Of a stretch of DNA of 64,000 bases, positions 1-64,000 are shown in pieces. Under the pieces are notes generated by a model. It had not been told where the DNA came from. It saw only the letters and a list, made by a program, of their open reading frames with translations, and did not search any database. The DNA comes from Thermoanaerobaculia bacterium (lineage in GTDB: Bacteria; Acidobacteriota; Thermoanaerobaculia; Multivoradales; JAHEKO01): the NCBI GenBank assembly GCA_046756565.1, contig JBHHWO010000002.1, forward strand, positions 1,141 to 65,140, read 5' to 3'. The number at the start of each line of letters is the position of its first letter. Positions within the stretch are counted from its first letter, which is position 1. Position numbers and translations under genes: made by a program.

Positions 1-284
1 CGGGACTCGTACTCGAGAATGCGCTCGGCGCTGCTGCCACTCGTGCCCGGTCGCTCGAGAACCTCCTGCCAGGTACGGGCCGAGAGCCGGTAGACGTACT
101 CGATGGCCGCCAGGAACATCTCCTTCTTGCCCGGCCAGAGCCGGTAGAGGATCGTCTCCTGCACGCCGCAGGCCTTGGCCAGCTCCGCGGTCGTCGTGCG
201 CCGATACCCCTGCTCGACAAAACACCGCGCGATCACGGGCAGGAACTTGGCTCGCTTCTCCTCGCTCAGGTTGGGTCTCGGCAC
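1..284 (-). CDS. TetR/AcrR-family transcriptional regulator, N-terminal part (gene runs off left edge)
   Basis: Not in ORF track. GTG start at 284, truncated by the window. Own minus-strand translation: VPRPNLSEEKRAKFLPVIARCFVEQGYRRTTTAELAKACGVQETILYRLWPGKKEMFLAAIEYVY, a typical TetR_N helix-turn-helix. Confidence 0.6.
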   Translation of the reverse strand, partial: MPRPNLSEEKRAKFLPVIARCFVEQGYRRTTTAELAKACGVQETILYRLWPGKKEMFLAAIEYVYRLSARTWQEVLERPGTSGSSAERILEYES

Positions 285-398
285 GGCTACCTCCCGGGGG
301 ATCTTCCCCAACGGTTCTGTTAGCCGGAACTTACACCCTCTTGACGTCGCTAGAGACTGCTCGAAGAGGGTCGACCCAGCTCGAAGAGAAGGCGCGCC

Positions 399-1481
399 CT
401 ATCCGGTGACGCGCCGCATCAGACCTTCCAAGGGCCCACGATGGAAGCGCCGGCGCCAAACCAGCGCGAATCCGATTCCAAGCAGCCAGAACAGAACCGA
501 GCAAGCAAGCGAAAACGCTGGCGATTGATTCTCCAGACGACCGAGTGCGTCGAGGGTCGTCATCCCGACGAGAACGTGGGCTACGTACAAAGTCAGCGAA
601 AGCTGACCCGCGGCCACCAGTGCTCGACAGAGGACATGTGCGCGGCAGCGCTCCGTGAGCTCGACGCACAGCACGATCACGGCGACGCCAGTCGCACCCG
701 CCGCTAGCAGGTACTGAGGCATGGGCGGCATTGGTGCCGTTGCCAAAAGCGCTGTGGCGACTTCACTCGGCCCCTCGGGCGACGCCAGCCGGATCGCAGC
801 CTTCGAAAGGAGCTCCGTGCCGATTGCCAGGGGGACGCTGACCGCGAGCGCCCGACGCCGCCATCCTCGGTCGCTCATCGGCCGCCGCCCGAGCCACAAA
901 CCGAACGCCACGAACGAGAACCACGGGACCACGGGATGAAGGCCGTTGAAAAAAATGCGTCGAACCAGACCGCGCGGAGTCCAGGGATCGGCATATTCGA
1001 GTGTCTCCCAGTTCCAGCTCGCCTCGTAGTCGAGTGTCAGGATCAGTACCACGAAGCCCAGAGCAGCCAGACCAGCAATCCACCAGAGATGGCGATCCCG
1101 CGCGGTAAAGACAAAGGCTACCAACGCGAGGTACACGCCATAGAAGTGGAGGATGTCTCCCACATAGATTGGGTAGTAGAGCAGGCCGACGACGAACAGA
1201 AAGAGCGCCCGTTTGAGAATCCGCATGCGAGCCTTCTGGATCGCAGCCGGATCCGCTGACTCGCGCGCGCGGCGGGACAAGAGCGCCAGCCCGACTCCCG
1301 CCAAGATCACGAAGGTCGCCGACGCGCGGCCTTCAAAGAGCCGCGGAAGCATCGACATCAAAGCCGAGCCGGAGTTGCTCGCCACCATCACGATCTTGAA
1401 GTTGACGACGACCATCCCGAAGATGGCCAGAGCCCTGGCGACATCCAGTCCGAGGAGTCGACTGCCACCCGACTTTTTCAT
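399..1481 (-). CDS. Polytopic membrane protein, DUF418/YeiB-like (acyltransferase-3-like fold)
   Basis: 360-aa ORF. N-terminus RLLGLDVARALAIFGMVVVNF and multiple hydrophobic helices resemble the YeiB/DUF1624-DUF418 family. Confidence 0.65.
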   Translation of the reverse strand: MKKSGGSRLLGLDVARALAIFGMVVVNFKIVMVASNSGSALMSMLPRLFEGRASATFVILAGVGLALLSRRARESADPAAIQKARMRILKRALFLFVVGLLYYPIYVGDILHFYGVYLALVAFVFTARDRHLWWIAGLAALGFVVLILTLDYEASWNWETLEYADPWTPRGLVRRIFFNGLHPVVPWFSFVAFGLWLGRRPMSDRGWRRRALAVSVPLAIGTELLSKAAIRLASPEGPSEVATALLATAPMPPMPQYLLAAGATGVAVIVLCVELTERCRAHVLCRALVAAGQLSLTLYVAHVLVGMTTLDALGRLENQSPAFSLACSVLFWLLGIGFALVWRRRFHRGPLEGLMRRVTG

Positions 1482-1592
1482 TCAGGCCGCCCAAGCTATC
1501 GCACGCAGCCGCTACGGTTGGACCATCGGTAGAGGGGGCGGCGGCGGCGATCTGGTCCTGCCACCGGATTTCGTCGGTAAGATAGCCGTTCA

Positions 1593-4480
<2,888 letters not shown>

Positions 4481-4484
<4 letters not shown>

Positions 4485-5350
4485 ATCACCTCGCAACCTG
4501 GTCGAAGGACTCCGGCGGAAGCGCATCCGAATCCGCCTGGACCGGTGGTATCGACCTCGTCTACGCCGAGGGCTCGAGCCTACAGACCAACATCGATCTC
4601 AATCGCACCTACACGACCGATGAGTTCGGCCGGCCGATGGCCTCACCGGTACGGCCGGATCCGACGACCAATGTGTCTCTGACACGACAGTCGATCGGTG
4701 AGTCCGAGTATCAGGCCATCACATTCAAGGTGAACCGGCGTTTCACAGGCAGGTACCAGATGCAGGCCCACTACACCCTCGCCGACGACAAGGACACCGA
4801 CTCCAATGAGAGAAGCGCGACCAGTTCGACAGCTTCCTTCGGCGGCGCCGACCGCTCGCTCTGGAACCCACGCTACGACTGGGGTCACTCCGAGAAGGAC
4901 ATCGAGAACCGTTTGGTCATCAGCGGTGTCTATCTCCTGCCCTGGGACTTCAAGATCTCGGGTATCGTCGAGCATGGTTCCGGTGTTCCGTACAACCCCA
5001 CCGACCGCGGTGTGGATTTTGCGTACTGCGGCTTCACATCGCTCGGCTTCGACTGCGTCGATGCCCGCCCGGTAGACGCCAATGGCAACGTCCTCCAACG
5101 CAACTCGTTTCGCAACGAGTCGGTGCAACGCATGGACCTGAGGCTGTCCAAGTTCTTCGAGTTCGGCAACGACAAGAGCGTCGACGTCTTCCTCGAGGTC
5201 TTCAACCTCTTCGACGACCAGGCTTTCGTGGTCTGCAACAGTTTCAGCTGCGACCGGCGCCGCGATCCCGAGAATGCCCAGTTTGGCTTGGCCTCAGGCC
5301 GCTTGACCCAGCCCCAGATCTACCAGATTGGAGGTCGATTCACCTTCTGA
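4481..5350 (+). pseudogene. C-terminal ~290 aa of a TonB-dependent receptor-like OM barrel, no plug or N-terminal barrel (remnant)
   Basis: Alternating beta-strand pattern ending in YQIGGRFTF (terminal Phe, OM beta-signal). No signal peptide, TonB box or plug. ATG at 4481 overlaps the kinase stop (ATGA). The same frame is closed upstream of 4451. Confidence 0.5.
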
Positions 5351-5550
5351 CCCGGCGCCACGGCCTGGACGACGACGGACCAGGTTCCGGCCGGTACCCC
5401 CAGAAGGTCGGGTCAGCCACCTGCCACCCGGAGCTCGTCCTCCCCCTTGCTCCCACCACCGAGAGGTAGGCACGGCCGTCCGCCCTGCCGGGGCGCGAGC
5501 TATACTCGAGACGGTCGCCAGGTCGTTGCGTCGACCGAGCCGTCCGGATC

Positions 5551-6060
5551 ATGTCCATCGTCTCCAAGCGCGTCCGCTACGCTCTTCACGGTCTCGCCTT
5601 TCTAGCGAGGCACGACGAGTCGGAGGATCCTGTTCCGTTCGAGATGATCCTCGCCTACCTGCGGGCATATTCGCAGCGTTTGACGCTCTCTCCCAGCTAC
5701 ATCGCGAAAGTTTTCCAGGATGTCTCGAGAGCCGGCCTCACCGTTGCCGTTCCGGGACCGCACGGCGGCTACCGGTTGGCCGCACCCGCGGAGAAGCTGT
5801 CCCTGATCAAGGTGGTCGAGGCTCTGGACGGACCTCTGGGGTCGGAATGCTGTCTGCTCTCGGTGGGCAACTGCACCCAGCAAGGACGGTGTGGCGTGCG
5901 CCTCCTCGTTCAGCAGGCGGAGAGCGCCTACTACGATTTCTTCGCCGGAGAAACCGTGGCTTCTCTGTCGAAAAAGATGACATTCCCCGATCTGGATCGG
6001 CCGGTTGGAGAAAACCCTCCGCCGATCCAAATCGGTGAATCAGGCCCTTCAAACAGTTGA
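5551..6060 (+). CDS. Rrf2-family transcriptional regulator with Cys cluster (IscR/NsrR-like)
   Basis: MSIVSKRVRYALHGLAFLARH is a typical Rrf2 wHTH start. Cys motif CCLLSVGNCTQQGRC (C-x6-C-x5-C) sits where Rrf2 Fe-S ligands lie. Confidence 0.85.
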   Translation: MSIVSKRVRYALHGLAFLARHDESEDPVPFEMILAYLRAYSQRLTLSPSYIAKVFQDVSRAGLTVAVPGPHGGYRLAAPAEKLSLIKVVEALDGPLGSECCLLSVGNCTQQGRCGVRLLVQQAESAYYDFFAGETVASLSKKMTFPDLDRPVGENPPPIQIGESGPSNS

Positions 6061-6132
6061 ACTAAGCGGCGCGATCCCAGTCGCGGTCAGGGGCTCTTCG
6101 AGGTCCATCAGGTTCCGGCGACGCCTCGAATC

Positions 6133-6147
6133 TGGCACGAGGATTGC
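6133..6147 (+). promoter_or_regulatory. Sigma-54 (-24/-12) promoter TGGCAC-GAGGA-TTGC
   Basis: Read directly: tcTGGCACgaggaTTGCgg. Exact GG-N10-GC spacing, about 55-70 nt upstream of the first start candidates (6205/6220) of the 8-gene operon. Confidence 0.6.
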
Positions 6148-6204
6148 GGAAAGGCTGTGCGTCTGCTTGATTTACGATATTAACTATCGATAATATCCCC
6201 GTTC

Positions 6205-7950
6205 TTGGAGATCGGTCGGTTGTCGAGACCTGCAAGACAGGAAAGAGGTCGGTTGTTGGATACCCTCGGGTGCCAGGAGCTTTGTTGCGTCCTGGTGCTG
6301 GGAGTGGCGGTGGCCACTCTGGCGGGCTGTGAGCGTCCCGAGAGCGAGAGCGTTGCGGTTGGAGTCCTGGCCCTGGCCAACCTTCCGCCGCTGCCGCCCG
6401 TTGGCAGTGAAGGCGTCTTCGCCGACGTGACCCTGGCTGCCGGGATCACCGCTGAGCATCATCTGCCCGGTGATGACTTCGTCAACATCGTCGACTCGCT
6501 GGGTTCGGGGGCGGCGTTCGCCGATCTCGACGGTGACGACTGGCTCGACCTGATCGTGGTCGGAGGCCCGAGCCTGCCGGGTGAGGCCGACTGGCCGCCA
6601 GATCACAGCGGCGTCCGTGTGTTTCGCAATCTGCGCGACGGCCGGTTCGCGGATGTGACCACCGACTCGGGCATCGCCGCGAATGAGACCGCCATCGCGG
6701 TCGCCGTTGCGGACATCGACGGGGACGGAGATCGCGACGTCTATCTCGTAGACCGTGGTCCGAATCGGCTCTACCGCAACCGCGGAGACGCCACCTTCGA
6801 GATAGCCACCGACGAGGCCGGTCTGGGGCATCCGGGATTCGGAGTCAGTGCGGTTTTCTTCGATATGGACGGCGACTACGATCTCGATCTCTATCTGGGC
6901 AACTACCTGGAGTTTGACGAGAGGCAGAGCGCATTCTTCGCGCCCGACGGATTTCCCGGCCCGCTCAGCTATGAGGCGCAACCCGATGTGCTCTACGAGA
7001 ATCTCGGGAACGGCCGGTTCGTGGACGTATCGGAACCGGCCGGCATAGCGGATCTTCGCGGCCGCACGATGAGCGTAGCGGCCCTCGACTTCGATAACGA
7101 CACCGACACCGATCTGTTCGTTGCCAGCGACGCGACCGAGAACTATCTGCTGCTCAACGACGGTAGTGGCAGATTCGACGAGGCGGGCTTCGAGGCTGGC
7201 GTCGCGATGGGCGAGAACGGGGAGCAAACCGGCGCCATGGCGGTGGCGGTGGGCGACGTGGACGGAGACGGCCAGCTCGATTTGGCCGTCTCGGACACCG
7301 CCTACGGTGCCCTCTATCGCAGAGTCGGAGACGCGCTGTTTGCCGACGACGTGATGCTTTCAGGCTTGGCTCCGCTGTGTGGTCAGTACGTGAGTTGGGG
7401 CCAGAACCTCCTCGACTATGACAATGACGGCGACCTCGACCTATTTGTCGTCAACGGTGATCTGCATCACGTCGTGGGTTGGGAGGACATGCTGCTGCGC
7501 AACGACGGCGGAGCCCGGTTTCGCGATGCTTCTCTGGAGGGCGGCTTCTACTTCGAAGGTCGCGAGGTGGGCCGCAGCTCGATCGTGGGCGACTACGACA
7601 ACGATGGTGATCTCGACCTGTTTGTTACCGCCGTCAACGGTCGCCACTTTCTGCTCAGGAACGACTCGCCGCCTGGGCCCTCGTGGATCAGCGTGGATCT
7701 GTCCGGCGATCGTGTGCGGGACCCGTTCGGTGCTCGAATCGAGATCCAGGCCGGTGATCGAGCCTGGGCTTCCGAATACCGGTTCAATTCGGCCTACCTC
7801 GGCCAGAGCGACTCGAGGGTCCACTTTGGTCTCGGCGAAGGTGTCGATGTCGTCGACCGGCTGAGGGTGATCTGGCCGGACGGTACGGAGGTCGAGCTCA
7901 CCCGTGTCGAGACCGGGCGCACGCATCGCATCGAGCGAGGAGCCGCCTAG
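6205..7950 (+). CDS. CRTAC1-family protein (FG-GAP/VCBS repeats + ASPIC/UnbV C-terminal domain), lipoprotein
   Basis: Lipobox VATLAGC. Repeated DxDxDGDxD FG-GAP/VCBS calcium loops. C-terminal GARIEIQAGDRAWASEYRFNSAYLGQSDSRVHFGLG is UnbV_ASPIC-like. Start uncertain (TTG 6205 or TTG 6220 after GGAGA). Confidence 0.85.
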   Translation: MEIGRLSRPARQERGRLLDTLGCQELCCVLVLGVAVATLAGCERPESESVAVGVLALANLPPLPPVGSEGVFADVTLAAGITAEHHLPGDDFVNIVDSLGSGAAFADLDGDDWLDLIVVGGPSLPGEADWPPDHSGVRVFRNLRDGRFADVTTDSGIAANETAIAVAVADIDGDGDRDVYLVDRGPNRLYRNRGDATFEIATDEAGLGHPGFGVSAVFFDMDGDYDLDLYLGNYLEFDERQSAFFAPDGFPGPLSYEAQPDVLYENLGNGRFVDVSEPAGIADLRGRTMSVAALDFDNDTDTDLFVASDATENYLLLNDGSGRFDEAGFEAGVAMGENGEQTGAMAVAVGDVDGDGQLDLAVSDTAYGALYRRVGDALFADDVMLSGLAPLCGQYVSWGQNLLDYDNDGDLDLFVVNGDLHHVVGWEDMLLRNDGGARFRDASLEGGFYFEGREVGRSSIVGDYDNDGDLDLFVTAVNGRHFLLRNDSPPGPSWISVDLSGDRVRDPFGARIEIQAGDRAWASEYRFNSAYLGQSDSRVHFGLGEGVDVVDRLRVIWPDGTEVELTRVETGRTHRIERGAA

Positions 7951-7952
7951 CC

Positions 7953-9425
7953 GTGCGTGCTCGAACTCGAGAGTTGCTCGTTTCGGGTTGCGCCCTGCTC
8001 GGGCTGCTCACCGTTTTCGGTATTGGCTGCGTCGAGCAACCGGTGTCGGGAGAGCTGCCGGAGGCTCTCGCGGTGGTCGTGACAGAGCTACCGGCCGGCG
8101 CCTCGCCCGAGGCTTTGAACTCGGATCCAGCTCCGGACTCGCGCTACCCTGAAGGAAGCCGGATCGCACTGATAGTCGAAGGACAGCCGGGAACCGGCCG
8201 CATTCTCTCAGGAGGGTTCGTTGCCGCCGGCGCGCCGGACGTTTCCTCCTCGGGCGACGCGGTGCTATTCACGGCGCGGCGCTCGGCGGCGGACCCGTGG
8301 ACGATCTATCGCAGTGATCTCCAGCGCCGCAGCCGCCCTCAAGCGATCACCCAACTGGACACGGATTGCACGGATCCGGCCTTCTTGGCCGGTGGCCGGG
8401 CCGTGTTCAGTTGCCTTGCACCGGTTCCCGGAAGAGAGCAGGAAGGAGACAAGACCTGGGCGCTCCATACGGCTCGGCTGGACGGATCGCACTTCGAGCG
8501 GATCACCTACGGGCTACTTGCCGCCTCCGGGCCCACGCAGCTTCCGGACGGGAGAGTCCTCTTCTCCATGTGGCAAGAAGCTGGAGCGGGCCGCTCGCAA
8601 AGTTCGACCGCGCTATTCACGGTCAATGCGGACGGGACCCTTCTCCAGTCGTTCTCCGGTCATCATGGAGGGCCGGTTCTCAAACAACGCCCGCGCTTGG
8701 CTGACCAGGGCCGCGTCGTGTTTCTCGGCGCAGAACCGCCAGCCTACGAGCCGTTGTTGCTCGGAGTCGAAATGGCGCGCCCCCAGAGTCCGATGGAATC
8801 GTATGACCCTCCTGTGACTCCGCTGAGCGCCGAGCCTCTCGGTGGTGGAGAAATGCTGCTCGTCGGAAGGGACGAGCGTGTTGGGGCGCCCGGGAGCTCA
8901 GGGCTGTACCGATGGCGGCCAGGTGATTCGCCGATTGCGATTCGTGGACACGAGAAGTGGGACGTTGTCGAGGCCGTCCCTCGTCGACCGGCTCCCGAGC
9001 CTAAGGACCGACCGTCGGCGGTGGTCCGCACTCGCCTCACAGGAATCTTGCTCTGCTACGACGCGCAGCGATCCGACGGCGTCGTCGGGCCTTCCGACTC
9101 CAGTTCGCCGGCGCGTCGAGTGGTTCTGGAAACCCTGAATGGCGGGGCCCGTTCGTCGGCGATGGTATTGGGTGTGGACAACCTCGACGATGACGGCTCC
9201 TTTCACCTCGAAGTGCCTGCCGATCGTCCTCTACGAGTGCGCACTCTCGACGAGGCCGGCGCTGAGGTAGCGACCTCGGGTTGGTTCTGGCTGCGCCCGG
9301 GAGAGGTTCGGTCCTGCTTCGGTTGCCATGAAAGCCGCGAGGTGGCTCCGGTCAACCGGCCGATTGCGGCTCTCGCGCACGGCCCCTCACGGCTCGGCGT
9401 TCTCGGGGAGGCCGGCTCGCGATGA
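7953..9425 (+). CDS. Secreted propeller-like protein with C-terminal single CxxCH module (HzsA-middle-domain-like, from memory)
   Basis: GTG 2 nt after the upstream stop. Signal/lipoprotein-like LLGLLTVFGIGC. C-terminus GSFHLEVPADRPLRVRTLDEAGAEVATSGWFWLRPGEVRSCFGCHESREVAPVN. Confidence 0.65.
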   Translation: MRARTRELLVSGCALLGLLTVFGIGCVEQPVSGELPEALAVVVTELPAGASPEALNSDPAPDSRYPEGSRIALIVEGQPGTGRILSGGFVAAGAPDVSSSGDAVLFTARRSAADPWTIYRSDLQRRSRPQAITQLDTDCTDPAFLAGGRAVFSCLAPVPGREQEGDKTWALHTARLDGSHFERITYGLLAASGPTQLPDGRVLFSMWQEAGAGRSQSSTALFTVNADGTLLQSFSGHHGGPVLKQRPRLADQGRVVFLGAEPPAYEPLLLGVEMARPQSPMESYDPPVTPLSAEPLGGGEMLLVGRDERVGAPGSSGLYRWRPGDSPIAIRGHEKWDVVEAVPRRPAPEPKDRPSAVVRTRLTGILLCYDAQRSDGVVGPSDSSSPARRVVLETLNGGARSSAMVLGVDNLDDDGSFHLEVPADRPLRVRTLDEAGAEVATSGWFWLRPGEVRSCFGCHESREVAPVNRPIAALAHGPSRLGVLGEAGSR

Positions 9426-11395
9426 ACCGTCTCGGCGACGCCAGGAGCGCCGTCCGTCTCTACGCGTCGGTCGGGATCTCGCTGGTCGTGCTCGCGTCCT
9501 TCGGTGGACTCGGAATCCTGTCGCTGTATGGCGCTCACTACCGTCAGGTGACGGGAAGAGACGAACGGCCGGAGGTGGGGTGCTTCTACTGTCACCGGCG
9601 GGTCCAAGAGCCGAGTCGCCGTGGCGACCCGGGCGAGCCTGTGAGGTATCCGTCGCCCGCAGGGATCGCCGTTTCGGCCGATGGAGCGACACTCTGGGTC
9701 GCGGCCGAGGGTACCGATCGACTGCTCGAAATAGATCTCGAAAGCCGGACAGTTACTCGCGCCATCGTCATTCCAGGCGGCCCCTTTGGAGTAGCTCGGT
9801 CTGCTGGGGGCGATCGGCTGGCCGTCACGGCTCGCGCCGCTGACCGGGTTGCGATCGTCGATACCACGGAGTTTCGGGTACTCCGGTGGGTGGCGGCTGG
9901 AAGAGAGCCCTTGGGAGTCGAAGTGGCCGCCGGCGGGAGCGAGGTCTTCGTGGCCAACGGCGGTTCCAACGACGTGCTCCTGGCCTCGGTGACGTCTGAG
10001 ACCGAGCGCCACCGTCTGGGAGCGGGAATGGAGCCGTACGCGATCGATCTGGCCGCCGAAACGGGCCTTCTGGCGGTCGCCAACCGGCGCGTACGGCCTC
10101 GGCCCGAGCCGGCTCTGCCGGAGTCGGAGCTGACCGTGATCGATACGGTCTCAGGGCGAGTGCAAGCCCGGCATGCTCTTCGTAGCGCTCATCTCGCCGA
10201 GGGAGTGGCGATCTCGGCCGATGGGTCCTTTGTCCTGGTGCCGGTGGTCAGAGCCCGGAACTACCTACCCACCACTCAGGTGGCGCGGGGAGGACTGATG
10301 AATAGTGCTCTAGCCTTCGTCGAGACCCACTCCGGAGGCCGGGTTGTCCAATTCCCACTCGACGAAGTGAACGCCTACTACGCCGATCCGGCCGGAGTCG
10401 CTTTGAGCTCCGATAACCGACGGGCGTACGTCGCTCACGCAGGAGCCAGTGTGGTGTCGGTGGTCGACCTTTCGGTTTTGAGAAAGATGGTCTCGAGCTT
10501 GGACGCTGCGGCGTTGGACGAGCTCGGCGACGACCTCGGCGCGGCGGCCGGCTATGTGCTGGCGAGGATTCCGACTTCCCACGGTCCGAGCGCGCTTACG
10601 CTGTCGGCCGACGGCCGCAGGCTCTTCGTAGCCGAGCGTCTCGCCGACACGATCGCCGTCATCGATACCGACGAGCTGGAGGTGATCGGGCGCATCGACC
10701 TGGGCGGGCCGGGAGAGCTGACCGCGGTACGGCGTGGCGAGCGAGTGTTTCACGACGCTTCGGCGAGCTTTCAGGGGCAGTTTTCATGCCGCTCCTGCCA
10801 TCCCGACGGGCACACTGACGGCCTCAACTGGGATTTCGAGATCGACGGCGTCGGACGCAATCGGCTGGACACCCGGTCGCTGCGTGGCATTCGCGATACC
10901 GCGCCGTTCAAGTGGAACGGCAAGAATCCCGACCTGGCCACGCAGTGTGGTCCTCGCTTCGCGCGGGTGTTGACGCGTTCCGAGCCCTTCAGCCCGCAGC
11001 GACTCGAGGACCTCGTGACCTATATCGAGTCGCTTCGGCTGTCGGCCAAGGCCGGCCCCGATGCTCGGGCGCCGGCCATTGCCCGCGGTCGGCAGCTCTT
11101 TTTTCGGAGCACCACGATCTCTGGAGAGACGATTCCCGTTCGCCAGCGTTGTGACACCTGTCATCGCCCACCGCTGTTTACCGATCGGTTGATGACCGAC
11201 GTGGGCACCGGCGGGGTGTTCGACACGCCTCACCTGCTCGATATCGGGCTGTCACCGCCCTATCTGCACGATGGTCGCGCACAGACGCTCGAGGAGATCT
11301 GGACCGTCCACAGCCCGGAGGACACGCATGGAGCAACGAACGACATGAGCAAGGCGGAGCTCAACGACCTCGTGGTCTTCTTGAAGAGTCTGTAG
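9422..11395 (+). CDS. YVTN-type beta-propeller fused to di-haem cytochrome c peroxidase (CCP/MauG-like), plus an extra N-terminal CxxCH
   Basis: ATGA overlap with the upstream gene. N-terminal TM helix, then CFYCH. Repeated propeller blades (LWVAAEGTDRLLEIDL, LAVTARAADRVAIVD, LFVAERLADTIAVIDT). CCP block FSCRSCHPDGHTDGLNWDF...RCDTCHRPPLFTD...PPYLHDGRAQTLEE. Confidence 0.85.
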   Translation: MNRLGDARSAVRLYASVGISLVVLASFGGLGILSLYGAHYRQVTGRDERPEVGCFYCHRRVQEPSRRGDPGEPVRYPSPAGIAVSADGATLWVAAEGTDRLLEIDLESRTVTRAIVIPGGPFGVARSAGGDRLAVTARAADRVAIVDTTEFRVLRWVAAGREPLGVEVAAGGSEVFVANGGSNDVLLASVTSETERHRLGAGMEPYAIDLAAETGLLAVANRRVRPRPEPALPESELTVIDTVSGRVQARHALRSAHLAEGVAISADGSFVLVPVVRARNYLPTTQVARGGLMNSALAFVETHSGGRVVQFPLDEVNAYYADPAGVALSSDNRRAYVAHAGASVVSVVDLSVLRKMVSSLDAAALDELGDDLGAAAGYVLARIPTSHGPSALTLSADGRRLFVAERLADTIAVIDTDELEVIGRIDLGGPGELTAVRRGERVFHDASASFQGQFSCRSCHPDGHTDGLNWDFEIDGVGRNRLDTRSLRGIRDTAPFKWNGKNPDLATQCGPRFARVLTRSEPFSPQRLEDLVTYIESLRLSAKAGPDARAPAIARGRQLFFRSTTISGETIPVRQRCDTCHRPPLFTDRLMTDVGTGGVFDTPHLLDIGLSPPYLHDGRAQTLEEIWTVHSPEDTHGATNDMSKAELNDLVVFLKSL

Positions 11396-11397
11396 TC

Positions 11398-12522
11398 ATG
11401 CGCGAATTCCCTCTCAGCTCAACTCTGCTGTTCGTTTCGATGGCGATTGCGATACCGGTTGCTGCCGAAGCAGCCAGCGACCCTTTCTTCAGCCGCTGGG
11501 AGACGTTCGGAGAGGCCGACGGGCTGCCGTCCGAAAAAGTGACCGCCGTGGCAATCGACGGGAATCGGATCTGGGTGGGTACCGATGCCGGACTGGCCCT
11601 GCTGGAGAACGGGCGAATCGAGGTGACCGGCGTCGAAGACGGCCTGCCGTTCCCGGTAGTTTCGGCTCTGGCCGTCGATCGGACGACCGGTGATCTGTGG
11701 ATCGGCACGCAAGGCGGCCTCGCCCGGCTCAGCGCCGGCCGGATAGATCGCTTTACCCAACTCGACAGCGGGCTTGCGAACGACGTCGTCTACGGCGTTG
11801 CTGCCCGGGACGGAGTGGTGTGGGTGGCGACCGCCGCGGGCCTCAACAGCTATTCCGCGGCCACCGACAGCTGGGAGATCTTCGATGTTTCGAACACGCT
11901 CATGCACGAGCCCTGGTGCTATGCGGTGACCTTCGGCGGCGAAGACGTCTACGTAGCGGTCTGGGGCGGCGGAGTCATCGTGCGCGAGCACGACACGGGT
12001 CGATTCCGTGAGCACCGTGATCCGGATGGAGAAATGGAGATCGATCTGTTCCCTGATGACGGACTAGTGCACGACGTGACGTCATCGATTGCCTGGAAAG
12101 ACGGAGTGATGTGGGCCGGAACATACTTCGGCTTGAGCCGATACGAAGGTCGGCGATGGAAATCCTTCAGCCGGCACGACAGCGGCCTCGCGAGTGACTT
12201 CATCAACTTCGTCCAGACCGGCGACGATGAAGTCTGGATCGCGACCGACCGCGGTCTCAGCCGATTCGACTCGATCGACTGGCACACCTGGACACGAAGA
12301 GATGCCGGCGCCTTTGAGCTCGAGGTCACGAAAGCGGACGGGACGGAAGAAACAGTCACAGTGGCGGGAGGTCCCGCGAGTAACTACATCCTCGGTCTGG
12401 CCGTGGATGGCAGGGACATATGGCTGGCCACGGCGGCCGGCTTGACCCATGGGGTCGGGCACCGGGCTGAACGCCGGAGTGCTGCCCCGCAATCTGAACA
12501 CAAGACAGGAGCACCACAATGA
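11398..12522 (+). CDS. Secreted two-component-regulator-propeller (Reg_prop) repeat protein, no kinase domain
   Basis: Signal peptide LLFVSMAIAIPVAAEA. Repeats of the type DGLPSEKVTAVAIDGNRIWVGTDAGLALL and DLWIGTQGGLARL. Confidence 0.7.
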   Translation: MREFPLSSTLLFVSMAIAIPVAAEAASDPFFSRWETFGEADGLPSEKVTAVAIDGNRIWVGTDAGLALLENGRIEVTGVEDGLPFPVVSALAVDRTTGDLWIGTQGGLARLSAGRIDRFTQLDSGLANDVVYGVAARDGVVWVATAAGLNSYSAATDSWEIFDVSNTLMHEPWCYAVTFGGEDVYVAVWGGGVIVREHDTGRFREHRDPDGEMEIDLFPDDGLVHDVTSSIAWKDGVMWAGTYFGLSRYEGRRWKSFSRHDSGLASDFINFVQTGDDEVWIATDRGLSRFDSIDWHTWTRRDAGAFELEVTKADGTEETVTVAGGPASNYILGLAVDGRDIWLATAAGLTHGVGHRAERRSAAPQSEHKTGAPQ

Positions 12523-13124
12523 GTCAACTGACCCTGGAGCGAGAACGGATTGACACCGCGGCCGGCACTTCCCTGAGCATCGATGCCATGGCCGAGCTCG
12601 ATGCGATGGGGCTCGGCCCGTCACACGGTCTCGAGTCGGCGAACAGGGCGGGAATTGATCCGGTGGCGGAGCGCCGGCTCTATCCCAAGAGGGCGATTAC
12701 CTCGCTCGAGGTTCTGAACGAGGCCTACGACTACGCTCTGCCCTCTTCGTTCAGTCGCGGCATGCGCGTGGAGTTGGGTGAGGCTGCGATCCTCTATCTG
12801 TCGGGTACGGCCAGCATCGACGAAGACGGCCGGACGCTCTATAGCGGCGACTTCGAGGCCCAGTGTCTTCGGACGTTTCGCAACCTGACATCGCTATTGG
12901 CCTCCGAGTCCGCGAGCTGGCACGATGTCGTGCGCACGACCTGCTATCTCAGGGATATCGAGCGCGACTACGACACCTTCAATCGAGTGCGCACCCTGTT
13001 CATGACGGCGCTCGGGCTGGATCCTGTGCCGGCGAGCACCGGAATCCAAGCGCGGCTGTGCCGGTCGGATCTGCTGGTCGAGATCGAGGCCATCGCCATC
13101 GTGCCGCGCGACGCAGGCGACTGA
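12519..13124 (+). CDS. RidA/YjgF/L-PSP-fold protein (possibly chorismatase-like)
   Basis: ATGA overlap upstream. LYLSGTASIDEDG...FEAQCLRTFRNLTSLL...VVRTTCYLRDI...PASTGIQARLCRSDLLVEIEAIAIV matches the RidA-family core. An extra ~80-aa N-terminal extension is present. Confidence 0.7.
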   Translation: MSQLTLERERIDTAAGTSLSIDAMAELDAMGLGPSHGLESANRAGIDPVAERRLYPKRAITSLEVLNEAYDYALPSSFSRGMRVELGEAAILYLSGTASIDEDGRTLYSGDFEAQCLRTFRNLTSLLASESASWHDVVRTTCYLRDIERDYDTFNRVRTLFMTALGLDPVPASTGIQARLCRSDLLVEIEAIAIVPRDAGD

Positions 13125-14431
13125 TGAGCGGACGGTCGTATCTGCTCCTGGTTCTGGCGCTGCTGATGGCCTGGCCGCCGGTGCTGGCGGCGGCCGGCGA
13201 GAATGTCTCACCAGAGCCGGCGGCGGACCGGTCGACGCCGGAGAAAGACGCGCCCGGCCGGGCCGGATACGGGAAAACGCCCGAGCGACTGAAGCCGTAC
13301 AGCAGGAGCGCCGAGCCCTACCGCAGCTTCTATCTCGAGCCACTGCGTTTCTTCGGCCCGGGAAGGGACGTTGCGGAACCGGTGGGGTCGGAATCCGTTC
13401 GCATCGGTCTGATCGCCCCGCTCGAAGAGGGAATCGATGCCGGCTTGGGACGCAACCTTCGCGATGGAGTCGCGCTGGCGGTTTCGGAGGCCAACGCCTC
13501 CGGTGGCTATCGTGGCCTCCCCTTCGAGGTCATCGAGCGCAACGATCAGGCGATCTGGGGCAGCTCCAGCAATACTCTCGTCGACCTCGCGTACCTGGAG
13601 CGAGTCTGGGCGGTGATCGGCTCGGTCGATTCCAACAGCACTCACGTGGCCCTGCGTGCGGCGCTCAAGGCCGAAGTCATGATCGTGAATGTCGGCAGCA
13701 CCGATCCGACCGTGACCGAGACCGGAATCCCCTGGCTGGTGCGCTGTACACCGGACGACCGCCAGACCGGGTATCTGCTGGCTTTGCATCTCTTCGAGGA
13801 TCTCGGCTTCTCACGGGTGGCCGTCCTCCGTTCCACGGATCGCTATGGCCGTTTCGGCGTCGCCGAGTTCCGGGACGCGGCGCGACGCCTCGGTCGGCCG
13901 TTGCCGCTGGAGATTCTTTTCGAGTCGGTCCAGCGCGATTTCGCTGCCGAGCTCGAGCGCATCGAGGCGGCGGACATCGACGCCGTCGTCCTTTGGACGA
14001 AGGCGGAGCCGGCGGCTCTGATCGTCCGTCAGATGCGCGCTCGGGGGATGCGCCAGCTGGTCGCGGGCCCTGATCGCTTGGCGTCGCCGGGCTTTCTCGA
14101 GCTGGCGGGAGAGTCGGCGGAAGGCGTGATCGCGACCCGCTGGATCGATCCGGAGCGGCAAGACGCCGCGTGGATCGATTTCGAGCGGCGCTTCTCGGAG
14201 CGCTTCACCCGCCCGCCCGACGCCTTTTCGGCGTATGGCTACGACGCCGCCAACTTGGTGATCGATGCGGTCCGCGCGGCCGGTCTCAACAGGCTCCGTA
14301 TTCGCGATCGACTGATGGGCATCAGGTCCGTGACCGGCGTGGCCGGCACGATCGTCTTCGACGAGACCTCGAATAACATCGTCCAGCCGTACCTGGTCAG
14401 TGTCAAAGGAGGCCGGTTTGCGCCTCTCTAA
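13124..14431 (+). CDS. LivK-like (Peripla_BP_6) periplasmic substrate-binding protein, orphan (no permease/ATPase nearby)
   Basis: The track ORF starts at 12863, but an internal ATG at 13124 overlaps the upstream stop and gives signal peptide MSGRSYLLLVLALLMAWPPVLAAAG. Body VRIGLIAPLEEG...AVSEANASGGYRGLPFEVIERND...WAVIGSVDS is typical of the branched-chain amino-acid/amide binding family. Confidence 0.8.
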   Translation: MSGRSYLLLVLALLMAWPPVLAAAGENVSPEPAADRSTPEKDAPGRAGYGKTPERLKPYSRSAEPYRSFYLEPLRFFGPGRDVAEPVGSESVRIGLIAPLEEGIDAGLGRNLRDGVALAVSEANASGGYRGLPFEVIERNDQAIWGSSSNTLVDLAYLERVWAVIGSVDSNSTHVALRAALKAEVMIVNVGSTDPTVTETGIPWLVRCTPDDRQTGYLLALHLFEDLGFSRVAVLRSTDRYGRFGVAEFRDAARRLGRPLPLEILFESVQRDFAAELERIEAADIDAVVLWTKAEPAALIVRQMRARGMRQLVAGPDRLASPGFLELAGESAEGVIATRWIDPERQDAAWIDFERRFSERFTRPPDAFSAYGYDAANLVIDAVRAAGLNRLRIRDRLMGIRSVTGVAGTIVFDETSNNIVQPYLVSVKGGRFAPL

Positions 14432-15440
14432 ACGGCGGATAGCGGGAGTACTGGTGACCGGAAGCCTGGTCTGGGCTCCGGTGGCTCGTGGGGCGTCGAG
14501 TGCTCTGCGGATCGGACTGTTGAGCCAGTCCAGCGGCTCGGGAGCCGAAGTTCTCGTCGGCGCGGAGCGCGCGATCGCCGAGGCCAACGAGGCCGGGGGC
14601 GTCGGGGGGCGCCCGGTCGAGTTAGTGGTCCTACCGCGGTCACGCCCTTGGCTCGGAGTCGCCGGACCAACGGCCCGCTTGGTCGCCGAGCAGACACCGG
14701 CGGCTTTGATCGGGCCTCTTGACGGCTCGGCTGCGCATGTGGGCGCCCAGATCGCGACCAGGACGCAAACACCCTTGCTCACGCTTGCCTCCGAAAAGAG
14801 CCTGACCGAGGCCTTCAGCCCATGGGTGTTTCAGGGCGTGCCGAATGACGCCCGGCAGGCGCGCAGGCTCCTGCTCGATGCGCTCTCCGAGCCTCGTGGA
14901 AAGCAAGCCGCGATCGTGGTGCCCGCTGGACGGACCGGCACGGAGCGGCGGGCCGCACTCGAAACCGTCTGCCGAGATCTCGGTCTGCGATACGAGACCC
15001 TGACCGGCCGTGACTCCGTGCTTCGTTCATCGACCGACGTCCTGCTTCTGTGGCTCGAGCCCGATGACGCATCCAACTGGGTGGCCCGGCAGGCCAGGGA
15101 ACGGCTGCCGGATCGGATCCTGGTGCCGCACTGGCTGGCCGACGAGGTCTTTCTAGAAGCCCTACCGCCCTGGGTCACCGGATTGTCGGGGCCGCAGCTG
15201 CGACCGGCCGCTGGCGCCAGCACGACCAGCGCGCTGGCCTACGACCTAACGAGTCTGGCGATAGCCGCCCTGCGACGAGCCGGCCCCGACCGGCTGCGAG
15301 TCCCTGAGTTTCTGGCCAACGCCGAGCCATACTCGGGGCTCTCTGGCACCTTCTCTTTCGATCGGCGGGGCGCCCGGGTTGGCACCTACCCGGTGGTTGC
15401 CGTGGAACGGGCGAACACTGCCAGGAGAACACACAGATGA
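14418..15440 (+). CDS. Second LivK-like periplasmic substrate-binding protein, orphan
   Basis: TTG at 14418 lies 5 nt after AAGGAGG (the track gives GTG 14400). Signal peptide. LRIGLLSQSSG...AIAEANEAGGVGGRPVELVVLPR...ALIGPLDGSAAH. Confidence 0.7.
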   Translation: MRLSKRRIAGVLVTGSLVWAPVARGASSALRIGLLSQSSGSGAEVLVGAERAIAEANEAGGVGGRPVELVVLPRSRPWLGVAGPTARLVAEQTPAALIGPLDGSAAHVGAQIATRTQTPLLTLASEKSLTEAFSPWVFQGVPNDARQARRLLLDALSEPRGKQAAIVVPAGRTGTERRAALETVCRDLGLRYETLTGRDSVLRSSTDVLLLWLEPDDASNWVARQARERLPDRILVPHWLADEVFLEALPPWVTGLSGPQLRPAAGASTTSALAYDLTSLAIAALRRAGPDRLRVPEFLANAEPYSGLSGTFSFDRRGARVGTYPVVAVERANTARRTHR

Positions 15441-16300
15441 GCGCTTTCGCCGACAGCCTACCGGAGCTCAGCGTTCTGAGACGCTGCTGGCCCGACTACA
15501 GAGAAACCTCCAAGACTCATCGGTTCATGGTGCACGGCGTCGAGCTCGGACGACCGCGGCCGGTGATCATCGCGGGCCCGTGCGCCGTCGAGAGCTTCGA
15601 GCAGACCCTGGCCACGGGTCAAGCCGTTAGACAAGCGGGTGGAGAGTTGCTGCGCGGCGGAGTCTTCAAGCCGCGCTCGAGTCCCCATTCGTTCCAAGGG
15701 CTGGGCGCCGAAGGGCTCGAGATCCTGGCGGAGGTCCGGCGCCAGACCGGCCTGGGGGTCGTGACCGAGGTCATGGATCCGGGGCTGGTCGAACTGGCAA
15801 GCGAGTTCGCCGACATGATCCAGATCGGTTCGCGATCGATGCAGAGCTTCCCGCTTCTTCGAGAGGTTGGGAAGACGCGAACTCCGGTCCTGCTGAAGCG
15901 CGGCTGGAGCGCCACACTCGAGGAGTGGCTCTGCGCCGCCGAGTACATCGCCTCGGAGGGTAACCGGAACATTGCCCTGTGCGAACGCGGCATCCGGACA
16001 TCGTGCCAGTCCCCCTACGCCCGCAATCTGCTCGATCTGAATGTCATCGAGCCGACACGGGAAGCAACTCCGCTGCCTCTGATCGTCGATCCTTCGCACT
16101 CGACGGGTCGATGGCAATGGGTCGAAGCGATGAGCCGTGGGGCCCTGGCCGTGGGCGCCCATGGTCTGCTGGTCGAGGCACTCGGCCCAGGAATCGATCG
16201 CGAGGGACTGCGCTGCGACGCGGAGCAGGGTGTACCCCCAGAGGTGCTCGCGCGGATCGTCAAGGCCGCGGCCACGTTCGGGGAACCGATGCTCGCGTAG
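15437..16300 (+). CDS. aroF: 3-deoxy-7-phosphoheptulonate (DAHP) synthase, type I-beta
   Basis: PVIIAGPCAVES, LRGGVFKPRSSPHSFQGLG, QIGSRSMQSF, PVLLKRG, CERGIRT, IVDPSHSTG. The metal-ligand Cys/His/Glu/Asp positions appear retained. ATGA overlap upstream. Confidence 0.85.
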   Translation: MSAFADSLPELSVLRRCWPDYRETSKTHRFMVHGVELGRPRPVIIAGPCAVESFEQTLATGQAVRQAGGELLRGGVFKPRSSPHSFQGLGAEGLEILAEVRRQTGLGVVTEVMDPGLVELASEFADMIQIGSRSMQSFPLLREVGKTRTPVLLKRGWSATLEEWLCAAEYIASEGNRNIALCERGIRTSCQSPYARNLLDLNVIEPTREATPLPLIVDPSHSTGRWQWVEAMSRGALAVGAHGLLVEALGPGIDREGLRCDAEQGVPPEVLARIVKAAATFGEPMLA

Positions 16301-16328
16301 GACAAGACGGAGACACCATGTCCTCCGC

Positions 16329-18011
16329 CTAGTCTTCGACAACCGTCAAGACCACGTTGGCGGGCACCTCGAGTACGACCGTCTGTTTGCCGTCCGGCCA
16401 GACGAGCTCGAGGCGATCGATGCGCTCCGCCGCACCGAGGCCGAAATGGAGACGTTGATCGTCGACCGACACATAGGAACCGCCGATCACGCGGTGGCGA
16501 AAGAAGGTCCGCCCGCCGGCTCTGGCCTCTACGCGGATGGCGCGCGGCGCATCGACCAGGAGCCAGTTTCCTATGGGTGTCGACTCGTTCCGCAGAAGCG
16601 AGGGCGGTGCGTCTGTGTTCCAGACCGCCAGATCGACGTCGCCATCCTGGTCGATGTCTCCGGCGGCGACACCACGGCTCGATTCCCGGACGGCGAGACC
16701 CGGTCCAGCTCGCGGGCTCGCGTCGACGAACGAGCCACCGATGTTCTCGAGCAGCAGGTTGGCCTGGCGGAAACTGGCGCCGGCCGTTGCCGCTGCCCGG
16801 TCGGCCTGCGGGTAGATATGGCCGTTGGCCACGAAAAGATCGAGGTCACCATCGTGGTCGAAGTCGATCAGCTCCGGTCCCCACGACAGGAAGTCGTAGG
16901 TTGGCTGCGCGATCCCGAGTTCCACTGATGCGTCCTCGAACAGAAAGTCCCCCAGATTGCGATAGAAGGTCGACTGATCCTTGGCGAAATTGGTGACTAG
17001 CAGATCGACCCGGCCATCGTTGTCGAGGTCGCCGGTCGCCAGCCCCATTCCTGCCTGGGCGTTGCCCTGGGAATCGAGCGCCGCTCCGCTCCAAAGTCCG
17101 ACCTCCTCGAAGTGGCCGGCGTCGTTGCGATAGACGTAGTTTGGGTTCGAGTCGTTGGCGGCATAGAGATCCAGATCCAGGTCGCCGTCGAGATCGAGTG
17201 CCGCGATCGCGAACGTGTAGAAGAAGCCGGCGTCCTCCAGACTCGCCCCGGCCGTGGCCTCTGTGAAAGCGACCGGGTCTCGTCTGGAGCCACCCTGCTC
17301 TCCCACGTTCTCGAAGTACCGGTTCGCCAACCCCTCGAGACCGAACGGGCCGAGCATGACCTTCATTCCCTCCCACTCGAGCTTGGGCACGGCCTCGAGG
17401 ACATCGTCGAGCGTGCAATCGACGTAGCCGCCGACGAAGAGATCGGCGTCGGCGTCTCCGTCGGCGTCAAAGAGTACTGCCGCCGCCGACCAGCCGTCGA
17501 TGCCCGGCGCGTCGTCGACCGCCTCGAATCTGCCGTCACCACGATTGCGGTAGAGAACGTCGATGCCGAAGTTGCTGACGAACAGGTCTGCCCAGCCGTC
17601 GCTGTTTACGTCTCCGACTGCGACCCCGGTGCTCCAGCCGATGTCTCCGACACCGGCCCGCGCGGTCACGTCCTCGAAAACGCCGTCGCCACGATTGCGG
17701 TAGAGGCGATTTGGCCCACGCTCGGCGACCGCGGCGGGACTCGAGCCAGCCAGGCGCCAGCCGTTGCCCACGTAGAGGTCAAGGTCACCGTCGGCATCGT
17801 AGTCAAAGAGCGCGAGCCCGCCGCCGCCGGACTCGAGAAGGTGCGGTTTTCCAATCCCCCCGCACCAGGTCGGTGCTTCGAGGCCGGACTCGGCGCTTGT
17901 GTCAGCGAAGCGCAGGCGCGACGTCTCCTGGCCACCTGAGGCCGCGCTCACGAGGGCTCCGGTTGTCAGCGCGACCAAGGCCAGTAGAAGCCGGCGCGGC
18001 CGTTCGATCAA
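16329..18011 (-). CDS. CRTAC1-family protein (FG-GAP/VCBS + ASPIC/UnbV), paralogue of 6205-7950
   Basis: Signal peptide LLLALVALTTGALVSAAS. Repeated DYDADGDLDLYV/GDVNSDGWADLFV loops. C-terminal RAIRVEARAGGRTFFRHRVIGGSYVSVDDQRLHFGLG. Confidence 0.85.
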   Translation of the reverse strand: MIERPRRLLLALVALTTGALVSAASGGQETSRLRFADTSAESGLEAPTWCGGIGKPHLLESGGGGLALFDYDADGDLDLYVGNGWRLAGSSPAAVAERGPNRLYRNRGDGVFEDVTARAGVGDIGWSTGVAVGDVNSDGWADLFVSNFGIDVLYRNRGDGRFEAVDDAPGIDGWSAAAVLFDADGDADADLFVGGYVDCTLDDVLEAVPKLEWEGMKVMLGPFGLEGLANRYFENVGEQGGSRRDPVAFTEATAGASLEDAGFFYTFAIAALDLDGDLDLDLYAANDSNPNYVYRNDAGHFEEVGLWSGAALDSQGNAQAGMGLATGDLDNDGRVDLLVTNFAKDQSTFYRNLGDFLFEDASVELGIAQPTYDFLSWGPELIDFDHDGDLDLFVANGHIYPQADRAAATAGASFRQANLLLENIGGSFVDASPRAGPGLAVRESSRGVAAGDIDQDGDVDLAVWNTDAPPSLLRNESTPIGNWLLVDAPRAIRVEARAGGRTFFRHRVIGGSYVSVDDQRLHFGLGAAERIDRLELVWPDGKQTVVLEVPANVVLTVVED

Positions 18012-18490
18012 TCCTCGGCCAAGAGCTTCTCAACGGCCGTGTCGAACTCTTCCCAGGCCGCCCGCCGGCCATCTTCGGTGGTCGCTTGACGCATCGACGC
18101 CGAAGCCCCGAGCAACTTCTTCTTGGCCTTGCGGGTCACCACCACGAAGCCGAGTTCGTATTTGCCGGTTTCGCCTTCGTCGGCGTTGTGGTGGTGGCCG
18201 CCCTCGATCAAGCGCTTGCGAATTCCAGCCATCGCGTTGTCGCCTTCGGTGGCGAAGAGCGCCATCTCTGCGGCGCAGCGCTCGAACTCACCTCGGGCCA
18301 TCGAACGCTTGGCGCCACGATAATGGTCGTCGAGAATCGCTCGGACGAACTGGTCCTCGGCTTGGCGTACCGCGAGAATAGAGTCGGCAAGGGCGTCGTA
18401 GGCGCCAACCAAGCTGGTCGGACTCTTCTGGGCGGCGAGCGGCAGTGCAAGCAGTGTCATGCACAGCCCCATCAGGATCTTCTTTGGCAT
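18008..18490 (-). CDS. Small secreted all-helical protein, unknown function
   Basis: Internal ATG at 18490 preceded by AAGGAGA. Signal peptide MPKKILMGLCMTLLALPLAAQ. The stop overlaps the CRTAC1 start (TTGA). HHHN patch. No recognisable family. Confidence 0.5.
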   Translation of the reverse strand: MPKKILMGLCMTLLALPLAAQKSPTSLVGAYDALADSILAVRQAEDQFVRAILDDHYRGAKRSMARGEFERCAAEMALFATEGDNAMAGIRKRLIEGGHHHNADEGETGKYELGFVVVTRKAKKKLLGASASMRQATTEDGRRAAWEEFDTAVEKLLAED

Positions 18491-18674
18491 GTCGGTCTCC
18501 TTTCCGTCTGGGTCTAGCCTGCAAACTAGACCAGGTGCACGACTTTGGCTCCACCCGAAAGGGTGGTCGCAGACTGCTTTGGGCAGCCGGGCCGTCGCGC
18601 ACGGTGGCTGCGGCCGAGCGATTGGCAGCGGTCGACGAGACTTGAAGACAGCGTAGTCACCCGGGCTGAGAGCC

Positions 18675-19067
18675 TCACCCGAGTCCGGCAAGACCTTCGG
18701 CGGCCTCGTGCATTTCTTCCAGCTCGTAGCTGTAAAGCAGAGAGCGAATGGTCAGTCGCGGCGCGAGAGCAACTCCTTCGGCAAACGGCCAAATGTCGAT
18801 CGTTTCCCAAGGGCAGTGGCGCGCACACAACTTGCAGCCGATACAGCGATCCAGATCGACCTCCACTAGTTTCAGGAGGTCGGAAAACTGCGGGCCCGGG
18901 ACAACCTCGATGCAGTCTACCGGACAAAACGCGATACAGACCTCGCAACCACTGCATCCGGTCTGATCCACCACCGCGATCTCGTTGGGGGCCCGAGGCC
19001 GCGGTGGTTTGTCGACCTCGACCCTTTTCTCGTGTGTCTGATGGTCGGTCATGCCGCTGTTCCCCAT
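18675..19067 (-). CDS. 2x[4Fe-4S] ferredoxin-type protein
   Basis: CSGCEVCIAFCP and CIGCKLCARHCP motifs. No signal peptide. Confidence 0.8.
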   Translation of the reverse strand: MGNSGMTDHQTHEKRVEVDKPPRPRAPNEIAVVDQTGCSGCEVCIAFCPVDCIEVVPGPQFSDLLKLVEVDLDRCIGCKLCARHCPWETIDIWPFAEGVALAPRLTIRSLLYSYELEEMHEAAEGLAGLG

Positions 19068-19076
19068 GCCGCCAGG

Positions 19077-21470
19077 CTACGGGATCGTCGGCGAGTCGTC
19101 CCCTGCGGCTGCGGGCCGGTAGGGAAAGCCCTCCATGTCGGCGCCGTGACAGCTCAGATAGCAGCGACGCTGGCGGGTCGACGTGTTGATCCACCATTCA
19201 GGGAGCGCGCGGCCGCCGAAGGGAGTGATGTCCGGCGAGAAGTTGACCAGATGGGTCTTGAAGCCGGCCGGTGGTGAGGTGAAGATCGTGCCGTTGACGT
19301 TGTACTGGGTGTTGTCCGCGGTGCGGTTCGAGTGGACGTTGAAGTGGCAGTTTTTGCACGTCGCCCGCGTGTCGTCGATGCGGTCGACCAGATGGACCTC
19401 GTGGAGGTTGTCGCGGCCATCGATCGTGTCGTAGAAGTTGGTCGACGCCGGTGGGTTGTCGTCGTCCCGACGGGCTTCGACGAGGCGTGCCGGATCATGG
19501 CAGAGGAAGCAGAGCTCGAAGTTGCTCCGGTTCCAGCTCGCTGGGCCTTGTAGATCGGTCCAGTACTCGGCGCGCCGGATGGCGGCGTTCGTCGAACCGT
19601 GAGGACCCTTGGGGGAGGCCGGCGAGTTCGACGCCGGACCGAAAGCGTCGGCAGTGGCCTCGTTGTTGTGACAGTCGGTACAGTCGATGGTGGAGGTCGT
19701 CGACAGCCCGCCCAGTAGCGCGTTGTTCAGGTTGGCCGACTGGTTCTGTCCCTGACCGGCAACAGGATGGAAGGCGCTGTTCGAAGTCTGGAAGTCGAGC
19801 CTCTTGTTGCTGGTTCCCGGCCGCGAGCTGTTGAACGTGTCTCCGTGACACTTGAAGCACAACTCGTACTGGACGAGATCTCGTTCGTTACCCGTGCCGG
19901 GCCCCACGGGATTGCCGGCCAGGTCGATTCCAGTGGCGCCGGCGAGCTTGTTGTCGGGTCGCGCCTTGTGGGGATTGTGGCAGTCGACACACTCGACCGA
20001 GCGTCCGGCGGTCTGCTCGGGGTCCGAGATCGGATGGTGGAAGATATCGGCACCGTTGGTGCCCTTCTGGAACTCGCCACGTATGTCGGTGCCGGCGGGC
20101 GAGCCATCGTGGCAGGTGAAGCACAGGTCCTCTGCATCGGCCGGGTCGCTGCCGTCGGCTGCAATGTCGTAGCGCTCGACCCAGAGCCTGGGGTAGTCCT
20201 GAGCCGGGGTCGCGTCGTCGGGCCAGCCGTGCGGCCAGTGGCAGTTCACGCAGCTACCGCGCTTCTCCGCCGTATGCGCAGGGAAGCTGGAGCCGTACTC
20301 GCCGCCGGGCCACAGCACACCGGTCGCAGCGTCGAAGTGCGAGCCGGCGACACGGTCGGCCAGCGTGTGGCACTCGAAGCAGACTTCGGTGATCGCCGCG
20401 CGCAGAATATAGCCGTCGTCGGTGCCCGAGGTGGCGGGATTGCCGCCCGGGAAGAAATGAGGCGCGTGACAGGTCATACAGCGGACGTTGGCCCCGGCGT
20501 CGAGCGGCAGCTGCAGCGGTGTCTGAAAGGTCGGATCGGCCGGAATGGGTACTCCAACCGGATGCGATCCCTGATCCGACGAGGTCACGTCGCGGACCTC
20601 GTGGCAGGTCGTACACATCTGATTGGTATCGTTTTGGACCCGCTGGTAGTGGCGACCGACACCGGTTCCGGTCCAGCCGGATCCGGCGCCGGTAAAGGGT
20701 GGAGCATTGGGATCGAAGGGCTGCTTGTCCTGCCAGTGCTGGTTGTGGCAGACGGTACACACCACCTTCTCGGCGCTGCGCTGGAAGCGGTTGGCCATGT
20801 CCGCCTCGAAGGCGATGCCGGGGTCCGGTGCCCGGAGGTCGGTGCGCACCCACAGCGTCCAGGTGTCCCCGGGGAGAAAGCTCGGCGACGCCGGCGCGTC
20901 GATGAAATCGAGGGTCAGGCCCGCGTCGAGCGGCACCGCCGCCCCCGAGGTGCCGGAGCCACTGCCGCCTTCCGAATCGGTCCAACTGAATGTCGCGATA
21001 CCCGCGTCACCGCCACCGGGAGGACCGGTGACGGTGATCGTGTAGGTGCGCTCGATGCGGCCGGTGAAAGCTCCGGCCGAGCGAATGAGGCCCGCAGAGA
21101 GGTTGGTGCCGGCGGCCTCGACGTGTCCCGAAGGACCGGAGTCCCACCGATGGGAGGTGCCGCTGAGCCCCGGGAAGGCCTGATCCGTGTCGCTCAGCGG
21201 CCGGTTGGCGGCCTGGCCGGTCACGTTGTGGCACGACTGGCACAGCAGGGGGACCGTCTGCGCCTTGATGATCGAGATGCCGTCGGCGTGGTGCGGCGTG
21301 TGGCAGGCCAGGCATGGCGCGTCGGGGAGCAGCACGTCGGAGTGCGGCGGATCGACGAACTGGGCCAAGGTCTCCGGGGCCGCAGCGGCGAAGAGGATGA
21401 TCGCCAGGACGACGGGCCGAGCACGTCCATTCAGGTTCGCTGTTCTCTTCATCGGTCGCGGTTCGTTCAT
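19077..21470 (-). CDS. Large multihaem cytochrome c (13 CxxCH + 1 CxxxCH)
   Basis: Signal peptide VVLAIILFAAAAPETLAQ. Counted by eye: CLACH, CQSCH, CTVCH, CTTCH, CMTCH, CFECH, CVNCH, CFTCH, CVDCH, CFKCH, CTDCH, CFLCH, CKNCH, plus CYLSCH. Confidence 0.9.
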   Translation of the reverse strand: MNEPRPMKRTANLNGRARPVVLAIILFAAAAPETLAQFVDPPHSDVLLPDAPCLACHTPHHADGISIIKAQTVPLLCQSCHNVTGQAANRPLSDTDQAFPGLSGTSHRWDSGPSGHVEAAGTNLSAGLIRSAGAFTGRIERTYTITVTGPPGGGDAGIATFSWTDSEGGSGSGTSGAAVPLDAGLTLDFIDAPASPSFLPGDTWTLWVRTDLRAPDPGIAFEADMANRFQRSAEKVVCTVCHNQHWQDKQPFDPNAPPFTGAGSGWTGTGVGRHYQRVQNDTNQMCTTCHEVRDVTSSDQGSHPVGVPIPADPTFQTPLQLPLDAGANVRCMTCHAPHFFPGGNPATSGTDDGYILRAAITEVCFECHTLADRVAGSHFDAATGVLWPGGEYGSSFPAHTAEKRGSCVNCHWPHGWPDDATPAQDYPRLWVERYDIAADGSDPADAEDLCFTCHDGSPAGTDIRGEFQKGTNGADIFHHPISDPEQTAGRSVECVDCHNPHKARPDNKLAGATGIDLAGNPVGPGTGNERDLVQYELCFKCHGDTFNSSRPGTSNKRLDFQTSNSAFHPVAGQGQNQSANLNNALLGGLSTTSTIDCTDCHNNEATADAFGPASNSPASPKGPHGSTNAAIRRAEYWTDLQGPASWNRSNFELCFLCHDPARLVEARRDDDNPPASTNFYDTIDGRDNLHEVHLVDRIDDTRATCKNCHFNVHSNRTADNTQYNVNGTIFTSPPAGFKTHLVNFSPDITPFGGRALPEWWINTSTRQRRCYLSCHGADMEGFPYRPAAAGDDSPTIP

Positions 21471-21474
21471 CGGA

Positions 21475-23619
21475 TCAGGGCATCAAGGTGGGGTCGATGA
21501 TCACCGAGAGCTTCGCCCCCTGATGAAAGGAAAGTCCGCCGTCGAGGCGTACCGATACACCGGCCCGCAGAGTCAGATTGCCGGTGCCTTCGACAACAAC
21601 CCCTGGGCCCACCGAGACCAGTTCGCAGGCCGCGAACTCTCGAGCGGTTGCCACGGTCTCGTTGGAGATCTGAAGAACGGCGACGCTCACAAGGCCGTCG
21701 CCATCGTTGCAGTCGTGGGAAAAACAGACACCATCGGCATCGCTGTCAAGCGTGGCGTTGTTGCCCGTACAAGGGTCACAGTCGTCGGGCACGCCGTCGC
21801 CGTCGGCGTCGAAGGTGTCGTTGAATCCAGGACACATGTCGCAGGGGTCGGGCACACCGTCGCCGTCGGCGTCGTTACCCGAGCAGACATCACAGCCGTC
21901 GGGAATGCCGTCACCGTCGATGTCCAACGTATCGTCGAAACCTAGGCAGATGTCGCAGGTGTCGGGTACGCCGTCGCGGTCGGCGTCGAGTGCGTCGTTG
22001 AAACCGGGGCAACGGTCGCAGGCGTCGGGCGCGCCGTCTCCGTCGGCGTCGAAGGCGTCATCGAATCCGGGGCACAGGTCGCAGCCGTCGGGTACGCCAT
22101 CTCCGTCTGTCTCCGCCGTGTCGTTCCATCCGGCGCAGATGTCGCAACCGTCAGGTACGCCATCACCGTCGGTGTCGACCGCGTCGTTCGCTCCGGCGCA
22201 GATGTCGCAGGCATCGGGTAGGCCGTCGGCGTCTGCGTCCAGGGTGTCGTCGAACCCCGGACAGACGTCGACGGCATCCGGCACCCCGTCGTTGTCACCG
22301 TCAGGACTGGGCGCTACGATCACGGCGTCGAAGCCCTCGAGCGCGAAGGCACCCATCAGGCCGGCTATGCGTATGACCCCGCTGCCCGCCGCCGGCAGGG
22401 TGGATGCGAGCTGAGTGCCGTCGAAAGCTACGTGGACGTCGGGTGTCTGGTCGCCATCGGCATCTCCGAGCACCGCGGATCCCGCGATAGGCGCGACACT
22501 ATTGGCGGTGAGGGAGCCGAGGTCGATGAGCGCGAGATCGTAGCCGGGTAGTTCGAGCGTAGCCGACACCTCCGCGTGCACCAGCGGGTCGAAGACCTGC
22601 GGCTCGACCTCGACTTCGAGCTGGACGACGGTCTCCGGGTCGACGTAGCTGTCGAGGCCGTACATCTCGATGCGGGCGGTGGTGTTGGCGGTCGTCACCA
22701 GGCGCCCCGAGGGATCGATCAGAACGTCAGTGGGAGTGGCGAGCTGGCCCGGTCCCACGCCGACGTCGTTCACGTCGCCGATCGTCACTACCGTCGCCCC
22801 CAGGCGGTCGATGACGTGGACCCAACCTTCGAAGGCGTCGGACACGAAGATCCGGCCGAGAGCGTCGGCCCAAATGCCCTGCGGCATGTTGAAGCGGCCG
22901 CTGCCCGAACCTTTTTCCCCCAGGCAGGCGACGAAGGCGCCGGCGCGGTCGAAGATCTGGATCCGGCCGTTCAGCTGGTCGGTGACCAGCACCTCGTCGG
23001 CGACGGTGTCGATGTGGATTCCAGCGGGAAACTGAAACTGCCCGTCGCCCGTGCCGCGCGCGCCGAAACCGAAGCGCTTGACGCCAGCGACGTCGTACAC
23101 CTCGACCCGGTTGGCAATGCTGTCGACCACCCAGACATCGCCGGTCGCCGGGTCGACGGCGGCGTCGCCCGGCAGGCCGAACTCGCCGGCGCCTTGGCCC
23201 AGGTCGAAGAGTGCCTGCCAGTCCGAGGTGTAGGCCGTGACACGGCCGTCGACTCCGTCCCCAACGTAGATTCGGTCGCCGGCGGCCGTTACAGCGACAC
23301 TCACCGGCTGGCCCAGGCCTTCGCCCACGGTCAGGAGCCTGCCGTCGGCGGCGCGCACCGCGACCTTGGCGCCTACTGCATCGGCGATATAGATGCGCCC
23401 GAGAGTGTCGACGGCGAGCCGCGTAGGAGTCTGGAACGAAGCGCGGTAGCCGCGCAACCACTCCACTGTGGGCGCCGGTAGCGCCGAGGTCCCGCCGCTC
23501 GAACAGACCGTCGCCATCGCAACCGTCGCCACCGGTCCGAACATGCCAAGCAGCAAGAGCAGCCAGATCCGTAGCGGCGGCACCGGTCGGCCGACAGCTC
23601 GAGTGTCGCTCTCACTCAT
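21475..23619 (-). CDS. NHL-repeat beta-propeller protein with thrombospondin type-3-like Ca-binding repeats
   Basis: ATG at 23619 (the track gives TTG 23658). Signal/lipobox VAMATVCSS. NHL blades (IYIADAVGAKVAV, VWVVDSIANRVEVYD, VLVTDQLNGRIQIFD, IFVSDAFEGWVHVID). Then 8-9 units of C-x-G-x-D-D-x-x-D-x-DGDGVPDxCD. Confidence 0.85.
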   Translation of the reverse strand: MSESDTRAVGRPVPPLRIWLLLLLGMFGPVATVAMATVCSSGGTSALPAPTVEWLRGYRASFQTPTRLAVDTLGRIYIADAVGAKVAVRAADGRLLTVGEGLGQPVSVAVTAAGDRIYVGDGVDGRVTAYTSDWQALFDLGQGAGEFGLPGDAAVDPATGDVWVVDSIANRVEVYDVAGVKRFGFGARGTGDGQFQFPAGIHIDTVADEVLVTDQLNGRIQIFDRAGAFVACLGEKGSGSGRFNMPQGIWADALGRIFVSDAFEGWVHVIDRLGATVVTIGDVNDVGVGPGQLATPTDVLIDPSGRLVTTANTTARIEMYGLDSYVDPETVVQLEVEVEPQVFDPLVHAEVSATLELPGYDLALIDLGSLTANSVAPIAGSAVLGDADGDQTPDVHVAFDGTQLASTLPAAGSGVIRIAGLMGAFALEGFDAVIVAPSPDGDNDGVPDAVDVCPGFDDTLDADADGLPDACDICAGANDAVDTDGDGVPDGCDICAGWNDTAETDGDGVPDGCDLCPGFDDAFDADGDGAPDACDRCPGFNDALDADRDGVPDTCDICLGFDDTLDIDGDGIPDGCDVCSGNDADGDGVPDPCDMCPGFNDTFDADGDGVPDDCDPCTGNNATLDSDADGVCFSHDCNDGDGLVSVAVLQISNETVATAREFAACELVSVGPGVVVEGTGNLTLRAGVSVRLDGGLSFHQGAKLSVIIDPTLMP
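21694..22305 (-). repeat. In-frame tandem ~63-bp (21-aa) TSP3-like repeats inside the NHL gene
   Basis: Protein residues ~452-655: CPGFDDTLDADADGLPDACDI / CAGANDAVDTDGDGVPDGCDI / CAGWNDTAETDGDGVPDGCDL and so on. The DNA shows the recurring gtcgggcacgccgtc[gc]ccgtcggcgtc. Confidence 0.85.
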
Positions 23620-23654
23620 CTGCAAGCTCCGGAATGAGTGGCAACCGTCACGTA

Positions 23655-26339
23655 TCAAGGCCTCTCAATTCGCTTTTCAAGGCCGAAACGGCACATCCCG
23701 TGCGCGTTCTCTTCGAGAATCTTCCACTCGCTTCCCTCCCGAACGAGCTCGAGCGTCTTGTCGACGGAGTCCGAGCAGAGACTGGAGCGATAGGCCTGGC
23801 AAAACGAGACGCGAACCCGGTCGCGGCTCGATTCGGTGATCGATAACGACTCGATATCGACTTCGATCCAGGCTGGAGCCAACAATCGTTGCCGACGAAG
23901 CCTTTGCCAAGCGTCGCGCTTCGCGCCACTCGCGGGTCGGAACTCGGCCGAATAGGAGGACAGGTAACGGTCGACGTCTCCGGCCGCCCACGCGGCGGCC
24001 CAGCCCTCTACGACCGATCGGATGGCCCTTTCCTCCTGGCTTCGATCCGGTACTGTCGTCTGTTCCCTCTTTCCATCCCGAGGTGCTTCCACTTGCCCGG
24101 AAGTCGACTCGGCAGGTTGCGTTGGCGCCTGCGTCTCCGGCTCGCCTGAACCGGATGGCTCGGCCGGGTTCTGCTCACCCCGGCCCGCTGCGTGCTCGGC
24201 AAGATCGAAAAGACCGGAAGTCTCGGTGATGCCCGGCTCATCCTGCTCCCAGGCGGCTTCCGCTCCGTAGGGATACGGCTCCATGCCGGGCAAGTCCTCC
24301 GGCCAGGGCTCGTACTCTGGAGCTCTCCTGCGGGCGGGTAACGTGCCTGGAAAGAACCGACGTGAAAATCTCAGAGAGCCGGTGACGCCCTCGACCGTTT
24401 GAAAGCCCCGCTCGCGTTGCCAGTGCTCGGCCGATGCGATCAGCTGCACCTTGCCCAGTCTCCATCTGGCGCTGAATCCGAAACGCTCGAATGCCTGGTC
24501 TGCCGCCAGGCTATCGACGACCTCCCGGTGACTGGCATAGGACTCGAGCTTCAGCGATGGCACGGGTTCCCACTGCGCGCTCACTCTGCCCTCCATGACT
24601 TCCGTCTCTCGCACCGGCCTCTTGAATCGAGTATCCATCCAAACGAGATTCGCCCGGATCGTCCACCTGGAACTCGGGATGTAGGTGAGGCCGTCGGCGA
24701 GCCGGAGCGATTCGAATGCGAGGAGACTGGAGTCGCGAGTTCGGAGTTCGTTGAACGAGCTGAGTTTGATCCGTTGTCCGTCCCGGCGGAGTCTGAAGCC
24801 GGCGTACTTGTCCCTACGATCGTCAAGCAGAGAATCCGTTTGGCCGGCCAGAAGGTCGTCGCTGAAGCTCCGGAAGCCGAAGAAGCCCGTAATCCAGGAG
24901 TAGTCGACGGAAACGTCCAACTCGGTGCGGCGCGAGTCGAACCGGCTCTCGTCGGGAACTCGTATTCGATACTCGACCAGAATCGACTGACCGTCGGCGA
25001 TTCTTCCGCCGGGCAGAGGCAAGATCTCGGCGAACTCTCCAACGAAGTGGATCTCGTAGTCGGTTCCCTCCTCGAAGATCGTGCTTCCGAGTTCGTCGGT
25101 TACGACCACCGTTCCGGGAATCACCGCCGGCTGATCGAGCCGCGACGGAACTCCGAATCGAAGCCGCTGTTGCTCTCGGGAGATCAAGAGCTCGCCATCG
25201 CCGTCCAGGCTGTCGCGCCGGTCGTAAGTGCTACCGAGGCGACCGGTGAGCTTGCCCCGTCCGGGCAGCCTCTTTCTGTAGTCGAACTGGAGCCTGGCCT
25301 GGTCTTGACTGCTGCGGCCCGCGTCCGAGGTGAGATCCGATCTGGTGAAGCGAAGGTCGGTGTCGAGGCTCTCCCAGAGGCGGTGGTTAAGCCATGCGCT
25401 GAGCCTCTGAGAGTCGGTGGCTCGACCAGAGAAGGTTTCCTGATTCCTGTATTCGTAGCGCAGGCCGCTTTCGAGGGTGTCCCTGTGGCGCAGGCGGAGG
25501 TCTTCGTCGATCGAGAATGAAGACGAAGTCAGCTCCCCGGACCTGTCGAAGTAGCGTACCGTGGATCGCAGGGTCGCCAGCCGGGGCTCGAGCAGCTCGA
25601 TTGTGTGATTCAGGCTCGCGGTCTGAGTCTGATTGCTGAAGCGGGGTGATAGCTCGTCCTCGACATCCTCGATCTGAAGAAAAAGATAGGCCTCGTTGCG
25701 CCGCCACCGGTTCTCGGCCTGGTAGCTCAACGTCTCCTTTTTCTGGTCGAACGCTCGTATTTGCCGATCGAAATCGGAGATCGACTCGAGAGTGTTGTTC
25801 CGATAGCTCAACCGCGCCGGGAAGAACCTAGGTCCCACCTGAAATGCGAGACCGAGGCTGGAGGTGTCGAGCCTCTGGCTGCCGGCGAATTCGACCGGGG
25901 TTACGGTCTCAGCCTGGTTCGCGAACAGAGTGAATCCGTAGGCCTTGTCGGGCATGAAGGTCGCGTTCAGATCGTAGCCACGAACCTTGCCCTCGCCCGA
26001 TGCTTCCTGGTCGAGTCCGGAGGTGGTACTGCTCCGTAGAAAACCGAGGGTCAGGCCGAAGTTGACGGTCAGGAAGCGGCGGCTGACGAAGATGGCGGTG
26101 TTTCTGAACCCGAATCTCTGCTCGGTCTGGTTGCGCTCCACTAGAGGCCTGCTACCTGCACTCGAGAACAGATTCTGCTCCTGATGGTCGAATCCCAGTT
26201 CCGCGAAGCCCGTCCAGCGCCCAAGCCGGAATCCGCGGACCGTGGCCTGGGCCGGCGCGACGGCGCCAGCCCAGAGCGCGACAGCGAGGACCGCCGCCGT
26301 CACTCTGTGGTCGCCGGCCGCGGATTCAGTTGGCCACAT
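23655..26339 (-). CDS. Large outer-membrane beta-barrel-like protein with C-terminal linker and NTF2/SnoaL-like domain
   Basis: ATG at 26339 gives signal peptide VTAAVLAVALWAGAVAPAQA. About 650 aa of alternating-polarity strands end in GSLRFSRRFF (OM beta-signal-like). Then a ~105-aa P/E/Q-rich linker and ~124 aa ERAIRSVVEGWAAAWAAGDVDRYLSSY...WKILEE (NTF2-like). Confidence 0.65.
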   Translation of the reverse strand: MWPTESAAGDHRVTAAVLAVALWAGAVAPAQATVRGFRLGRWTGFAELGFDHQEQNLFSSAGSRPLVERNQTEQRFGFRNTAIFVSRRFLTVNFGLTLGFLRSSTTSGLDQEASGEGKVRGYDLNATFMPDKAYGFTLFANQAETVTPVEFAGSQRLDTSSLGLAFQVGPRFFPARLSYRNNTLESISDFDRQIRAFDQKKETLSYQAENRWRRNEAYLFLQIEDVEDELSPRFSNQTQTASLNHTIELLEPRLATLRSTVRYFDRSGELTSSSFSIDEDLRLRHRDTLESGLRYEYRNQETFSGRATDSQRLSAWLNHRLWESLDTDLRFTRSDLTSDAGRSSQDQARLQFDYRKRLPGRGKLTGRLGSTYDRRDSLDGDGELLISREQQRLRFGVPSRLDQPAVIPGTVVVTDELGSTIFEEGTDYEIHFVGEFAEILPLPGGRIADGQSILVEYRIRVPDESRFDSRRTELDVSVDYSWITGFFGFRSFSDDLLAGQTDSLLDDRRDKYAGFRLRRDGQRIKLSSFNELRTRDSSLLAFESLRLADGLTYIPSSRWTIRANLVWMDTRFKRPVRETEVMEGRVSAQWEPVPSLKLESYASHREVVDSLAADQAFERFGFSARWRLGKVQLIASAEHWQRERGFQTVEGVTGSLRFSRRFFPGTLPARRRAPEYEPWPEDLPGMEPYPYGAEAAWEQDEPGITETSGLFDLAEHAAGRGEQNPAEPSGSGEPETQAPTQPAESTSGQVEAPRDGKREQTTVPDRSQEERAIRSVVEGWAAAWAAGDVDRYLSSYSAEFRPASGAKRDAWQRLRRQRLLAPAWIEVDIESLSITESSRDRVRVSFCQAYRSSLCSDSVDKTLELVREGSEWKILEENAHGMCRFGLEKRIERP

Positions 26340-28155
26340 GGCAGCGAACACAGGTAGTGAATCCGATTTCCCACGCGATCCGGCCGTTGTGGCAGGTCGC
26401 GCAGAACTCACCCCGCCGCATGGCGGTCATGGTGATCGGGTTGGCTCCGGCTTTCATTTCGAACACACTCGGGTGGCACGAGGCGCACTTGAATCGGATG
26501 CGATGAAACCAGTGAGGAAACGTCGCCGGCGGAGTGTCCTTGCCGGCCAGCAGAAACAGCTCGTCGACCCCCGCTAGCTCGTCAGGACTCAAGCCTTCGA
26601 TGTTGTTCAAGGCAATCTGGGCTTCGGCAGCCAGCTCTGCCTCCGAGAGTTCCCTACGCTCGAAGTGGATGTCACCTTTGACCGCGAACGGTGACGGCTC
26701 CTCCTCGGCGAACGACAGTATGAATGCCGCTAACTGCCAAGCTTGTTCCGGTTGGAGAAACTGACCGAAGCCAGGCATAGGCGTGCCCGGGAAGCCGGTC
26801 ATGACGACTCGGTACATATCCCTGATACCGGAGCCGGACTTCGGCGGCCTCCCAGCCGCGAAGTTGTACGGCAAGATCGGATCGCCCCACTCGTCTTTCA
26901 GCGTTTCAGCCGAGGCGCCATCGGCCCGGCCCGTGTCGCCGTGGCACGCTTGGCAGCCGGCCTGTCTGTAGAAGGCTCGGCCCTGCTCGACCAATTCCGC
27001 CGTGACCTCGGGGGTCTCTGGGATGGTGATCGGTTCGTCCGGCTCTTCATTGGCGAACCGTGGAGAGAAGGACTTGACGAAGTGCGTCAATGCCCAGCGA
27101 TCCTCGGTTGACAGGGCGATCCAGCTGGGCATCGACGAGCCCGGGACACCACGAGTGATCGTCCGAAAGATGTCGTAGTCCGTCGGCAGGGAAGCTCCGA
27201 TTGTCGAGCGGAACTTGTACTTGCCGGCCGTGAAGTCGCGCGGCTTGGGATCCACCCACGGCGCCATCCGGCCCTGGCCGTCACCGGCGTCTCCATGACA
27301 GAGAGCGCAGTAGCGCTGGTATGCCTGCTGGCCCCGTTTGATCAGCTCGTCAGAAGCAACCAGTGGGCTGTCCAAAGCGCGAGCCAGCTCGGCATCGACA
27401 GTCTCGTCGCTCGCCGGCATGAGACTCGAGTGACAACGCGCACAGCTCAACTCCGGATCGTAGGACACTCGCCCGTGGCACTTGCCGCAGCCCTCCCCGG
27501 CGAGAATCCGGTCCATCGGCTTGCGCAGCGTCGCGGCGCCGGGATGGCAGCTCGAGCAAGTCAGCCAGAGCGTATGCGAGGCATGTGGGAAGTCCACCGT
27601 GAAGAACGGATCTGACTCGGGCACCAGCTCGAGGTCGAGATCGAGAACCGGACGATCGGGGAATCCGGCCGCCACCGTGGCAAACGTCTCCAGCCGAAAA
27701 GGCGGCTCGAAGGGAGTGGCCTGTGGTTCGGGAAGGGCTCGCGGTTCGATCAATCCATCTTTGATTGCCTGAACCCAGTCGACACCGCCGGCGTAGTCGG
27801 TGGGAAGCTGGGTCAGAGCCTCCTGCCACGTCGTGACATTCTCGAGCGGCGCCTTGACGGCGAGCTCGAGTCCCTCGATTACGGCCTGATCGAGCGGTAC
27901 GACAGGCGGCGAGTTTCGAGCTCGCCGAGCCCGCGCGGAATCGTCGCCGGTCGCGGGCGTCGGAGGCGGCGGGACGTTGGGACCAGGCTCGAGGAGGGAC
28001 TCTTCGACCCTCTCTTCGGTTGGCTCGGGGAGCCCATCGAAGAAAACCGAAAGCACTTTATGCCTGCTCGTCGTGGAGCAGGCATAGACCGCGGTCAGGC
28101 AAACGAGCGACGCCAAAACCGGTGCAGTTCGGAGTCGCCCTGGTGGTGCTCTCAC
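26326..28155 (-). CDS. Octahaem lipoprotein cytochrome c: c7-type trihaem + two class-I-like monohaem domains + c7-type trihaem
   Basis: Lipobox-like LTAVYAC. CSSCH, CGKCH, CARCH (first c7-like, FPHASHTLWLTCSSCHP). CALCHGD and CQACHGD (class I-like with downstream Met). CASCH, CATCH, CVRCH (second c7-like, FPHWFHRIRFKCASCHP). Confidence 0.85.
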   Translation of the reverse strand: MRAPPGRLRTAPVLASLVCLTAVYACSTTSRHKVLSVFFDGLPEPTEERVEESLLEPGPNVPPPPTPATGDDSARARRARNSPPVVPLDQAVIEGLELAVKAPLENVTTWQEALTQLPTDYAGGVDWVQAIKDGLIEPRALPEPQATPFEPPFRLETFATVAAGFPDRPVLDLDLELVPESDPFFTVDFPHASHTLWLTCSSCHPGAATLRKPMDRILAGEGCGKCHGRVSYDPELSCARCHSSLMPASDETVDAELARALDSPLVASDELIKRGQQAYQRYCALCHGDAGDGQGRMAPWVDPKPRDFTAGKYKFRSTIGASLPTDYDIFRTITRGVPGSSMPSWIALSTEDRWALTHFVKSFSPRFANEEPDEPITIPETPEVTAELVEQGRAFYRQAGCQACHGDTGRADGASAETLKDEWGDPILPYNFAAGRPPKSGSGIRDMYRVVMTGFPGTPMPGFGQFLQPEQAWQLAAFILSFAEEEPSPFAVKGDIHFERRELSEAELAAEAQIALNNIEGLSPDELAGVDELFLLAGKDTPPATFPHWFHRIRFKCASCHPSVFEMKAGANPITMTAMRRGEFCATCHNGRIAWEIGFTTCVRCHVAN

Positions 28156-28191
28156 ATTGCCGCCTTCCGGCCGGAGGTCAGGGTCGGGGCT

Positions 28192-28899
28192 CTATTCTCC
28201 AGTGAACTCGAAGCTGACTTGGGTTTCTCCGCTGTCGGCCACGGTGATCTCCCGCGTCTGCTCACCCAACTTCTCGTGCCAAAGCGAGAGCTGGTGATTC
28301 CCGGCGGGAACATCGGCCAAGGTAAAGCTTCCTGTTTCGTCGGTGACCGCCGTATAGCGACTATCGGTCACCAGAATCCACGCGGTCATCCATCCGTGCA
28401 CGTCGCACTTGACTTTGATCACCTCGGACTCGTCGAAGGTCAACTGCAGAGTCTGCACGAAGCCCGGCTGGGCCAGGTTCATCGGCGGGTTCTCGTCTGA
28501 GTAGGTGTGCACGTTGTGAAGGATGCCGTCGCTGTTGATCACCGCCATCTCCTCGCCGGGACGCGCGATCACCACCCGAGGCTCAAACGTGCAGCCATTC
28601 TGGTCGAGCTTCGGCTGCTCCGAGCTCTCGGTTGCACCCCGGGCGCTCGAGACCTGGACCACCGCCCACTGCAGCCCCTGGTCTTCACTGACGACGAGCT
28701 CGGGATCGACCTGCTCGGTGCCACAGACCGAAGTGTCCTGTGCCACCGCAACAGGTTCTGCGGCGGGCACGGTCCCGTTGAACTTGACCGTGCCTACAAC
28801 GGTACCAGCCGACAGGGTTGTCGACAGCGTGGACGTCAGAATCAGGATGGCCAGGACGGCGAGAGCTGATCTTGTCGAGTGGATGGGTCTTACTTGCAT
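28192..28899 (-). CDS. Secreted cupredoxin-like protein with C-terminal CarboxypepD_reg-like beta-sandwich
   Basis: Signal peptide. Type-1 Cu-like ligand pattern INSDGILHNVH ... KCDVHGWM (H...C-x2-H-x2-M, amicyanin-like spacing). C-terminal TDETGSFTLADVPAGNHQLSLWHEKLG. RBS AAGGAG 8 nt upstream. Confidence 0.7.
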   Translation of the reverse strand: MQVRPIHSTRSALAVLAILILTSTLSTTLSAGTVVGTVKFNGTVPAAEPVAVAQDTSVCGTEQVDPELVVSEDQGLQWAVVQVSSARGATESSEQPKLDQNGCTFEPRVVIARPGEEMAVINSDGILHNVHTYSDENPPMNLAQPGFVQTLQLTFDESEVIKVKCDVHGWMTAWILVTDSRYTAVTDETGSFTLADVPAGNHQLSLWHEKLGEQTREITVADSGETQVSFEFTGE

Positions 28900-29012
28900 G
28901 AGAGTTTTCTCCTTCTTTGAGTTCAGGAAGAGGCAAAACCGGCGCTCCGGTCTTGCCTCCTCTGGGGGTCGATCTGAGTTTCAGTAACGCGGTTGAGGGA
29001 CAGCTGTCCGCC

Positions 29013-29822
29013 CTAGCCGCGGTCGTGGCACTTCTGGCAGATGTACGACGCTCCAGGACCGGTTCCCGAGCCACCGAGGGTTCCGCGCAGCAGCGGCTGG
29101 TCGTGAACCAGGCCACGTTCGTTGTGGACACCGTGGCACGAGGTGCATTCGATTCCTGTGCTGCCCGCCACGGCACCGGCGGAGATGTTGCCGGCGTTGT
29201 CGTTGAAGAGGCGGATACCGAGAGAGGTCGGGTCCGGATTGAAGTCGGCTGTGAACGTATTGGCGCCGGTAGTCACGCCGTTGTAAGTGTTGGTCGTCGT
29301 CTGCTGGAAGGGATAGGGGAACGCGACCGGGTGGTTGCCGCTCATATTGCCGGTGGTCGGATCGGCGATGTTGAAGACGTCGACGTCGTGTGTGGTTGGA
29401 TCCAAGGCCGCGGCCCCTGTCCATGCCTGCTTGTTGAACCAGGCGATGTCACCGATCGCCACCGAACCGTCGTGACAGCTCAGACAGAGCTTGGTCGGGC
29501 CCTTCCAGGTGGTGTCGATAGTGGGGTAGGGAGTGCCGCCGGCCGTCACCGCACCCGCGTCCCAGGAGTAGGTGTTAGACGAAAGTGTGTGGTTCCACAA
29601 GAGGCTCTGCTGCTGAGCCCTGTGGGGTGTATGGCAGAAAGTGCAGCCGCCGGTGGTCGCGGTCGGGTTGCCCGTGTTGCCCGCTGCGATTCCGGAGAAA
29701 TCGTGCGGGCTGTTCGTGAAGCCGGATCCTGGTGTGTAGCTCTGCGCCCAGGCCGCTCCCGAGAAGAGCAGCAGCACGGTGACGAGCGTCGTGAGTGCCA
29801 ACCTGGAGTTTGTTCCTCTCAT
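29013..29822 (-). CDS. Secreted tetrahaem cytochrome c (paired-CxxCH type)
   Basis: Internal ATG at 29822 after GGGAGGA. Signal peptide LALTTLVTVLLLFSGAAWAQ. SPHDFS...CTFCHTPH, CLSCHDG, CTSCHGVH, CQKCHDRG. Confidence 0.85.
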   Translation of the reverse strand: MRGTNSRLALTTLVTVLLLFSGAAWAQSYTPGSGFTNSPHDFSGIAAGNTGNPTATTGGCTFCHTPHRAQQQSLLWNHTLSSNTYSWDAGAVTAGGTPYPTIDTTWKGPTKLCLSCHDGSVAIGDIAWFNKQAWTGAAALDPTTHDVDVFNIADPTTGNMSGNHPVAFPYPFQQTTTNTYNGVTTGANTFTADFNPDPTSLGIRLFNDNAGNISAGAVAGSTGIECTSCHGVHNERGLVHDQPLLRGTLGGSGTGPGASYICQKCHDRG

Positions 29823-29859
29823 TCCTGTCCTCCCATAGAAAGGTTGTAGAGATCGATTG

Positions 29860-31029
29860 CTATCGAGATTGAGACGCTCCCTCGTCGTTCGACGGAGAGT
29901 CCTTCTGGTCCGAAGAGATATAGCTGTCTTCAGCGGTCGTATTGACGAGCTCGTAGCGAGCGACGCGGTAGTTGAGGTAGTCGGCGATGTAGATGCGGTT
30001 CTGCCGGTCGATCGCAATTCCGGTCGGGTTCTTCAGAAGTCCGGGGTGAACTCCGCGCCCCCCGAAGAAAAGCAGCACCTGTCCCTTTTGATTGAAGATC
30101 TGAACGTTTGACCATCCGGAATCGACGACATATACGTTGCCGAAGCCGTCGATAGCGACCCCCTTGGGCTTGTCGAACATGCCGAATGCCGTTCCCCGCT
30201 CACCGAAGTACTTGAGGTAGTTGCCGTCCACGTCGAAGACGTCGACTCGGGACTTCAGGGTGCTGGTGACATAGAGGTTGCCGTCGGAATCTACGGCGAC
30301 GTAAGTCGGGAAGAACAGGCACCCGTCACAAATCCCCTTCTTTCCCACAGTGCGCAGCAGTCGGCCCTCGAGATCGAATACCTTTACCGAGTGATCCTCG
30401 GATGCCTTGGTCGCCGGATCCGCGACGTAGAGGAGGCCGCGCGTGCGATCGAGCTCGATGTCGGCGGGCCGCACTAGCGAAGGGTGCTTGATGATCCGGA
30501 TGGGTTCGTGCTGGCGGTCGAGCACCACGATCCGTCGATTGCCCTGTTCGACGACATAGAGATTCTCTTGCTCGTCCAGGGCCAGTCCAAAAGGACGGCT
30601 GAACGGCCGTGTGTCGCCGATCAAGGAGACCCGCTTGGTATCGAAGTCGAAAAGGAAGACCACGGCTTGACCGAAGTCGGAGACATAGAACCGCTTGCCG
30701 TCGTCAGACACCGCGACATCCATGGGCTGGTAAACGTGGGATTTCGGCGGCGTGGTTCCGGCGAAAAACTCCATGAACAGCTCACGCCGGGTGGGCTTGC
30801 GCCCGAGATGCTTCTCGTCGGCATACGACTGCAGAAACCTGATCCTGGGCTCCTGGGGAGGCTCGGGCCAAACCAGCTCGATCAACTCCGGTTCAACCAC
30901 CTTGGCCTTTCTGTTCTTGTTCCTCTTCTTGCCCTTCGCATCCGCCGTTTCGACACCTGCAATCAAAGTCGCGACGGCAACCAGCAAGACGAGCCAACGC
31001 CGGCCGAGATAGGTAGATTCCTTGATCAT
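29860..31029 (-). CDS. NHL-repeat six-bladed beta-propeller protein, secreted
   Basis: Signal peptide LVLLVAVATLIAGVETADA. Blades FYVSDFGQAVVFLFD, LYVVEQGNRRIVVLD, LYVADPATKASEDHSVKVFD, LYVTSTLKSRVDVFD, VYVVDSGWSNVQIFN, IYIADYLNYRVARYE. Confidence 0.85.
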   Translation of the reverse strand: MIKESTYLGRRWLVLLVAVATLIAGVETADAKGKKRNKNRKAKVVEPELIELVWPEPPQEPRIRFLQSYADEKHLGRKPTRRELFMEFFAGTTPPKSHVYQPMDVAVSDDGKRFYVSDFGQAVVFLFDFDTKRVSLIGDTRPFSRPFGLALDEQENLYVVEQGNRRIVVLDRQHEPIRIIKHPSLVRPADIELDRTRGLLYVADPATKASEDHSVKVFDLEGRLLRTVGKKGICDGCLFFPTYVAVDSDGNLYVTSTLKSRVDVFDVDGNYLKYFGERGTAFGMFDKPKGVAIDGFGNVYVVDSGWSNVQIFNQKGQVLLFFGGRGVHPGLLKNPTGIAIDRQNRIYIADYLNYRVARYELVNTTAEDSYISSDQKDSPSNDEGASQSR

Positions 31030-31079
31030 GCCAAGTGACGCTTCGCGCAGTGACGGTTGTTACGACATCAGCCGGAAGA

Positions 31080-31094
31080 GCAAAGCGAGTGCCA
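31080..31094 (-). promoter_or_regulatory. Sigma-54 (-24/-12) promoter TGGCAC-TCGCT-TTGC(T)
   Basis: Plus strand reads gcaaagcgagtgcca. Reverse complement is TGGCACTCGCTTTGC with exact spacing, about 50 nt upstream of the NHL gene start (31029). Confidence 0.65.
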
Positions 31095-31237
31095 CGAAGA
31101 CCGGTGGCGATCGACTTGCCGAGAAACCCCCCAAAGGGGTGGGGCAGAACCGTCCGACCGAACCGGAAGAAGCGGCCGTCAACCGGGCGACGGGAGTGCT
31201 ATTCGAATCGAGTGCGGGGCCTGGTCACAGAAGGAGC

Positions 31238-32684
<1,447 letters not shown>

Positions 32685-32692
<8 letters not shown>

Positions 32693-34481
32693 CCAAGCGA
32701 TCCTTGTGCTCCGGTAATCGAATCTCGAAACTCGCTCCACCGGAGTCGTTGTTGGTTGCGCGAATCTCTCCACCAAAAGACTCGACAATGCGCTTCGACA
32801 CGGCGAGCCCGAGCCCAGTGCCTCGGCCGATCTCTTTGGTGGTAAAGAACGGCTCGAACAGCCGCTCCGAGTCGCCTTTCGGCAAGCCGGTGCCAGTGTC
32901 TGTGATTCTGAGAATCAGGTCCGCCTCTGTCCCATTGTGCTGGCAAGTCGTCTGAATCTTCAGACTTCCGCCTTTTGGCATGGCATCGATCGCGTTATTG
33001 ATCAGATTCAGGATCAGCTGGAGAGCGTCGTTCGGGTCGCCGACAGAGACGCACGGCCGCGCGTCGAAGTCGGTCTCGAGGTTGACCGAGGCATGCTTCA
33101 TTCTCGGCTGCGTGAGTAGAATGGCCTCGTCGAGAATCAGCTTCAAATCCACCGGCAGCCGGATTCCTTCGGGCTTGCGCGAAAAGCTCAAAAGGCTGCG
33201 CACCGACTGATCGATGCGGCGGCATTGGCGTTCCATCATCTCGAGGTCGTCTCGAAGCTCCCGCGGAACGTCCCGGTCGTTGCTGAATTCCCGTCGGTGA
33301 GTAATCGTCGTCAGCAGGATTCCCACCGGATTGTTGATCTGGTGCGCGATTCCTGCGGCGAGTTGTCCGACGACGGCCATCTTGTCGGCCTGGCGGAGCT
33401 GCTCTTCGACTTCCTTGCTCTCAGTGACATCCAGGATGAGCTGGAGAAAGTGGTCGGCTTCACCGACCGCGTCGTTCGTGCTTTCAGGAGTCGTGATTAT
33501 CTGAAAGGTCCGGCGTTCGCCGTCCAACCCAGTGGCGACGTGTTCGCAATGTACGGGACCGGTAGATTTCCCGGCGCTTGCCTCGAACGGGCAGTCGACG
33601 CAGGTCACGCAGTCGCGGCAGAAACGTTCTGGAGCACTGGCGCCGACAAGACCATCTTCGCCTCCGAACCAGCACTCGGCCATCTCGTTGGCCCAGAGAA
33701 TGCGACCTTGCGAATCGGCCAGGATCAGACCGGCTCCGACCGCGTTTACGATTCGCTCGAGCTTGCTTTTCTCGACAACCAGCTCGTCGGCTGAGCGCCG
33801 CAGCTCGTTCTCTAGCCTGCGCTGGGTTCGGTTGATCCGGCGGACCACGCCGACCATCGCGACGTATAGAAGCGCTCCAAGGCCGAGTGAGGCGCTCCAG
33901 ACGAGCACAGCGGCCTGTCGAATCTGCTTGAAGAGCTTCCTGGGATAGCGATAGATCTCGACGACCCCGACCACTGAACCTTGCTCGAAGATCGGGATGT
34001 ACGACTCCATGATCTTCTCGAACCTGCCTCGCTCGAAGAGGTGCTCCGTGCGTTCCGGAGTCTCGATGACGCTCTCGACCCTCCCTGAAAGAGAACGCGC
34101 GAGATGCATGTTGTCGGGAAAACGAACGCCGAGCAGCTCCGGCTCGTCCGACCAGATGATTCGGCCCTCCAGGTTGTACACCTTGATCCTGAAGACCTCG
34201 TCCAGTGCAAGTGCCTTCAAGAAGCGGTTTCCCAGTCGCGGATCGCGGATCGCGTCCTTCACCTGAAAGAACCCGGTCCCGAACTCGGTGGCGATCACGT
34301 GGCGAACGAACGCGGCGGTCTGCCCTTGATCGTTGCTCTCCACTGCACGATGGATCGTTTTCTCGAGCAGCCAACCGAACAAGACCGCGCAGCCGAGTAC
34401 AGACACGAGAGCCGTAACCGCGAAGCGCTGGGCGTGATCCAATCGCCGATAGCGAGCGATGAGAGAAGGCCGGTCAGTCAA
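32685..34481 (-). CDS. Sensor histidine kinase (2 TM, extracytoplasmic domain, Cys-rich PAS, HisKA, HATPase_c)
   Basis: TM helices near aa 22-40 and 192-212. PAS-like KLERIVNAVGAGLILADSQGRILWAN with FCRDCVTCVDCP...HCEH. H-box AAGIAHQINNP. N/G boxes LINNAIDAM, TDTGTGL, GTGLGL. Confidence 0.9.
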
Positions 34482-34602
34482 GACGAATCCATTCCGTGTG
34501 GAAAGGCACGGCGCGTCGAACGCGCTAGGTCTTGGAAGATCTCGGGCAAGTCGAGACGCCCAGCAAAGAGTAGAACGGACAGACCCGATTACCTGTCTCT
34601 TC

Positions 34603-35376
34603 CTAGCCGTCCGGAGACTGCGGGAGGGCGCGTTCGAACTCTACAGCCGTTTCGGTGTTCGGTAAAACGGTCACCTCCTTCGACGCCTCTCCCAGGGCCT
34701 CGTGCCAGAACTCCAAGATGTACGATCCTGCCGGTACGTCATCGAGGCGGAACGATCCGTCGTGACCCGTTACCGCGTAATAGGGATGTCTCTGAATGAT
34801 GGCGTAGGCTTCCATCCAGCCGTGTATGTCGCAGATGAGCCTCACGGCCTTGGGCTCGGAAATCTGACGGGCGAAATTCTCGACCAGCATCTGTTCGACG
34901 AAACGCGGTTGGCCGACGTTGAAGACCGAGTCCTTAGAGTGCGATCGCACAATGTGGAGAACGCGGTCAGTGTTCGTGATATGAAGATCTTCACCTTCCG
35001 GAATCAAGAGAATATGGGGGTCGAACCGGCAGTCGGCCTGGCGTAGGTGGTACTCCTTTTCGGGCCATGGCCTGCCGCTCGGGATCTCGCGCAGGTTGAT
35101 GACCGCGTTCTGAACGCCGCCGCTCTCGTCGACCAGCAGCGCGCGCGAGAATCGATCTTCGGTACCGCAGGTCTCGGGATCGGTGCCAACCAACAGTTTC
35201 GCGGGCGGACCAAGCGTCCCGACGAAGCGAGCTGTGCCGACAATACTGCCGCCGTCGGCTACCTCCAGTTCCTCGTAGCCGCCAGCCCCGGCAAGTGCCG
35301 CCGGCAAACCGGTCAGAATGACGGCAAGATCGACCATCACACGCGCGAAACACGGCGTTCTTGTCTTACAGCTCAC
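34603..35376 (-). CDS. Cupredoxin-like + CarboxypepD_reg-like protein, paralogue of 28192-28899
   Basis: ITNTDRVLHIVRSH ... ICDIHGWM ... TGHDGSFRLDDVPAGSYILEFWHEALG is collinear with the 28192-28899 product. Start uncertain (35376 or ATG 35337). Confidence 0.7.
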   Translation of the reverse strand: MSCKTRTPCFARVMVDLAVILTGLPAALAGAGGYEELEVADGGSIVGTARFVGTLGPPAKLLVGTDPETCGTEDRFSRALLVDESGGVQNAVINLREIPSGRPWPEKEYHLRQADCRFDPHILLIPEGEDLHITNTDRVLHIVRSHSKDSVFNVGQPRFVEQMLVENFARQISEPKAVRLICDIHGWMEAYAIIQRHPYYAVTGHDGSFRLDDVPAGSYILEFWHEALGEASKEVTVLPNTETAVEFERALPQSPDG

Positions 35377-35414
35377 GCAACCCTTAATCTTAGAAACACA
35401 GTCGGTTCTCGTCT

Positions 35415-35427
35415 GTGACTAAGTCAC
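35415..35427. promoter_or_regulatory. Perfect palindrome GTGAC-TAA-GTCAC in a divergent intergenic region (candidate Crp/Fnr-family operator)
   Basis: Read directly: tcTGTGACTAAGTCACcg. It lies between the cupredoxin-2 gene and the Crp/Fnr gene. The half-site TGTGA resembles CRP-type sites, but the spacer is one nt short. Confidence 0.3.
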
Positions 35428-35491
35428 CGGAGCTAGAATCCGGTCCGACCTCTTGTTCGTGCTACCGAGTGACACTTCGCAGGGAGATGTG

Positions 35492-36169
35492 ATGCAGGCA
35501 AACGAGATCCTGGAGCGGTTCGAATTCTACCGGAATGCGCCGGAGGCTCTTCACCACGAGATTCTCGAGTCGGCCGAGCTAGTGACATTGCCGGTCGGTT
35601 TTCATCCATTTCAGGAAGGAAGCGGGTGTCCTGGCGTTGCTTTCGTCGGCGCCGGTGACGTCCGTGTCTTCAAAGTCAGCAGAGAGGGGCGCGAAATTAC
35701 TCTCTATCATGTCGGTCCGGGGGAGACCTGCCTTCTGACCTTGAACGCCGCCCTGGGCAACAGCTCCTATCCGGCATCCGCGGTCGTCGAGGCCCCCGTA
35801 GAGGCCGTGGCCGTGCCGGCGGACAGCTTTCGCGCCTGGGTCCGACGAGACGATTCGATGCGCGTCTTTGTCTTCGAGCAGATGGCCTACCGGATCTCGA
35901 ACCTCATGGTCCTCATTCATGACGTCGTCTTCCGGCGTATGGATCGACGGGTCGCCGAGTTTCTCCTGTCTCGACAAGCGGAGCAGGAGCCAGATGTCCC
36001 TGTTGAAGTGACCCACAACGCGATCGCTACGGAGATGGGATCCGCTCGAGAGGTCGTCAGTCGGGTGCTCAAAGAGCTCGAGCGCGAGGGGGCTGTAGCG
36101 CTCGGGCGCGGGCACATCGAGATCGTGGATCAGAGTCTTCTTCACCGGTTGGCGAAGCCTCAGGCCTAA
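35492..36169 (+). CDS. Crp/Fnr-family transcriptional regulator
   Basis: ATG at 35492 after GGGAGA. cNMP-binding-like fold (FQEGSGCPGVAFVGAGDVRVFKVSREGREITLYHVGPGE). C-terminal HTH THNAIATEMGSAREVVSRVLKELEREG. No N-terminal FNR Cys cluster. Confidence 0.85.
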   Translation: MQANEILERFEFYRNAPEALHHEILESAELVTLPVGFHPFQEGSGCPGVAFVGAGDVRVFKVSREGREITLYHVGPGETCLLTLNAALGNSSYPASAVVEAPVEAVAVPADSFRAWVRRDDSMRVFVFEQMAYRISNLMVLIHDVVFRRMDRRVAEFLLSRQAEQEPDVPVEVTHNAIATEMGSAREVVSRVLKELEREGAVALGRGHIEIVDQSLLHRLAKPQA

Positions 36170-36216
36170 GAAGAGCTGAAGACGAGGGATACCACCTGCC
36201 CCGGAGGCAAGCCAGG

Positions 36217-37296
36217 TCATTCAAGGCGATAACGTGCAACTCCGTCGCCGTGAAGAGTCCCCAGGTAGAGAAATCCCTCGTGCTCCTCCGCGGACGTCGT
36301 CTGGGAAAGGATCTCGCCCGTCGGGTCTTGGAGTGTGCGCAGGATGACTCCTGTCTCGTCGAGCGCCAGGACCGCGCCGTAGGGCTCGGCTTTGGGCCAC
36401 AGGGCCTGTGGAAGAGTGGACAGGAGCGCCTTGGCCCACGGATAGGGATGAAGGCTGTCCACCAGCGGCTTCCTCGGGGCATACAGAGCGACCCAGAAGA
36501 GTCCTCTTCGGTTCGAGGAAACGCCGTCCGGAAAACCGGGCAGATTCGCGATGAAGACATCGGAAGACCCGGCCCGCGGTCCCTCGAGCCAATGGCGGGT
36601 AATCCGATATCGGAACGTCTCGACGACCAGAACATAGTCCTCGTTAGACGATAGGGCGACTCCGTTGGCGAAATAGAGGCCGTCGAGGATTACGTCGGTG
36701 CGGCCGGTTTCCGGGTCGTGGCGCAGCAGCCGCCCATGAGGCTTCGCTTCCAACAGGTCATGGAGAGTGTTGCCAAGATCGTACTTGAAGCTCGCATCGG
36801 AGAAATAGACCGTGCCGTCGGAGGCGATGTCCACGTCGTCGGCGAGCCCGAACGGGACGCCCTCGGCTTGCGTGGCCAGAGTACTCGCGTGGCCAGTCGA
36901 ATCGATGGAGAGGAGCCCCTTCCAGGCGTCACAGACCAACAGGTTGCCTCGAGCGTCGAAATGCAGTCCGAGCGGACGCCCGCCGGTTTGGGCAAAGGTC
37001 TCGACGTTCTTCTCCCCGCCCGGCAACAGGGTGACCCGCACGATCCGGCCGTCGTCGGTGCCTGCATAGACTCGGCCCTCGGCATCCACGGCCACGTCCT
37101 CGGGCCCGGGAACCTGCCCTGGAGCCAGAACCTCCACGTCGGCCAACTCGGAGCTGACTGCGAGGGCGCGGACGAGACTCCGAACCGGCGGGGGGCGCCA
37201 CGCTGCCGGGCTGATCGGCGCTCCACGAACCCGCAGCGCGAGCAACGACGCAACGGCCAGGAGAATCCCAAGAAGGATCCAGGCGAGTCTTTTCAT
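36217..37296 (-). CDS. Strictosidine-synthase-like / SMP-30 gluconolactonase-LRE-type six-bladed propeller
   Basis: Signal anchor AWILLGILLAVASLLAL. GPEDVAVDAEGRVYAG, GRPLGLHFDARGNLLVCDA, FGLADDVDIASDGTVYFSDAS, LYFANGVALS. Confidence 0.8.
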   Translation of the reverse strand: MKRLAWILLGILLAVASLLALRVRGAPISPAAWRPPPVRSLVRALAVSSELADVEVLAPGQVPGPEDVAVDAEGRVYAGTDDGRIVRVTLLPGGEKNVETFAQTGGRPLGLHFDARGNLLVCDAWKGLLSIDSTGHASTLATQAEGVPFGLADDVDIASDGTVYFSDASFKYDLGNTLHDLLEAKPHGRLLRHDPETGRTDVILDGLYFANGVALSSNEDYVLVVETFRYRITRHWLEGPRAGSSDVFIANLPGFPDGVSSNRRGLFWVALYAPRKPLVDSLHPYPWAKALLSTLPQALWPKAEPYGAVLALDETGVILRTLQDPTGEILSQTTSAEEHEGFLYLGTLHGDGVARYRLE

Positions 37297-39734
37297 CCGG
37301 ACCTCGGCCTGCGGAGTGCCGTCAGGTCCTCCCAGGTGTCTCCCAGCCCCATCGTCTCGAGGATCGACCGGTATTCAGGATAGGAGTGCAGCGCGTCGAG
37401 AAACGGACTCACGATTTGAATGAGGTAGGGATCGCGCTGCTGAACGCTACGCTCCAGCCACCGGAAGGCCCCCTCCGGGTCTTCGAGACCAACGTGCAGC
37501 ACGGCGTAGAGGAAGGGCGCGACGTACGCGCCGGACCGGGCTTGCTCCTCGAGCTCATGGAGCATTCTCGACGCGTCGTCTTTTCTTCCAGCGGCTCCGA
37601 AGTGGTAGCCGAGCAGAGCCACGGCGAAAGGAGAGCGACCGACCAGCTCAATCCCTCGTTCGAGCGAAGCGATGGCGTCATCGTACCTGCCGCCCTGCCG
37701 GTAGGCTCGAGCCAGGTACGCGTAGTACTGTCCGAATCCCGGGTCCTGCGCAACGAGTTTCTCGAACCCCGCGATGGCTGCAGAGGAGTCGCCAGTGAAC
37801 AGCGCATCGGCCGGCACTTGCAGCCTCATGATTCGCGAAAGCGGGTCCAGTTCTTGAGCCCGCTTGGACAACTCCGCCATCTCGTCGTAGCGACCTCTCA
37901 TGCGCAGCGTCTGCTTGTACCACTGATATGCAGTAGCGTAGCTGGGGTTGAGCTCGATCGCCCTTTGAAACTCGGTCTCGGCTTCCTCCCAGTTCCACTC
38001 GAAGTTCTGGTTGATCAAGCCAAGCGTGGCATGTGGCTCCGCCAGCTCCGGGTCCAACCGCAGGGCTTCTCGGGCGGCCTTCCTTGCCAGTGGGTAGGCC
38101 CTGCCGGGTGCGAGGAGATCGTAGCCCGGGTAGCCCATGATCACGTACGCGTCGGCCAGGCCGGCGTGCGCCTCGGCAAGCGAGGGGGCGATCTCGATTG
38201 CCTGCTGGAAGTAATCCACGCTCTGCTCGAGACTTTGGGGATCTCGGCGTTGCCAGAGAGAACGACCCCGGAGATAGAGCTTGTAGGCCTCTCCGTCGAC
38301 CTGCCGAGCTGGCCCCAGGAGCGCCTCGCTCTCGGCGCCAAGCTGGACCTCGATCTCCTCGGCAACGTCCCGCGCCACGTCCCTCTGAAGGACCAGGACG
38401 TCGGTGAGCGCTCGCAGGTAATCCTGGGCCCAGAGCACTCGGTCCTCGACGGAGTCGATGAGCTGGACTCGGATGTCGACGTCACCGTCGGCTTCGAGAA
38501 CCGAGCCCGTCACCAGGTACCTTGCGCCCAACTCGCGCCCGATGCGTTCCGCCCGCTCTTCCGTGCCGTTGTAGATCATTGAGGAGGTCGGTGAAGTGAC
38601 CTTGAGCTCTCTGATTCTGGCCAGGTTGGTGATCAGCGCCACTGTCAGGCCGTTGCTGAAGTAGTCGTGATCCGGATTAGCCGATTGGTTGTTGAGTCGA
38701 AGGACAGCTATTGCGGGCGGCTCCCCGGCGATCGCCGGCGGCTCTGGTGCTCTTGGCTGGCCATTCTGGAAGACACCCCAGTAGAGGAGTCCGACAGCTA
38801 GAGCCGTGGCCGCGGCCAGACCTGCCATCCGGCTCATTCTCGGCCTCGCCGGGGCACCCGGCAACGAAACCGTCTCCGCCGCCTGGTCCTGCGCCTCGGA
38901 TCCGAGGCTTTCGAGCCGCGTATGAAGCTCTCTCGCGGATTGCGGTCTGTGTGCCCGATCTTTGCGAAGACAGTCCCCCACGATTCGGTCCAGGAGAGGG
39001 TGCAAATCTGGCCGAAGCTCTGAAATCGGCTCCGGCGTCGCTCGCAGGATTCGCGCCACGAGCTCAGCCGGCGACTGTCCCTGAAACGGCCGCTTGCCGG
39101 TGGCCATTTCGTACAGGACTGCGCCAGCCGAGAAAAGATCGCTCCGATGATCCACCGACTCTCCCTTCGCCTGCTCCGGGGACATGTACGGGACGGTACC
39201 GAGCACCGTTCCGTGCCTGGTCATTTCGCTCAAAGTCCGAGACACCTGGGTGGGAGTCTCGACCGGTCGCATCTTGGCCAGTCCGAAATCGAGGATCTTG
39301 AGTTGCCCCCTGCGAGTCACCATGAGGTTTGCGGGCTTCAGGTCCCGGTGGGTGATCCCCCTCTCGTGAGCCGTAGCCAGAGCGTCGCAGAGTGGCAGAG
39401 CCAGCTCGAGAAAGCGCCCGAGTGAGAGTCCGCCCTCGCTGATCACCTTGTCCAGGGTTTTTCCTTCCACGTGCTCCATCGTCAGAAAGTTGATCCCATC
39501 ACCCTCCTCGACCGAGTGGATCGTCACGATGTTGGGATGGTTCAGAGCAGCCAACACCTCAGCTTCGCGCCGAAATCTCGCGAGTCGATCACCAGCCTCT
39601 GCAAGCTCGGTCGGCAGCACCTTGAGTGCGACCTGTCGCTTGAGCCTCAGGTCCCTGGCCAGATAGACGCTCCCCATGCCCCCGGCACCGAGCTCGCCGA
39701 GAATCTCGTAGTGGGCGATAGTGCGGCCAATCAT
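37293..39734 (-). CDS. Ser/Thr protein kinase with TM, TolB-N-like periplasmic module and TPR repeats
   Basis: GAGGMGSVYLARD, HRDLKPANLM, DFGLAK, SPEQ. One TM helix. IAVLRLNNQSANPDHDYFSNGLTVALITNL. Multiple TPR units. Confidence 0.9.
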   Translation of the reverse strand: MIGRTIAHYEILGELGAGGMGSVYLARDLRLKRQVALKVLPTELAEAGDRLARFRREAEVLAALNHPNIVTIHSVEEGDGINFLTMEHVEGKTLDKVISEGGLSLGRFLELALPLCDALATAHERGITHRDLKPANLMVTRRGQLKILDFGLAKMRPVETPTQVSRTLSEMTRHGTVLGTVPYMSPEQAKGESVDHRSDLFSAGAVLYEMATGKRPFQGQSPAELVARILRATPEPISELRPDLHPLLDRIVGDCLRKDRAHRPQSARELHTRLESLGSEAQDQAAETVSLPGAPARPRMSRMAGLAAATALAVGLLYWGVFQNGQPRAPEPPAIAGEPPAIAVLRLNNQSANPDHDYFSNGLTVALITNLARIRELKVTSPTSSMIYNGTEERAERIGRELGARYLVTGSVLEADGDVDIRVQLIDSVEDRVLWAQDYLRALTDVLVLQRDVARDVAEEIEVQLGAESEALLGPARQVDGEAYKLYLRGRSLWQRRDPQSLEQSVDYFQQAIEIAPSLAEAHAGLADAYVIMGYPGYDLLAPGRAYPLARKAAREALRLDPELAEPHATLGLINQNFEWNWEEAETEFQRAIELNPSYATAYQWYKQTLRMRGRYDEMAELSKRAQELDPLSRIMRLQVPADALFTGDSSAAIAGFEKLVAQDPGFGQYYAYLARAYRQGGRYDDAIASLERGIELVGRSPFAVALLGYHFGAAGRKDDASRMLHELEEQARSGAYVAPFLYAVLHVGLEDPEGAFRWLERSVQQRDPYLIQIVSPFLDALHSYPEYRSILETMGLGDTWEDLTALRRPRSG

Positions 39735-39919
39735 CGTGGCGTACGCGGACGATTGCCTTCGATTCTAGACTCTCGCGATAGCATCCCGGTAGCCGCATTC
39801 GTACACATGGCCACTCGGCCCATCCGCCTTCCGGCTCGACTCGATGCACGATGATCTTCAGCGACGCGTGCCCGTTCAGACCTCGCTGGCCGGCGACTCG
39901 CCTTGTGGAGCGTTTCTGC

Positions 39920-40174
39920 CTAGAAGCTGTAGATGGCCGATAGCGAGATCGTGTCCACCGTATCGGCGAGGTCGACCCCGACGTCGATCTGGAAGCTTTC
40001 GAAGGCCAGGCCGAATCCAAGCGCGAAGTGCACCTGGTCGTCTCCGGGTTGTTCCAGAGCGCGGATGAAGAGGTCATCGCTGGTGTCATGGACCTGGTGA
40101 TCGGGATCCAGCCACGCCCCGACCCGCACGGCGACAATCGGTGTAGGGCGAACGCCGCCTTCCCCATCCCCCAT
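39920..40174 (-). other. 84-codon ORF resembling the C-terminal strands of a small OM beta-barrel (possible gene remnant)
   Basis: GAGGAGG sits 8 nt before the ATG. Ends ...HFALGFGLAFESFQIDVGVDLADTVDTISLSAIYSF (terminal Phe). No signal peptide in frame. A signal-peptide-like MRFTRLRTYPLGCCGGLPAPTC lies upstream in another frame (40268). Confidence 0.3.
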
Positions 40175-40324
40175 CGAGCCACCTCCTCTCGGGACGCTGC
40201 AAGCATGTGGGCGCTGGCAACCCGCCGCAACACCCGAGGGGGTAGGTCCGCAGCCGAGTGAACCTCATTCGCGCCTATCCAGAGAAGCGCATAACACGGG
40301 GAAACGGGATCAGGAACAGGGAGG

Positions 40325-41101
40325 TCAGTCGCGCTCGAGAAAGTTCCGGATAGCCGGGAATGACTTGATCGCTTCGATTTCGGCCCGCAGCTCCTCGACC
40401 TCGTCCTCCAGCTCCTCGACCTCATCCTCCAGCTCCTCGAGCTCTGAAGCCCTCCCGTCGAGGGTTCCCTCGACCGTAAGGTCGCCTGCGATGTGCACAT
40501 TGCCCGCGCTGTCGATGACCAGACTGTTCTCGGGACCCCCGGCCTCGATGCGGAAGATGATGGCGCCGGGCGGAATGCATTCTCCCGCGTCTACGCAGGT
40601 GCCGCCGGCATCGGAGCAGAAATTGGGATCCGGAGCGCACGGTTGCCCGTCGAATGTGCCTCCGACACAGACGCCGGCGCAATTCGCCCCGGTGCCGTCA
40701 CCGCACACGAGTCCGTGATTGGTACCGCCTTCGCAGAATCCCTGGCCGCTGACGGAGACGACCCCGGCACCGCGGTCCGCGAACCCCAGAAAGCTCGTCC
40801 CCCCGTTGTTTGCGTCATTAGTGATGATCTCCCAGTCATTTTTCGGGAAGGCGGCAGTAAAACTCGTGTCGTTGAAGAAGATCCGCATGTTGTTCTCTTG
40901 CAGCATGAACGTCGTGAAACTGAACGCTTGCTCGTTTTGGCAGTCGAATCCCAAGCAGGCGCTCCCCACGACAATGAGGTCGTCCGCGATCACCTGGTCG
41001 GCCTGGCCGGCAGACGGACCGACGGCGGCCATCACCGCCATCGCCGTGACCACCAAGGCCAGCATCCGAACAGTCGTTCCGAGCTTTCTTTGAAGGGTCA
41101 T
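40325..41101 (-). CDS. Secreted tail-fibre-like protein with Cys/Gly-rich middle and acidic coiled-coil C-terminus
   Basis: RBS AAGGAGG. Signal peptide MLALVVTAMAVMAAVGPSAGQA. DDLIVVGSACLGFDCQNEQAFSFTTFMLQENNMRIFFNDTS...NDWEIITNDANNGG resembles the N-domain of bacterial tail-fibre-domain proteins (from memory). C-terminal ELEELEDEVEELEDEVEELRAEIEAIK. Confidence 0.7.
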   Translation of the reverse strand: MTLQRKLGTTVRMLALVVTAMAVMAAVGPSAGQADQVIADDLIVVGSACLGFDCQNEQAFSFTTFMLQENNMRIFFNDTSFTAAFPKNDWEIITNDANNGGTSFLGFADRGAGVVSVSGQGFCEGGTNHGLVCGDGTGANCAGVCVGGTFDGQPCAPDPNFCSDAGGTCVDAGECIPPGAIIFRIEAGGPENSLVIDSAGNVHIAGDLTVEGTLDGRASELEELEDEVEELEDEVEELRAEIEAIKSFPAIRNFLERD

Positions 41102-41144
41102 GCTTTTTCCTCCTTGGTGAAGGGTCCGATCGCGAAAGAGCGAT

Positions 41145-41190
41145 CTGCCTCTATCTGGGGAAACGCAAAGAGCGGAGAAAAGGGATCAAG
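41145..41190. promoter_or_regulatory. Copy A of a conserved 46-nt bipartite motif (GGAAACGC ... AAAAGGGATCAAG)
   Basis: Ungapped alignment with 43625-43670 gives about 39/46 identities. The mismatches cluster between the two perfectly conserved blocks. Confidence 0.5.
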
Positions 41191-41292
41191 GGTCCGGGAG
41201 GGCGGCCAGGAGCCCTCGATAGCCTTCTGCCGATGGTCTACGATGAGCTTCGGACAATGGCTCATCACAAGCTCAAGGGGAACCGGAGCGAT
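41191..41292 (+). pseudogene. Decayed 5' fragment of an ECF sigma gene (duplicate of 43721-43825)
   Basis: gtccgggagggcggccaggagccctcgatagccttctgccgatggtctacgatgagcttcggacaatggctcatcacaagctcaaggggaaccggagcgat aligns to the real sigma gene. It lacks the ~50 nt containing the start codon, has a 1-nt deletion (frameshift), and ends after ~100 nt. Confidence 0.6.
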
Positions 41293-41375
41293 CCCCCGAG
41301 AGATAAGTGGCTGGTTCCTCCAAGTGGGGCTCAGGGGCGTCCCCAGATCGGGCAACTGCGGACAGCGGCGCTAGT

Positions 41376-43589
41376 CTAAAGGCTATCGATCGAGTCGACC
41401 TGGATCGTGACCCAGCTCCCCACGATGGCCCTCGAGTCGCCGTCCGAGTCAAAAACCGTACACTGGACAGCCACCGATCCCGGTGCGGCCAGAGTCACCG
41501 CACCGATGAGGGTCACGTGGGTTCGGAAGGAGGTCGGCCAACCGAAAGTGCCGGAAAGACCTGGAGGGCCGATTCCTCGAGATTCCAGCACCAGAGCTCC
41601 CGAAGCGAGTCGGCAAAGGACAGCGGAGCTCTGGATGATCGACGAGATCACAATATCGGTCAGCCATAGACCCGTATTGGCGATAACGACGTATTTCCCC
41701 GCGTCGAGGCTCACGCTTGAGACTTCCGTGAAGGTCGGAAACTCTGTGTCGATCGAAACTTGGGCTCCGGTGAATTGCCGGTAGCCCGCCTTCGTCTTGA
41801 GAGCCACGGAATCCAGGCCATCGAGAAGGTCGGCGTTCAGAGTACTCCCCGGGCCGTCTCCGGCCAGTGCGATCGACATGACCTCCGCGTCCCTCGCGAT
41901 CTCATCTGCAATCCGCGCTTCCGCAACGGTGCCAGTACTGATATTGCTCCCGTCGAGGTTGGTGAAGAGCGGCCCTTCGCAAGCTTGGCCGTTGCAGGTC
42001 GTGTGCGGCCCGGCAACTACTCCCAGATTGGTCAGGGCCCCGGCCACATCCGTCGCACCCGTGCCGCCTTGCACCACCGGCACCGGGCCAATCGGCGCCC
42101 CGTCTGTGGTCAGCGCCAGGCTCCACGAGGCGAGACTGCCGTCGTCCGCCCCCTCAAACACATCCTGAACAAAGAGTTGCCATTCTCCGACCGGGTCGAT
42201 CCCGTCGAAATCCGACAGGCTCGTACCGTAGGGACCGGAAGGAGCCGGCGCGGGAAGGTCCTCCGGAATGTTCACCGAGGGCCGGTATGATCCTGCGAGC
42301 GGGTTGGTTGTTAAACCGATCGTCTGGCCGGCCTCATCATCAAAGGTGAGATCGACGTTCGTTACTCCGGGACCCCCGCCACCCACAACGCTCATGAGAA
42401 GAACGGCCTGGCCCGTCGGAGCGACAAGCAAGACCCGCATATCCAGCGGAAAGGTGTGAGTGAGCTCGGTGAGGGTCACGTTCACATCGACCAGAGCTGC
42501 GCCGCCGAAGGACGCAACCGTCAGGGTCGACGGATAGGGTGTGGCCGCCGCGGCCCCGATTGTCACTGCTGCTCCGCCAGGCACCGATGTGGTCTCCGGA
42601 AAGGGAGCCACACACACTGGCGCGCCAGCGTCCACTTGCGCGAGGAATCGCCCCGAGGGGCAGTCGAGCGCCTCGAGGGCCGCCGTCAGTTCGGCGTCGC
42701 GGGCTACGACGGGATCGATTCGCGGCTCAGCCACGGTACCCATGCTCAAGTTGCTGGCGTTGAGATTCGTGAAGTTGGTCGCATCGCAGGTCGCACCGTC
42801 GCAGGTCGTGTCCGTATCTGTCGTGTGCGCTCCTCCGACCACCCCCAGGCTGGTGCGGGCTCCAGCGGCATCCGTCGCTCCCGTCCCGCCGTTGGCCAAC
42901 GCGACGGTCCCGGTCACGTTGGCCGCCGTACCACTGATGTCGATCCCCGCCGTCCCCGCTGAGAGGTTCGCCGGATCGAGATCGGTCAGCCAAGTACCGC
43001 TGCCGGAAAAGGAAGTCGCATCCACGTTGCCATCCACACTCAACTGTGTCCCGGGAGGGGGTGCCAAGGGCGTCGGAGTCTCGGCTGAAGGTCCTTGCTG
43101 CGACTCTCTTTTGCTCTCGACTTCAACGGTCGTTGCATCCCTGCCCTGGACGGCAAGATAACGTTGAACCGCCTCGAACGCCTCCTTGAACTCGAGTTCG
43201 CTCGGGCCCGCCGCCACCTGAAACAGCGCCGCTTCCGACCACATGCCGGGAGCGTCGTCCTCGCCCATCGCCCGCACCGACCAGGCATAGCGCCCGCCGC
43301 GCTCCAGGCAGCGGTCGAGTGGTGGTGTCCAGCCCAGAGCGGCGCCGCGCAGGGCCTGCTGGATCACCGGCCGCGCCTCCTCGCTGCCCTCCTGGACCTC
43401 GACCACGACCAACTCGTAGCTCTCGGCTCCCGGGACCGCGCTCCAACTGAAGGTCGGACAAGGGTCCCCGATCAGGGCGCCCGAGAGGCTGCCCGGGGAC
43501 ACCGCCACCGGGATCTCGGCTCCGGACCAGGCCGCGGCGGCAATGAGTACGCTCCAAGCACTGTGTATCTGTATTCGCTTGTTGCGCAT
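41376..43589 (-). CDS. Large secreted tail-fibre-like protein: FN3-like N-domain, two GGTGATD repeat modules, proprotein-convertase P-domain, C-terminal beta-sandwich
   Basis: ATG at 43589 after AAGGAGA. Signal peptide. CPTFSWSAVPGAESYELVVV. Two ~65-aa repeats GGTGATD-AGA-T-LGVV...FTNL...GTVAE-RI...ARDAE. P-domain-like LTELTHTFPLDMRVLLVAPTGQAVLLM...GEWQLFVQDVFEGADDGSLASWSLALT. Confidence 0.8.
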   Translation of the reverse strand: MRNKRIQIHSAWSVLIAAAAWSGAEIPVAVSPGSLSGALIGDPCPTFSWSAVPGAESYELVVVEVQEGSEEARPVIQQALRGAALGWTPPLDRCLERGGRYAWSVRAMGEDDAPGMWSEAALFQVAAGPSELEFKEAFEAVQRYLAVQGRDATTVEVESKRESQQGPSAETPTPLAPPPGTQLSVDGNVDATSFSGSGTWLTDLDPANLSAGTAGIDISGTAANVTGTVALANGGTGATDAAGARTSLGVVGGAHTTDTDTTCDGATCDATNFTNLNASNLSMGTVAEPRIDPVVARDAELTAALEALDCPSGRFLAQVDAGAPVCVAPFPETTSVPGGAAVTIGAAAATPYPSTLTVASFGGAALVDVNVTLTELTHTFPLDMRVLLVAPTGQAVLLMSVVGGGGPGVTNVDLTFDDEAGQTIGLTTNPLAGSYRPSVNIPEDLPAPAPSGPYGTSLSDFDGIDPVGEWQLFVQDVFEGADDGSLASWSLALTTDGAPIGPVPVVQGGTGATDVAGALTNLGVVAGPHTTCNGQACEGPLFTNLDGSNISTGTVAEARIADEIARDAEVMSIALAGDGPGSTLNADLLDGLDSVALKTKAGYRQFTGAQVSIDTEFPTFTEVSSVSLDAGKYVVIANTGLWLTDIVISSIIQSSAVLCRLASGALVLESRGIGPPGLSGTFGWPTSFRTHVTLIGAVTLAAPGSVAVQCTVFDSDGDSRAIVGSWVTIQVDSIDSL

Positions 43590-43624
43590 CGAGTGTCTCC
43601 TTCCCAAGGGCTGCCGAAGGTCGT

Positions 43625-43670
43625 CTGCCTCTATCTCAGGAAACGCAGAGCGCCGGAAAAAGGGATCAAG
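43625..43670. promoter_or_regulatory. Copy B of the conserved 46-nt bipartite motif, between the tail-fibre-like gene and the ECF sigma gene
   Basis: ctgcctctatctcaGGAAACGCagagcgccggAAAAAGGGATCAAG. Plus-strand reading is GGAAAC-N18-GGATCA. Minus-strand reading is TGATCC-N17-CGTTTC. Confidence 0.5.
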
Positions 43671-43687
43671 CGGTATCCTGTCGGCGG

Positions 43688-44257
43688 ATGGGAGGTGAGA
43701 TTACCCAGCTTCTGGATGTCGTCCGGGAGGGAGACCGGGAGGCTCTCAATCGCCTCTTGCCGCTGGTCTACGGTGAGCTTCGGACTCTGGCTCACCGCCA
43801 GCTCAAGGGGAATCGGGGCGATGCGTCTCTCAACACCACGGCCCTGGTGCACGAGGCCTATCTCAAGCTGGTCGATCAGGGCCGGGCGGACTGGAAGGAC
43901 CGCCGGCATTTTCTGGCGGTGGCGGCGACCGCCATGCGCCATCTCGTGATCGACCACGCCCGGCGCCGGACGGCGCAGAAGCGCGGAGGCGGGACAAGGC
44001 ACACACTCCTGGACGAAGGCCGAATCGGGATCGAGGCCCGGGCGGCTCGGTTGCTCGCCCTGGACGAGGCGTTGGAGAACCTGGCCGGTCTCGACGGGCG
44101 TCTGGCTCGCCTGGTCGAGCTGCGCTTCTTCGGGGGTCTCACCGTTGCGGAGTCGGCCGGCGTCCTCGAGGTCTCCGAGCCCACCGTGAAACGGGACTGG
44201 CGCAAGGCCAAGGCCCTGCTCTACCGGACGTTGAACGAGGACACTGCGCCGGGGTGA
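43688..44257 (+). CDS. ECF-type RNA polymerase sigma factor (Sigma70_ECF / TIGR02999-like, kinase-associated type)
   Basis: ITQLLDVVREGDREALNRLLPLVYGELRTLAHRQL...ALVHEAYLKL (region 2) and LVELRFFGGLTVAESAGVLEVSEPTVKRDWRKAKALL (region 4). Directly followed by a Hanks kinase. Confidence 0.9.
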   Translation: MGGEITQLLDVVREGDREALNRLLPLVYGELRTLAHRQLKGNRGDASLNTTALVHEAYLKLVDQGRADWKDRRHFLAVAATAMRHLVIDHARRRTAQKRGGGTRHTLLDEGRIGIEARAARLLALDEALENLAGLDGRLARLVELRFFGGLTVAESAGVLEVSEPTVKRDWRKAKALLYRTLNEDTAPG

Positions 44258-44349
44258 GCGGTCTCGCGGCAGGGCCTGCCTGGGGGCGAGCGCCGGTGGG
44301 CCTGCCAAGCGCGGTAAGATTCTCAACACCTAAACCGGGTGCCAGCATC

Positions 44350-47369
<3,020 letters not shown>

Positions 47370-47373
<4 letters not shown>

Positions 47374-48308
47374 GAGCGGTTCAGAGCCATGAGCTCCGAC
47401 TTCGTTCCGGCCCTTAGAACATGGCTGGGCAGGCTCCGGCCGAGGAAGCCTGCGATCCGCTCCGACGCCTCTCGGACGCGATCCAGGTCCACGCCGGTCT
47501 CGATGCCCATCTCCGAGCACATATAGACGAAGTCCTCGGTGGCGATGTTCCCGCTAGCACCCTTCATGATCGGTGTTCCCCCGAGGCCGCCGAAGGCGGT
47601 GTCGAAGGAATCGACTCCCTCTTCGAGCGCCGCCAGCGCGTTGGCCAGCGCCATGCCACGAGTGTTGTGCAGGTGGAGCCAGAGCCGACGGCCGGCCAGG
47701 ACCTCCTGCACCTCTCGTACCGAGGAGCGAACCTGGCGGGGATTGGCCAGACCGTAGGAATCGGCCACGCCGATCGCCGCGGCTCCGAGTCCGATGAAAC
47801 GCTCGGTCAGCTCGATCACTCGCTCGATCGGCACATCGCCCTCGATCGGGCAGCCCAGGGCGACGCCGAATACCACGGACGCATCGATCCCCCGCTCTTG
47901 GGCACTCTCCGCGATGCGCGCAAAGCGCTCGGCCGATTCACTGATCGATAGGCCGACGTTGGTCTGGTTGTAGCTCTCAGTCGCACAGACCACCACGCGT
48001 ATCTCGTCGATTCCTCCGACCTCGAGGGCACGTTGAGCACCCTCGAGATTCGGCACGAGTGCGCTGAGGCGGACATTCCACCGATCTTTGACAGCCGCCA
48101 GGACCTCGGCGGCATCCGCCATCTGCGGTATGACCCGCGGATGAGCGAACGCGGTCACCTCGATCTCGCCCAGCCCGGCACTGGCCAACCCTTCGACCGT
48201 TGCTACCTTCAGATCGGTCGGAACGAACCGGTCCTCCATCTGGAAGCCGTCGCGCGGGCCGACCTCGATCAGGCGGACGCGCTCGGGCAGATTGTCACTC
48301 GGCGTCAT
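47370..48308 (-). CDS. Hydroxymethylglutaryl-CoA lyase-like (HMGL-like/DRE-TIM) enzyme
   Basis: Internal ATG at 48308; the track extension to 48671 overlaps the better VOC ORF. VRLIEVGPRDGFQ, EIEVTAFAHPRVIPQM, LHLHNTRGMALANALAALEEG. Confidence 0.85.
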
Positions 48309-48699
48309 CTTGAACCAGCTGCAGGTAGACGCCGAAGGTCTCATCCATTTCCAGATCGACCAGCAGCCAACCCTCGACCCCCCGACGCGGGACTCGATTG
48401 ACGAGTCGTATCCCCTCGCCCTCGATGCGCTCAGCCTCCGCTGTGACGTCGTCAACTTGAAAGCCGGCATGGAAGAAGCCCTCTCCGTGCTCCTCGAGGA
48501 AACTCGAGACCGGCCCGTCCCCCACAGGTTGCACAAGCACCAGCCAGACGTTGTCGAGCTCGAAGCGCACCAGCTCGACGCCACGGTCGTCGAGCCGTTC
48601 TCTGCCCAGCGGCTCGATGCCGAAGATCCGCGAGTATCTTTCTGCCGCCGCGTCCAGATCGCGAACCACAAAGTCGATGTGATGCACGCGTCTCAGCAC
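48295..48699 (-). CDS. VOC/glyoxalase-family protein (methylmalonyl-CoA-epimerase-like)
   Basis: VHHIDFVVRDLDAAAERY...GFFHAGFQVDDV. 134 aa. Confidence 0.75.
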   Translation of the reverse strand: MLRRVHHIDFVVRDLDAAAERYSRIFGIEPLGRERLDDRGVELVRFELDNVWLVLVQPVGDGPVSSFLEEHGEGFFHAGFQVDDVTAEAERIEGEGIRLVNRVPRRGVEGWLLVDLEMDETFGVYLQLVQDDAE

Positions 48700-48700
48700 A

Positions 48701-49363
48701 TCAGCCGCCGCCTACCGAGAGGCCCTGGATGTAGGTCAAAACTGCGTCAAGCTCGGTCACGTCGCCGTACTTGCCCTGAATGTCCAGCAGATTGGCTCGG
48801 TGCGCTTCCGGCGAGCGGTCGCCGACACACTCCTCCGGCACGATCGGGCGGAACCCGTGCTGCAGCGCATCAACAGCAGTCGCGCGAATACAACCGCTGG
48901 TGGTCGCGCCCGAGACGATGAGTGTGTCGACAGACCGCGCAGTCAGTTCCGAGGCCAACCCAGTGCCGAAGAAGGCTGACGCGTATTGCTTCTCAATCAG
49001 CACTTCCTGTGGACGACGCTCCAGGCGTGGATCCAGCTCGACCTCCTCGCTACCCCGTATTAGAACCGCCAGCGAGGGCACCTTGCGCACAAACACCCCG
49101 GCATCGCTGAGGTCAGGGCTGTAGGCTGTCGTCGTGAAATAGACTGGCACCTCTATGGACCGCGCGCTATCCAGCAAGCGGCGAGTTGCTCCCACTACGG
49201 CATCCAGATCGGAACCCAGCGGAGAGGAGACTCTGGTGAAGCCTAGAATGAGATCGACGACCAACACGGCTGGCCGGCGGCCAAAGCCCATCTCGCCGGC
49301 AAGGCCCTTCGCCGCATACTCGGCCAGCACGTTCTCAGCGGAACGATCCGGTTCATCCGCCAT
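48701..49363 (-). CDS. Isochorismatase-family cysteine hydrolase
   Basis: ATG at 49363. PAVLVVDLILGF (Asp), YASAFFGT, LIVSGATTSGCIRATAVDA (nucleophile Cys). Confidence 0.8.
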   Translation of the reverse strand: MADEPDRSAENVLAEYAAKGLAGEMGFGRRPAVLVVDLILGFTRVSSPLGSDLDAVVGATRRLLDSARSIEVPVYFTTTAYSPDLSDAGVFVRKVPSLAVLIRGSEEVELDPRLERRPQEVLIEKQYASAFFGTGLASELTARSVDTLIVSGATTSGCIRATAVDALQHGFRPIVPEECVGDRSPEAHRANLLDIQGKYGDVTELDAVLTYIQGLSVGGG

Positions 49364-49386
49364 TGCAACCTCGTTGGTGGCTCCGG

Positions 49387-50592
49387 TTAGATGACACCCT
49401 TCTCCTCGAGGGACTCGATCTCTTGCTCCGAGAGCCCGAGAACACCTCCCAGAATCTCGTGGTTGTGAGCGCCCACCGGCGGCCCCGCCCATTCGGTAGA
49501 GCCTGGGGTTGCCGATAGCTTCGGCAGAATCGCCGGTACCTGGAGGGACTTGCCGCCGGCCTCGACCTCTTCGAACAGGCCTCTCGCCTGGAAGTGTGGG
49601 TCCTTGACCATCTCTTCCACGCTGTAGATCGGCCCTGCCGGAACGCCCGCTTCCTCGAGTTTCGCGAGCACCCCTTCAACCGTCAGATGCGACGTCCATT
49701 CAGCGATCGCGCCATCGACCTCCTGCTGGTGCTCCACGCGGCCCGGGTTGTCGGCGAACCGCTCGTCCTCCGCCATCTCCGGCCTGCCCGCGGCCCGCAT
49801 CAACCGTCTGAAGATGGAGTCGCCATTGCCGCCGATAATGACCCAGCGCCCGTTCTTGCACGGATACGTGTTCGTCGGCACGATCCCGGTGATCGTCGAG
49901 CCCGATGGCTGCCGAACCACTCCGCAGCGATCGTATTCAGGAACCACCGCCTCCATCATGTTGAATACCGATTCGTAAATAGCGGTATCGACGAGCTGGC
50001 CTGCCGTGCCAGCGCGCTGCCCGCGATCTCGATGATAGAGCGCCATGACAATTCCGAATGTGGCGTGGAGCGCGGCCAGCGAGTCGCCTAGGCTCAGGTT
50101 GGGCCGCACCGGCGGCTGGCCTGGAAGTCCGTTGACATAGCGAAAGCCGCCGACACCCTCGCACACGGATGCGTAGCCGGGCAGACTCGCGTAGGGACCG
50201 TCCTGACCGTATCCGGAGATTCTGCAGTAGATCAGTCCCGGATTCGTGGCTTCGATCTCATCCGGACCCAGACCCCACTTCTCCATGGTTCCGGGCCGGA
50301 AGTTTTCGATCAGAACGTCCACCTGGTCGGCGAGACGTCGCGCCAGCCGTCGTCCCTCTTCTTCCCGCAGATTGAGCGTAATGCACTTTTTGTTGCGGCC
50401 CAGCGTGTACCACCAAACAGCAGTACCACTGTCGTCGAGAACTCTCCAGCCGCGGACCGCATCGCCCTTGCCCGGTGGCTCGATCTTGATGACCTCGGCT
50501 CCAAAATAGCCGAGCAACGTGCCCGCGAAGGGACCCGCCATGAGCTGGCCCATCTCGAGAACTTTCACGCCAGCGAGTGGCTTTTTCCCCAA
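49387..50592 (-). CDS. Family III CoA-transferase (CaiB/BaiF)
   Basis: PLAGVKVLEMGQLMAGPFAGTLLGYFGAEVIKIEPP is the canonical family III N-terminus. 401 aa. Confidence 0.9.
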   Translation of the reverse strand: MGKKPLAGVKVLEMGQLMAGPFAGTLLGYFGAEVIKIEPPGKGDAVRGWRVLDDSGTAVWWYTLGRNKKCITLNLREEEGRRLARRLADQVDVLIENFRPGTMEKWGLGPDEIEATNPGLIYCRISGYGQDGPYASLPGYASVCEGVGGFRYVNGLPGQPPVRPNLSLGDSLAALHATFGIVMALYHRDRGQRAGTAGQLVDTAIYESVFNMMEAVVPEYDRCGVVRQPSGSTITGIVPTNTYPCKNGRWVIIGGNGDSIFRRLMRAAGRPEMAEDERFADNPGRVEHQQEVDGAIAEWTSHLTVEGVLAKLEEAGVPAGPIYSVEEMVKDPHFQARGLFEEVEAGGKSLQVPAILPKLSATPGSTEWAGPPVGAHNHEILGGVLGLSEQEIESLEEKGVI

Positions 50593-50618
50593 GCCGATTC
50601 TCCCGCTGCGAGAGTTGG

Positions 50619-53156
50619 CTAGAACCGGACGCCCAGCTCGATACCCGCCCGTCGCAGAGATCCCGGGTGAATGAAGGAACCGCCGAACTCGGGCGCAGTG
50701 ATCACTTCCTCTAGATAGTCCTCGTCAGTGACGTTGTCCGCGAATAGCGTGACCGACCAACGCTCTTCCTGCAACCCGACGCGGAAGTCGATCTTCTCGT
50801 AGGCGTCCCGGCGCGTGAGGGAGTAGTCACCGATGCCCAGGGTTGGGAAAAAGACGTTGAACAGCGTTACCCGCTCGTTGTTCTGGACCGTGTGAAACCA
50901 GGTGTCCCCGACCATGGTCAGATAGGCGCTGGCGTTGAATACCCACCGATCGGTAACCGGCTTGCTGAAGTCGAGAGCCAGGTTGGCGGTCATGTCCGGT
51001 GTGTATGGAGACTCATTGCCGACAGTCGCGGGCCGCGACGAGTTCGCGTCGATCTCACTGTCGGTCACGTTGACGCCGGCCGAGACATTGAGATGGTTGC
51101 CGGCTCTCCAGCCGAAGCCCAACTCGTAGCCCTGGATCGACACCTCATCGATATTCGACACGACTCTCAACAAGCCGAACGGGCCCACCAAGAACTCGAA
51201 AAATTGCATGTCGTCGACAGAGACATCGTAGAAAGCCCCTTCGAGATAGAAGTCGTCGGTGACATCGGATTTGAAGCCCAGCTCGAAGGCACTGGAAGTC
51301 TCCTTTTCGAACCGATCTTCGATCAGGAGATCCGCGCCCAGCAGCGTGTTGATGAACAGGTTCACGGTCGCGTTAGAGCCCTGGTTATTGAAGCCACCGC
51401 TCTTGAAGCCGACGCCCCAGCTCCCGAAAAGGGTCGTCGAGTCGCCGGTGTCCCAAGTCAGACTCACCTTGGGCTGAAACTCCTCGAAAGTCTCGCTCTG
51501 GGGAACAATGCCACCCGGGTTCAGGAACGGATCGAGCCCCGGATTCAGTGGCGCGTCGCCCGTGAACATCCCGTCCAGGCTAAAGTCCACGTGCTGAGTG
51601 CGCGCGTCGGTTGGGACGAGATTCCGGACCGCGCGATCTTCCTGGTCGAAGCGAAGGGCCACTGAGAGCTCGACGTCCTCGCTGACGTCGTAGCGAACGG
51701 CGCCGAAGAGCGCGGTGACCTCGGTCTGGAAGTTGTCGTGTACGAGTTGCTCGGTGGGATTGGCGCCGCTTTGCGGCACGAACAGGCTCTCGACGACGCC
51801 CTGGCCCTGATCGATGCCCAGGTTGACGCCGACTTCGCGATCGATGTCCAGGTAGTAGACACCGGCCTGCCAGCGCAGTCGGTCGTTGGCCTCGCCCGAG
51901 AGCCGCGCTTCGAAGCTCAGATCCTCCTGATTGCGGACCTGGAACTGGGTTCCGTCGCAGCTCGTCGGAGTGTACGGCCCGAAGATCGAGGCCTCGGGAA
52001 CCGGAGCCAGGATCTGAGGTAGAGGTAACGTCACTCCCTGAGCGGAGAGCGCAGCTGTCGTGTCACGGCACGTGGGCTCGAACCAGAAGAAACCGAACGC
52101 TCCGCTGGTACCGTCGGCGAAAAACTGGTTCTGGATGTCGCTGTAGAGAACCCATGCCGTCAGGTCGCCCCAGTCGAACTCCCGATCCAGCTTGGCCGAG
52201 AGCTCGAGCGCCTCTTGATCGTTCTTCGGGTCGATGTTGGGTTGAAATACGAACTCGTGAGCATTGACGTCCTCGTGCAACGGCGGCAGTCCAAAGGCGC
52301 CGGCAAGTCCCGGCAGCGCGAAAGCGGCATTGAATGTGATCGAGGCCGCTTCGACCTCTCCGTAGCGAGCCTTGAGATCCCAGCTAGTGCGGTCGTCGGG
52401 CTCCAGAACCAGGCGACCACCGAAGTTGAACGCCTCGAAGTCATCGACGATATCGCCGCCCTGAAAGGTGTTGGTGTAGAAGCCATCGCTCGACCGCCAG
52501 TCCGCGTTGAGTTGGTACTTGGCGCCACTGCCCCCCGCCGGTCCTCCGAAGGTCACCGACCCCAGTGTCGTCGAGTCCTCCGCGAAACCAAGCCTGAGCT
52601 CGCCCGAGAACTCGTCGCCGGGCTGCTGGGTCGTGACAATCATGGCTCCGGCGGCGGCATTGCGCCCGTAGAGCGCGCCCTGGGGTCCCTTGAGGACCTC
52701 GATCTGCCTCAGGTTCCCGTACTCCCGGTTGAACGCCGCCGGGTTGGTCATCAGGATCCCGTCGACAATGAAAGCGAAGCTGTTTTCGGCATCGCGCGAG
52801 CCGTTGATGCCGCGAATGTTCACCTGTGTGTCCGCAACCTCGGCCGCATTGACCATGGATACTCCCGGCACGAGCTTGATGAAGTCCTCGGCCCGTTTGA
52901 CTCCAACGGCTTCGATCTGGGCATCGGTCAGAACCGAGACCGTGGCGGGCACGTCTTGCAGCACCTCCTCGGTTTGCCGGGCCGTCACCGTGATGACCTC
53001 CTTGACTTCCTCCTGCGGGGCCTGCCCTTCGTCATCGGCCGAACCGGTGTCGTCCCGAGCCATCTGAGCCAAAGCCGGAGCCGTCGCGGGTCCCGAGATC
53101 AGGATCGCCAGGCCGATCAGAACGATCAGGAGAATTCTCGTGTTCCAGATTCGCAT
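50619..53156 (-). CDS. TonB-dependent receptor
   Basis: ATG at 53156. Signal peptide. Plug EVITVTARQTEEVLQDVPATVSVL...KGPQGALYGRNAAAGA. Long barrel ending GIELGVRF. Confidence 0.9.
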   Translation of the reverse strand: MRIWNTRILLIVLIGLAILISGPATAPALAQMARDDTGSADDEGQAPQEEVKEVITVTARQTEEVLQDVPATVSVLTDAQIEAVGVKRAEDFIKLVPGVSMVNAAEVADTQVNIRGINGSRDAENSFAFIVDGILMTNPAAFNREYGNLRQIEVLKGPQGALYGRNAAAGAMIVTTQQPGDEFSGELRLGFAEDSTTLGSVTFGGPAGGSGAKYQLNADWRSSDGFYTNTFQGGDIVDDFEAFNFGGRLVLEPDDRTSWDLKARYGEVEAASITFNAAFALPGLAGAFGLPPLHEDVNAHEFVFQPNIDPKNDQEALELSAKLDREFDWGDLTAWVLYSDIQNQFFADGTSGAFGFFWFEPTCRDTTAALSAQGVTLPLPQILAPVPEASIFGPYTPTSCDGTQFQVRNQEDLSFEARLSGEANDRLRWQAGVYYLDIDREVGVNLGIDQGQGVVESLFVPQSGANPTEQLVHDNFQTEVTALFGAVRYDVSEDVELSVALRFDQEDRAVRNLVPTDARTQHVDFSLDGMFTGDAPLNPGLDPFLNPGGIVPQSETFEEFQPKVSLTWDTGDSTTLFGSWGVGFKSGGFNNQGSNATVNLFINTLLGADLLIEDRFEKETSSAFELGFKSDVTDDFYLEGAFYDVSVDDMQFFEFLVGPFGLLRVVSNIDEVSIQGYELGFGWRAGNHLNVSAGVNVTDSEIDANSSRPATVGNESPYTPDMTANLALDFSKPVTDRWVFNASAYLTMVGDTWFHTVQNNERVTLFNVFFPTLGIGDYSLTRRDAYEKIDFRVGLQEERWSVTLFADNVTDEDYLEEVITAPEFGGSFIHPGSLRRAGIELGVRF

Positions 53157-53447
53157 GCGGGTGCCTCCTTTTCTACCGCCGACGCCTCGAATCAAACGCC
53201 TATCGAACGAGCCACGCTCTCACCCTTGCCGGAATCGCTGGATCCAAGCCATAGCCTAGACTCCCGTGCCGGCGTAGGCGCTTGTCTCGAGTGCCCTGTT
53301 GTTATACGGTCTAGTTGTCTAGATGTCAAGATAGATCGGTCGTTTGTTCGGAGCATTGCTTGGCTCGAACACGGTCGATCAGGCAGTTCTTTAACCCACG
53401 CCGCGGCCTCCATGGCCGCTCACAACTAGCCTGAGAGGGAGCAATTC

Positions 53448-55502
<2,055 letters not shown>

Positions 55503-55562
55503 TGGACTGCAACGCCCAACCGCTCGGACGTTACAGTCCGGAAGACGAAAGGTCATAAGAAC

Positions 55563-57467
55563 ATGCAAGGTGTAAAGGTCGCTCAGATTCCGGACATCGA
55601 AGTCGATCCGGTCACACTCGACATCATCGAGGGTGCGCTCAAGAACGCTCGGCACGAAATGGACGCGGTGCTCTTTCGCACCGCCATGAGTCCGGTCATC
55701 CGAGAGCAGCACGACGAGTTTCCGATGATCACCGACCCAAAGGGCCGTATGGTCGTCGGCCAGTTCGGCTCCTACATCTCGGAGATGATGGAGACTTACC
55801 CCGAGCCCGTCGAGCCCGGCGACGTCATCCTGACCAATGACCCCTACAAATGTGGTGGCGCCATCTCGCATGTCAATGACTGGTTGGTGCTGGTACCGAT
55901 CTTCTTCGAGGACGAGTTGATCGGCTGGTCTTCGATGTTCGGCCACATGATGGACATGGGCGGACCGCTCCCGGGCTCGTTACCGACCGGCGCCAAGACG
56001 GTCTACGGCGAAGCCATGATGATCCCGCCGGTCAAGATCTTTCGCCAGGGAGATCCGGTCGACGACGTCATCAACATGATCCTGAACAACGTCCGAATGC
56101 CCGACATGAATCGCGCCGACCTGATGGGCATCGTCGCCGGCTGCCGGACGGCCGAGAAGCGCGTCCACGAGATCTGCAGACGTTTCGGAAAGACCACCTA
56201 CCTCGCCGCCTGCAAGGCGCTTCTCGATCGCACCTACAATGCGATGGCTCAGCTCATCCTGCAGAACATCCCCGAGGAGCCGCAGTCCTTCGAGGACTGG
56301 GTCGATGACGACGGCCGCGGCCACGGACCTTACAAGATGAAGCTCACCATCTGGCGCGAAGGTGACCAGGCGTTCTTCGACTGGTCCGGAACCGACCCGC
56401 AGGCCATGGGGCCGATCAACTTTTATCTCAACGAAGGCATGTTCAAGATGTTCATCGGGGTCTACCTGATCATGGTCTTCGACCCGCAGATCCTGTTCAA
56501 CGACGGCTTCTACCCGCTCTTGCACGTGGTCATCCCGGACGGCAGCCTCCTCCATCCCAAGTTCCCGGCGGCGCTCGGCTGCCGCACCCATGCTCTTACC
56601 CGACTCTTTGATGTCCTGGGTGGCGCGTTGGCGCGCAAGAGTCCCGAGCACACGACCGCCGCAGGCTACGGCACCTCGCCCTACATGCTCTATTCGGGCT
56701 GGGACGGCAACGGGGACTTCTACTACCTGATGGAAATCTCCTACGGTGGAATTCCGGGGCGGCCGATCGGCGATGGCATGGACGGACACTCGTGGTGGCC
56801 ACTTTTCGAGAACATTCCGACCGAGTATCTCGAGTCCTACTATCCGGTGCGCATCGACGGCTACACGACCATCCAGGACTCGGGAGGTGCGGGCCTTCAT
56901 CGTGGCGGCAACGGCATCGAAAAACGCTACGTCTACCTGGAGCCCGGCGAGGTTTCAATCCACGACGATCGTTGGCTCACCTACCCCTGGGGCATCCTCG
57001 GCGGCCTTCCGGGCAAGCGCTCGGAGAAAGTCCTACAGCGAGCCGACGGATCCGAGGAACGCTTGCCCTCCAAGTGCGACGAGGTCCGGGTACAGGCCGG
57101 CGATGTACTCGTCTATAGAACCGCGGGTGGCGGCGGCTGGAAGGACCCGCTCGACCGGCCGGCGGAGCGAGTCGAAGCCGACGTGGCGAAGGGACTCGTA
57201 TCCCAGGCCAAGGCGGAGTCCGACTACGGCGTTCTCATCGCCGATCCCTCCGGTACCGAGAGGCTGCGCGAGACGATGCGCGCCGAACGCGGCGACGTCA
57301 AGGATTTCGACCTGGGTCCGCCGCTCGACGAAATCCTCGCCGCGTGCGAAGAGGAGACCGGACTACAGCCGCCGGCAGCTCAGGAGCCTCTGTCGTGGGC
57401 AAAGATGGAGACCGGCGAAGAGGCGATGAAGCGGGTACGCGAACAGGACAAGCGGGACGCGAGCTAG
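55563..57467 (+). CDS. hyuB: Hydantoinase B/oxoprolinase family, B (alpha) subunit
   Basis: DPVTLDIIEGALKNARHEMDAVLFRTAMSPVIREQHDEF, NDPYKCGGAISHVNDW. 634 aa. Confidence 0.9.
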   Translation: MQGVKVAQIPDIEVDPVTLDIIEGALKNARHEMDAVLFRTAMSPVIREQHDEFPMITDPKGRMVVGQFGSYISEMMETYPEPVEPGDVILTNDPYKCGGAISHVNDWLVLVPIFFEDELIGWSSMFGHMMDMGGPLPGSLPTGAKTVYGEAMMIPPVKIFRQGDPVDDVINMILNNVRMPDMNRADLMGIVAGCRTAEKRVHEICRRFGKTTYLAACKALLDRTYNAMAQLILQNIPEEPQSFEDWVDDDGRGHGPYKMKLTIWREGDQAFFDWSGTDPQAMGPINFYLNEGMFKMFIGVYLIMVFDPQILFNDGFYPLLHVVIPDGSLLHPKFPAALGCRTHALTRLFDVLGGALARKSPEHTTAAGYGTSPYMLYSGWDGNGDFYYLMEISYGGIPGRPIGDGMDGHSWWPLFENIPTEYLESYYPVRIDGYTTIQDSGGAGLHRGGNGIEKRYVYLEPGEVSIHDDRWLTYPWGILGGLPGKRSEKVLQRADGSEERLPSKCDEVRVQAGDVLVYRTAGGGGWKDPLDRPAERVEADVAKGLVSQAKAESDYGVLIADPSGTERLRETMRAERGDVKDFDLGPPLDEILAACEEETGLQPPAAQEPLSWAKMETGEEAMKRVREQDKRDAS

Positions 57468-57472
57468 ATTTC

Positions 57473-58333
57473 GTGACCGAACCATCGGACCGGGCGGAGT
57501 CCAAGCGCCGCCGAGGCGGCGAGAGAGGAAGCCCGGAGCAGAGCGCCCACCGCTTCGCGAGTTCCGGTGTCCCGCTCTACTATCAACTAGCTACCATCCT
57601 GCGAGAGAAGATCGTCAGCCGGGAGTATCGTCCCGGAGACCAGATCCCGCCGGAATCCGAGCTCGTCCGCAGCTACGGAGTCAGCCGCATGACCGTACGG
57701 CAGGCGGTCGCCGGACTCGAGGAAGAGGGCCTCATCCGCAAGGAGCCCGGTCGAGGGACCTTCGTCAGGGAAGACGCGGTCGCCTTCAGTGGAGATCTCG
57801 AGCTCGAGCGGTCGATCGACGACCTGATCTCCATGGGCCAAGCGACCTCGGTCGAGTTGCTCGACCTCAGCGAAACCGACGCTACCCCGAGAGAGACACG
57901 CGATCTCAAGATCGCCGAGGGCTCTCCCGTCATCCGGTGCAAGCGGCTCCGGCTGCTCGACAACGAGCCGTATTGCTACATTGTGAATCACATGCCGACC
58001 GAAATCGGTCGCCGTATCCCAAAACACAACTGGCACACCGGCTCGGTTCTCCAGTTCATTGAAGACGAGTTGGGCATACCGCTGCGGATCGTCAAACAAC
58101 GCGTGCGGGCCACCCTTGCCGAGGCCAACCTTGCGCAGTCGCTCAGGGTGCGGATCGGCGCCCCCCTGCTTCTGGTCGATTACCACATTCGCACTGACGA
58201 CGACCGACCCGTCGAGATGGCCGAGCTTTACTACCGGAGCGACCTCTACTCCTTCACTCTGCACCTCACACGTTCTGACGACGATGATCCGAAGGGTCCG
58301 TGGTCATTGGAAGGCCATCGACTGGAACAGTGA
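57473..58333 (+). CDS. GntR-family (HutC/UTRA subfamily) transcriptional regulator
   Basis: In-frame GTG at 57473 after the hyuB stop (the track start 57344 overlaps hyuB). PLYYQLATILREKIVSREYRPGDQIPPESELVRSYGVSRMTVRQAVAGLEEEGLIRKEPGRGTFV, then a UTRA-like C-terminus. Confidence 0.8.
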   Translation: MTEPSDRAESKRRRGGERGSPEQSAHRFASSGVPLYYQLATILREKIVSREYRPGDQIPPESELVRSYGVSRMTVRQAVAGLEEEGLIRKEPGRGTFVREDAVAFSGDLELERSIDDLISMGQATSVELLDLSETDATPRETRDLKIAEGSPVIRCKRLRLLDNEPYCYIVNHMPTEIGRRIPKHNWHTGSVLQFIEDELGIPLRIVKQRVRATLAEANLAQSLRVRIGAPLLLVDYHIRTDDDRPVEMAELYYRSDLYSFTLHLTRSDDDDPKGPWSLEGHRLEQ

Positions 58334-58351
58334 CAGAGCGAAATCTAAGGA

Positions 58352-59452
58352 TTAGGGCGGGAACAGCACTCGACTCTTGATCTCGAGGGCCAGTATCCGA
58401 TTGAAGTGCTCCGTGGGGTGGAGAGTCTCGGGATCAATATAGAGAGCAGAGCTTGCAGAGTCGAGATTTCGATCCGCTGCCGCAACGTCCTTGGACCAGA
58501 TGTGTGGCACGTGATTCTCTTCGAGCCACTGGCGAAGAAACTCCTCTCGCCAGTCGGTGCCGCCAGACAGCGGGTTGTCCGTGGGACGATCTCCGTGGAA
58601 GACAAGAAAGACGAATCCAAGGTCAGGTCTCCTCAACTCGGCGAGGGCCGCAGAGAGAATCTTCTCGTTGACTTCGAGCTTTTGCTTCCGATAGTGGCTC
58701 TCTCTTCGAAGCCTCAGAGAGAGCCACGACGGCAGCAGATCGCCGAAGACAGCTCGTCTGTACAGGTAGGAAACCACTCGAGGTGGGTGGCTGGCAAAGA
58801 ACGCTTCTGCTTTCTCGTTGATGAGCGTCGCTTCCAGCTCGAGAGCGCCATCCACAACCTGGAAGCGGGGCTTCTGGCCTAGCCGGACCGAGAGAATGCT
58901 GCGGTCAAGGTCGTAAGTGAGCAGACTGAAGACTACGAATGGATCGGAAAAGAGATCTACGGATTTCTGCAAAAGGAGAAAAGACTGGTCCAGGCCGTAG
59001 CCGCCAACTCCGTAGTTGAGCAAGTAGTTCTCGCTGTTGAACTGTGAATCAGCATTGAGCAAGTCTTCGAAGCAGGGAACGCTGTCGGTACAAGCGGCAA
59101 ATGAGTCGCCGTAGAGGAGGACAGGCCGCCGTCGGCCGAGTTGAGGCGAGTCGCGATGACGAAAAGTCGTGCGAGAGAAGTTCCCCACCCAGCCTAGAGC
59201 CGGGTGCGCTCGCCGAGGCGGTTTGAACACGCCATCGAAGATGAAATACAGCTTCCAGTAGAGATCCTCAGAGAGGTAGTCCGCGTAGAGAGCGGGGTCT
59301 CTGAGGCTCTCAAAGCGATCGCCTTCACTGAACAGGACGGTTCGATACCCAAGCTCTACAAAGATGAGAGAAAGGACCAGGGACGCCGCGAGCAAGCAGA
59401 ACGATTGCTGCCGTCGCGTCAGGGCTCGAATGCTCTCAGAACAGGTCACCAC
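58352..59452 (-). CDS. Membrane-anchored hypothetical protein, possibly SGNH/GDSL-like hydrolase fold
   Basis: N-terminal TM helix FCLLAASLVLSLIFVELGY. PVLLYGDSFAACTD resembles SGNH block I. Noticeably lower GC than its neighbours by eye. Confidence 0.45.
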   Translation of the reverse strand: MVTCSESIRALTRRQQSFCLLAASLVLSLIFVELGYRTVLFSEGDRFESLRDPALYADYLSEDLYWKLYFIFDGVFKPPRRAHPALGWVGNFSRTTFRHRDSPQLGRRRPVLLYGDSFAACTDSVPCFEDLLNADSQFNSENYLLNYGVGGYGLDQSFLLLQKSVDLFSDPFVVFSLLTYDLDRSILSVRLGQKPRFQVVDGALELEATLINEKAEAFFASHPPRVVSYLYRRAVFGDLLPSWLSLRLRRESHYRKQKLEVNEKILSAALAELRRPDLGFVFLVFHGDRPTDNPLSGGTDWREEFLRQWLEENHVPHIWSKDVAAADRNLDSASSALYIDPETLHPTEHFNRILALEIKSRVLFPP

Positions 59453-59664
59453 TCGCCGCTGTTGGCCAGATTTGCTTCAGCACGCCCGCTCGGAGTCAGG
59501 CTGCCGGGAGGTTCATCCGGCGCAGGAGCTCGTCGAAGCGGGAATCATGCCGAAGCGGTTGAAACCAGTCCCAGACAACGGATCCAAGGAATCCAGGCGT
59601 GCGGAGACTCGTAGTTGAGCCAGTGGAAGGCCTCATCGCGCAGGCTTGCTCCGGTCGACTGGCC

Positions 59665-60543
59665 CTACATGGTCTCGGCCAGGATCTCGCTGAAGATTTC
59701 GAGGTCGAGTCCGATTGGCTGATCGACCAGCGGTCCCCGCTGTAGAACCGGCTCGCTGTCGTCGTAGATCGGACGCTCGTCCTGATACAGCAGCCCGATC
59801 GGGATCTGCTCTCCGAACTCGAGCGACTTCTCCATCGCGGCCATGAAGTCGTTGGTGTCGTGCCCCTGTTCCTCGAGCTTGTAGAGGCGCTCCTTGAACC
59901 AGCCGTAGGTGTTGAGCTTGTTGAAGGTGACACAGGGGCTGAAAACGTCAATAAGCGAGAAGCCCCGGTGGTCGATCGCCGCCGAGACGAGCTGTGACAT
60001 GTGCTTGGGCTCTCCCGAGAAAGCACGCGCCACGTAGGTGGCTCCCGTGGCTAGAGCAAGAGCGAGCGGCTGGATGGGCTTCTCGACGTTTCCACGCGGT
60101 GTGCTCTTGGTCTTGTGTCCTTCGAGAGTGGTCGGCGACGCCTGGCCGGTGGTCAGGCCGTAGATCTCGTTGTCCATGACGATGTAGGTCAGGTTCAGGT
60201 TGCGCCGCATGGCGTGGATGAAGTGCGCCATACCGATGCCGTAGCCGTCGCCGTCGCCACCCACCGCGATGACGTGGAGATCGTGGTTGGCGAGCGCGGC
60301 GCCGGTAGCCACCGGCAGGGCGCGGCCGTGGAGGCTGTGGACGCCATAGGTGCGAATGAACCCCGGCAGGTTGGACGAGCAGCCGATTCCCGACACGACC
60401 AGAACATCGTGCGGCTGGATGCCGAGCTCCAATATGGCTTCCTTGAGCGACTTGAGGACGCCGAAGTCCCCGCATCCGGGGCACCAGTCGGGGTGGACCT
60501 GGCCTTCGAGGTCTTTGATGGATTGGACTTCCAGAATTGCCAT
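59665..60543 (-). CDS. korB: 2-oxoacid:ferredoxin oxidoreductase, beta (TPP-binding) subunit
   Basis: ATG at 60543. WCPGCGDFGVL, VVSGIGCSS, GGDGDGYGIGMAHFIHAMRRNLNLTYIVMDNEIYGLTTGQ. Confidence 0.9.
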   Translation of the reverse strand: MAILEVQSIKDLEGQVHPDWCPGCGDFGVLKSLKEAILELGIQPHDVLVVSGIGCSSNLPGFIRTYGVHSLHGRALPVATGAALANHDLHVIAVGGDGDGYGIGMAHFIHAMRRNLNLTYIVMDNEIYGLTTGQASPTTLEGHKTKSTPRGNVEKPIQPLALALATGATYVARAFSGEPKHMSQLVSAAIDHRGFSLIDVFSPCVTFNKLNTYGWFKERLYKLEEQGHDTNDFMAAMEKSLEFGEQIPIGLLYQDERPIYDDSEPVLQRGPLVDQPIGLDLEIFSEILAETM

Positions 60544-60583
60544 TGGGTTTACCCTTTCCGTTGTGCGCGACCGACAAGAAGAC

Positions 60584-62572
60584 TCACAGCTCCTGCCACC
60601 CGTGGATCGAGCCCGTTTCCATGCCAATGGTGAGCTTGCCCTGGGGCTCGAGGTCGGCACGCCCGACGATCTCGACCTCCCAGACCGGCTCGCCGCGGCC
60701 GTTCTCATCGAGACGCTCCATCCGATTCGGCCGCGACTTGTCGGCCAGGTGGACCCGGATGTAGTGGTACGCGATCTCGCGCGCCTCGTCTTCCTGAACG
60801 CTCAGGTCTTCCGGCCGACCGTCCAGAATCGCCTGGACGCGCTCGACGATACCGCCCGGCTCGAAGGGCTCGCCGTCGTACCTGGTGATCAAATGATCGG
60901 CCGTGAAGCCGGTTTCGGCACGCAGGTGACGGCGGAACTGGCCGGTGAAGTTTCCTTCGACCACGATCGTTCGCCGGCAAGTCTCGAGAATCGCCATAGT
61001 CTCGTTCCCGTGAAAGGGGTGCAGGTACTTGAAGTGCAGCTGATTGGCCGCGATACCCGCCTCGTTCAGACGAGCGACGGCTTCGGCGATGACGCCCCAG
61101 CTGGACCCCCAGCCGATCAGGGTCACGTCGGCCTCGGTCGCTCCCTCGAGCACCGGCGGAGCGAGCGCGGCCAGCACTCCATCCATCTTGCGCATGCGCT
61201 TCTCATGCATCTTGCGTCGTATGGCGGCGTTGGTGTGCTCGTCGCTGATCAGAACACCCTGCTCGTCGTGGTCGTCGGTGGGCGCGACATGAACGGCGCC
61301 CGGGGTGCCCGGCCTCGCCCGGGGCGAGATGCCGGAGGGTGTCAGGCGGTAGCGCTTGTAACCGTCGTTGGCCGACGTGGAGTCGCCGACGTCGGTCACC
61401 CACTCTCCGCGCTCGATCGGCACGTCATGGGTGAGCAGCTCGGGGTCGATGGTGGAGCGGTGCTCCGCCAGTAGCAGGTCGGTCATGATCAGGACCGGTA
61501 GCTGGAACCTCTCGGCCAGGTTGAACGCCTCGACCGCCGTGTAGTAACAGTCACGGGCGTCGCAGGGCGCGATGATCACGCGCGGATAGTCCCCTTGCGA
61601 GGCGCCGTAGATCTGGTTCAAGTCGCCCTGTTCGGTTTTGGTCGGCAAGCCGGTCGAAGGGCCGCCTCGGGTTACATTGACGATCACGACCGGGGTCTCG
61701 ATCATGCCGGCCATGCCAATAGCCTCGGTCATGAGGGCGAAGCCCCCGCCCGACGTCGCGCACATGGCTCGTACTCCCGCCTGCCCGGCTCCAATCGCCA
61801 GATTCACGACCGCGAGCTCGTCTTCCGCTTGTTTGACCACCACGCCTACCTTTTCGCTGTGGGCGGCCAACCAGTGCAGGATGAAAGAGGCCGGGCTCAT
61901 CGGGTAGGCCGAGTAGAATTTGCAGCCTCCGGCTACGGCTCCCAGAGCAGTCGTGAGGTTCCCGGTGACCACCGGGCGGCGTTTACGAGTGAAGTTCCAC
62001 TCGTACCCGAGCGTGTCGGTTTCGCGTACAGCGTGATCGTAGCCCGCTCTCAAGGCCTGCGCGTTCTGGTCGATCACCTCGGCGGGCTTGTGTTTGAAGG
62101 TCTCGGCGATGAGCTCGCGCGTGACCTCGATCTCGAAGCCGGCCAGATGAAGAAGCGCTCCGAGCAGCACGGTGTTCTGCATCACCGGCAGAAGTCGGCC
62201 CATGTCGCGGGTGAGATCCTTTACCGGCACCGCCATGACCTGGACACCGGCTGGGACCAGGCCCGGTTCCCAGCTCACCCGCGACGAATTGAGCAAGATC
62301 GCGCCGCCCGGATCGACCTCACGAGCGTGCCGCTCGAAGCTGTCCTCCCCGAGAACCATCAGCAGATCGAGACGGTCGCCGTGGCTGTGGACCTTGTCCT
62401 CCGAAAACCGCAGCTTGAGCCAGGTGTGGCCGCCTCGGATGAGAGACTGATAGCTGTTGTAGGCGAAAAGATGAAGACCCAGCCGCGCCCCTGATCGCGC
62501 GAGCGTGTCGCCGGTCTTATCGAGGCCGTCGCCTGCAGCGCCGGCGATGCCTACAGTCAGTTCTGTAGCCAT
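60584..62572 (-). CDS. korA: 2-oxoacid:ferredoxin oxidoreductase, alpha subunit (fused gamma-alpha)
   Basis: IAGAAGDGLDKTGDTLAR (gamma-like N-terminus). GNLTTALGAVAGGCKFYSAYPMSPAS, ATSGGGFALMTEAIGMAGMIETPVVIV. Confidence 0.9.
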   Translation of the reverse strand: MATELTVGIAGAAGDGLDKTGDTLARSGARLGLHLFAYNSYQSLIRGGHTWLKLRFSEDKVHSHGDRLDLLMVLGEDSFERHAREVDPGGAILLNSSRVSWEPGLVPAGVQVMAVPVKDLTRDMGRLLPVMQNTVLLGALLHLAGFEIEVTRELIAETFKHKPAEVIDQNAQALRAGYDHAVRETDTLGYEWNFTRKRRPVVTGNLTTALGAVAGGCKFYSAYPMSPASFILHWLAAHSEKVGVVVKQAEDELAVVNLAIGAGQAGVRAMCATSGGGFALMTEAIGMAGMIETPVVIVNVTRGGPSTGLPTKTEQGDLNQIYGASQGDYPRVIIAPCDARDCYYTAVEAFNLAERFQLPVLIMTDLLLAEHRSTIDPELLTHDVPIERGEWVTDVGDSTSANDGYKRYRLTPSGISPRARPGTPGAVHVAPTDDHDEQGVLISDEHTNAAIRRKMHEKRMRKMDGVLAALAPPVLEGATEADVTLIGWGSSWGVIAEAVARLNEAGIAANQLHFKYLHPFHGNETMAILETCRRTIVVEGNFTGQFRRHLRAETGFTADHLITRYDGEPFEPGGIVERVQAILDGRPEDLSVQEDEAREIAYHYIRVHLADKSRPNRMERLDENGRGEPVWEVEIVGRADLEPQGKLTIGMETGSIHGWQEL

Positions 62573-62919
62573 GTCAATTCCGAGATCCGTGACGTAGCTC
62601 TATGTCCGACCGTGAGCTTCAGTGGGTTCTGCTCCCTCTGTCAGGTTGCCTAACACATTATCTTAGCATTACTCAGCGAAGCTCGGGGCGAGGATCGTGG
62701 TACGTCACCCGCACCGAATAACGGTTTTGAAGGCTGGCGAGAGCCAACTGACCACAACAGTCGACAACTCATGCAAATCCCGGTTGAGCGCTGGTTCCCG
62801 GCGAATTGGCCGCTACGTGCGGCCTGATCGCACTTCTCACTCGACGGTCTTCGCTGGCCGAGTCGCGCCGACTGCGGGTGCACAACAAGGCCGGGACGCG
62901 CGGCTGCGCCCGGCCACGC

Positions 62920-64000
62920 TCAGGCGTAGTCGAAGAGCGGCGGGAAGAGGAGGACCACCAGCCAGGCCCACACCAAATAGACCGGGATGTAGACGGTCTG
63001 CCATCGCTCCAGCGCCGTGAAGGTGCCGCGGCCGCGCACGAACCTCCAATAGAGCCAGGACGACCAGCCGAGGTTGGCCAGCAGGATGATGTTCTCTCCC
63101 AGCGCCGCCACCTTGTTGGCACTGAAGCCGAACTCGGAGATCCGCGCTGCGATCGCCAGGAGTGCGAGCGCGTCGACGACCAGGGCGGCGACCACCAGCA
63201 CCAGCTGCAGGACGTCGAAGCCACCAGCCGGAGCCCTGGGATCGCGGGCGGAAAGCGCGTAGAGCAGCAAGCCGAGGACCAGCACCAGCAGCAGATCGAA
63301 GCCGATGAGAAGTTCCCGCTCGACGTCGAGGCCACTGCCGGTCACCGCCATGGTCCCCAGGAAGCCCAACAGCAGCACAGCGAACAGCGGCGTGAACAGC
63401 CGTGTCAGCACCGGCGCCATGTTCTCGACCACGCTCTGCTTGGCCTCGACCAGCCATCCGGCGATGATCACCGCGCCCATCGCACCGCAGGGGACCACCC
63501 AGTTCTCCAGCAACCGCTCGGCGTCAAGGCCGATAGCGCTAAAGAGCAGCATCGTAAACAGCATGAAGACCCCGCCGCCCAGCGCGATGAGCACGTAGTA
63601 GATGAACCACTCGCCCGAGAAGCGCACGAAGTCCATACGTCGGGAGTGATTGCGCCAATCACCGCCGGCGTAGGCAAAGCCAACCGCCAGCCAGAGAGCG
63701 ATCGGCAGATGCAGGGCCGTCAGCACCTGTGTGGCGCCGCCGTCGATCACAAACGGGAAAACGTTAGCGAAGACGGCTCCGACGACGAAGGGCAGGGGCA
63801 GCCAGCGCCACAGAGCCGCGCTGAGTCGCCGCTTCCAGGCGAAGTAGCCGGCGAGGAAGGGTAAGGCGAAGAGGCTCAGATTGCGGCCATAGAACGAGGC
63901 GCTCGCGTCGCCGTCGAACCCGATGCCGAACAGCGCTGGTACCTTGATCGCCAGCGCCGCGGCGATCGCCAGGCCGACTGCCACCAGGAACTCTCTACGT
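62920..64000 (-). CDS. Polytopic membrane protein (DUF4153-like), N-terminus beyond right edge
   Basis: Open to the window edge. About 10 hydrophobic helices. The family call is from memory only. Confidence 0.55.
   Translation of the reverse strand, partial: RREFLVAVGLAIAAALAIKVPALFGIGFDGDASASFYGRNLSLFALPFLAGYFAWKRRLSAALWRWLPLPFVVGAVFANVFPFVIDGGATQVLTALHLPIALWLAVGFAYAGGDWRNHSRRMDFVRFSGEWFIYYVLIALGGGVFMLFTMLLFSAIGLDAERLLENWVVPCGAMGAVIIAGWLVEAKQSVVENMAPVLTRLFTPLFAVLLLGFLGTMAVTGSGLDVERELLIGFDLLLVLVLGLLLYALSARDPRAPAGGFDVLQLVLVVAALVVDALALLAIAARISEFGFSANKVAALGENIILLANLGWSSWLYWRFVRGRGTFTALERWQTVYIPVYLVWAWLVVLLFPPLFDYA

What the first reader, a model, noticed from the sequence alone, without database searches (positions are those of the whole stretch)
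26326..28155. Mosaic octahaem lipoprotein: c7-like trihaem / class-I / class-I / c7-like trihaem
- Two FPH-x-FH...C-x2-CH...C-x2-CH...C-x2-CH modules (residues ~190-250 and ~545-605) bracket two CxxCHGD monohaem units that have the spacing and downstream Met typical of class I cytochromes c.
- Low-potential c7-type and high-potential class-I-type haems fused in one lipoprotein, encoded between a cupredoxin gene and an OM barrel gene, look like a built-in potential ladder.
- I do not recognise this domain order from characterised proteins.
Basis: partly seen in the sequence, partly recalled or inferred. Interest (0 to 1): 0.6.

Follow-up and report, generated by a model that had tools for sequence, protein, structure and literature searches.

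The report
Eight-haem lipoprotein of Uet-type conduit
The eight-haem protein is real: it is the periplasmic cytochrome of an already named but untested outer-membrane electron conduit ("Uet" type) that has acquired a two-haem high-potential insert and a blue-copper partner, which hints that this bacterium pulls electrons in from outside the cell.

Summary
Observation confirmed. ORF 26326-28155 (-) encodes a 609-aa lipoprotein with eight CxxCH. HMMs and PDB matches confirm the order: c7-type trihaem, dihaem class I, c7-type trihaem. All eight haems have an invariant sixth-ligand candidate (4 His, 4 Met), so it looks like a pure electron carrier.

It is not an orphan. The surrounding genes form a Uet-type porin-cytochrome cluster, known from Ca. 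Tenderia, Gallionella and Leptothrix by prediction only:
- sigma54 regulator pair and promoter
- NHL propeller
- OmcE-like tetrahaem
- blue-copper protein
- the octahaem
- 28-30-strand barrel
- NHL propeller
- 13+1-haem cytochrome

In other phyla the same position holds separate c7N and c7C genes, or a hexahaem c7N-c7C fusion. The octahaem is that hexahaem with a Kustc0457-like dihaem inserted in the linker.

The insert co-occurs with an adjacent cupredoxin gene in 10 of 13 contexts, against none adjacent in about 20 clusters without the insert. A paralogous cupredoxin sits between bc-type and aa3 oxidase genes in the same genome.

I read the protein as the periplasmic link from the barrel to a high-potential exit, with electrons probably flowing inward. 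Direction is not proven, and the genome has no RuBisCO. I classify it as a new variant of a known kind, of moderate interest.

The parts
26326..28155 (-). Octahaem lipoprotein gene (609 aa), whole ORF including the stop codon
   Evidence: ORF list. Eight CxxCH. Pfam and NCBIfam hits. 72-sequence alignment A1. AF2 model with pLDDT 78.8 and pTM 0.75.
28078..28155 (-). Signal peptide and lipobox (residues 1-26, VYA-C26)
   Evidence: GTG start with GGAAGG 7 nt upstream. Lipobox conserved in about 50 of 72 homologues.
27601..28077 (-). Anchor-proximal region (residues 27-185). It holds the conserved VLSxFFDG(V/L)P helix, a roughly 40-aa Pro-rich disordered tether, and the GGVDW...P motif region.
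   Evidence: Consensus and invariant columns W127, A130, P138. AF2 pLDDT is below 50 for residues 47-86. The same region is present in the separate 'Nlip-c7N' lipoproteins of other phyla.
27421..27600 (-). c7N trihaem module (residues 186-245). FPHASH is followed by CxxCH at 200, 223 and 238. Distal ligand candidates are H191, H194 and M214.
   Evidence: PF14522 and TIGR04257 stretches. Invariant columns.
26695..27372 (-). Inserted dihaem class-I unit (residues ~262-487). CxxCH at 283 and 401. Distal Met are M342 and M460.
   Evidence: 6H5L_B (Kustc0457) at E 2.2e-50 over its full length. Foldseek TM 0.92, rmsd 1.2 A, 40% identity. pLDDT above 90. Invariant columns.
26329..26694 (-). c7C trihaem module (residues 488-609). 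It starts at KGDIHFER and contains FPHWFHRIRF, with CxxCH at 557, 585 and 602. Distal ligand candidates are H548, H551 and M576.
   Evidence: GSU1996 domains at E 1.4e-38. M576 aligns with the axial Met209 and Met287 of GSU1996. The separate c7C proteins of other phyla start their mature chain with GDIxFxR.
28192..28899 (-). Soluble blue-copper protein (cupredoxin inserted in a CarboxypepD_reg-like sandwich), 235 aa. Probable redox partner.
   Evidence: Pfam Copper-bind and CarboxypepD_reg. H128, C165, H168 and M171 invariant in 11 sequences. Adjacent to the octahaem gene in 10 of 13 contexts.
23655..26339 (-). Outer-membrane barrel (about 28-30 strands, residues 37-662), then a disordered linker and an NTF2-like Cds6_C domain. 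The start overlaps the octahaem stop by 14 nt.
   Evidence: AF2 on 14 orthologues, barrel pLDDT 80-97. Foldseek finds large OM barrels, with the best TM to MtrB 6R2Q_B. PF24125. An orthologous barrel follows the c7 gene in nearly all loci.
29013..29825 (-). Tetrahaem cytochrome (about 270 aa), OmcE-like and UetA-like
   Evidence: Four CxxCH. 7TFS_A at E 1.6e-14 over residues 32-254. Orthologues sit at the same position in other loci.
29860..31029 (-). NHL six-bladed propeller (389 aa), first gene of the operon
   Evidence: Pfam NHL at E 9.8e-24. Orthologues score 1e-100 to 1e-130 in the other clusters.
31080..31094 (-). Sigma-54 -24/-12 element TGGCACTCGCTTTGC, about 50 nt upstream of the NHL gene
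   Evidence: Exact match. Similar elements lie upstream of the first cluster gene in L004, L007, L018 and L023.
31238..34481 (-). Histidine kinase (32685-34481) and sigma-54-dependent response regulator (31238-32788)
   Evidence: Pfam. The same pair precedes the cluster in L001, L003, L004, L007, L008, L016, L026, L039 and L056.
34603..35376 (-). Second cupredoxin/CarboxypepD_reg paralogue, upstream of the kinase
   Evidence: 36% identity to the first. Alignment A3. Pfam.
21475..23658 (-). Second NHL propeller, fused to TSP3-like repeats (727 aa)
   Evidence: Pfam NHL at E 2.2e-17 and a weak TSP_3 hit. An NHL gene follows the barrel in the other clusters.
19077..21470 (-). 13 CxxCH + 1 CxxxCH cytochrome (797 aa), related to the undecahaem (UetJ-position) proteins of other clusters
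   Evidence: Haem count. Pfam Paired_CXXCH_1 and MtrC/MtrF II-IV. phmmer gives 3e-38 and 5e-36 to the 10- and 11-haem proteins of L020 and L012, and 7e-128 to a 13-haem protein of L034.

Best explanation
**What it is**
- The protein is a non-catalytic electron-transfer lipoprotein with eight six-coordinate c-type haems.
- It is tethered by a lipid anchor and a flexible tether of about 40 residues on the periplasmic side.

**Its place in the cluster**
- It is the periplasmic cytochrome of a Uet-type porin-cytochrome conduit. The conduit comprises:
  - a 28-30-strand outer-membrane barrel encoded immediately downstream
  - two NHL propellers
  - an OmcE-like tetrahaem
  - a 13+1-haem cytochrome
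- All are expressed from a sigma-54 promoter under a dedicated kinase/activator pair.

**How it arose**
- It is the hexahaem c7N-c7C lipoprotein of such clusters with a Kustc0457-type dihaem class-I unit inserted into the inter-module linker.
- In many Proteobacteria c7N and c7C are still two separate genes.

**Proposed working (inferred)**
- The two c7-type modules each have two bis-His haems and one His-Met haem. They exchange electrons with the haem proteins at or in the barrel.
- The inserted His-Met dihaem is the high-potential port. It hands electrons to the co-encoded soluble blue-copper protein.
- The copper protein then feeds the aerobic chain (aa3-type oxidase or bc-type complex).
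- Net flow is therefore most likely inward: uptake of electrons from extracellular Fe(II), reduced minerals or similar donors. Energy would be conserved by O2 respiration in a heterotroph.

**Shown versus inferred**
- Shown: domain composition, ligand conservation, gene fusion and insertion history, cluster conservation, cupredoxin co-occurrence.
- Inferred: periplasmic location, the cupredoxin as partner, haem potentials, direction of flow.

**Confidence**
- The stated confidence is for the whole statement.
- About 0.8 applies to 'periplasmic cytochrome of a Uet-type conduit'.
- About 0.5-0.55 applies to inward flow.
For: **Composition and ligands**
- Domain composition rests.
- Each of the eight CxxCH has an invariant distal candidate in 72 homologues: H191, H194, M214, M342, M460, H548, H551 and M576.
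- M576 aligns with the NMR-proven axial Met209 and Met287 of GSU1996 (alignment; PMC10138318).

**Cluster conservation**
- The order NHL, tetrahaem, c7 gene(s), barrel, NHL, 10-13-haem cytochrome recurs widely. It is seen in Acidobacteriota, Methylomirabilis, Nitrospinota, Acidiferrobacterales, Sulfurifustaceae, other Gamma- and Betaproteobacteria, Woeseiaceae, Gemmatimonadota and Schekmanbacteria.
- The component list equals that published for uetA-J: tetrahaem, 28-strand barrel, three c7 trihaems, cupredoxin, two NHL proteins and an undecahaem (bioRxiv 10.1101/2022.05.06.490989; PMC10734462).

**Fusion and insertion history**
- Separate c7C proteins have their own signal peptide, and their mature chain starts with GDIxFxR. 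That equals residues 493-500 here.
- Hexahaems join c7N and c7C by a linker of about 15 aa, exactly where the dihaem sits.
- In the tree of c7N+c7C, 36 of 41 octahaems form one cluster.

**Barrel**
- AF2 predicts about 28-30 strands at pLDDT 80-97. The best TM among PDB hits is to MtrB.

**High-potential exit**
- A cupredoxin with an invariant type-1 Cu site is adjacent in 10 of 13 octahaem contexts. It is not adjacent in any of about 20 clusters without the dihaem.
- A paralogous cupredoxin lipoprotein lies between Rieske/cyt b/8-haem c genes and haem-A synthesis/aa3 oxidase genes on contig C23.
- The genome has three haem-copper oxidases.
- The nearest relatives of the dihaem unit are fused to NxrC-like EB_dh, or to CcoO of cbb3 oxidase. 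Kustc0457 itself serves a nitrite reductase. All are high-potential settings.

**Host lineages and regulation**
- The published hosts of Uet-type clusters are cathode-, Fe- and Mn-oxidising lineages.
- There is a perfect sigma-54 element upstream, and similar elements recur in four other clusters.
Against: - No potentials, expression data or localisation data exist.
- The AF2 models carry no haems and no coordinates were available to me. Haem-haem distances and the path through the protein are untested.
- The genome lacks a RuBisCO large subunit, so the autotrophic life style of known Uet hosts does not apply.
- His-Met haems in GSU1996-type domains are not necessarily high potential. I recall domain C at about -105 mV apparent.
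- The OmcE-like tetrahaem and the porin-cytochrome design are best known from a metal reducer.
- Flieder et al. proposed metal reduction for cytochrome/barrel clusters of marine Thermoanaerobaculia. I could not check whether those are the same cluster.
- Three octahaem contexts lack an adjacent cupredoxin (L008, L104, L105).
- Two contexts have octahaem plus cupredoxin without barrel or NHL genes (L005, L006). The pair can therefore work without an outer-membrane conduit.
- Tenderia Uet protein sequences could not be fetched. 'Uet-type' rests on composition, synteny with undecahaem clusters and the literature description.
Confidence: 0.55

Rival explanations
1. Same conduit, opposite direction. 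The octahaem carries respiratory electrons outward from the quinol/bc level to the barrel and the extracellular cytochromes. The acceptors would be extracellular Fe(III) or Mn(IV) oxides, or other acceptors.
For: - The porin-cytochrome layout, with an octahaem on the periplasmic side, resembles Geobacter OmaB-OmbB-OmcB and MtrCAB (my own knowledge).
- The barrel's best TM among PDB hits is to MtrB.
- The tetrahaem is homologous to the OmcE filament subunit of an Fe(III) reducer.
- Flieder et al. propose metal reduction for cytochrome/barrel clusters in Thermoanaerobaculia and Thermoanaerobaculum aquaticum.
- The genome has no RuBisCO, so it is a heterotroph that needs electron sinks.
- In L001 the cluster is followed by Rieske/cyt b genes.
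Against: - Four His-Met haems, a blue-copper partner, and relatives of the dihaem unit in oxidase, NXR-like and nitrite-reductase settings point to the high-potential end of a chain. From there, reduction of Fe(III) oxides would be uphill. Mn(IV) remains possible.
- Known hosts of the cluster type are mostly aerobic or denitrifying lithotroph lineages.
- The c7 lipoprotein is absent from 199 of 201 sampled genomes of the class. It is therefore unlikely to be the cluster shared by Thermoanaerobaculia described by Flieder et al.
Confidence: 0.25
2. The protein is a purely periplasmic electron hub or capacitor. Together with its cupredoxin, the octahaem distributes or stores electrons between periplasmic and inner-membrane redox enzymes (bc-type complex, oxidases, NXR-like enzymes). 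The neighbourhood of the barrel would be secondary.
For: - Octahaem plus cupredoxin occur without barrel or NHL genes in L005 and L006. There they sit next to cytochrome c'-like, cyt bd-like/cyt c and EB_dh-cytochrome genes.
- That subgroup lacks the lipobox and the FFDGVP motif.
- GSU1996-type c7 polymers are discussed as periplasmic capacitors (PMC10138318).
Against: - In 11 of 13 contexts the barrel gene follows directly, often overlapping the stop codon, as it does here by 14 nt.
- The c7C gene-to-barrel adjacency is conserved across phyla.
- The whole operon shares one sigma-54 promoter.
Confidence: 0.1
3. The protein is a catalytic multihaem enzyme or enzyme subunit, for example for nitrogen-oxide or sulfur chemistry, by analogy with Kustc0457 in the HAO-like nitrite reductase complex.
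For: The closest solved relative of the central unit is the dihaem subunit of the Kustc0458/7 nitrite-reducing complex.
Against: - Kustc0457 itself is only the electron-transfer subunit.
- All eight haems here have invariant sixth-ligand candidates, so no open coordination site is expected.
- No HAO-like or other catalytic gene lies in the cluster.
Confidence: 0.03

Closest known systems
Uet (undecahaem electron transfer) cluster uetABCDEFGHIJ of Ca. Tenderia electrophaga, also reported in Gallionella and Leptothrix; specifically the periplasmic c7-type trihaems UetD/E/G and the cupredoxin UetF
   Same: - The parts list matches: tetrahaem, very large barrel (28 strands predicted for UetC, 28-30 here), c7-type TIGR04257 trihaem modules, an unusually large cupredoxin, two NHL propellers and a long multihaem cytochrome.
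- The same conserved gene order is found here and in proteobacterial clusters with undecahaems.
   Different: - Here the c7 modules are one polypeptide with an inserted dihaem class-I unit.
- There is no PPIase gene.
- The terminal cytochrome has 13+1 haems.
- The gene order differs from that published for Tenderia.
- The host is a RuBisCO-less member of the Acidobacteriota, judged from its nearest named homologues.
- Uet itself has never been tested experimentally.
- Direct sequence comparison with the Tenderia proteins was not possible.
GSU1996 family of c7-type domain polymers of Geobacter sulfurreducens (PDB 3OV0, 3OUE, 1RWJ)
   Same: - Both trihaem modules match TIGR04257 and PF14522.
- Each has HxxH plus three CxxCH, and a conserved Met that aligns with the axial Met209 and Met287.
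- Each module therefore has two bis-His haems and one His-Met haem.
   Different: - GSU1996 is a soluble chain of four like domains.
- Here two distinct module types, c7N and c7C (each with its own orthologues across phyla), are separated by a class-I dihaem and tethered by a lipid anchor.
Kustc0457, dihaem cytochrome c subunit of the Kuenenia stuttgartiensis HAO-like nitrite reductase complex (PDB 6H5L chain B)
   Same: - Residues 270-486 match it over its full length at E 2.2e-50, TM 0.92, rmsd 1.2 A and 40% identity.
- Both have two CxxCH and both Met ligands.
- In the complex it extends a bis-His multihaem chain by two six-coordinate haems. That is what the insert would do here.
   Different: - Here the unit is not a free subunit but an insert inside another cytochrome.
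- There is no HAO partner in the cluster.
Periplasmic multihaem components of porin-cytochrome conduits: OmaB/OmaC (octahaem) of Geobacter Pcc and MtrA of MtrCAB
   Same: - A multihaem cytochrome is encoded next to a large barrel and an outer cytochrome.
- The barrel model is most like MtrB among PDB hits.
   Different: - No detectable sequence relationship was found.
- Those proteins are all bis-His and low potential, and are not lipoproteins (my own knowledge).
- This protein has four His-Met haems and a copper-protein partner.
Acidithiobacillus ferrooxidans Cyc2, rusticyanin, Cyc1 (dihaem c4), aa3 chain
   Same: The logic is the same: an outer-membrane haem protein, a cupredoxin and a dihaem class-I cytochrome in front of an aa3 oxidase (my own knowledge; compare).
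   Different: - The proteins are unrelated in sequence.
- That system is acidophilic.
- It has no c7 modules, propellers or a separate large barrel.

Membership tests
c(7)-type cytochrome trihaem domain (TIGR04257 / PF14522) | HMM score above the curated cut-off | tested here: met
   TIGR04257 scores 94.6 bits against a cut-off of 40, in two stretches. PF14522 scores 82.7 bits against 24.8, in two stretches.
c(7)-type cytochrome trihaem domain (TIGR04257 / PF14522) | Three CxxCH in about 60-70 aa, preceded by HxxH that supplies two distal His; a third distal ligand (Met in the GSU1996 type) | tested here: met
   N-terminal module: H191, H194, CxxCH at 200, 223 and 238, M214. C-terminal module: H548, H551, CxxCH at 557, 585 and 602, M576. 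All are invariant in 72 sequences. M576 aligns to axial Met287.
Kustc0457-like dihaem class-I cytochrome c | Full-length sequence and fold match to 6H5L_B | tested here: met
   E 2.2e-50 over residues 6-222 of 226. Foldseek TMt 0.92, rmsd 1.2 A.
Kustc0457-like dihaem class-I cytochrome c | Two CxxCH, each with a distal Met in a PxMP-type loop | tested here: met
   C283/H287 with M342, and C401/H405 with M460. All are invariant.
Kustc0457-like dihaem class-I cytochrome c | Free subunit paired with an HAO-like octahaem enzyme | tested here: not met
   The unit is internal to a 609-aa protein. No HAO-like gene lies in the cluster.
Uet-type porin-cytochrome cluster | Very large outer-membrane barrel (UetC, 28 strands predicted) | tested here: met
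   AF2 predicts about 28-30 long strands over residues 37-662 at pLDDT 80-97. Foldseek finds OM barrels, including MtrB.
Uet-type porin-cytochrome cluster | Periplasmic c7-type trihaem cytochromes (UetD/E/G) | tested here: met
   c7N and c7C modules are present, fused here. Orthologous separate genes occupy the same position in proteobacterial clusters.
Uet-type porin-cytochrome cluster | Tetrahaem (UetA), two NHL propellers (UetH/I), cupredoxin (UetF) | tested here: met
   Tetrahaem with four CxxCH, OmcE-like. NHL genes at 29860-31029 and 21475-23658. Cupredoxin with an invariant Cu site.
Uet-type porin-cytochrome cluster | Undecahaem UetJ | tested here: inconclusive
   The protein in this position has 13 CxxCH plus 1 CxxxCH. 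It is homologous to the 10- and 11-haem proteins of L020 and L012 at 3e-38 and 5e-36.
Uet-type porin-cytochrome cluster | PPIase UetB and downstream ccsAB/nrfG | tested here: not met
   No PPIase or System II genes were found among the cluster ORFs or their flanks.
Uet-type porin-cytochrome cluster | Direct sequence homology to the Ca. Tenderia electrophaga Uet proteins | not testable with these tools
   The Tenderia sequences could not be fetched. The assignment rests on the published description and on synteny with undecahaem clusters of Gamma- and Betaproteobacteria.
Bacterial lipoprotein | Sec signal with a lipobox Cys | tested here: met
   The N-terminus reads MRAPPGRLRTAPVLASLVCLTAVYA-C26. 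The Cys is conserved in about 50 of 72 homologues. No signal-peptide predictor was available.

The most novel reading that the evidence does not exclude
The dihaem insert and its blue-copper partner form a dedicated high-potential exit. This exit turns an OmcE/Uet-type outer-membrane conduit into an O2-linked pathway for extracellular electron uptake. The carrier organisms are RuBisCO-less Acidobacteriota that acquired the cluster horizontally. They would then be unrecognised lithoheterotrophic oxidisers of Fe(II), Mn(II) or reduced minerals. In this reading the two c7 modules work as converging inputs into the central dihaem, a funnel rather than a linear wire.
Probability: 0.25. Interest if true: 0.7.

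Novelty: new variant of a known kind. Interest (0 to 1): 0.45.

Why it matters
Uet-type clusters are among the most widespread predicted routes for moving electrons across the outer membrane. No component has been tested, and the direction of flow is only assumed.

This octahaem variant offers a handle on that question.
- It physically couples the conduit's c7 modules to a class-I dihaem, and genetically to a type-1 copper protein.
- One soluble, expressible pair (octahaem plus cupredoxin) could therefore show by redox titration and electron-transfer kinetics which way the conduit is poised.

It also documents how multihaem wires evolve by gene fusion and domain insertion: split genes, then a hexahaem, then an octahaem, with 6-haem and 18-haem c7N expansions elsewhere.

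Finally, it extends this conduit type to a few Acidobacteriota, a phylum rarely considered in metal oxidation. There it is rare and probably horizontally acquired.

Tried and rejected
**Tools or data that were unavailable**
- AF2 coordinates are not exposed. I could not measure haem-site distances or test whether the eight sites form one chain. Only confidence, secondary structure and Foldseek results were usable.
Two checks were therefore impossible:
  - direct Uet homology
  - whether the Flieder et al. cluster is the same one

**Searches with limited or negative results**
It gave the split and hexahaem contexts but undercounts octahaems.
- A PDB sequence search with the 797-aa cytochrome found nothing at E <= 0.1. 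The earlier agents' idea of an OmcE-like module in UetJ-type proteins is not confirmed here.
- RuBisCO is absent, so I rejected the autotrophic electro-lithotroph picture of Tenderia for this organism.

**Readings rejected or weakened**
- Catalytic enzyme reading: rejected because all haems have invariant sixth ligands.
- 'Potential ladder' as stated: rejected because the predicted order is not monotonic and no potentials are known.
- Single-origin test for the insert: the tree needs at least two gains or losses. P0087 nests in the Gemmatimonadota hexahaem clade.
- The count of sigma-54 motifs in the window is not above chance on its own: 2 found against 2.9 expected at <= 1 mismatch. Only the position and the recurrence in other clusters carry weight.

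Full report
**1. The observation**

The minus-strand ORF 26326..28155 encodes 609 aa. It has eight CxxCH motifs at residues 200, 223, 238, 283, 401, 557, 585 and 602.
- Pfam finds two Cytochrome_C7 stretches (E 1.6e-23) and two class-I stretches (Cytochrome_CBB3 3.5e-18, Cytochrom_C 2e-15).
- NCBIfam finds TIGR04257 twice, at 94.6 bits against a cut-off of 40.
- The GTG start has a GGAAGG 7 nt upstream.
- The N-terminus, MRAPPGRLRTAPVLASLVCLTAVYA-C, is a lipoprotein signal. Its Cys, followed by a conserved (K/R)xKVLSxFFDGVP motif, recurs in most homologues.
- The public gene call (P0001, 576 aa) starts at V34 without a signal peptide and is probably too short.

**2. Anatomy**

I aligned 72 full-length homologues (38-72% identity, all with eight CxxCH). 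Exactly eight further invariant ligand candidates appear: H191, H194, M214, M342, M460, H548, H551 and M576.
- M576 aligns with Met209 and Met287 of GSU1996 (alignment). NMR shows these to be the axial Met of domains C and D (PMC10138318).
- Each trihaem module is therefore of the GSU1996 type, with two bis-His haems and one His-Met haem. It is not a classical all-bis-His c7.
- Residues 270-486 are not two independent monohaem units. They match the whole 226-aa dihaem cytochrome 6H5L_B at E 2.2e-50.
- The AF2 model has pLDDT 78.8 and pTM 0.75, with the dihaem core above 90. It superposes on 6H5L_B, the Kustc0457 subunit of the Kuenenia HAO-like nitrite reductase, at TM 0.92 and rmsd 1.2 A (role of Kustc0457).
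- With eight proximal His and eight conserved distal ligands, no open coordination site is expected. The protein is an electron carrier, not an enzyme.
- Residues 47-86 are Pro-rich and disordered in the model, which suggests a flexible tether behind the lipid anchor.

**3. The neighbourhood**

All genes from 35376 down to 19077 are on the minus strand:

| Coordinates | Gene |
|---|---|
| 34603-35376 | cupredoxin paralogue |
| 32685-34481 | histidine kinase |
| 31238-32788 | sigma-54 response regulator |
| 31080-31094 | perfect -24/-12 element |
| 29860-31029 | NHL propeller |
| 29013-29825 | tetrahaem |
| 28192-28899 | cupredoxin + CarboxypepD_reg |
| 26326-28155 | the octahaem |
| 23655-26339 | barrel |
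| 21475-23658 | NHL + TSP3 repeats |
| 19077-21470 | 13 CxxCH + 1 CxxxCH cytochrome |

These assignments rest.
- The barrel was modelled from 14 orthologues. It has about 28-30 long strands at pLDDT 80-97, followed by a disordered linker and an NTF2-like domain.
- Among PDB hits its best TM-score is to MtrB.
- The tetrahaem matches 7TFS_A over its full length at E 1.6e-14. I recall 7TFS as the OmcE filament of Geobacter.
- The cupredoxin has an invariant His-Cys-His-Met type-1 copper site in 11 sequences.

**4. Relatives and the origin of the mosaic**

Contexts of 13 distinct octahaem homologues were examined.
- The barrel gene follows directly in 11 of them.
- The NHL, tetrahaem and kinase/regulator genes are present in most.

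The genome-contig scan was analysed with HMMs built here. The same cluster exists across many lineages: Methylomirabilis, Nitrospinota, Acidiferrobacterales, Sulfurifustaceae, other Gamma- and Betaproteobacteria, Woeseiaceae, Gemmatimonadota and Schekmanbacteria. Its order is NHL, tetrahaem, c7 gene(s), barrel, NHL, then a 10-13-haem cytochrome. The c7 part takes several forms:
- **Split genes.** An 'Nlip-c7N' lipoprotein of about 205-220 aa carries the same FFDGVP and GGVDW motifs. A c7C protein of about 110-135 aa has its own signal peptide and a mature N-terminus GDIxFxR.
- **Expanded c7N.** Some lipoproteins carry two or even six c7N modules (6 and 18 haems).
- **Hexahaem.** Nlip-c7N and c7C are joined by a linker of about 15 aa, in Gemmatimonadota, Schekmanbacteria and Binatia.
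- **Octahaem.** This is the hexahaem with the dihaem unit inserted exactly in that linker.

A tree of the c7N+c7C parts puts 36 of 41 octahaems in one cluster. It needs at least two gains or losses, because P0087 lies inside the Gemmatimonadota hexahaem clade.

The nearest non-fused relatives of the insert (44-51% identity) are dihaem domains of EB_dh (NxrC-like) fusions and similar proteins.

The family is small and patchy:
- about 80 clusters at 90% identity
- about 10 representatives at 50% identity among 1.84 billion
- present in 2 of 201 sampled genomes of the class and 2 of 401 of the phylum
- absent from the same-genus genome and the three same-family genomes sampled

This suggests horizontal acquisition.

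**5. Comparison with what is known**

The parts list equals that of the uet cluster of Ca. Tenderia electrophaga (bioRxiv 10.1101/2022.05.06.490989):

| Uet protein | Description |
|---|---|
| UetA | tetrahaem |
| UetC | 28-strand barrel |
| UetD/E/G | c7-type trihaems best matching GSU1996 |
| UetF | oversized cupredoxin |
| UetH/I | NHL proteins |
| UetJ | undecahaem |

The cluster is also reported in Gallionella (PMC10734462) and Leptothrix (PMC13386937). It is always a predicted, untested porin-cytochrome complex for electron uptake or iron oxidation. A literature search found no description of the fused octahaem or of Uet-type clusters in Acidobacteriota.

Earlier agents of this scan reached the Uet/OmcE reading for similar clusters in other genomes. 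I had reached the Uet reading independently, and I tested their OmcE lead here.

Differences from the Tenderia cluster:
- the c7 modules are fused, with the dihaem inserted
- there are no PPIase or ccs genes
- the terminal cytochrome has 13+1 haems
- the gene order differs from that published for Tenderia

Direct comparison with the Tenderia sequences was not possible.

**6. Mechanism**

*Shown:*
- It is a six-coordinate octahaem carrier, lipid-anchored and translationally coupled to a very large barrel (14-nt overlap).
- It sits in a sigma-54 operon. Similar sigma-54 elements lie upstream of the first gene in L004, L007, L018 and L023.

*Inferred:*
- The c7 modules exchange electrons with the haem proteins at or in the barrel.
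- The number of c7N modules varies (1, 2 or 6) in other lineages. This fits a periplasmic 'cable' of adjustable length.
- The dihaem insert is probably the interface to the cupredoxin. A cupredoxin gene is adjacent in 10 of 13 octahaem contexts.
- No cupredoxin gene is adjacent in about 20 clusters that lack the dihaem. Two Gemmatimonadota clusters have one next to the regulator instead.

*Evidence bearing on direction:*
- On contig C23 of the same genome, a paralogous cupredoxin lipoprotein lies between two gene sets. On one side are Rieske, cyt b and a 976-aa 8-haem cytochrome c. On the other are haem-A synthesis and aa3 oxidase genes.
- The genome has three haem-copper oxidases.
- The dihaem's relatives serve oxidases (CcoO fusions, NF011054), NXR-like enzymes and a nitrite reductase.
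- All this places the insert and the cupredoxin at the high-potential end, and makes inward flow towards O2 the thermodynamically simpler reading.

*Evidence against inward flow:*
- There is no RuBisCO.
- The tetrahaem is OmcE-like.
- The Geobacter and Shewanella systems are precedents for outward flow.
- Flieder et al. proposed metal reduction in Thermoanaerobaculia.

*My estimates:*
- about 0.8 that this is the periplasmic cytochrome of a Uet-type conduit
- about 0.5-0.55 that flow is inward

**7. Verdict**

It is a lineage-restricted variant of the periplasmic c7 cytochrome of a known, untested conduit type. It arose by fusion plus insertion of a Kustc0457-like dihaem, and it is paired with a blue-copper protein. 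I classify it as a new variant of a known kind, of moderate interest.

It is useful because the octahaem-cupredoxin pair is a tractable biochemical test of which way Uet-type conduits are poised.

Noticed in passing
window 29013-29825 (-): The small tetrahaem cytochrome of the cluster matches PDB 7TFS_A over its full length at E 1.6e-14. I recall 7TFS as the OmcE nanowire subunit of Geobacter. The cluster may therefore build, or dock to, an OmcE-type filament.
   Followed up: partly
window 23655-26339 (-): The barrel carries a small beta-rich insertion of about 70 aa (residues ~393-461, conserved VVVTD...EG.DY...PLP motif). It also has a C-terminal NTF2-like Cds6_C domain after a 100-aa disordered linker. 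The orthologous barrels in the other loci are about 640-735 aa and seem to lack that tail.
   Followed up: partly
own genome contig C23:12126-27589: This contig holds a respiratory supercluster. In order: Rieske, split cytochrome b, a 976-aa membrane-anchored cytochrome c with 8 CxxCH, a cupredoxin/CarboxypepD_reg lipoprotein paralogue, haem A synthase, haem O synthase, COX1, COX3 and COX2. This copper-protein family may be the complex III to complex IV carrier here.
   Followed up: partly
own genome: window 28192-28899 and 34603-35376; C226, C23, C115, C196: There are six paralogues of the cupredoxin/CarboxypepD_reg protein. Several lie next to a histidine kinase / sigma-54 regulator pair: in the window, on C115 and on C196. 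The same kinase-regulator-cupredoxin arrangement occurs in Gemmatimonadota loci L039 and L056. Some copies may serve signalling rather than bulk electron transfer.
   Followed up: no
own genome contig C113:5379-13266: A second, partial cytochrome/NHL cluster: a paralogue of the 797-aa cytochrome (39% identity), NHL propellers and a tetrahaem-like protein. No c7 lipoprotein or barrel hit was found there.
   Followed up: no
L001:13849-19154: In one acidobacterial relative the cluster is followed directly by Rieske, cytochrome b, a cytochrome c and an FAD/FeS NAD(P)-type oxidoreductase (Fer4_20 + Pyr_redox_2). This resembles the Rieske/cyt b complexes with an NAD(P) module discussed for anammox bacteria, and could be a branch for uphill electron flow.
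   Followed up: no
L012:9929-12721: A gammaproteobacterial cluster has a 930-aa lipoprotein with 18 CxxCH, made of six c7N modules in tandem, in the position of the octahaem. L011, L014, L020 and L024 have two c7N modules. The length of this periplasmic cytochrome is evidently adjustable.
   Followed up: partly
L005 and L006 (contexts of P0050 and P0076): A subgroup of octahaems lacks the FFDGVP motif and, in the P0060-P0077 group, the lipobox. It occurs with the cupredoxin but without barrel or NHL genes. Its neighbours are cytochrome c'-like, cyt bd-like/cyt c and EB_dh-cytochrome genes.
   Followed up: partly
window 6133-6147 (+): A second perfect TGGCAC-N5-TTGC sigma-54-type element lies elsewhere in the window. 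I did not examine what lies downstream of it.
   Followed up: no
window 18008-19197 (-): Two ORFs of about 225 aa lie downstream of the 797-aa cytochrome and have no Pfam match. They are followed by an FG-GAP/ASPIC protein at 16329-18011. Whether they belong to the operon is unknown.
   Followed up: no

What the first reader, a model, noticed from the sequence alone, without database searches (positions are those of the whole stretch)
41101..41292. Segmental duplication: promoter region plus a decayed 5' end of the ECF sigma gene copied in front of the second tail-fibre-like gene
- 41145-41292 aligns to 43625-43825.
- The 46-nt motif is ~85% identical. The next ~50 nt of the original (43671-43720), which hold the sigma start codon and first 11 codons, are missing. 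The following ~100 nt match codons 12-46 of the sigma gene with a 1-nt deletion, after which similarity stops.
- The shadow frames even give matching peptides (SIAFCRWSTMSFGQWLITSSRG versus SIASCRWSTVSFGLWLTASSRG).
- The 5' leaders of the two minus-strand genes are also related (tccttg..aaggg...tctgcctctatct).
- The duplication apparently recruited the same control region for a second output gene and left a sigma pseudogene stub.
Basis: seen in the sequence. Interest (0 to 1): 0.6.

Follow-up and report, generated by a model that had tools for sequence, protein, structure and literature searches.

The report
Copied sigma-factor promoter with dead gene stub
About 200 bases holding a sigma-factor gene's control region and its first codons were copied 2.5 kb away, in front of another secreted-protein gene; the coding part is dead, and the control-region copy may put that gene under the same switch, a tidy but fairly ordinary case of regulatory evolution.

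Summary
The duplication is real. Window 41144-41190 matches 43624-43670 (47 nt, 85%). Window 41191-41292 matches 43721-43822 (102 nt, 82%, blastn E 9e-22). The 50 nt between them in the original, which hold the sigma start codon, are absent from the copy. No third copy exists in the 4.8-Mb genome.

The source gene is an ECF43-type sigma (TIGR02999; LNTTAL in place of the acidic sigma-2.2 motif), coupled to a Hanks kinase with TPR repeats. The stub has no start codon, has a frameshift and stops at codon 45/46, so it is a pseudogene.

In two relatives, genes like the 737-aa protein sit divergently beside a sigma (with the kinase confirmed in one). Relatives of the 258-aa gene have no sigma and no motif nearby. 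The sigma-proximal copy is therefore the ancestral one.

The bipartite motif (CTTGATCC-N17-CGTTTCC on the minus strand, or GGAAACG-N17-GGGATCA on the plus strand) recurs at about a dozen related sigma loci. Both boxes are unchanged in the copy, but which strand the motif serves is unresolved. "Recruitment of a second output gene" is plausible (about 50%) and unproven.

The claimed similarity of the two leaders is not supported. The 258-aa protein is not detectably tail-fibre-like. No pre-duplication state was found. This is an ordinary kind of event, cleanly documented.

The parts
41144..41190 (.). Copy of the 47-nt bipartite control motif. It differs from the original at 7 positions, all outside the two boxes and the 13-nt block.
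41183..41188 (-). Copy, box A. It reads TGATCC on the minus strand (candidate -35) or GGATCA on the plus strand (candidate -10). Identical to the original.
41159..41165 (-). Copy, box B. It reads CGTTTCC on the minus strand (candidate -10) or GGAAACG on the plus strand (candidate -35). Identical to the original.
41191..41292 (+). Pseudogene stub matching codons 12-45/46 of the sigma gene. Identity is 82% in DNA and 19 of 27 residues over codons 19-45. It has a 1-nt deletion at 41211/41212 and no start codon.
40325..41101 (-). Gene for a 258-aa secreted protein: signal peptide, a conserved ~80-aa N-terminal domain and a C-terminal coiled coil. It lies 57 nt beyond box B of the copy.
41376..43589 (-). 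Gene for a 737-aa secreted protein: an N-terminal domain shared with sigma-linked genes in relatives, a P_proprotein domain, and weak matches to tail-fibre repeats.
43624..43670 (.). Original 47-nt control motif, in the 98-nt gap between the 737-aa gene and the sigma gene. Box A is 43663-43668 and box B is 43639-43645.
43671..43720 (+). Fifty nucleotides present only in the original. They hold the sigma ATG (43688) and codons 1-11.
43721..43822 (+). Source of the stub: sigma codons 12-45.
43688..44257 (+). ECF43-type sigma factor gene, 189 aa. TIGR02999 scores 213 bits against a cut-off of 126, PF07638 scores 185 bits, and LNTTAL lies at residues 48-53.
44254..47373 (+). Hanks-type Ser/Thr kinase with TPR repeats. 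Its start overlaps the sigma stop codon by 4 nt.

Best explanation
What happened. A stretch of about 200 nt (43624-43822) was copied 2.5 kb leftwards. It carried the shared control region of a divergent pair, [secreted 737-aa protein gene] <- -> [ECF43-type sigma + Ser/Thr kinase], together with the first 45/46 codons of the sigma gene. It landed between the 3' end of the 737-aa gene and the leader of an unrelated 258-aa secreted-protein gene. Shown: the homology, its boundaries, and that there are only two copies.

Fate of the coding part. It has since lost 50 nt including the start codon, gained a frameshift and drifted towards A/T. It is a dead stub. Shown.

Fate of the control part. It keeps both boxes of a bipartite ECF-type promoter unchanged. 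Inferred: read on the minus strand as (CT)TGATCC-N17-CGTTTCC, it fires towards the secreted-protein genes. The sigma, once its kinase has phosphorylated Thr50/51 in the LNTTAL motif (known for ECF43 sigmas EcfP and EcfK), would then transcribe two genes: the 737-aa gene from the original promoter and the 258-aa gene from the copy. On this reading, a scan of the 99.7%-complete genome predicts just these two promoters as the sigma's targets.
For: Duplication.
- It is real and unique in the genome.

Stub is dead.
- No start codon, a frameshift and truncation.
- GC is 61% against 65% in the original, and 7 of 14 changes in the 81-nt aligned block are C/G to A.

Sigma is ECF43-type.
- TIGR02999 213 bits, PF07638 185 bits, and a downstream kinase.
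- NTTA stands in place of the acidic DAED motif. The criterion comes from PMC13147305 and PMC8999054.

Direction of the copying.
- In G001:C369 and G010:C241, genes like the 737-aa protein sit divergently beside a homologous sigma. A kinase follows the sigma in G001:C369; the G010 contig is too short to show one.
- Twelve genes related to the 258-aa protein (ten in relatives, two paralogues in this genome) have no sigma within about 1.5 kb and no convincing motif. One weak pattern match lies inside coding sequence.

The motif is a recurrent regulatory element.
- The same bipartite pattern lies upstream of about a dozen related sigma loci: L003, L008, L009, L010, L018, L027, L031, L037, L042, L049, L056.
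- Of the eight of these tested, six have a kinase directly downstream.
- In each of the nine examined, a divergent gene with a signal-peptide-like start begins 32-99 nt, and in one case up to about 200 nt, beyond the CGT box.
- CGT is invariant, as in ECF -10 elements.

Only two sites in this genome.
- In a weight-matrix scan only the two window sites score 22.1 bits. The next hit (19.1 bits) lies inside a repeat-protein coding sequence.

State of the copy.
- All 7 differences fall outside the two boxes and the 13-nt block.
- The only intact gene beside the copy is the minus-strand 258-aa gene. It has a strong ribosome-binding site (AAGGAGG) and would have a 5' UTR of about 50 nt.
- Neither intergenic region has a sigma-70-type promoter.
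Against: - Orientation is not settled. Read on the plus strand the motif is GGAAAC(G)-N17-GGGATCA(AG), which has the classic ECF -35 'AAC'. AAACG appears in 5 of the 10 loci compared by eye, beyond what my search pattern required (sequences). That reading would make it the sigma's own autoregulatory promoter and leave the copy without a target.
- The clustering of mismatches outside the boxes is only suggestive (permutation P = 0.09).
- Of 132 related sigma loci, 107 have a divergent upstream gene anyway. A divergent gene at every motif-bearing locus is therefore not significant.
- No terminator is predicted between the 737-aa and 258-aa genes. The second gene might be co-transcribed without needing the copy.
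- No close relative shows the state before the duplication.
Confidence: 0.5

Rival explanations
1. The motif is the sigma gene's own autoregulatory promoter, read on the plus strand as -35 GGAAAC and -10 GGGATCA. The copy is then an inert relic carried along with the gene fragment. At most it drives a short transcript that runs antisense into the 3' end of the 737-aa gene. No second output gene was recruited.
For: - GGAAAC is a canonical ECF -35. Across related loci this box reads GGAAAC, GTAAAC or TGAAAC, and 7 of the 10 compared by eye carry the AAC hallmark (sequences).
- ECF sigmas are commonly autoregulated (general knowledge).
- The motif ends only 17 nt before the sigma ATG in this locus.
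- The conservation of the boxes in the copy is not statistically compelling (P = 0.09).
Against: - The resulting sigma 5' UTR would be about 12 nt with no ribosome-binding site.
- In most related loci the motif lies nearer the divergent gene (median about 64 nt) than the sigma start (median about 110-130 nt).
- GGGATCA is not a typical ECF -10, whereas CGT on the other strand is.
- In G010:C241 a textbook TGAAAC-N16-CGTC points at the gene related to the 737-aa protein, not at the sigma.
Confidence: 0.3
2. The stub is the last remnant of a complete second sigma (and kinase) module that once stood between the 258-aa and 737-aa genes and was lost by deletion. The promoter at the 258-aa gene would then be that module's own, now served by the surviving paralogous sigma. 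This is a merging of regulons, not a capture of a promoter.
For: - dN/dS over the 27 alignable codons is 0.39 (dN 0.145, dS 0.375). That is somewhat lower than expected if one partner had been neutral from the start, and hints at a period as a working gene.
- The family is heavily multiplied in relatives, with up to 54 copies per genome.
- Two separate deletions (50 nt and 1 nt) show the region is prone to deletion.
Against: - Twenty-seven codons cannot separate 0.39 from about 0.55.
- No other sigma or kinase remnant lies near the stub (tblastn of the whole window).
- The nearby orphan kinase (37293-39734) is only 39% identical to the paired kinase, far too distant to be a co-duplicated partner.
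- Genes related to the 258-aa protein are never sigma-linked in relatives.
- Homology ends abruptly at 41144 and at 41292.
Confidence: 0.18
3. The similarity is due to chance, or is an assembly artefact of a metagenome-assembled genome.
For: The genome is a fragmented assembly of 324 contigs.
Against: - The alignment lies about 38 sd above shuffles, and blastn gives E 9e-22.
- The copies differ by 15-18% and by three indels. That is the signature of old divergence, not of a collapsed or chimeric repeat.
Confidence: 0.01

Closest known systems
ECF43-type sigma factors activated by Hanks-type Ser/Thr kinases (EcfP-PknT of Vibrio parahaemolyticus; EcfK-PknS of Xanthomonas citri; PMC8999054, PMC13147305)
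   Same: - The sigma has sigma-2 and sigma-4 only.
- An xTTA motif (here LNTTAL, Thr50/51) replaces the acidic DAED motif of region 2.2.
- The kinase gene lies directly downstream, and no anti-sigma was detected.
- The output is envelope or secreted functions.
   Different: - The kinase carries a long TPR array.
- The predicted outputs are two secreted proteins of unknown function, encoded divergently from the sigma gene.
- Nothing has been tested experimentally, and the promoter specificity is only predicted.
- The finding concerns a duplicated promoter and a gene stub, not the signalling mechanism.
Gene-fragment pseudogenes and duplicated control regions left by local rearrangement. Examples in this scan's own notes: e1-1352282 (ECF sigma stub that keeps its promoter) and e1-3891183 (shared control region of a divergent regulator/sigma pair duplicated by an insertion).
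   Same: - A short 5' gene fragment with its upstream control region persists beside a neighbouring gene.
- An intact copy works a few kb away.
- The coding part decays.
   Different: - Both promoter boxes are unchanged after about 18% divergence.
- The copy stands in front of an unrelated, intact secreted-protein gene, so a gain of regulation is plausible.
- Those notes are unchecked AI notes about other genomes.
ECF promoters with a TGATCC -35 box (Rhodobacter sphaeroides RpoE type) or a GGAAC ... TCAAA layout (E. coli RpoE type). Both are recalled from memory and were not checked here.
   Same: The motif is bipartite with a spacer of about 17 nt. One reading gives TGATCC ... CGT and the other gives GGAAAC ... 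ATCAAG.
   Different: Neither reading matches a described consensus in both boxes. The spacing between AAC and TCAA is 21-23 nt, longer than in RpoE promoters.

Membership tests
ECF43-type (kinase-activated) ECF sigma factor | Matches the Sigma70_ECF (PF07638) and Sig-70_X6 (TIGR02999) models above their cut-offs | tested here: met
   PF07638 scores 184.7 bits against a cut-off of 21.1. TIGR02999 scores 213 bits against a cut-off of 126.
ECF43-type (kinase-activated) ECF sigma factor | The acidic DAED/DxxD motif of region 2.2 is replaced by an uncharged xTTA motif with the phospho-acceptor Thr | tested here: met
   Residues 48-53 read LNTTAL, followed by VHEAYLKL. The criterion is taken from PMC13147305 and PMC8999054. 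Most related loci examined carry the same xTTA motif; some read PTA or ATA instead.
ECF43-type (kinase-activated) ECF sigma factor | A Hanks-type Ser/Thr kinase is encoded next to the sigma, and there is no anti-sigma | tested here: met
   The kinase gene 44254-47373 overlaps the sigma stop codon, and its Pkinase match has E 1e-43. None of the eight neighbouring proteins scanned matches an anti-sigma family.
ECF43-type (kinase-activated) ECF sigma factor | The kinase phosphorylates the sigma, and this is needed for sigma activity | not testable with these tools
   This needs biochemistry or genetics.
Pseudogene (gene remnant) | Significant homology to an intact gene, together with disabling lesions | tested here: met
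   Homology: 82% over 102 nt, E 9e-22. Lesions: the start codon and codons 1-11 are absent, there is a 1-nt frameshift, and the match ends at codon 45/46 of 189.
ECF-type promoter | Two conserved boxes about 16-18 nt apart, with a free spacer, recurring upstream of genes linked to the cognate sigma | tested here: met
   The boxes are identical between the two copies while the spacer differs. The same layout occurs at about a dozen related sigma loci. Only two sites score 22 bits in this genome.
ECF-type promoter | A defined strand and a sigma-dependent transcription start | tested here: inconclusive
   Distances, box composition and gene context fit both strands.
Phage tail-fibre-like protein (claimed for both minus-strand genes) | Sequence match to tail-fibre families | tested here: inconclusive
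   The 737-aa protein gives weak matches over a repeat of about 70 aa (phrog_1591, E 2e-6). The 258-aa protein gives none, and the two proteins are not homologous.

The most novel reading that the evidence does not exclude
The sigma-coding fragment was not merely carried along. Sequence inside sigma codons 12-46 might act as an upstream control element (a binding site, or a required upstream region) for the minus-strand ECF43-type promoter. It would then have been kept with the promoter, while the 50 nt holding the start codon were removed so that no truncated sigma fragment is made. If so, local copying of promoter plus upstream coding sequence would be a route by which kinase-controlled ECF sigmas gain new target genes.
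Probability: 0.06. Interest if true: 0.55.

Novelty: new member of a known kind. Interest (0 to 1): 0.3.

Why it matters
- If the promoter copy is active, this is a clean natural example of an ECF sigma regulon growing from one target to two by copying about 200 nt of control DNA. The dead gene fragment marks where the copy came from.
- The locus offers a very small predicted regulon: two promoters, both next to the sigma gene. That is convenient for working out the unknown promoter specificity of kinase-activated (ECF43-type) sigmas in uncultured high-GC bacteria.
- If the copy is not active, this is an ordinary rearrangement scar.

Tried and rejected
1. Looking for the pre-duplication state.
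- The best sigma relatives are only 58-62% identical in 60 related genomes, in GTDB species genomes and in JGI metagenomes.
- An exact scan for the DNA motif in metagenome contigs found nothing.

2. Pattern scans of 300 genomes of the order.
- The first scan used a spacer one base too long and returned only noise.
- The corrected exact pattern gave 15 hits against 0 for the reversed control. Apart from this locus and L003, nearly all lie inside coding sequence. One, G102:C27, has an unclear context. The scan did not help with orientation.

3. Gene related to the 737-aa protein in G003:C45, which has no neighbouring sigma.
- Its upstream region has GCGTTTG at a similar distance. Overall similarity to our promoter and leader is marginal (p = 0.033) and lies mainly in the ribosome-binding site. 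I do not use it as evidence.

4. Test of whether motif-bearing loci always have a divergent gene.
- It is not informative, because 81% of all related sigma loci have one.

5. Simple tandem-duplication model (segment 41293-43822 duplicated head to tail).
- Rejected. The left copy would have to contain a paralogue of the 737-aa gene, but the 258-aa protein is unrelated.

6. The orphan kinase 37293-39734 as the lost partner of the stub.
- Rejected, because it is only 39% identical to the paired kinase.

7. Other checks that gave nothing.
- Rfam, sigma-70 promoter and terminator scans of the region gave nothing relevant.
- RNA folds of the leaders and of the gap after the 737-aa gene are no better than shuffles.

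8. Literature and data tools.
- I found no published ECF43 promoter consensus in the papers held. The supplements of PMC7826278 are not held.

Full report
**The observation**

The region was read directly and ORFs were listed. A local alignment of 41050-41400 against 43550-43900 scores 119. In 200 dinucleotide-preserving shuffles the mean is 21.2, sd 2.6 and maximum 29.

blastn of both regions against the whole assembly (4.8 Mb, 324 contigs, 65% GC, 99.7% complete) returns two collinear pieces:
- 41144-41190 against 43624-43670: 47 nt, 85.1%.
- 41191/2-41292 against 43721-43822: 102 nt, 82.4%, one gap, E 9e-22.

Nothing else in the genome matches. The core pattern occurs twice in the window against 0 expected. 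The original's 43671-43720 has no counterpart in the copy.

One sub-claim fails. The sequence to the left of 41144/43624, that is, the rest of the two leaders, is no more alike than shuffled sequence (p = 0.41 global, 0.93 local). The duplicated segment therefore runs from 43624 to 43822 in the original.

**The genes**

- 43688-44257 (+) is an ECF sigma. PF07638 scores 185 bits. TIGR02999 Sig-70_X6 scores 213 bits against a cut-off of 126.
- Residues 48-53 read LNTTAL. This is the uncharged xTTA motif that replaces the acidic region-2.2 motif in ECF43 sigmas. Its threonine is the kinase target in EcfP and EcfK (PMC8999054, PMC13147305).
- 44254-47373 (+) overlaps the sigma stop codon and encodes a Hanks kinase with TPR repeats.
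- Divergent from the sigma is a gene for a 737-aa secreted protein, 41376-43589 (-), starting at the ATG at 43589. It has a P_proprotein domain and weak tail-fibre repeat matches.
- Downstream of that gene, on the same strand, is a gene for a 258-aa secreted protein, 40325-41101 (-). It has a C-terminal coiled coil.
- The two secreted proteins are not homologous. The 258-aa protein has no tail-fibre match.

**The stub is dead**

In the sigma frame, 41212-41292 reads ALDSLLPMVYDELRTMAHHKLKGNRSD. The sigma reads ALNRLLPLVYGELRTLAHRQLKGNRGD. The evidence for decay is as follows:
- Codons 1-11 and the ATG are missing.
- A 1-nt deletion at 41211/12 shifts the frame of codons 12-18.
- Homology ends at codon 45/46, just before the NTTA motif.
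- GC has fallen to 61% from 65%. Seven of the 14 changes in the 81-nt aligned block are C or G to A in the copy.
- NG86 gives dN 0.145, dS 0.375, ratio 0.39. This is compatible with one constrained and one free lineage, but 27 codons are too few to say more.
- No other sigma remnant lies in the window.

**Which copy is ancestral**

No close orthologue of the sigma exists in any collection searched, so the state before the duplication cannot be seen directly. The architecture can be compared instead.
- The N-terminal domain of the 737-aa protein recurs in the genus and family. In G001:C369 and G010:C241 such a gene sits divergently next to a homologous sigma. A kinase follows the sigma in G001:C369; the G010 contig is too short to show one.
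- Twelve genes related to the 258-aa protein (ten in relatives, two paralogues in this genome) have no sigma within about 1.5 kb and no convincing motif.
- The pairing of the 737-aa gene with the sigma is therefore the old one, and the copy beside the 258-aa gene is derived.
- A simple head-to-tail duplication is excluded, because the left unit would need a paralogue of the 737-aa gene.
- The event was either a short dispersed copy or the decay of a larger duplicated module. The orphan kinase at 37293-39734 is only 39% identical to the paired kinase, so it is not that module's partner.

**What the 47-nt motif is**

Between the two copies, three elements are identical: the block TCTGCCTCTATCT, GGAAACGCA, and AAAAGGGATCAAG. 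All seven differences lie between them. This is the pattern of a two-box promoter with a free spacer, although the clustering alone is only suggestive (P = 0.09).

The same layout occurs upstream of about a dozen related sigma loci from several lineages: L003, L008, L009, L010, L018, L027, L031, L037, L042, L049, L056. Of the eight tested, six have the kinase directly downstream.

A weight-matrix scan of this genome finds only the two window sites at 22 bits. The next hit is inside a coding repeat. No sigma-70-type promoter is predicted in either intergenic region, and there is no Rfam match.

**Which strand the motif serves**

- Minus-strand reading: (CT)TGATCC-N17-CGTTTCC. It has the invariant ECF -10 'CGT'. 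It gives 5' UTRs of about 40-50 nt with strong ribosome-binding sites for both secreted-protein genes. In most related loci the motif lies closer to the divergent gene, whose product starts with a signal-peptide-like sequence, than to the sigma. In G010:C241 a textbook TGAAAC-N16-CGTC points at the gene related to the 737-aa protein.
- Plus-strand reading: GGAAAC(G)-N17-GGGATCA(AG). It has the classic ECF -35 'AAC', and related loci read GTAAAC or TGAAAC at that box. This would be an autoregulatory promoter, with a sigma leader of about 12 nt lacking a ribosome-binding site.
- Tests that might have decided the matter did not. Divergent neighbours are the rule at these loci (107 of 132). Exact-pattern hits elsewhere in the order are almost all inside genes. 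The G003 case is statistically marginal. RNA data were unavailable.
- My estimate is about 55% for the minus strand, about 35% for the plus strand, and the rest for both or neither.

**Mechanism proposed**

Shown:
- A piece of about 200 nt, carrying the control region and a sigma 5' fragment, was duplicated.
- The coding part decayed.
- Both boxes persist in the copy.

Inferred:
- The kinase phosphorylates Thr50/51 of the sigma.
- The sigma then directs RNA polymerase to the two minus-strand promoters, so that the 737-aa and the 258-aa secreted proteins are made together.

Caveat: the two genes are in tandem with no predicted terminator between them. The copy may act only as an internal booster.

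**Comparison and verdict**

The sigma and kinase meet every testable criterion for ECF43-type systems. The stub meets the definition of a pseudogene. The motif meets the sequence criteria for an ECF promoter, but its strand and its activity are untested.

Duplicated control regions with dead gene stubs are a known kind of rearrangement scar, and this scan has noted similar cases in other genomes (unchecked notes). This case is clean and may record a gain of regulation, but it is not surprising. Interest is 0.3.

Noticed in passing
L221 (G001:C369) 3840-4640; L224 (G010:C241) 1480-1830; window 43150-43589: The N-terminal ~150 aa of the 737-aa protein (AVSPG..CPTFSW..YELVV..RYAWSVRA) is a recurrent domain. 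In two relatives its gene sits divergently next to a homologous ECF43-type sigma. In G001:C369 a small Cys-rich secreted ORF precedes it.
   Followed up: partly
window 40780-41010 (residues ~30-110 of the 258-aa protein); e.g. G037:C10:128000-175000, G057:C168: The ~80-aa N-terminal domain of the 258-aa protein (DDLIVxGSxCxGxDC...NDW) belongs to a large family in this order. Members are usually 400-650 aa and often occur in tandem arrays of up to 8-9 genes. Two more copies are in this genome (C35, C129). No Pfam or PHROG family matches.
   Followed up: partly
132 loci among L002-L209 (sigma homologues): In 107 of 132 related sigma loci the upstream neighbour is transcribed divergently. In those inspected, its product starts with a signal-peptide-like sequence. 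This suggests a general layout of 'output gene <- -> sigma-kinase' for this family.
   Followed up: partly
L047, L138, L160, L162, L163, L184, L191, about 124 nt upstream of the sigma: A group of sigma loci (the named one, L047, is verrucomicrobial; the rest are soil-metagenome contigs) shares a near-identical element, CTGAAACCCGCCACGACTGCGCA-T(7-8)-GATCGC, at a fixed distance upstream of the sigma gene. It is a different candidate promoter for the same sigma family.
   Followed up: no
window 43671-43690: The sigma ATG has no ribosome-binding site. TATCCT lies 8 nt upstream of the ATG, which could be a -10 box for a leaderless or short-leader mRNA. This stretch is exactly what the copy has lost.
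   Followed up: no
window 41272-41300: The right-hand junction of the duplication (41292/41293) lies inside an imperfect 9-bp inverted repeat, GGGGAACCG-GAG-CGATCCCCC. The fold of the surrounding region is no better than shuffles.
   Followed up: partly
L217 (G001:C364) and L218 (G002:C2) leaders; window 43601-43613: The 13-mer GGGCTGCCGAAGG lies in the leaders of two genes related to the 737-aa protein, on the sense strand. In this window it lies on the antisense strand of the leader. This may be chance.
   Followed up: no
L006 (G037:C1), upstream of the sigma: At this locus the divergent neighbour of the ECF43-type sigma appears, from its N-terminal sequence alone, to be another ECF sigma (TRWSLV...YWYPL) and not a secreted protein. 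A weaker version of the motif lies between the two genes.
   Followed up: no
window 37293-39734: A second kinase with TPR repeats has no sigma partner. It lies downstream of the 258-aa gene on the same strand, so it could fall under the copied promoter if there is no terminator in between.
   Followed up: no
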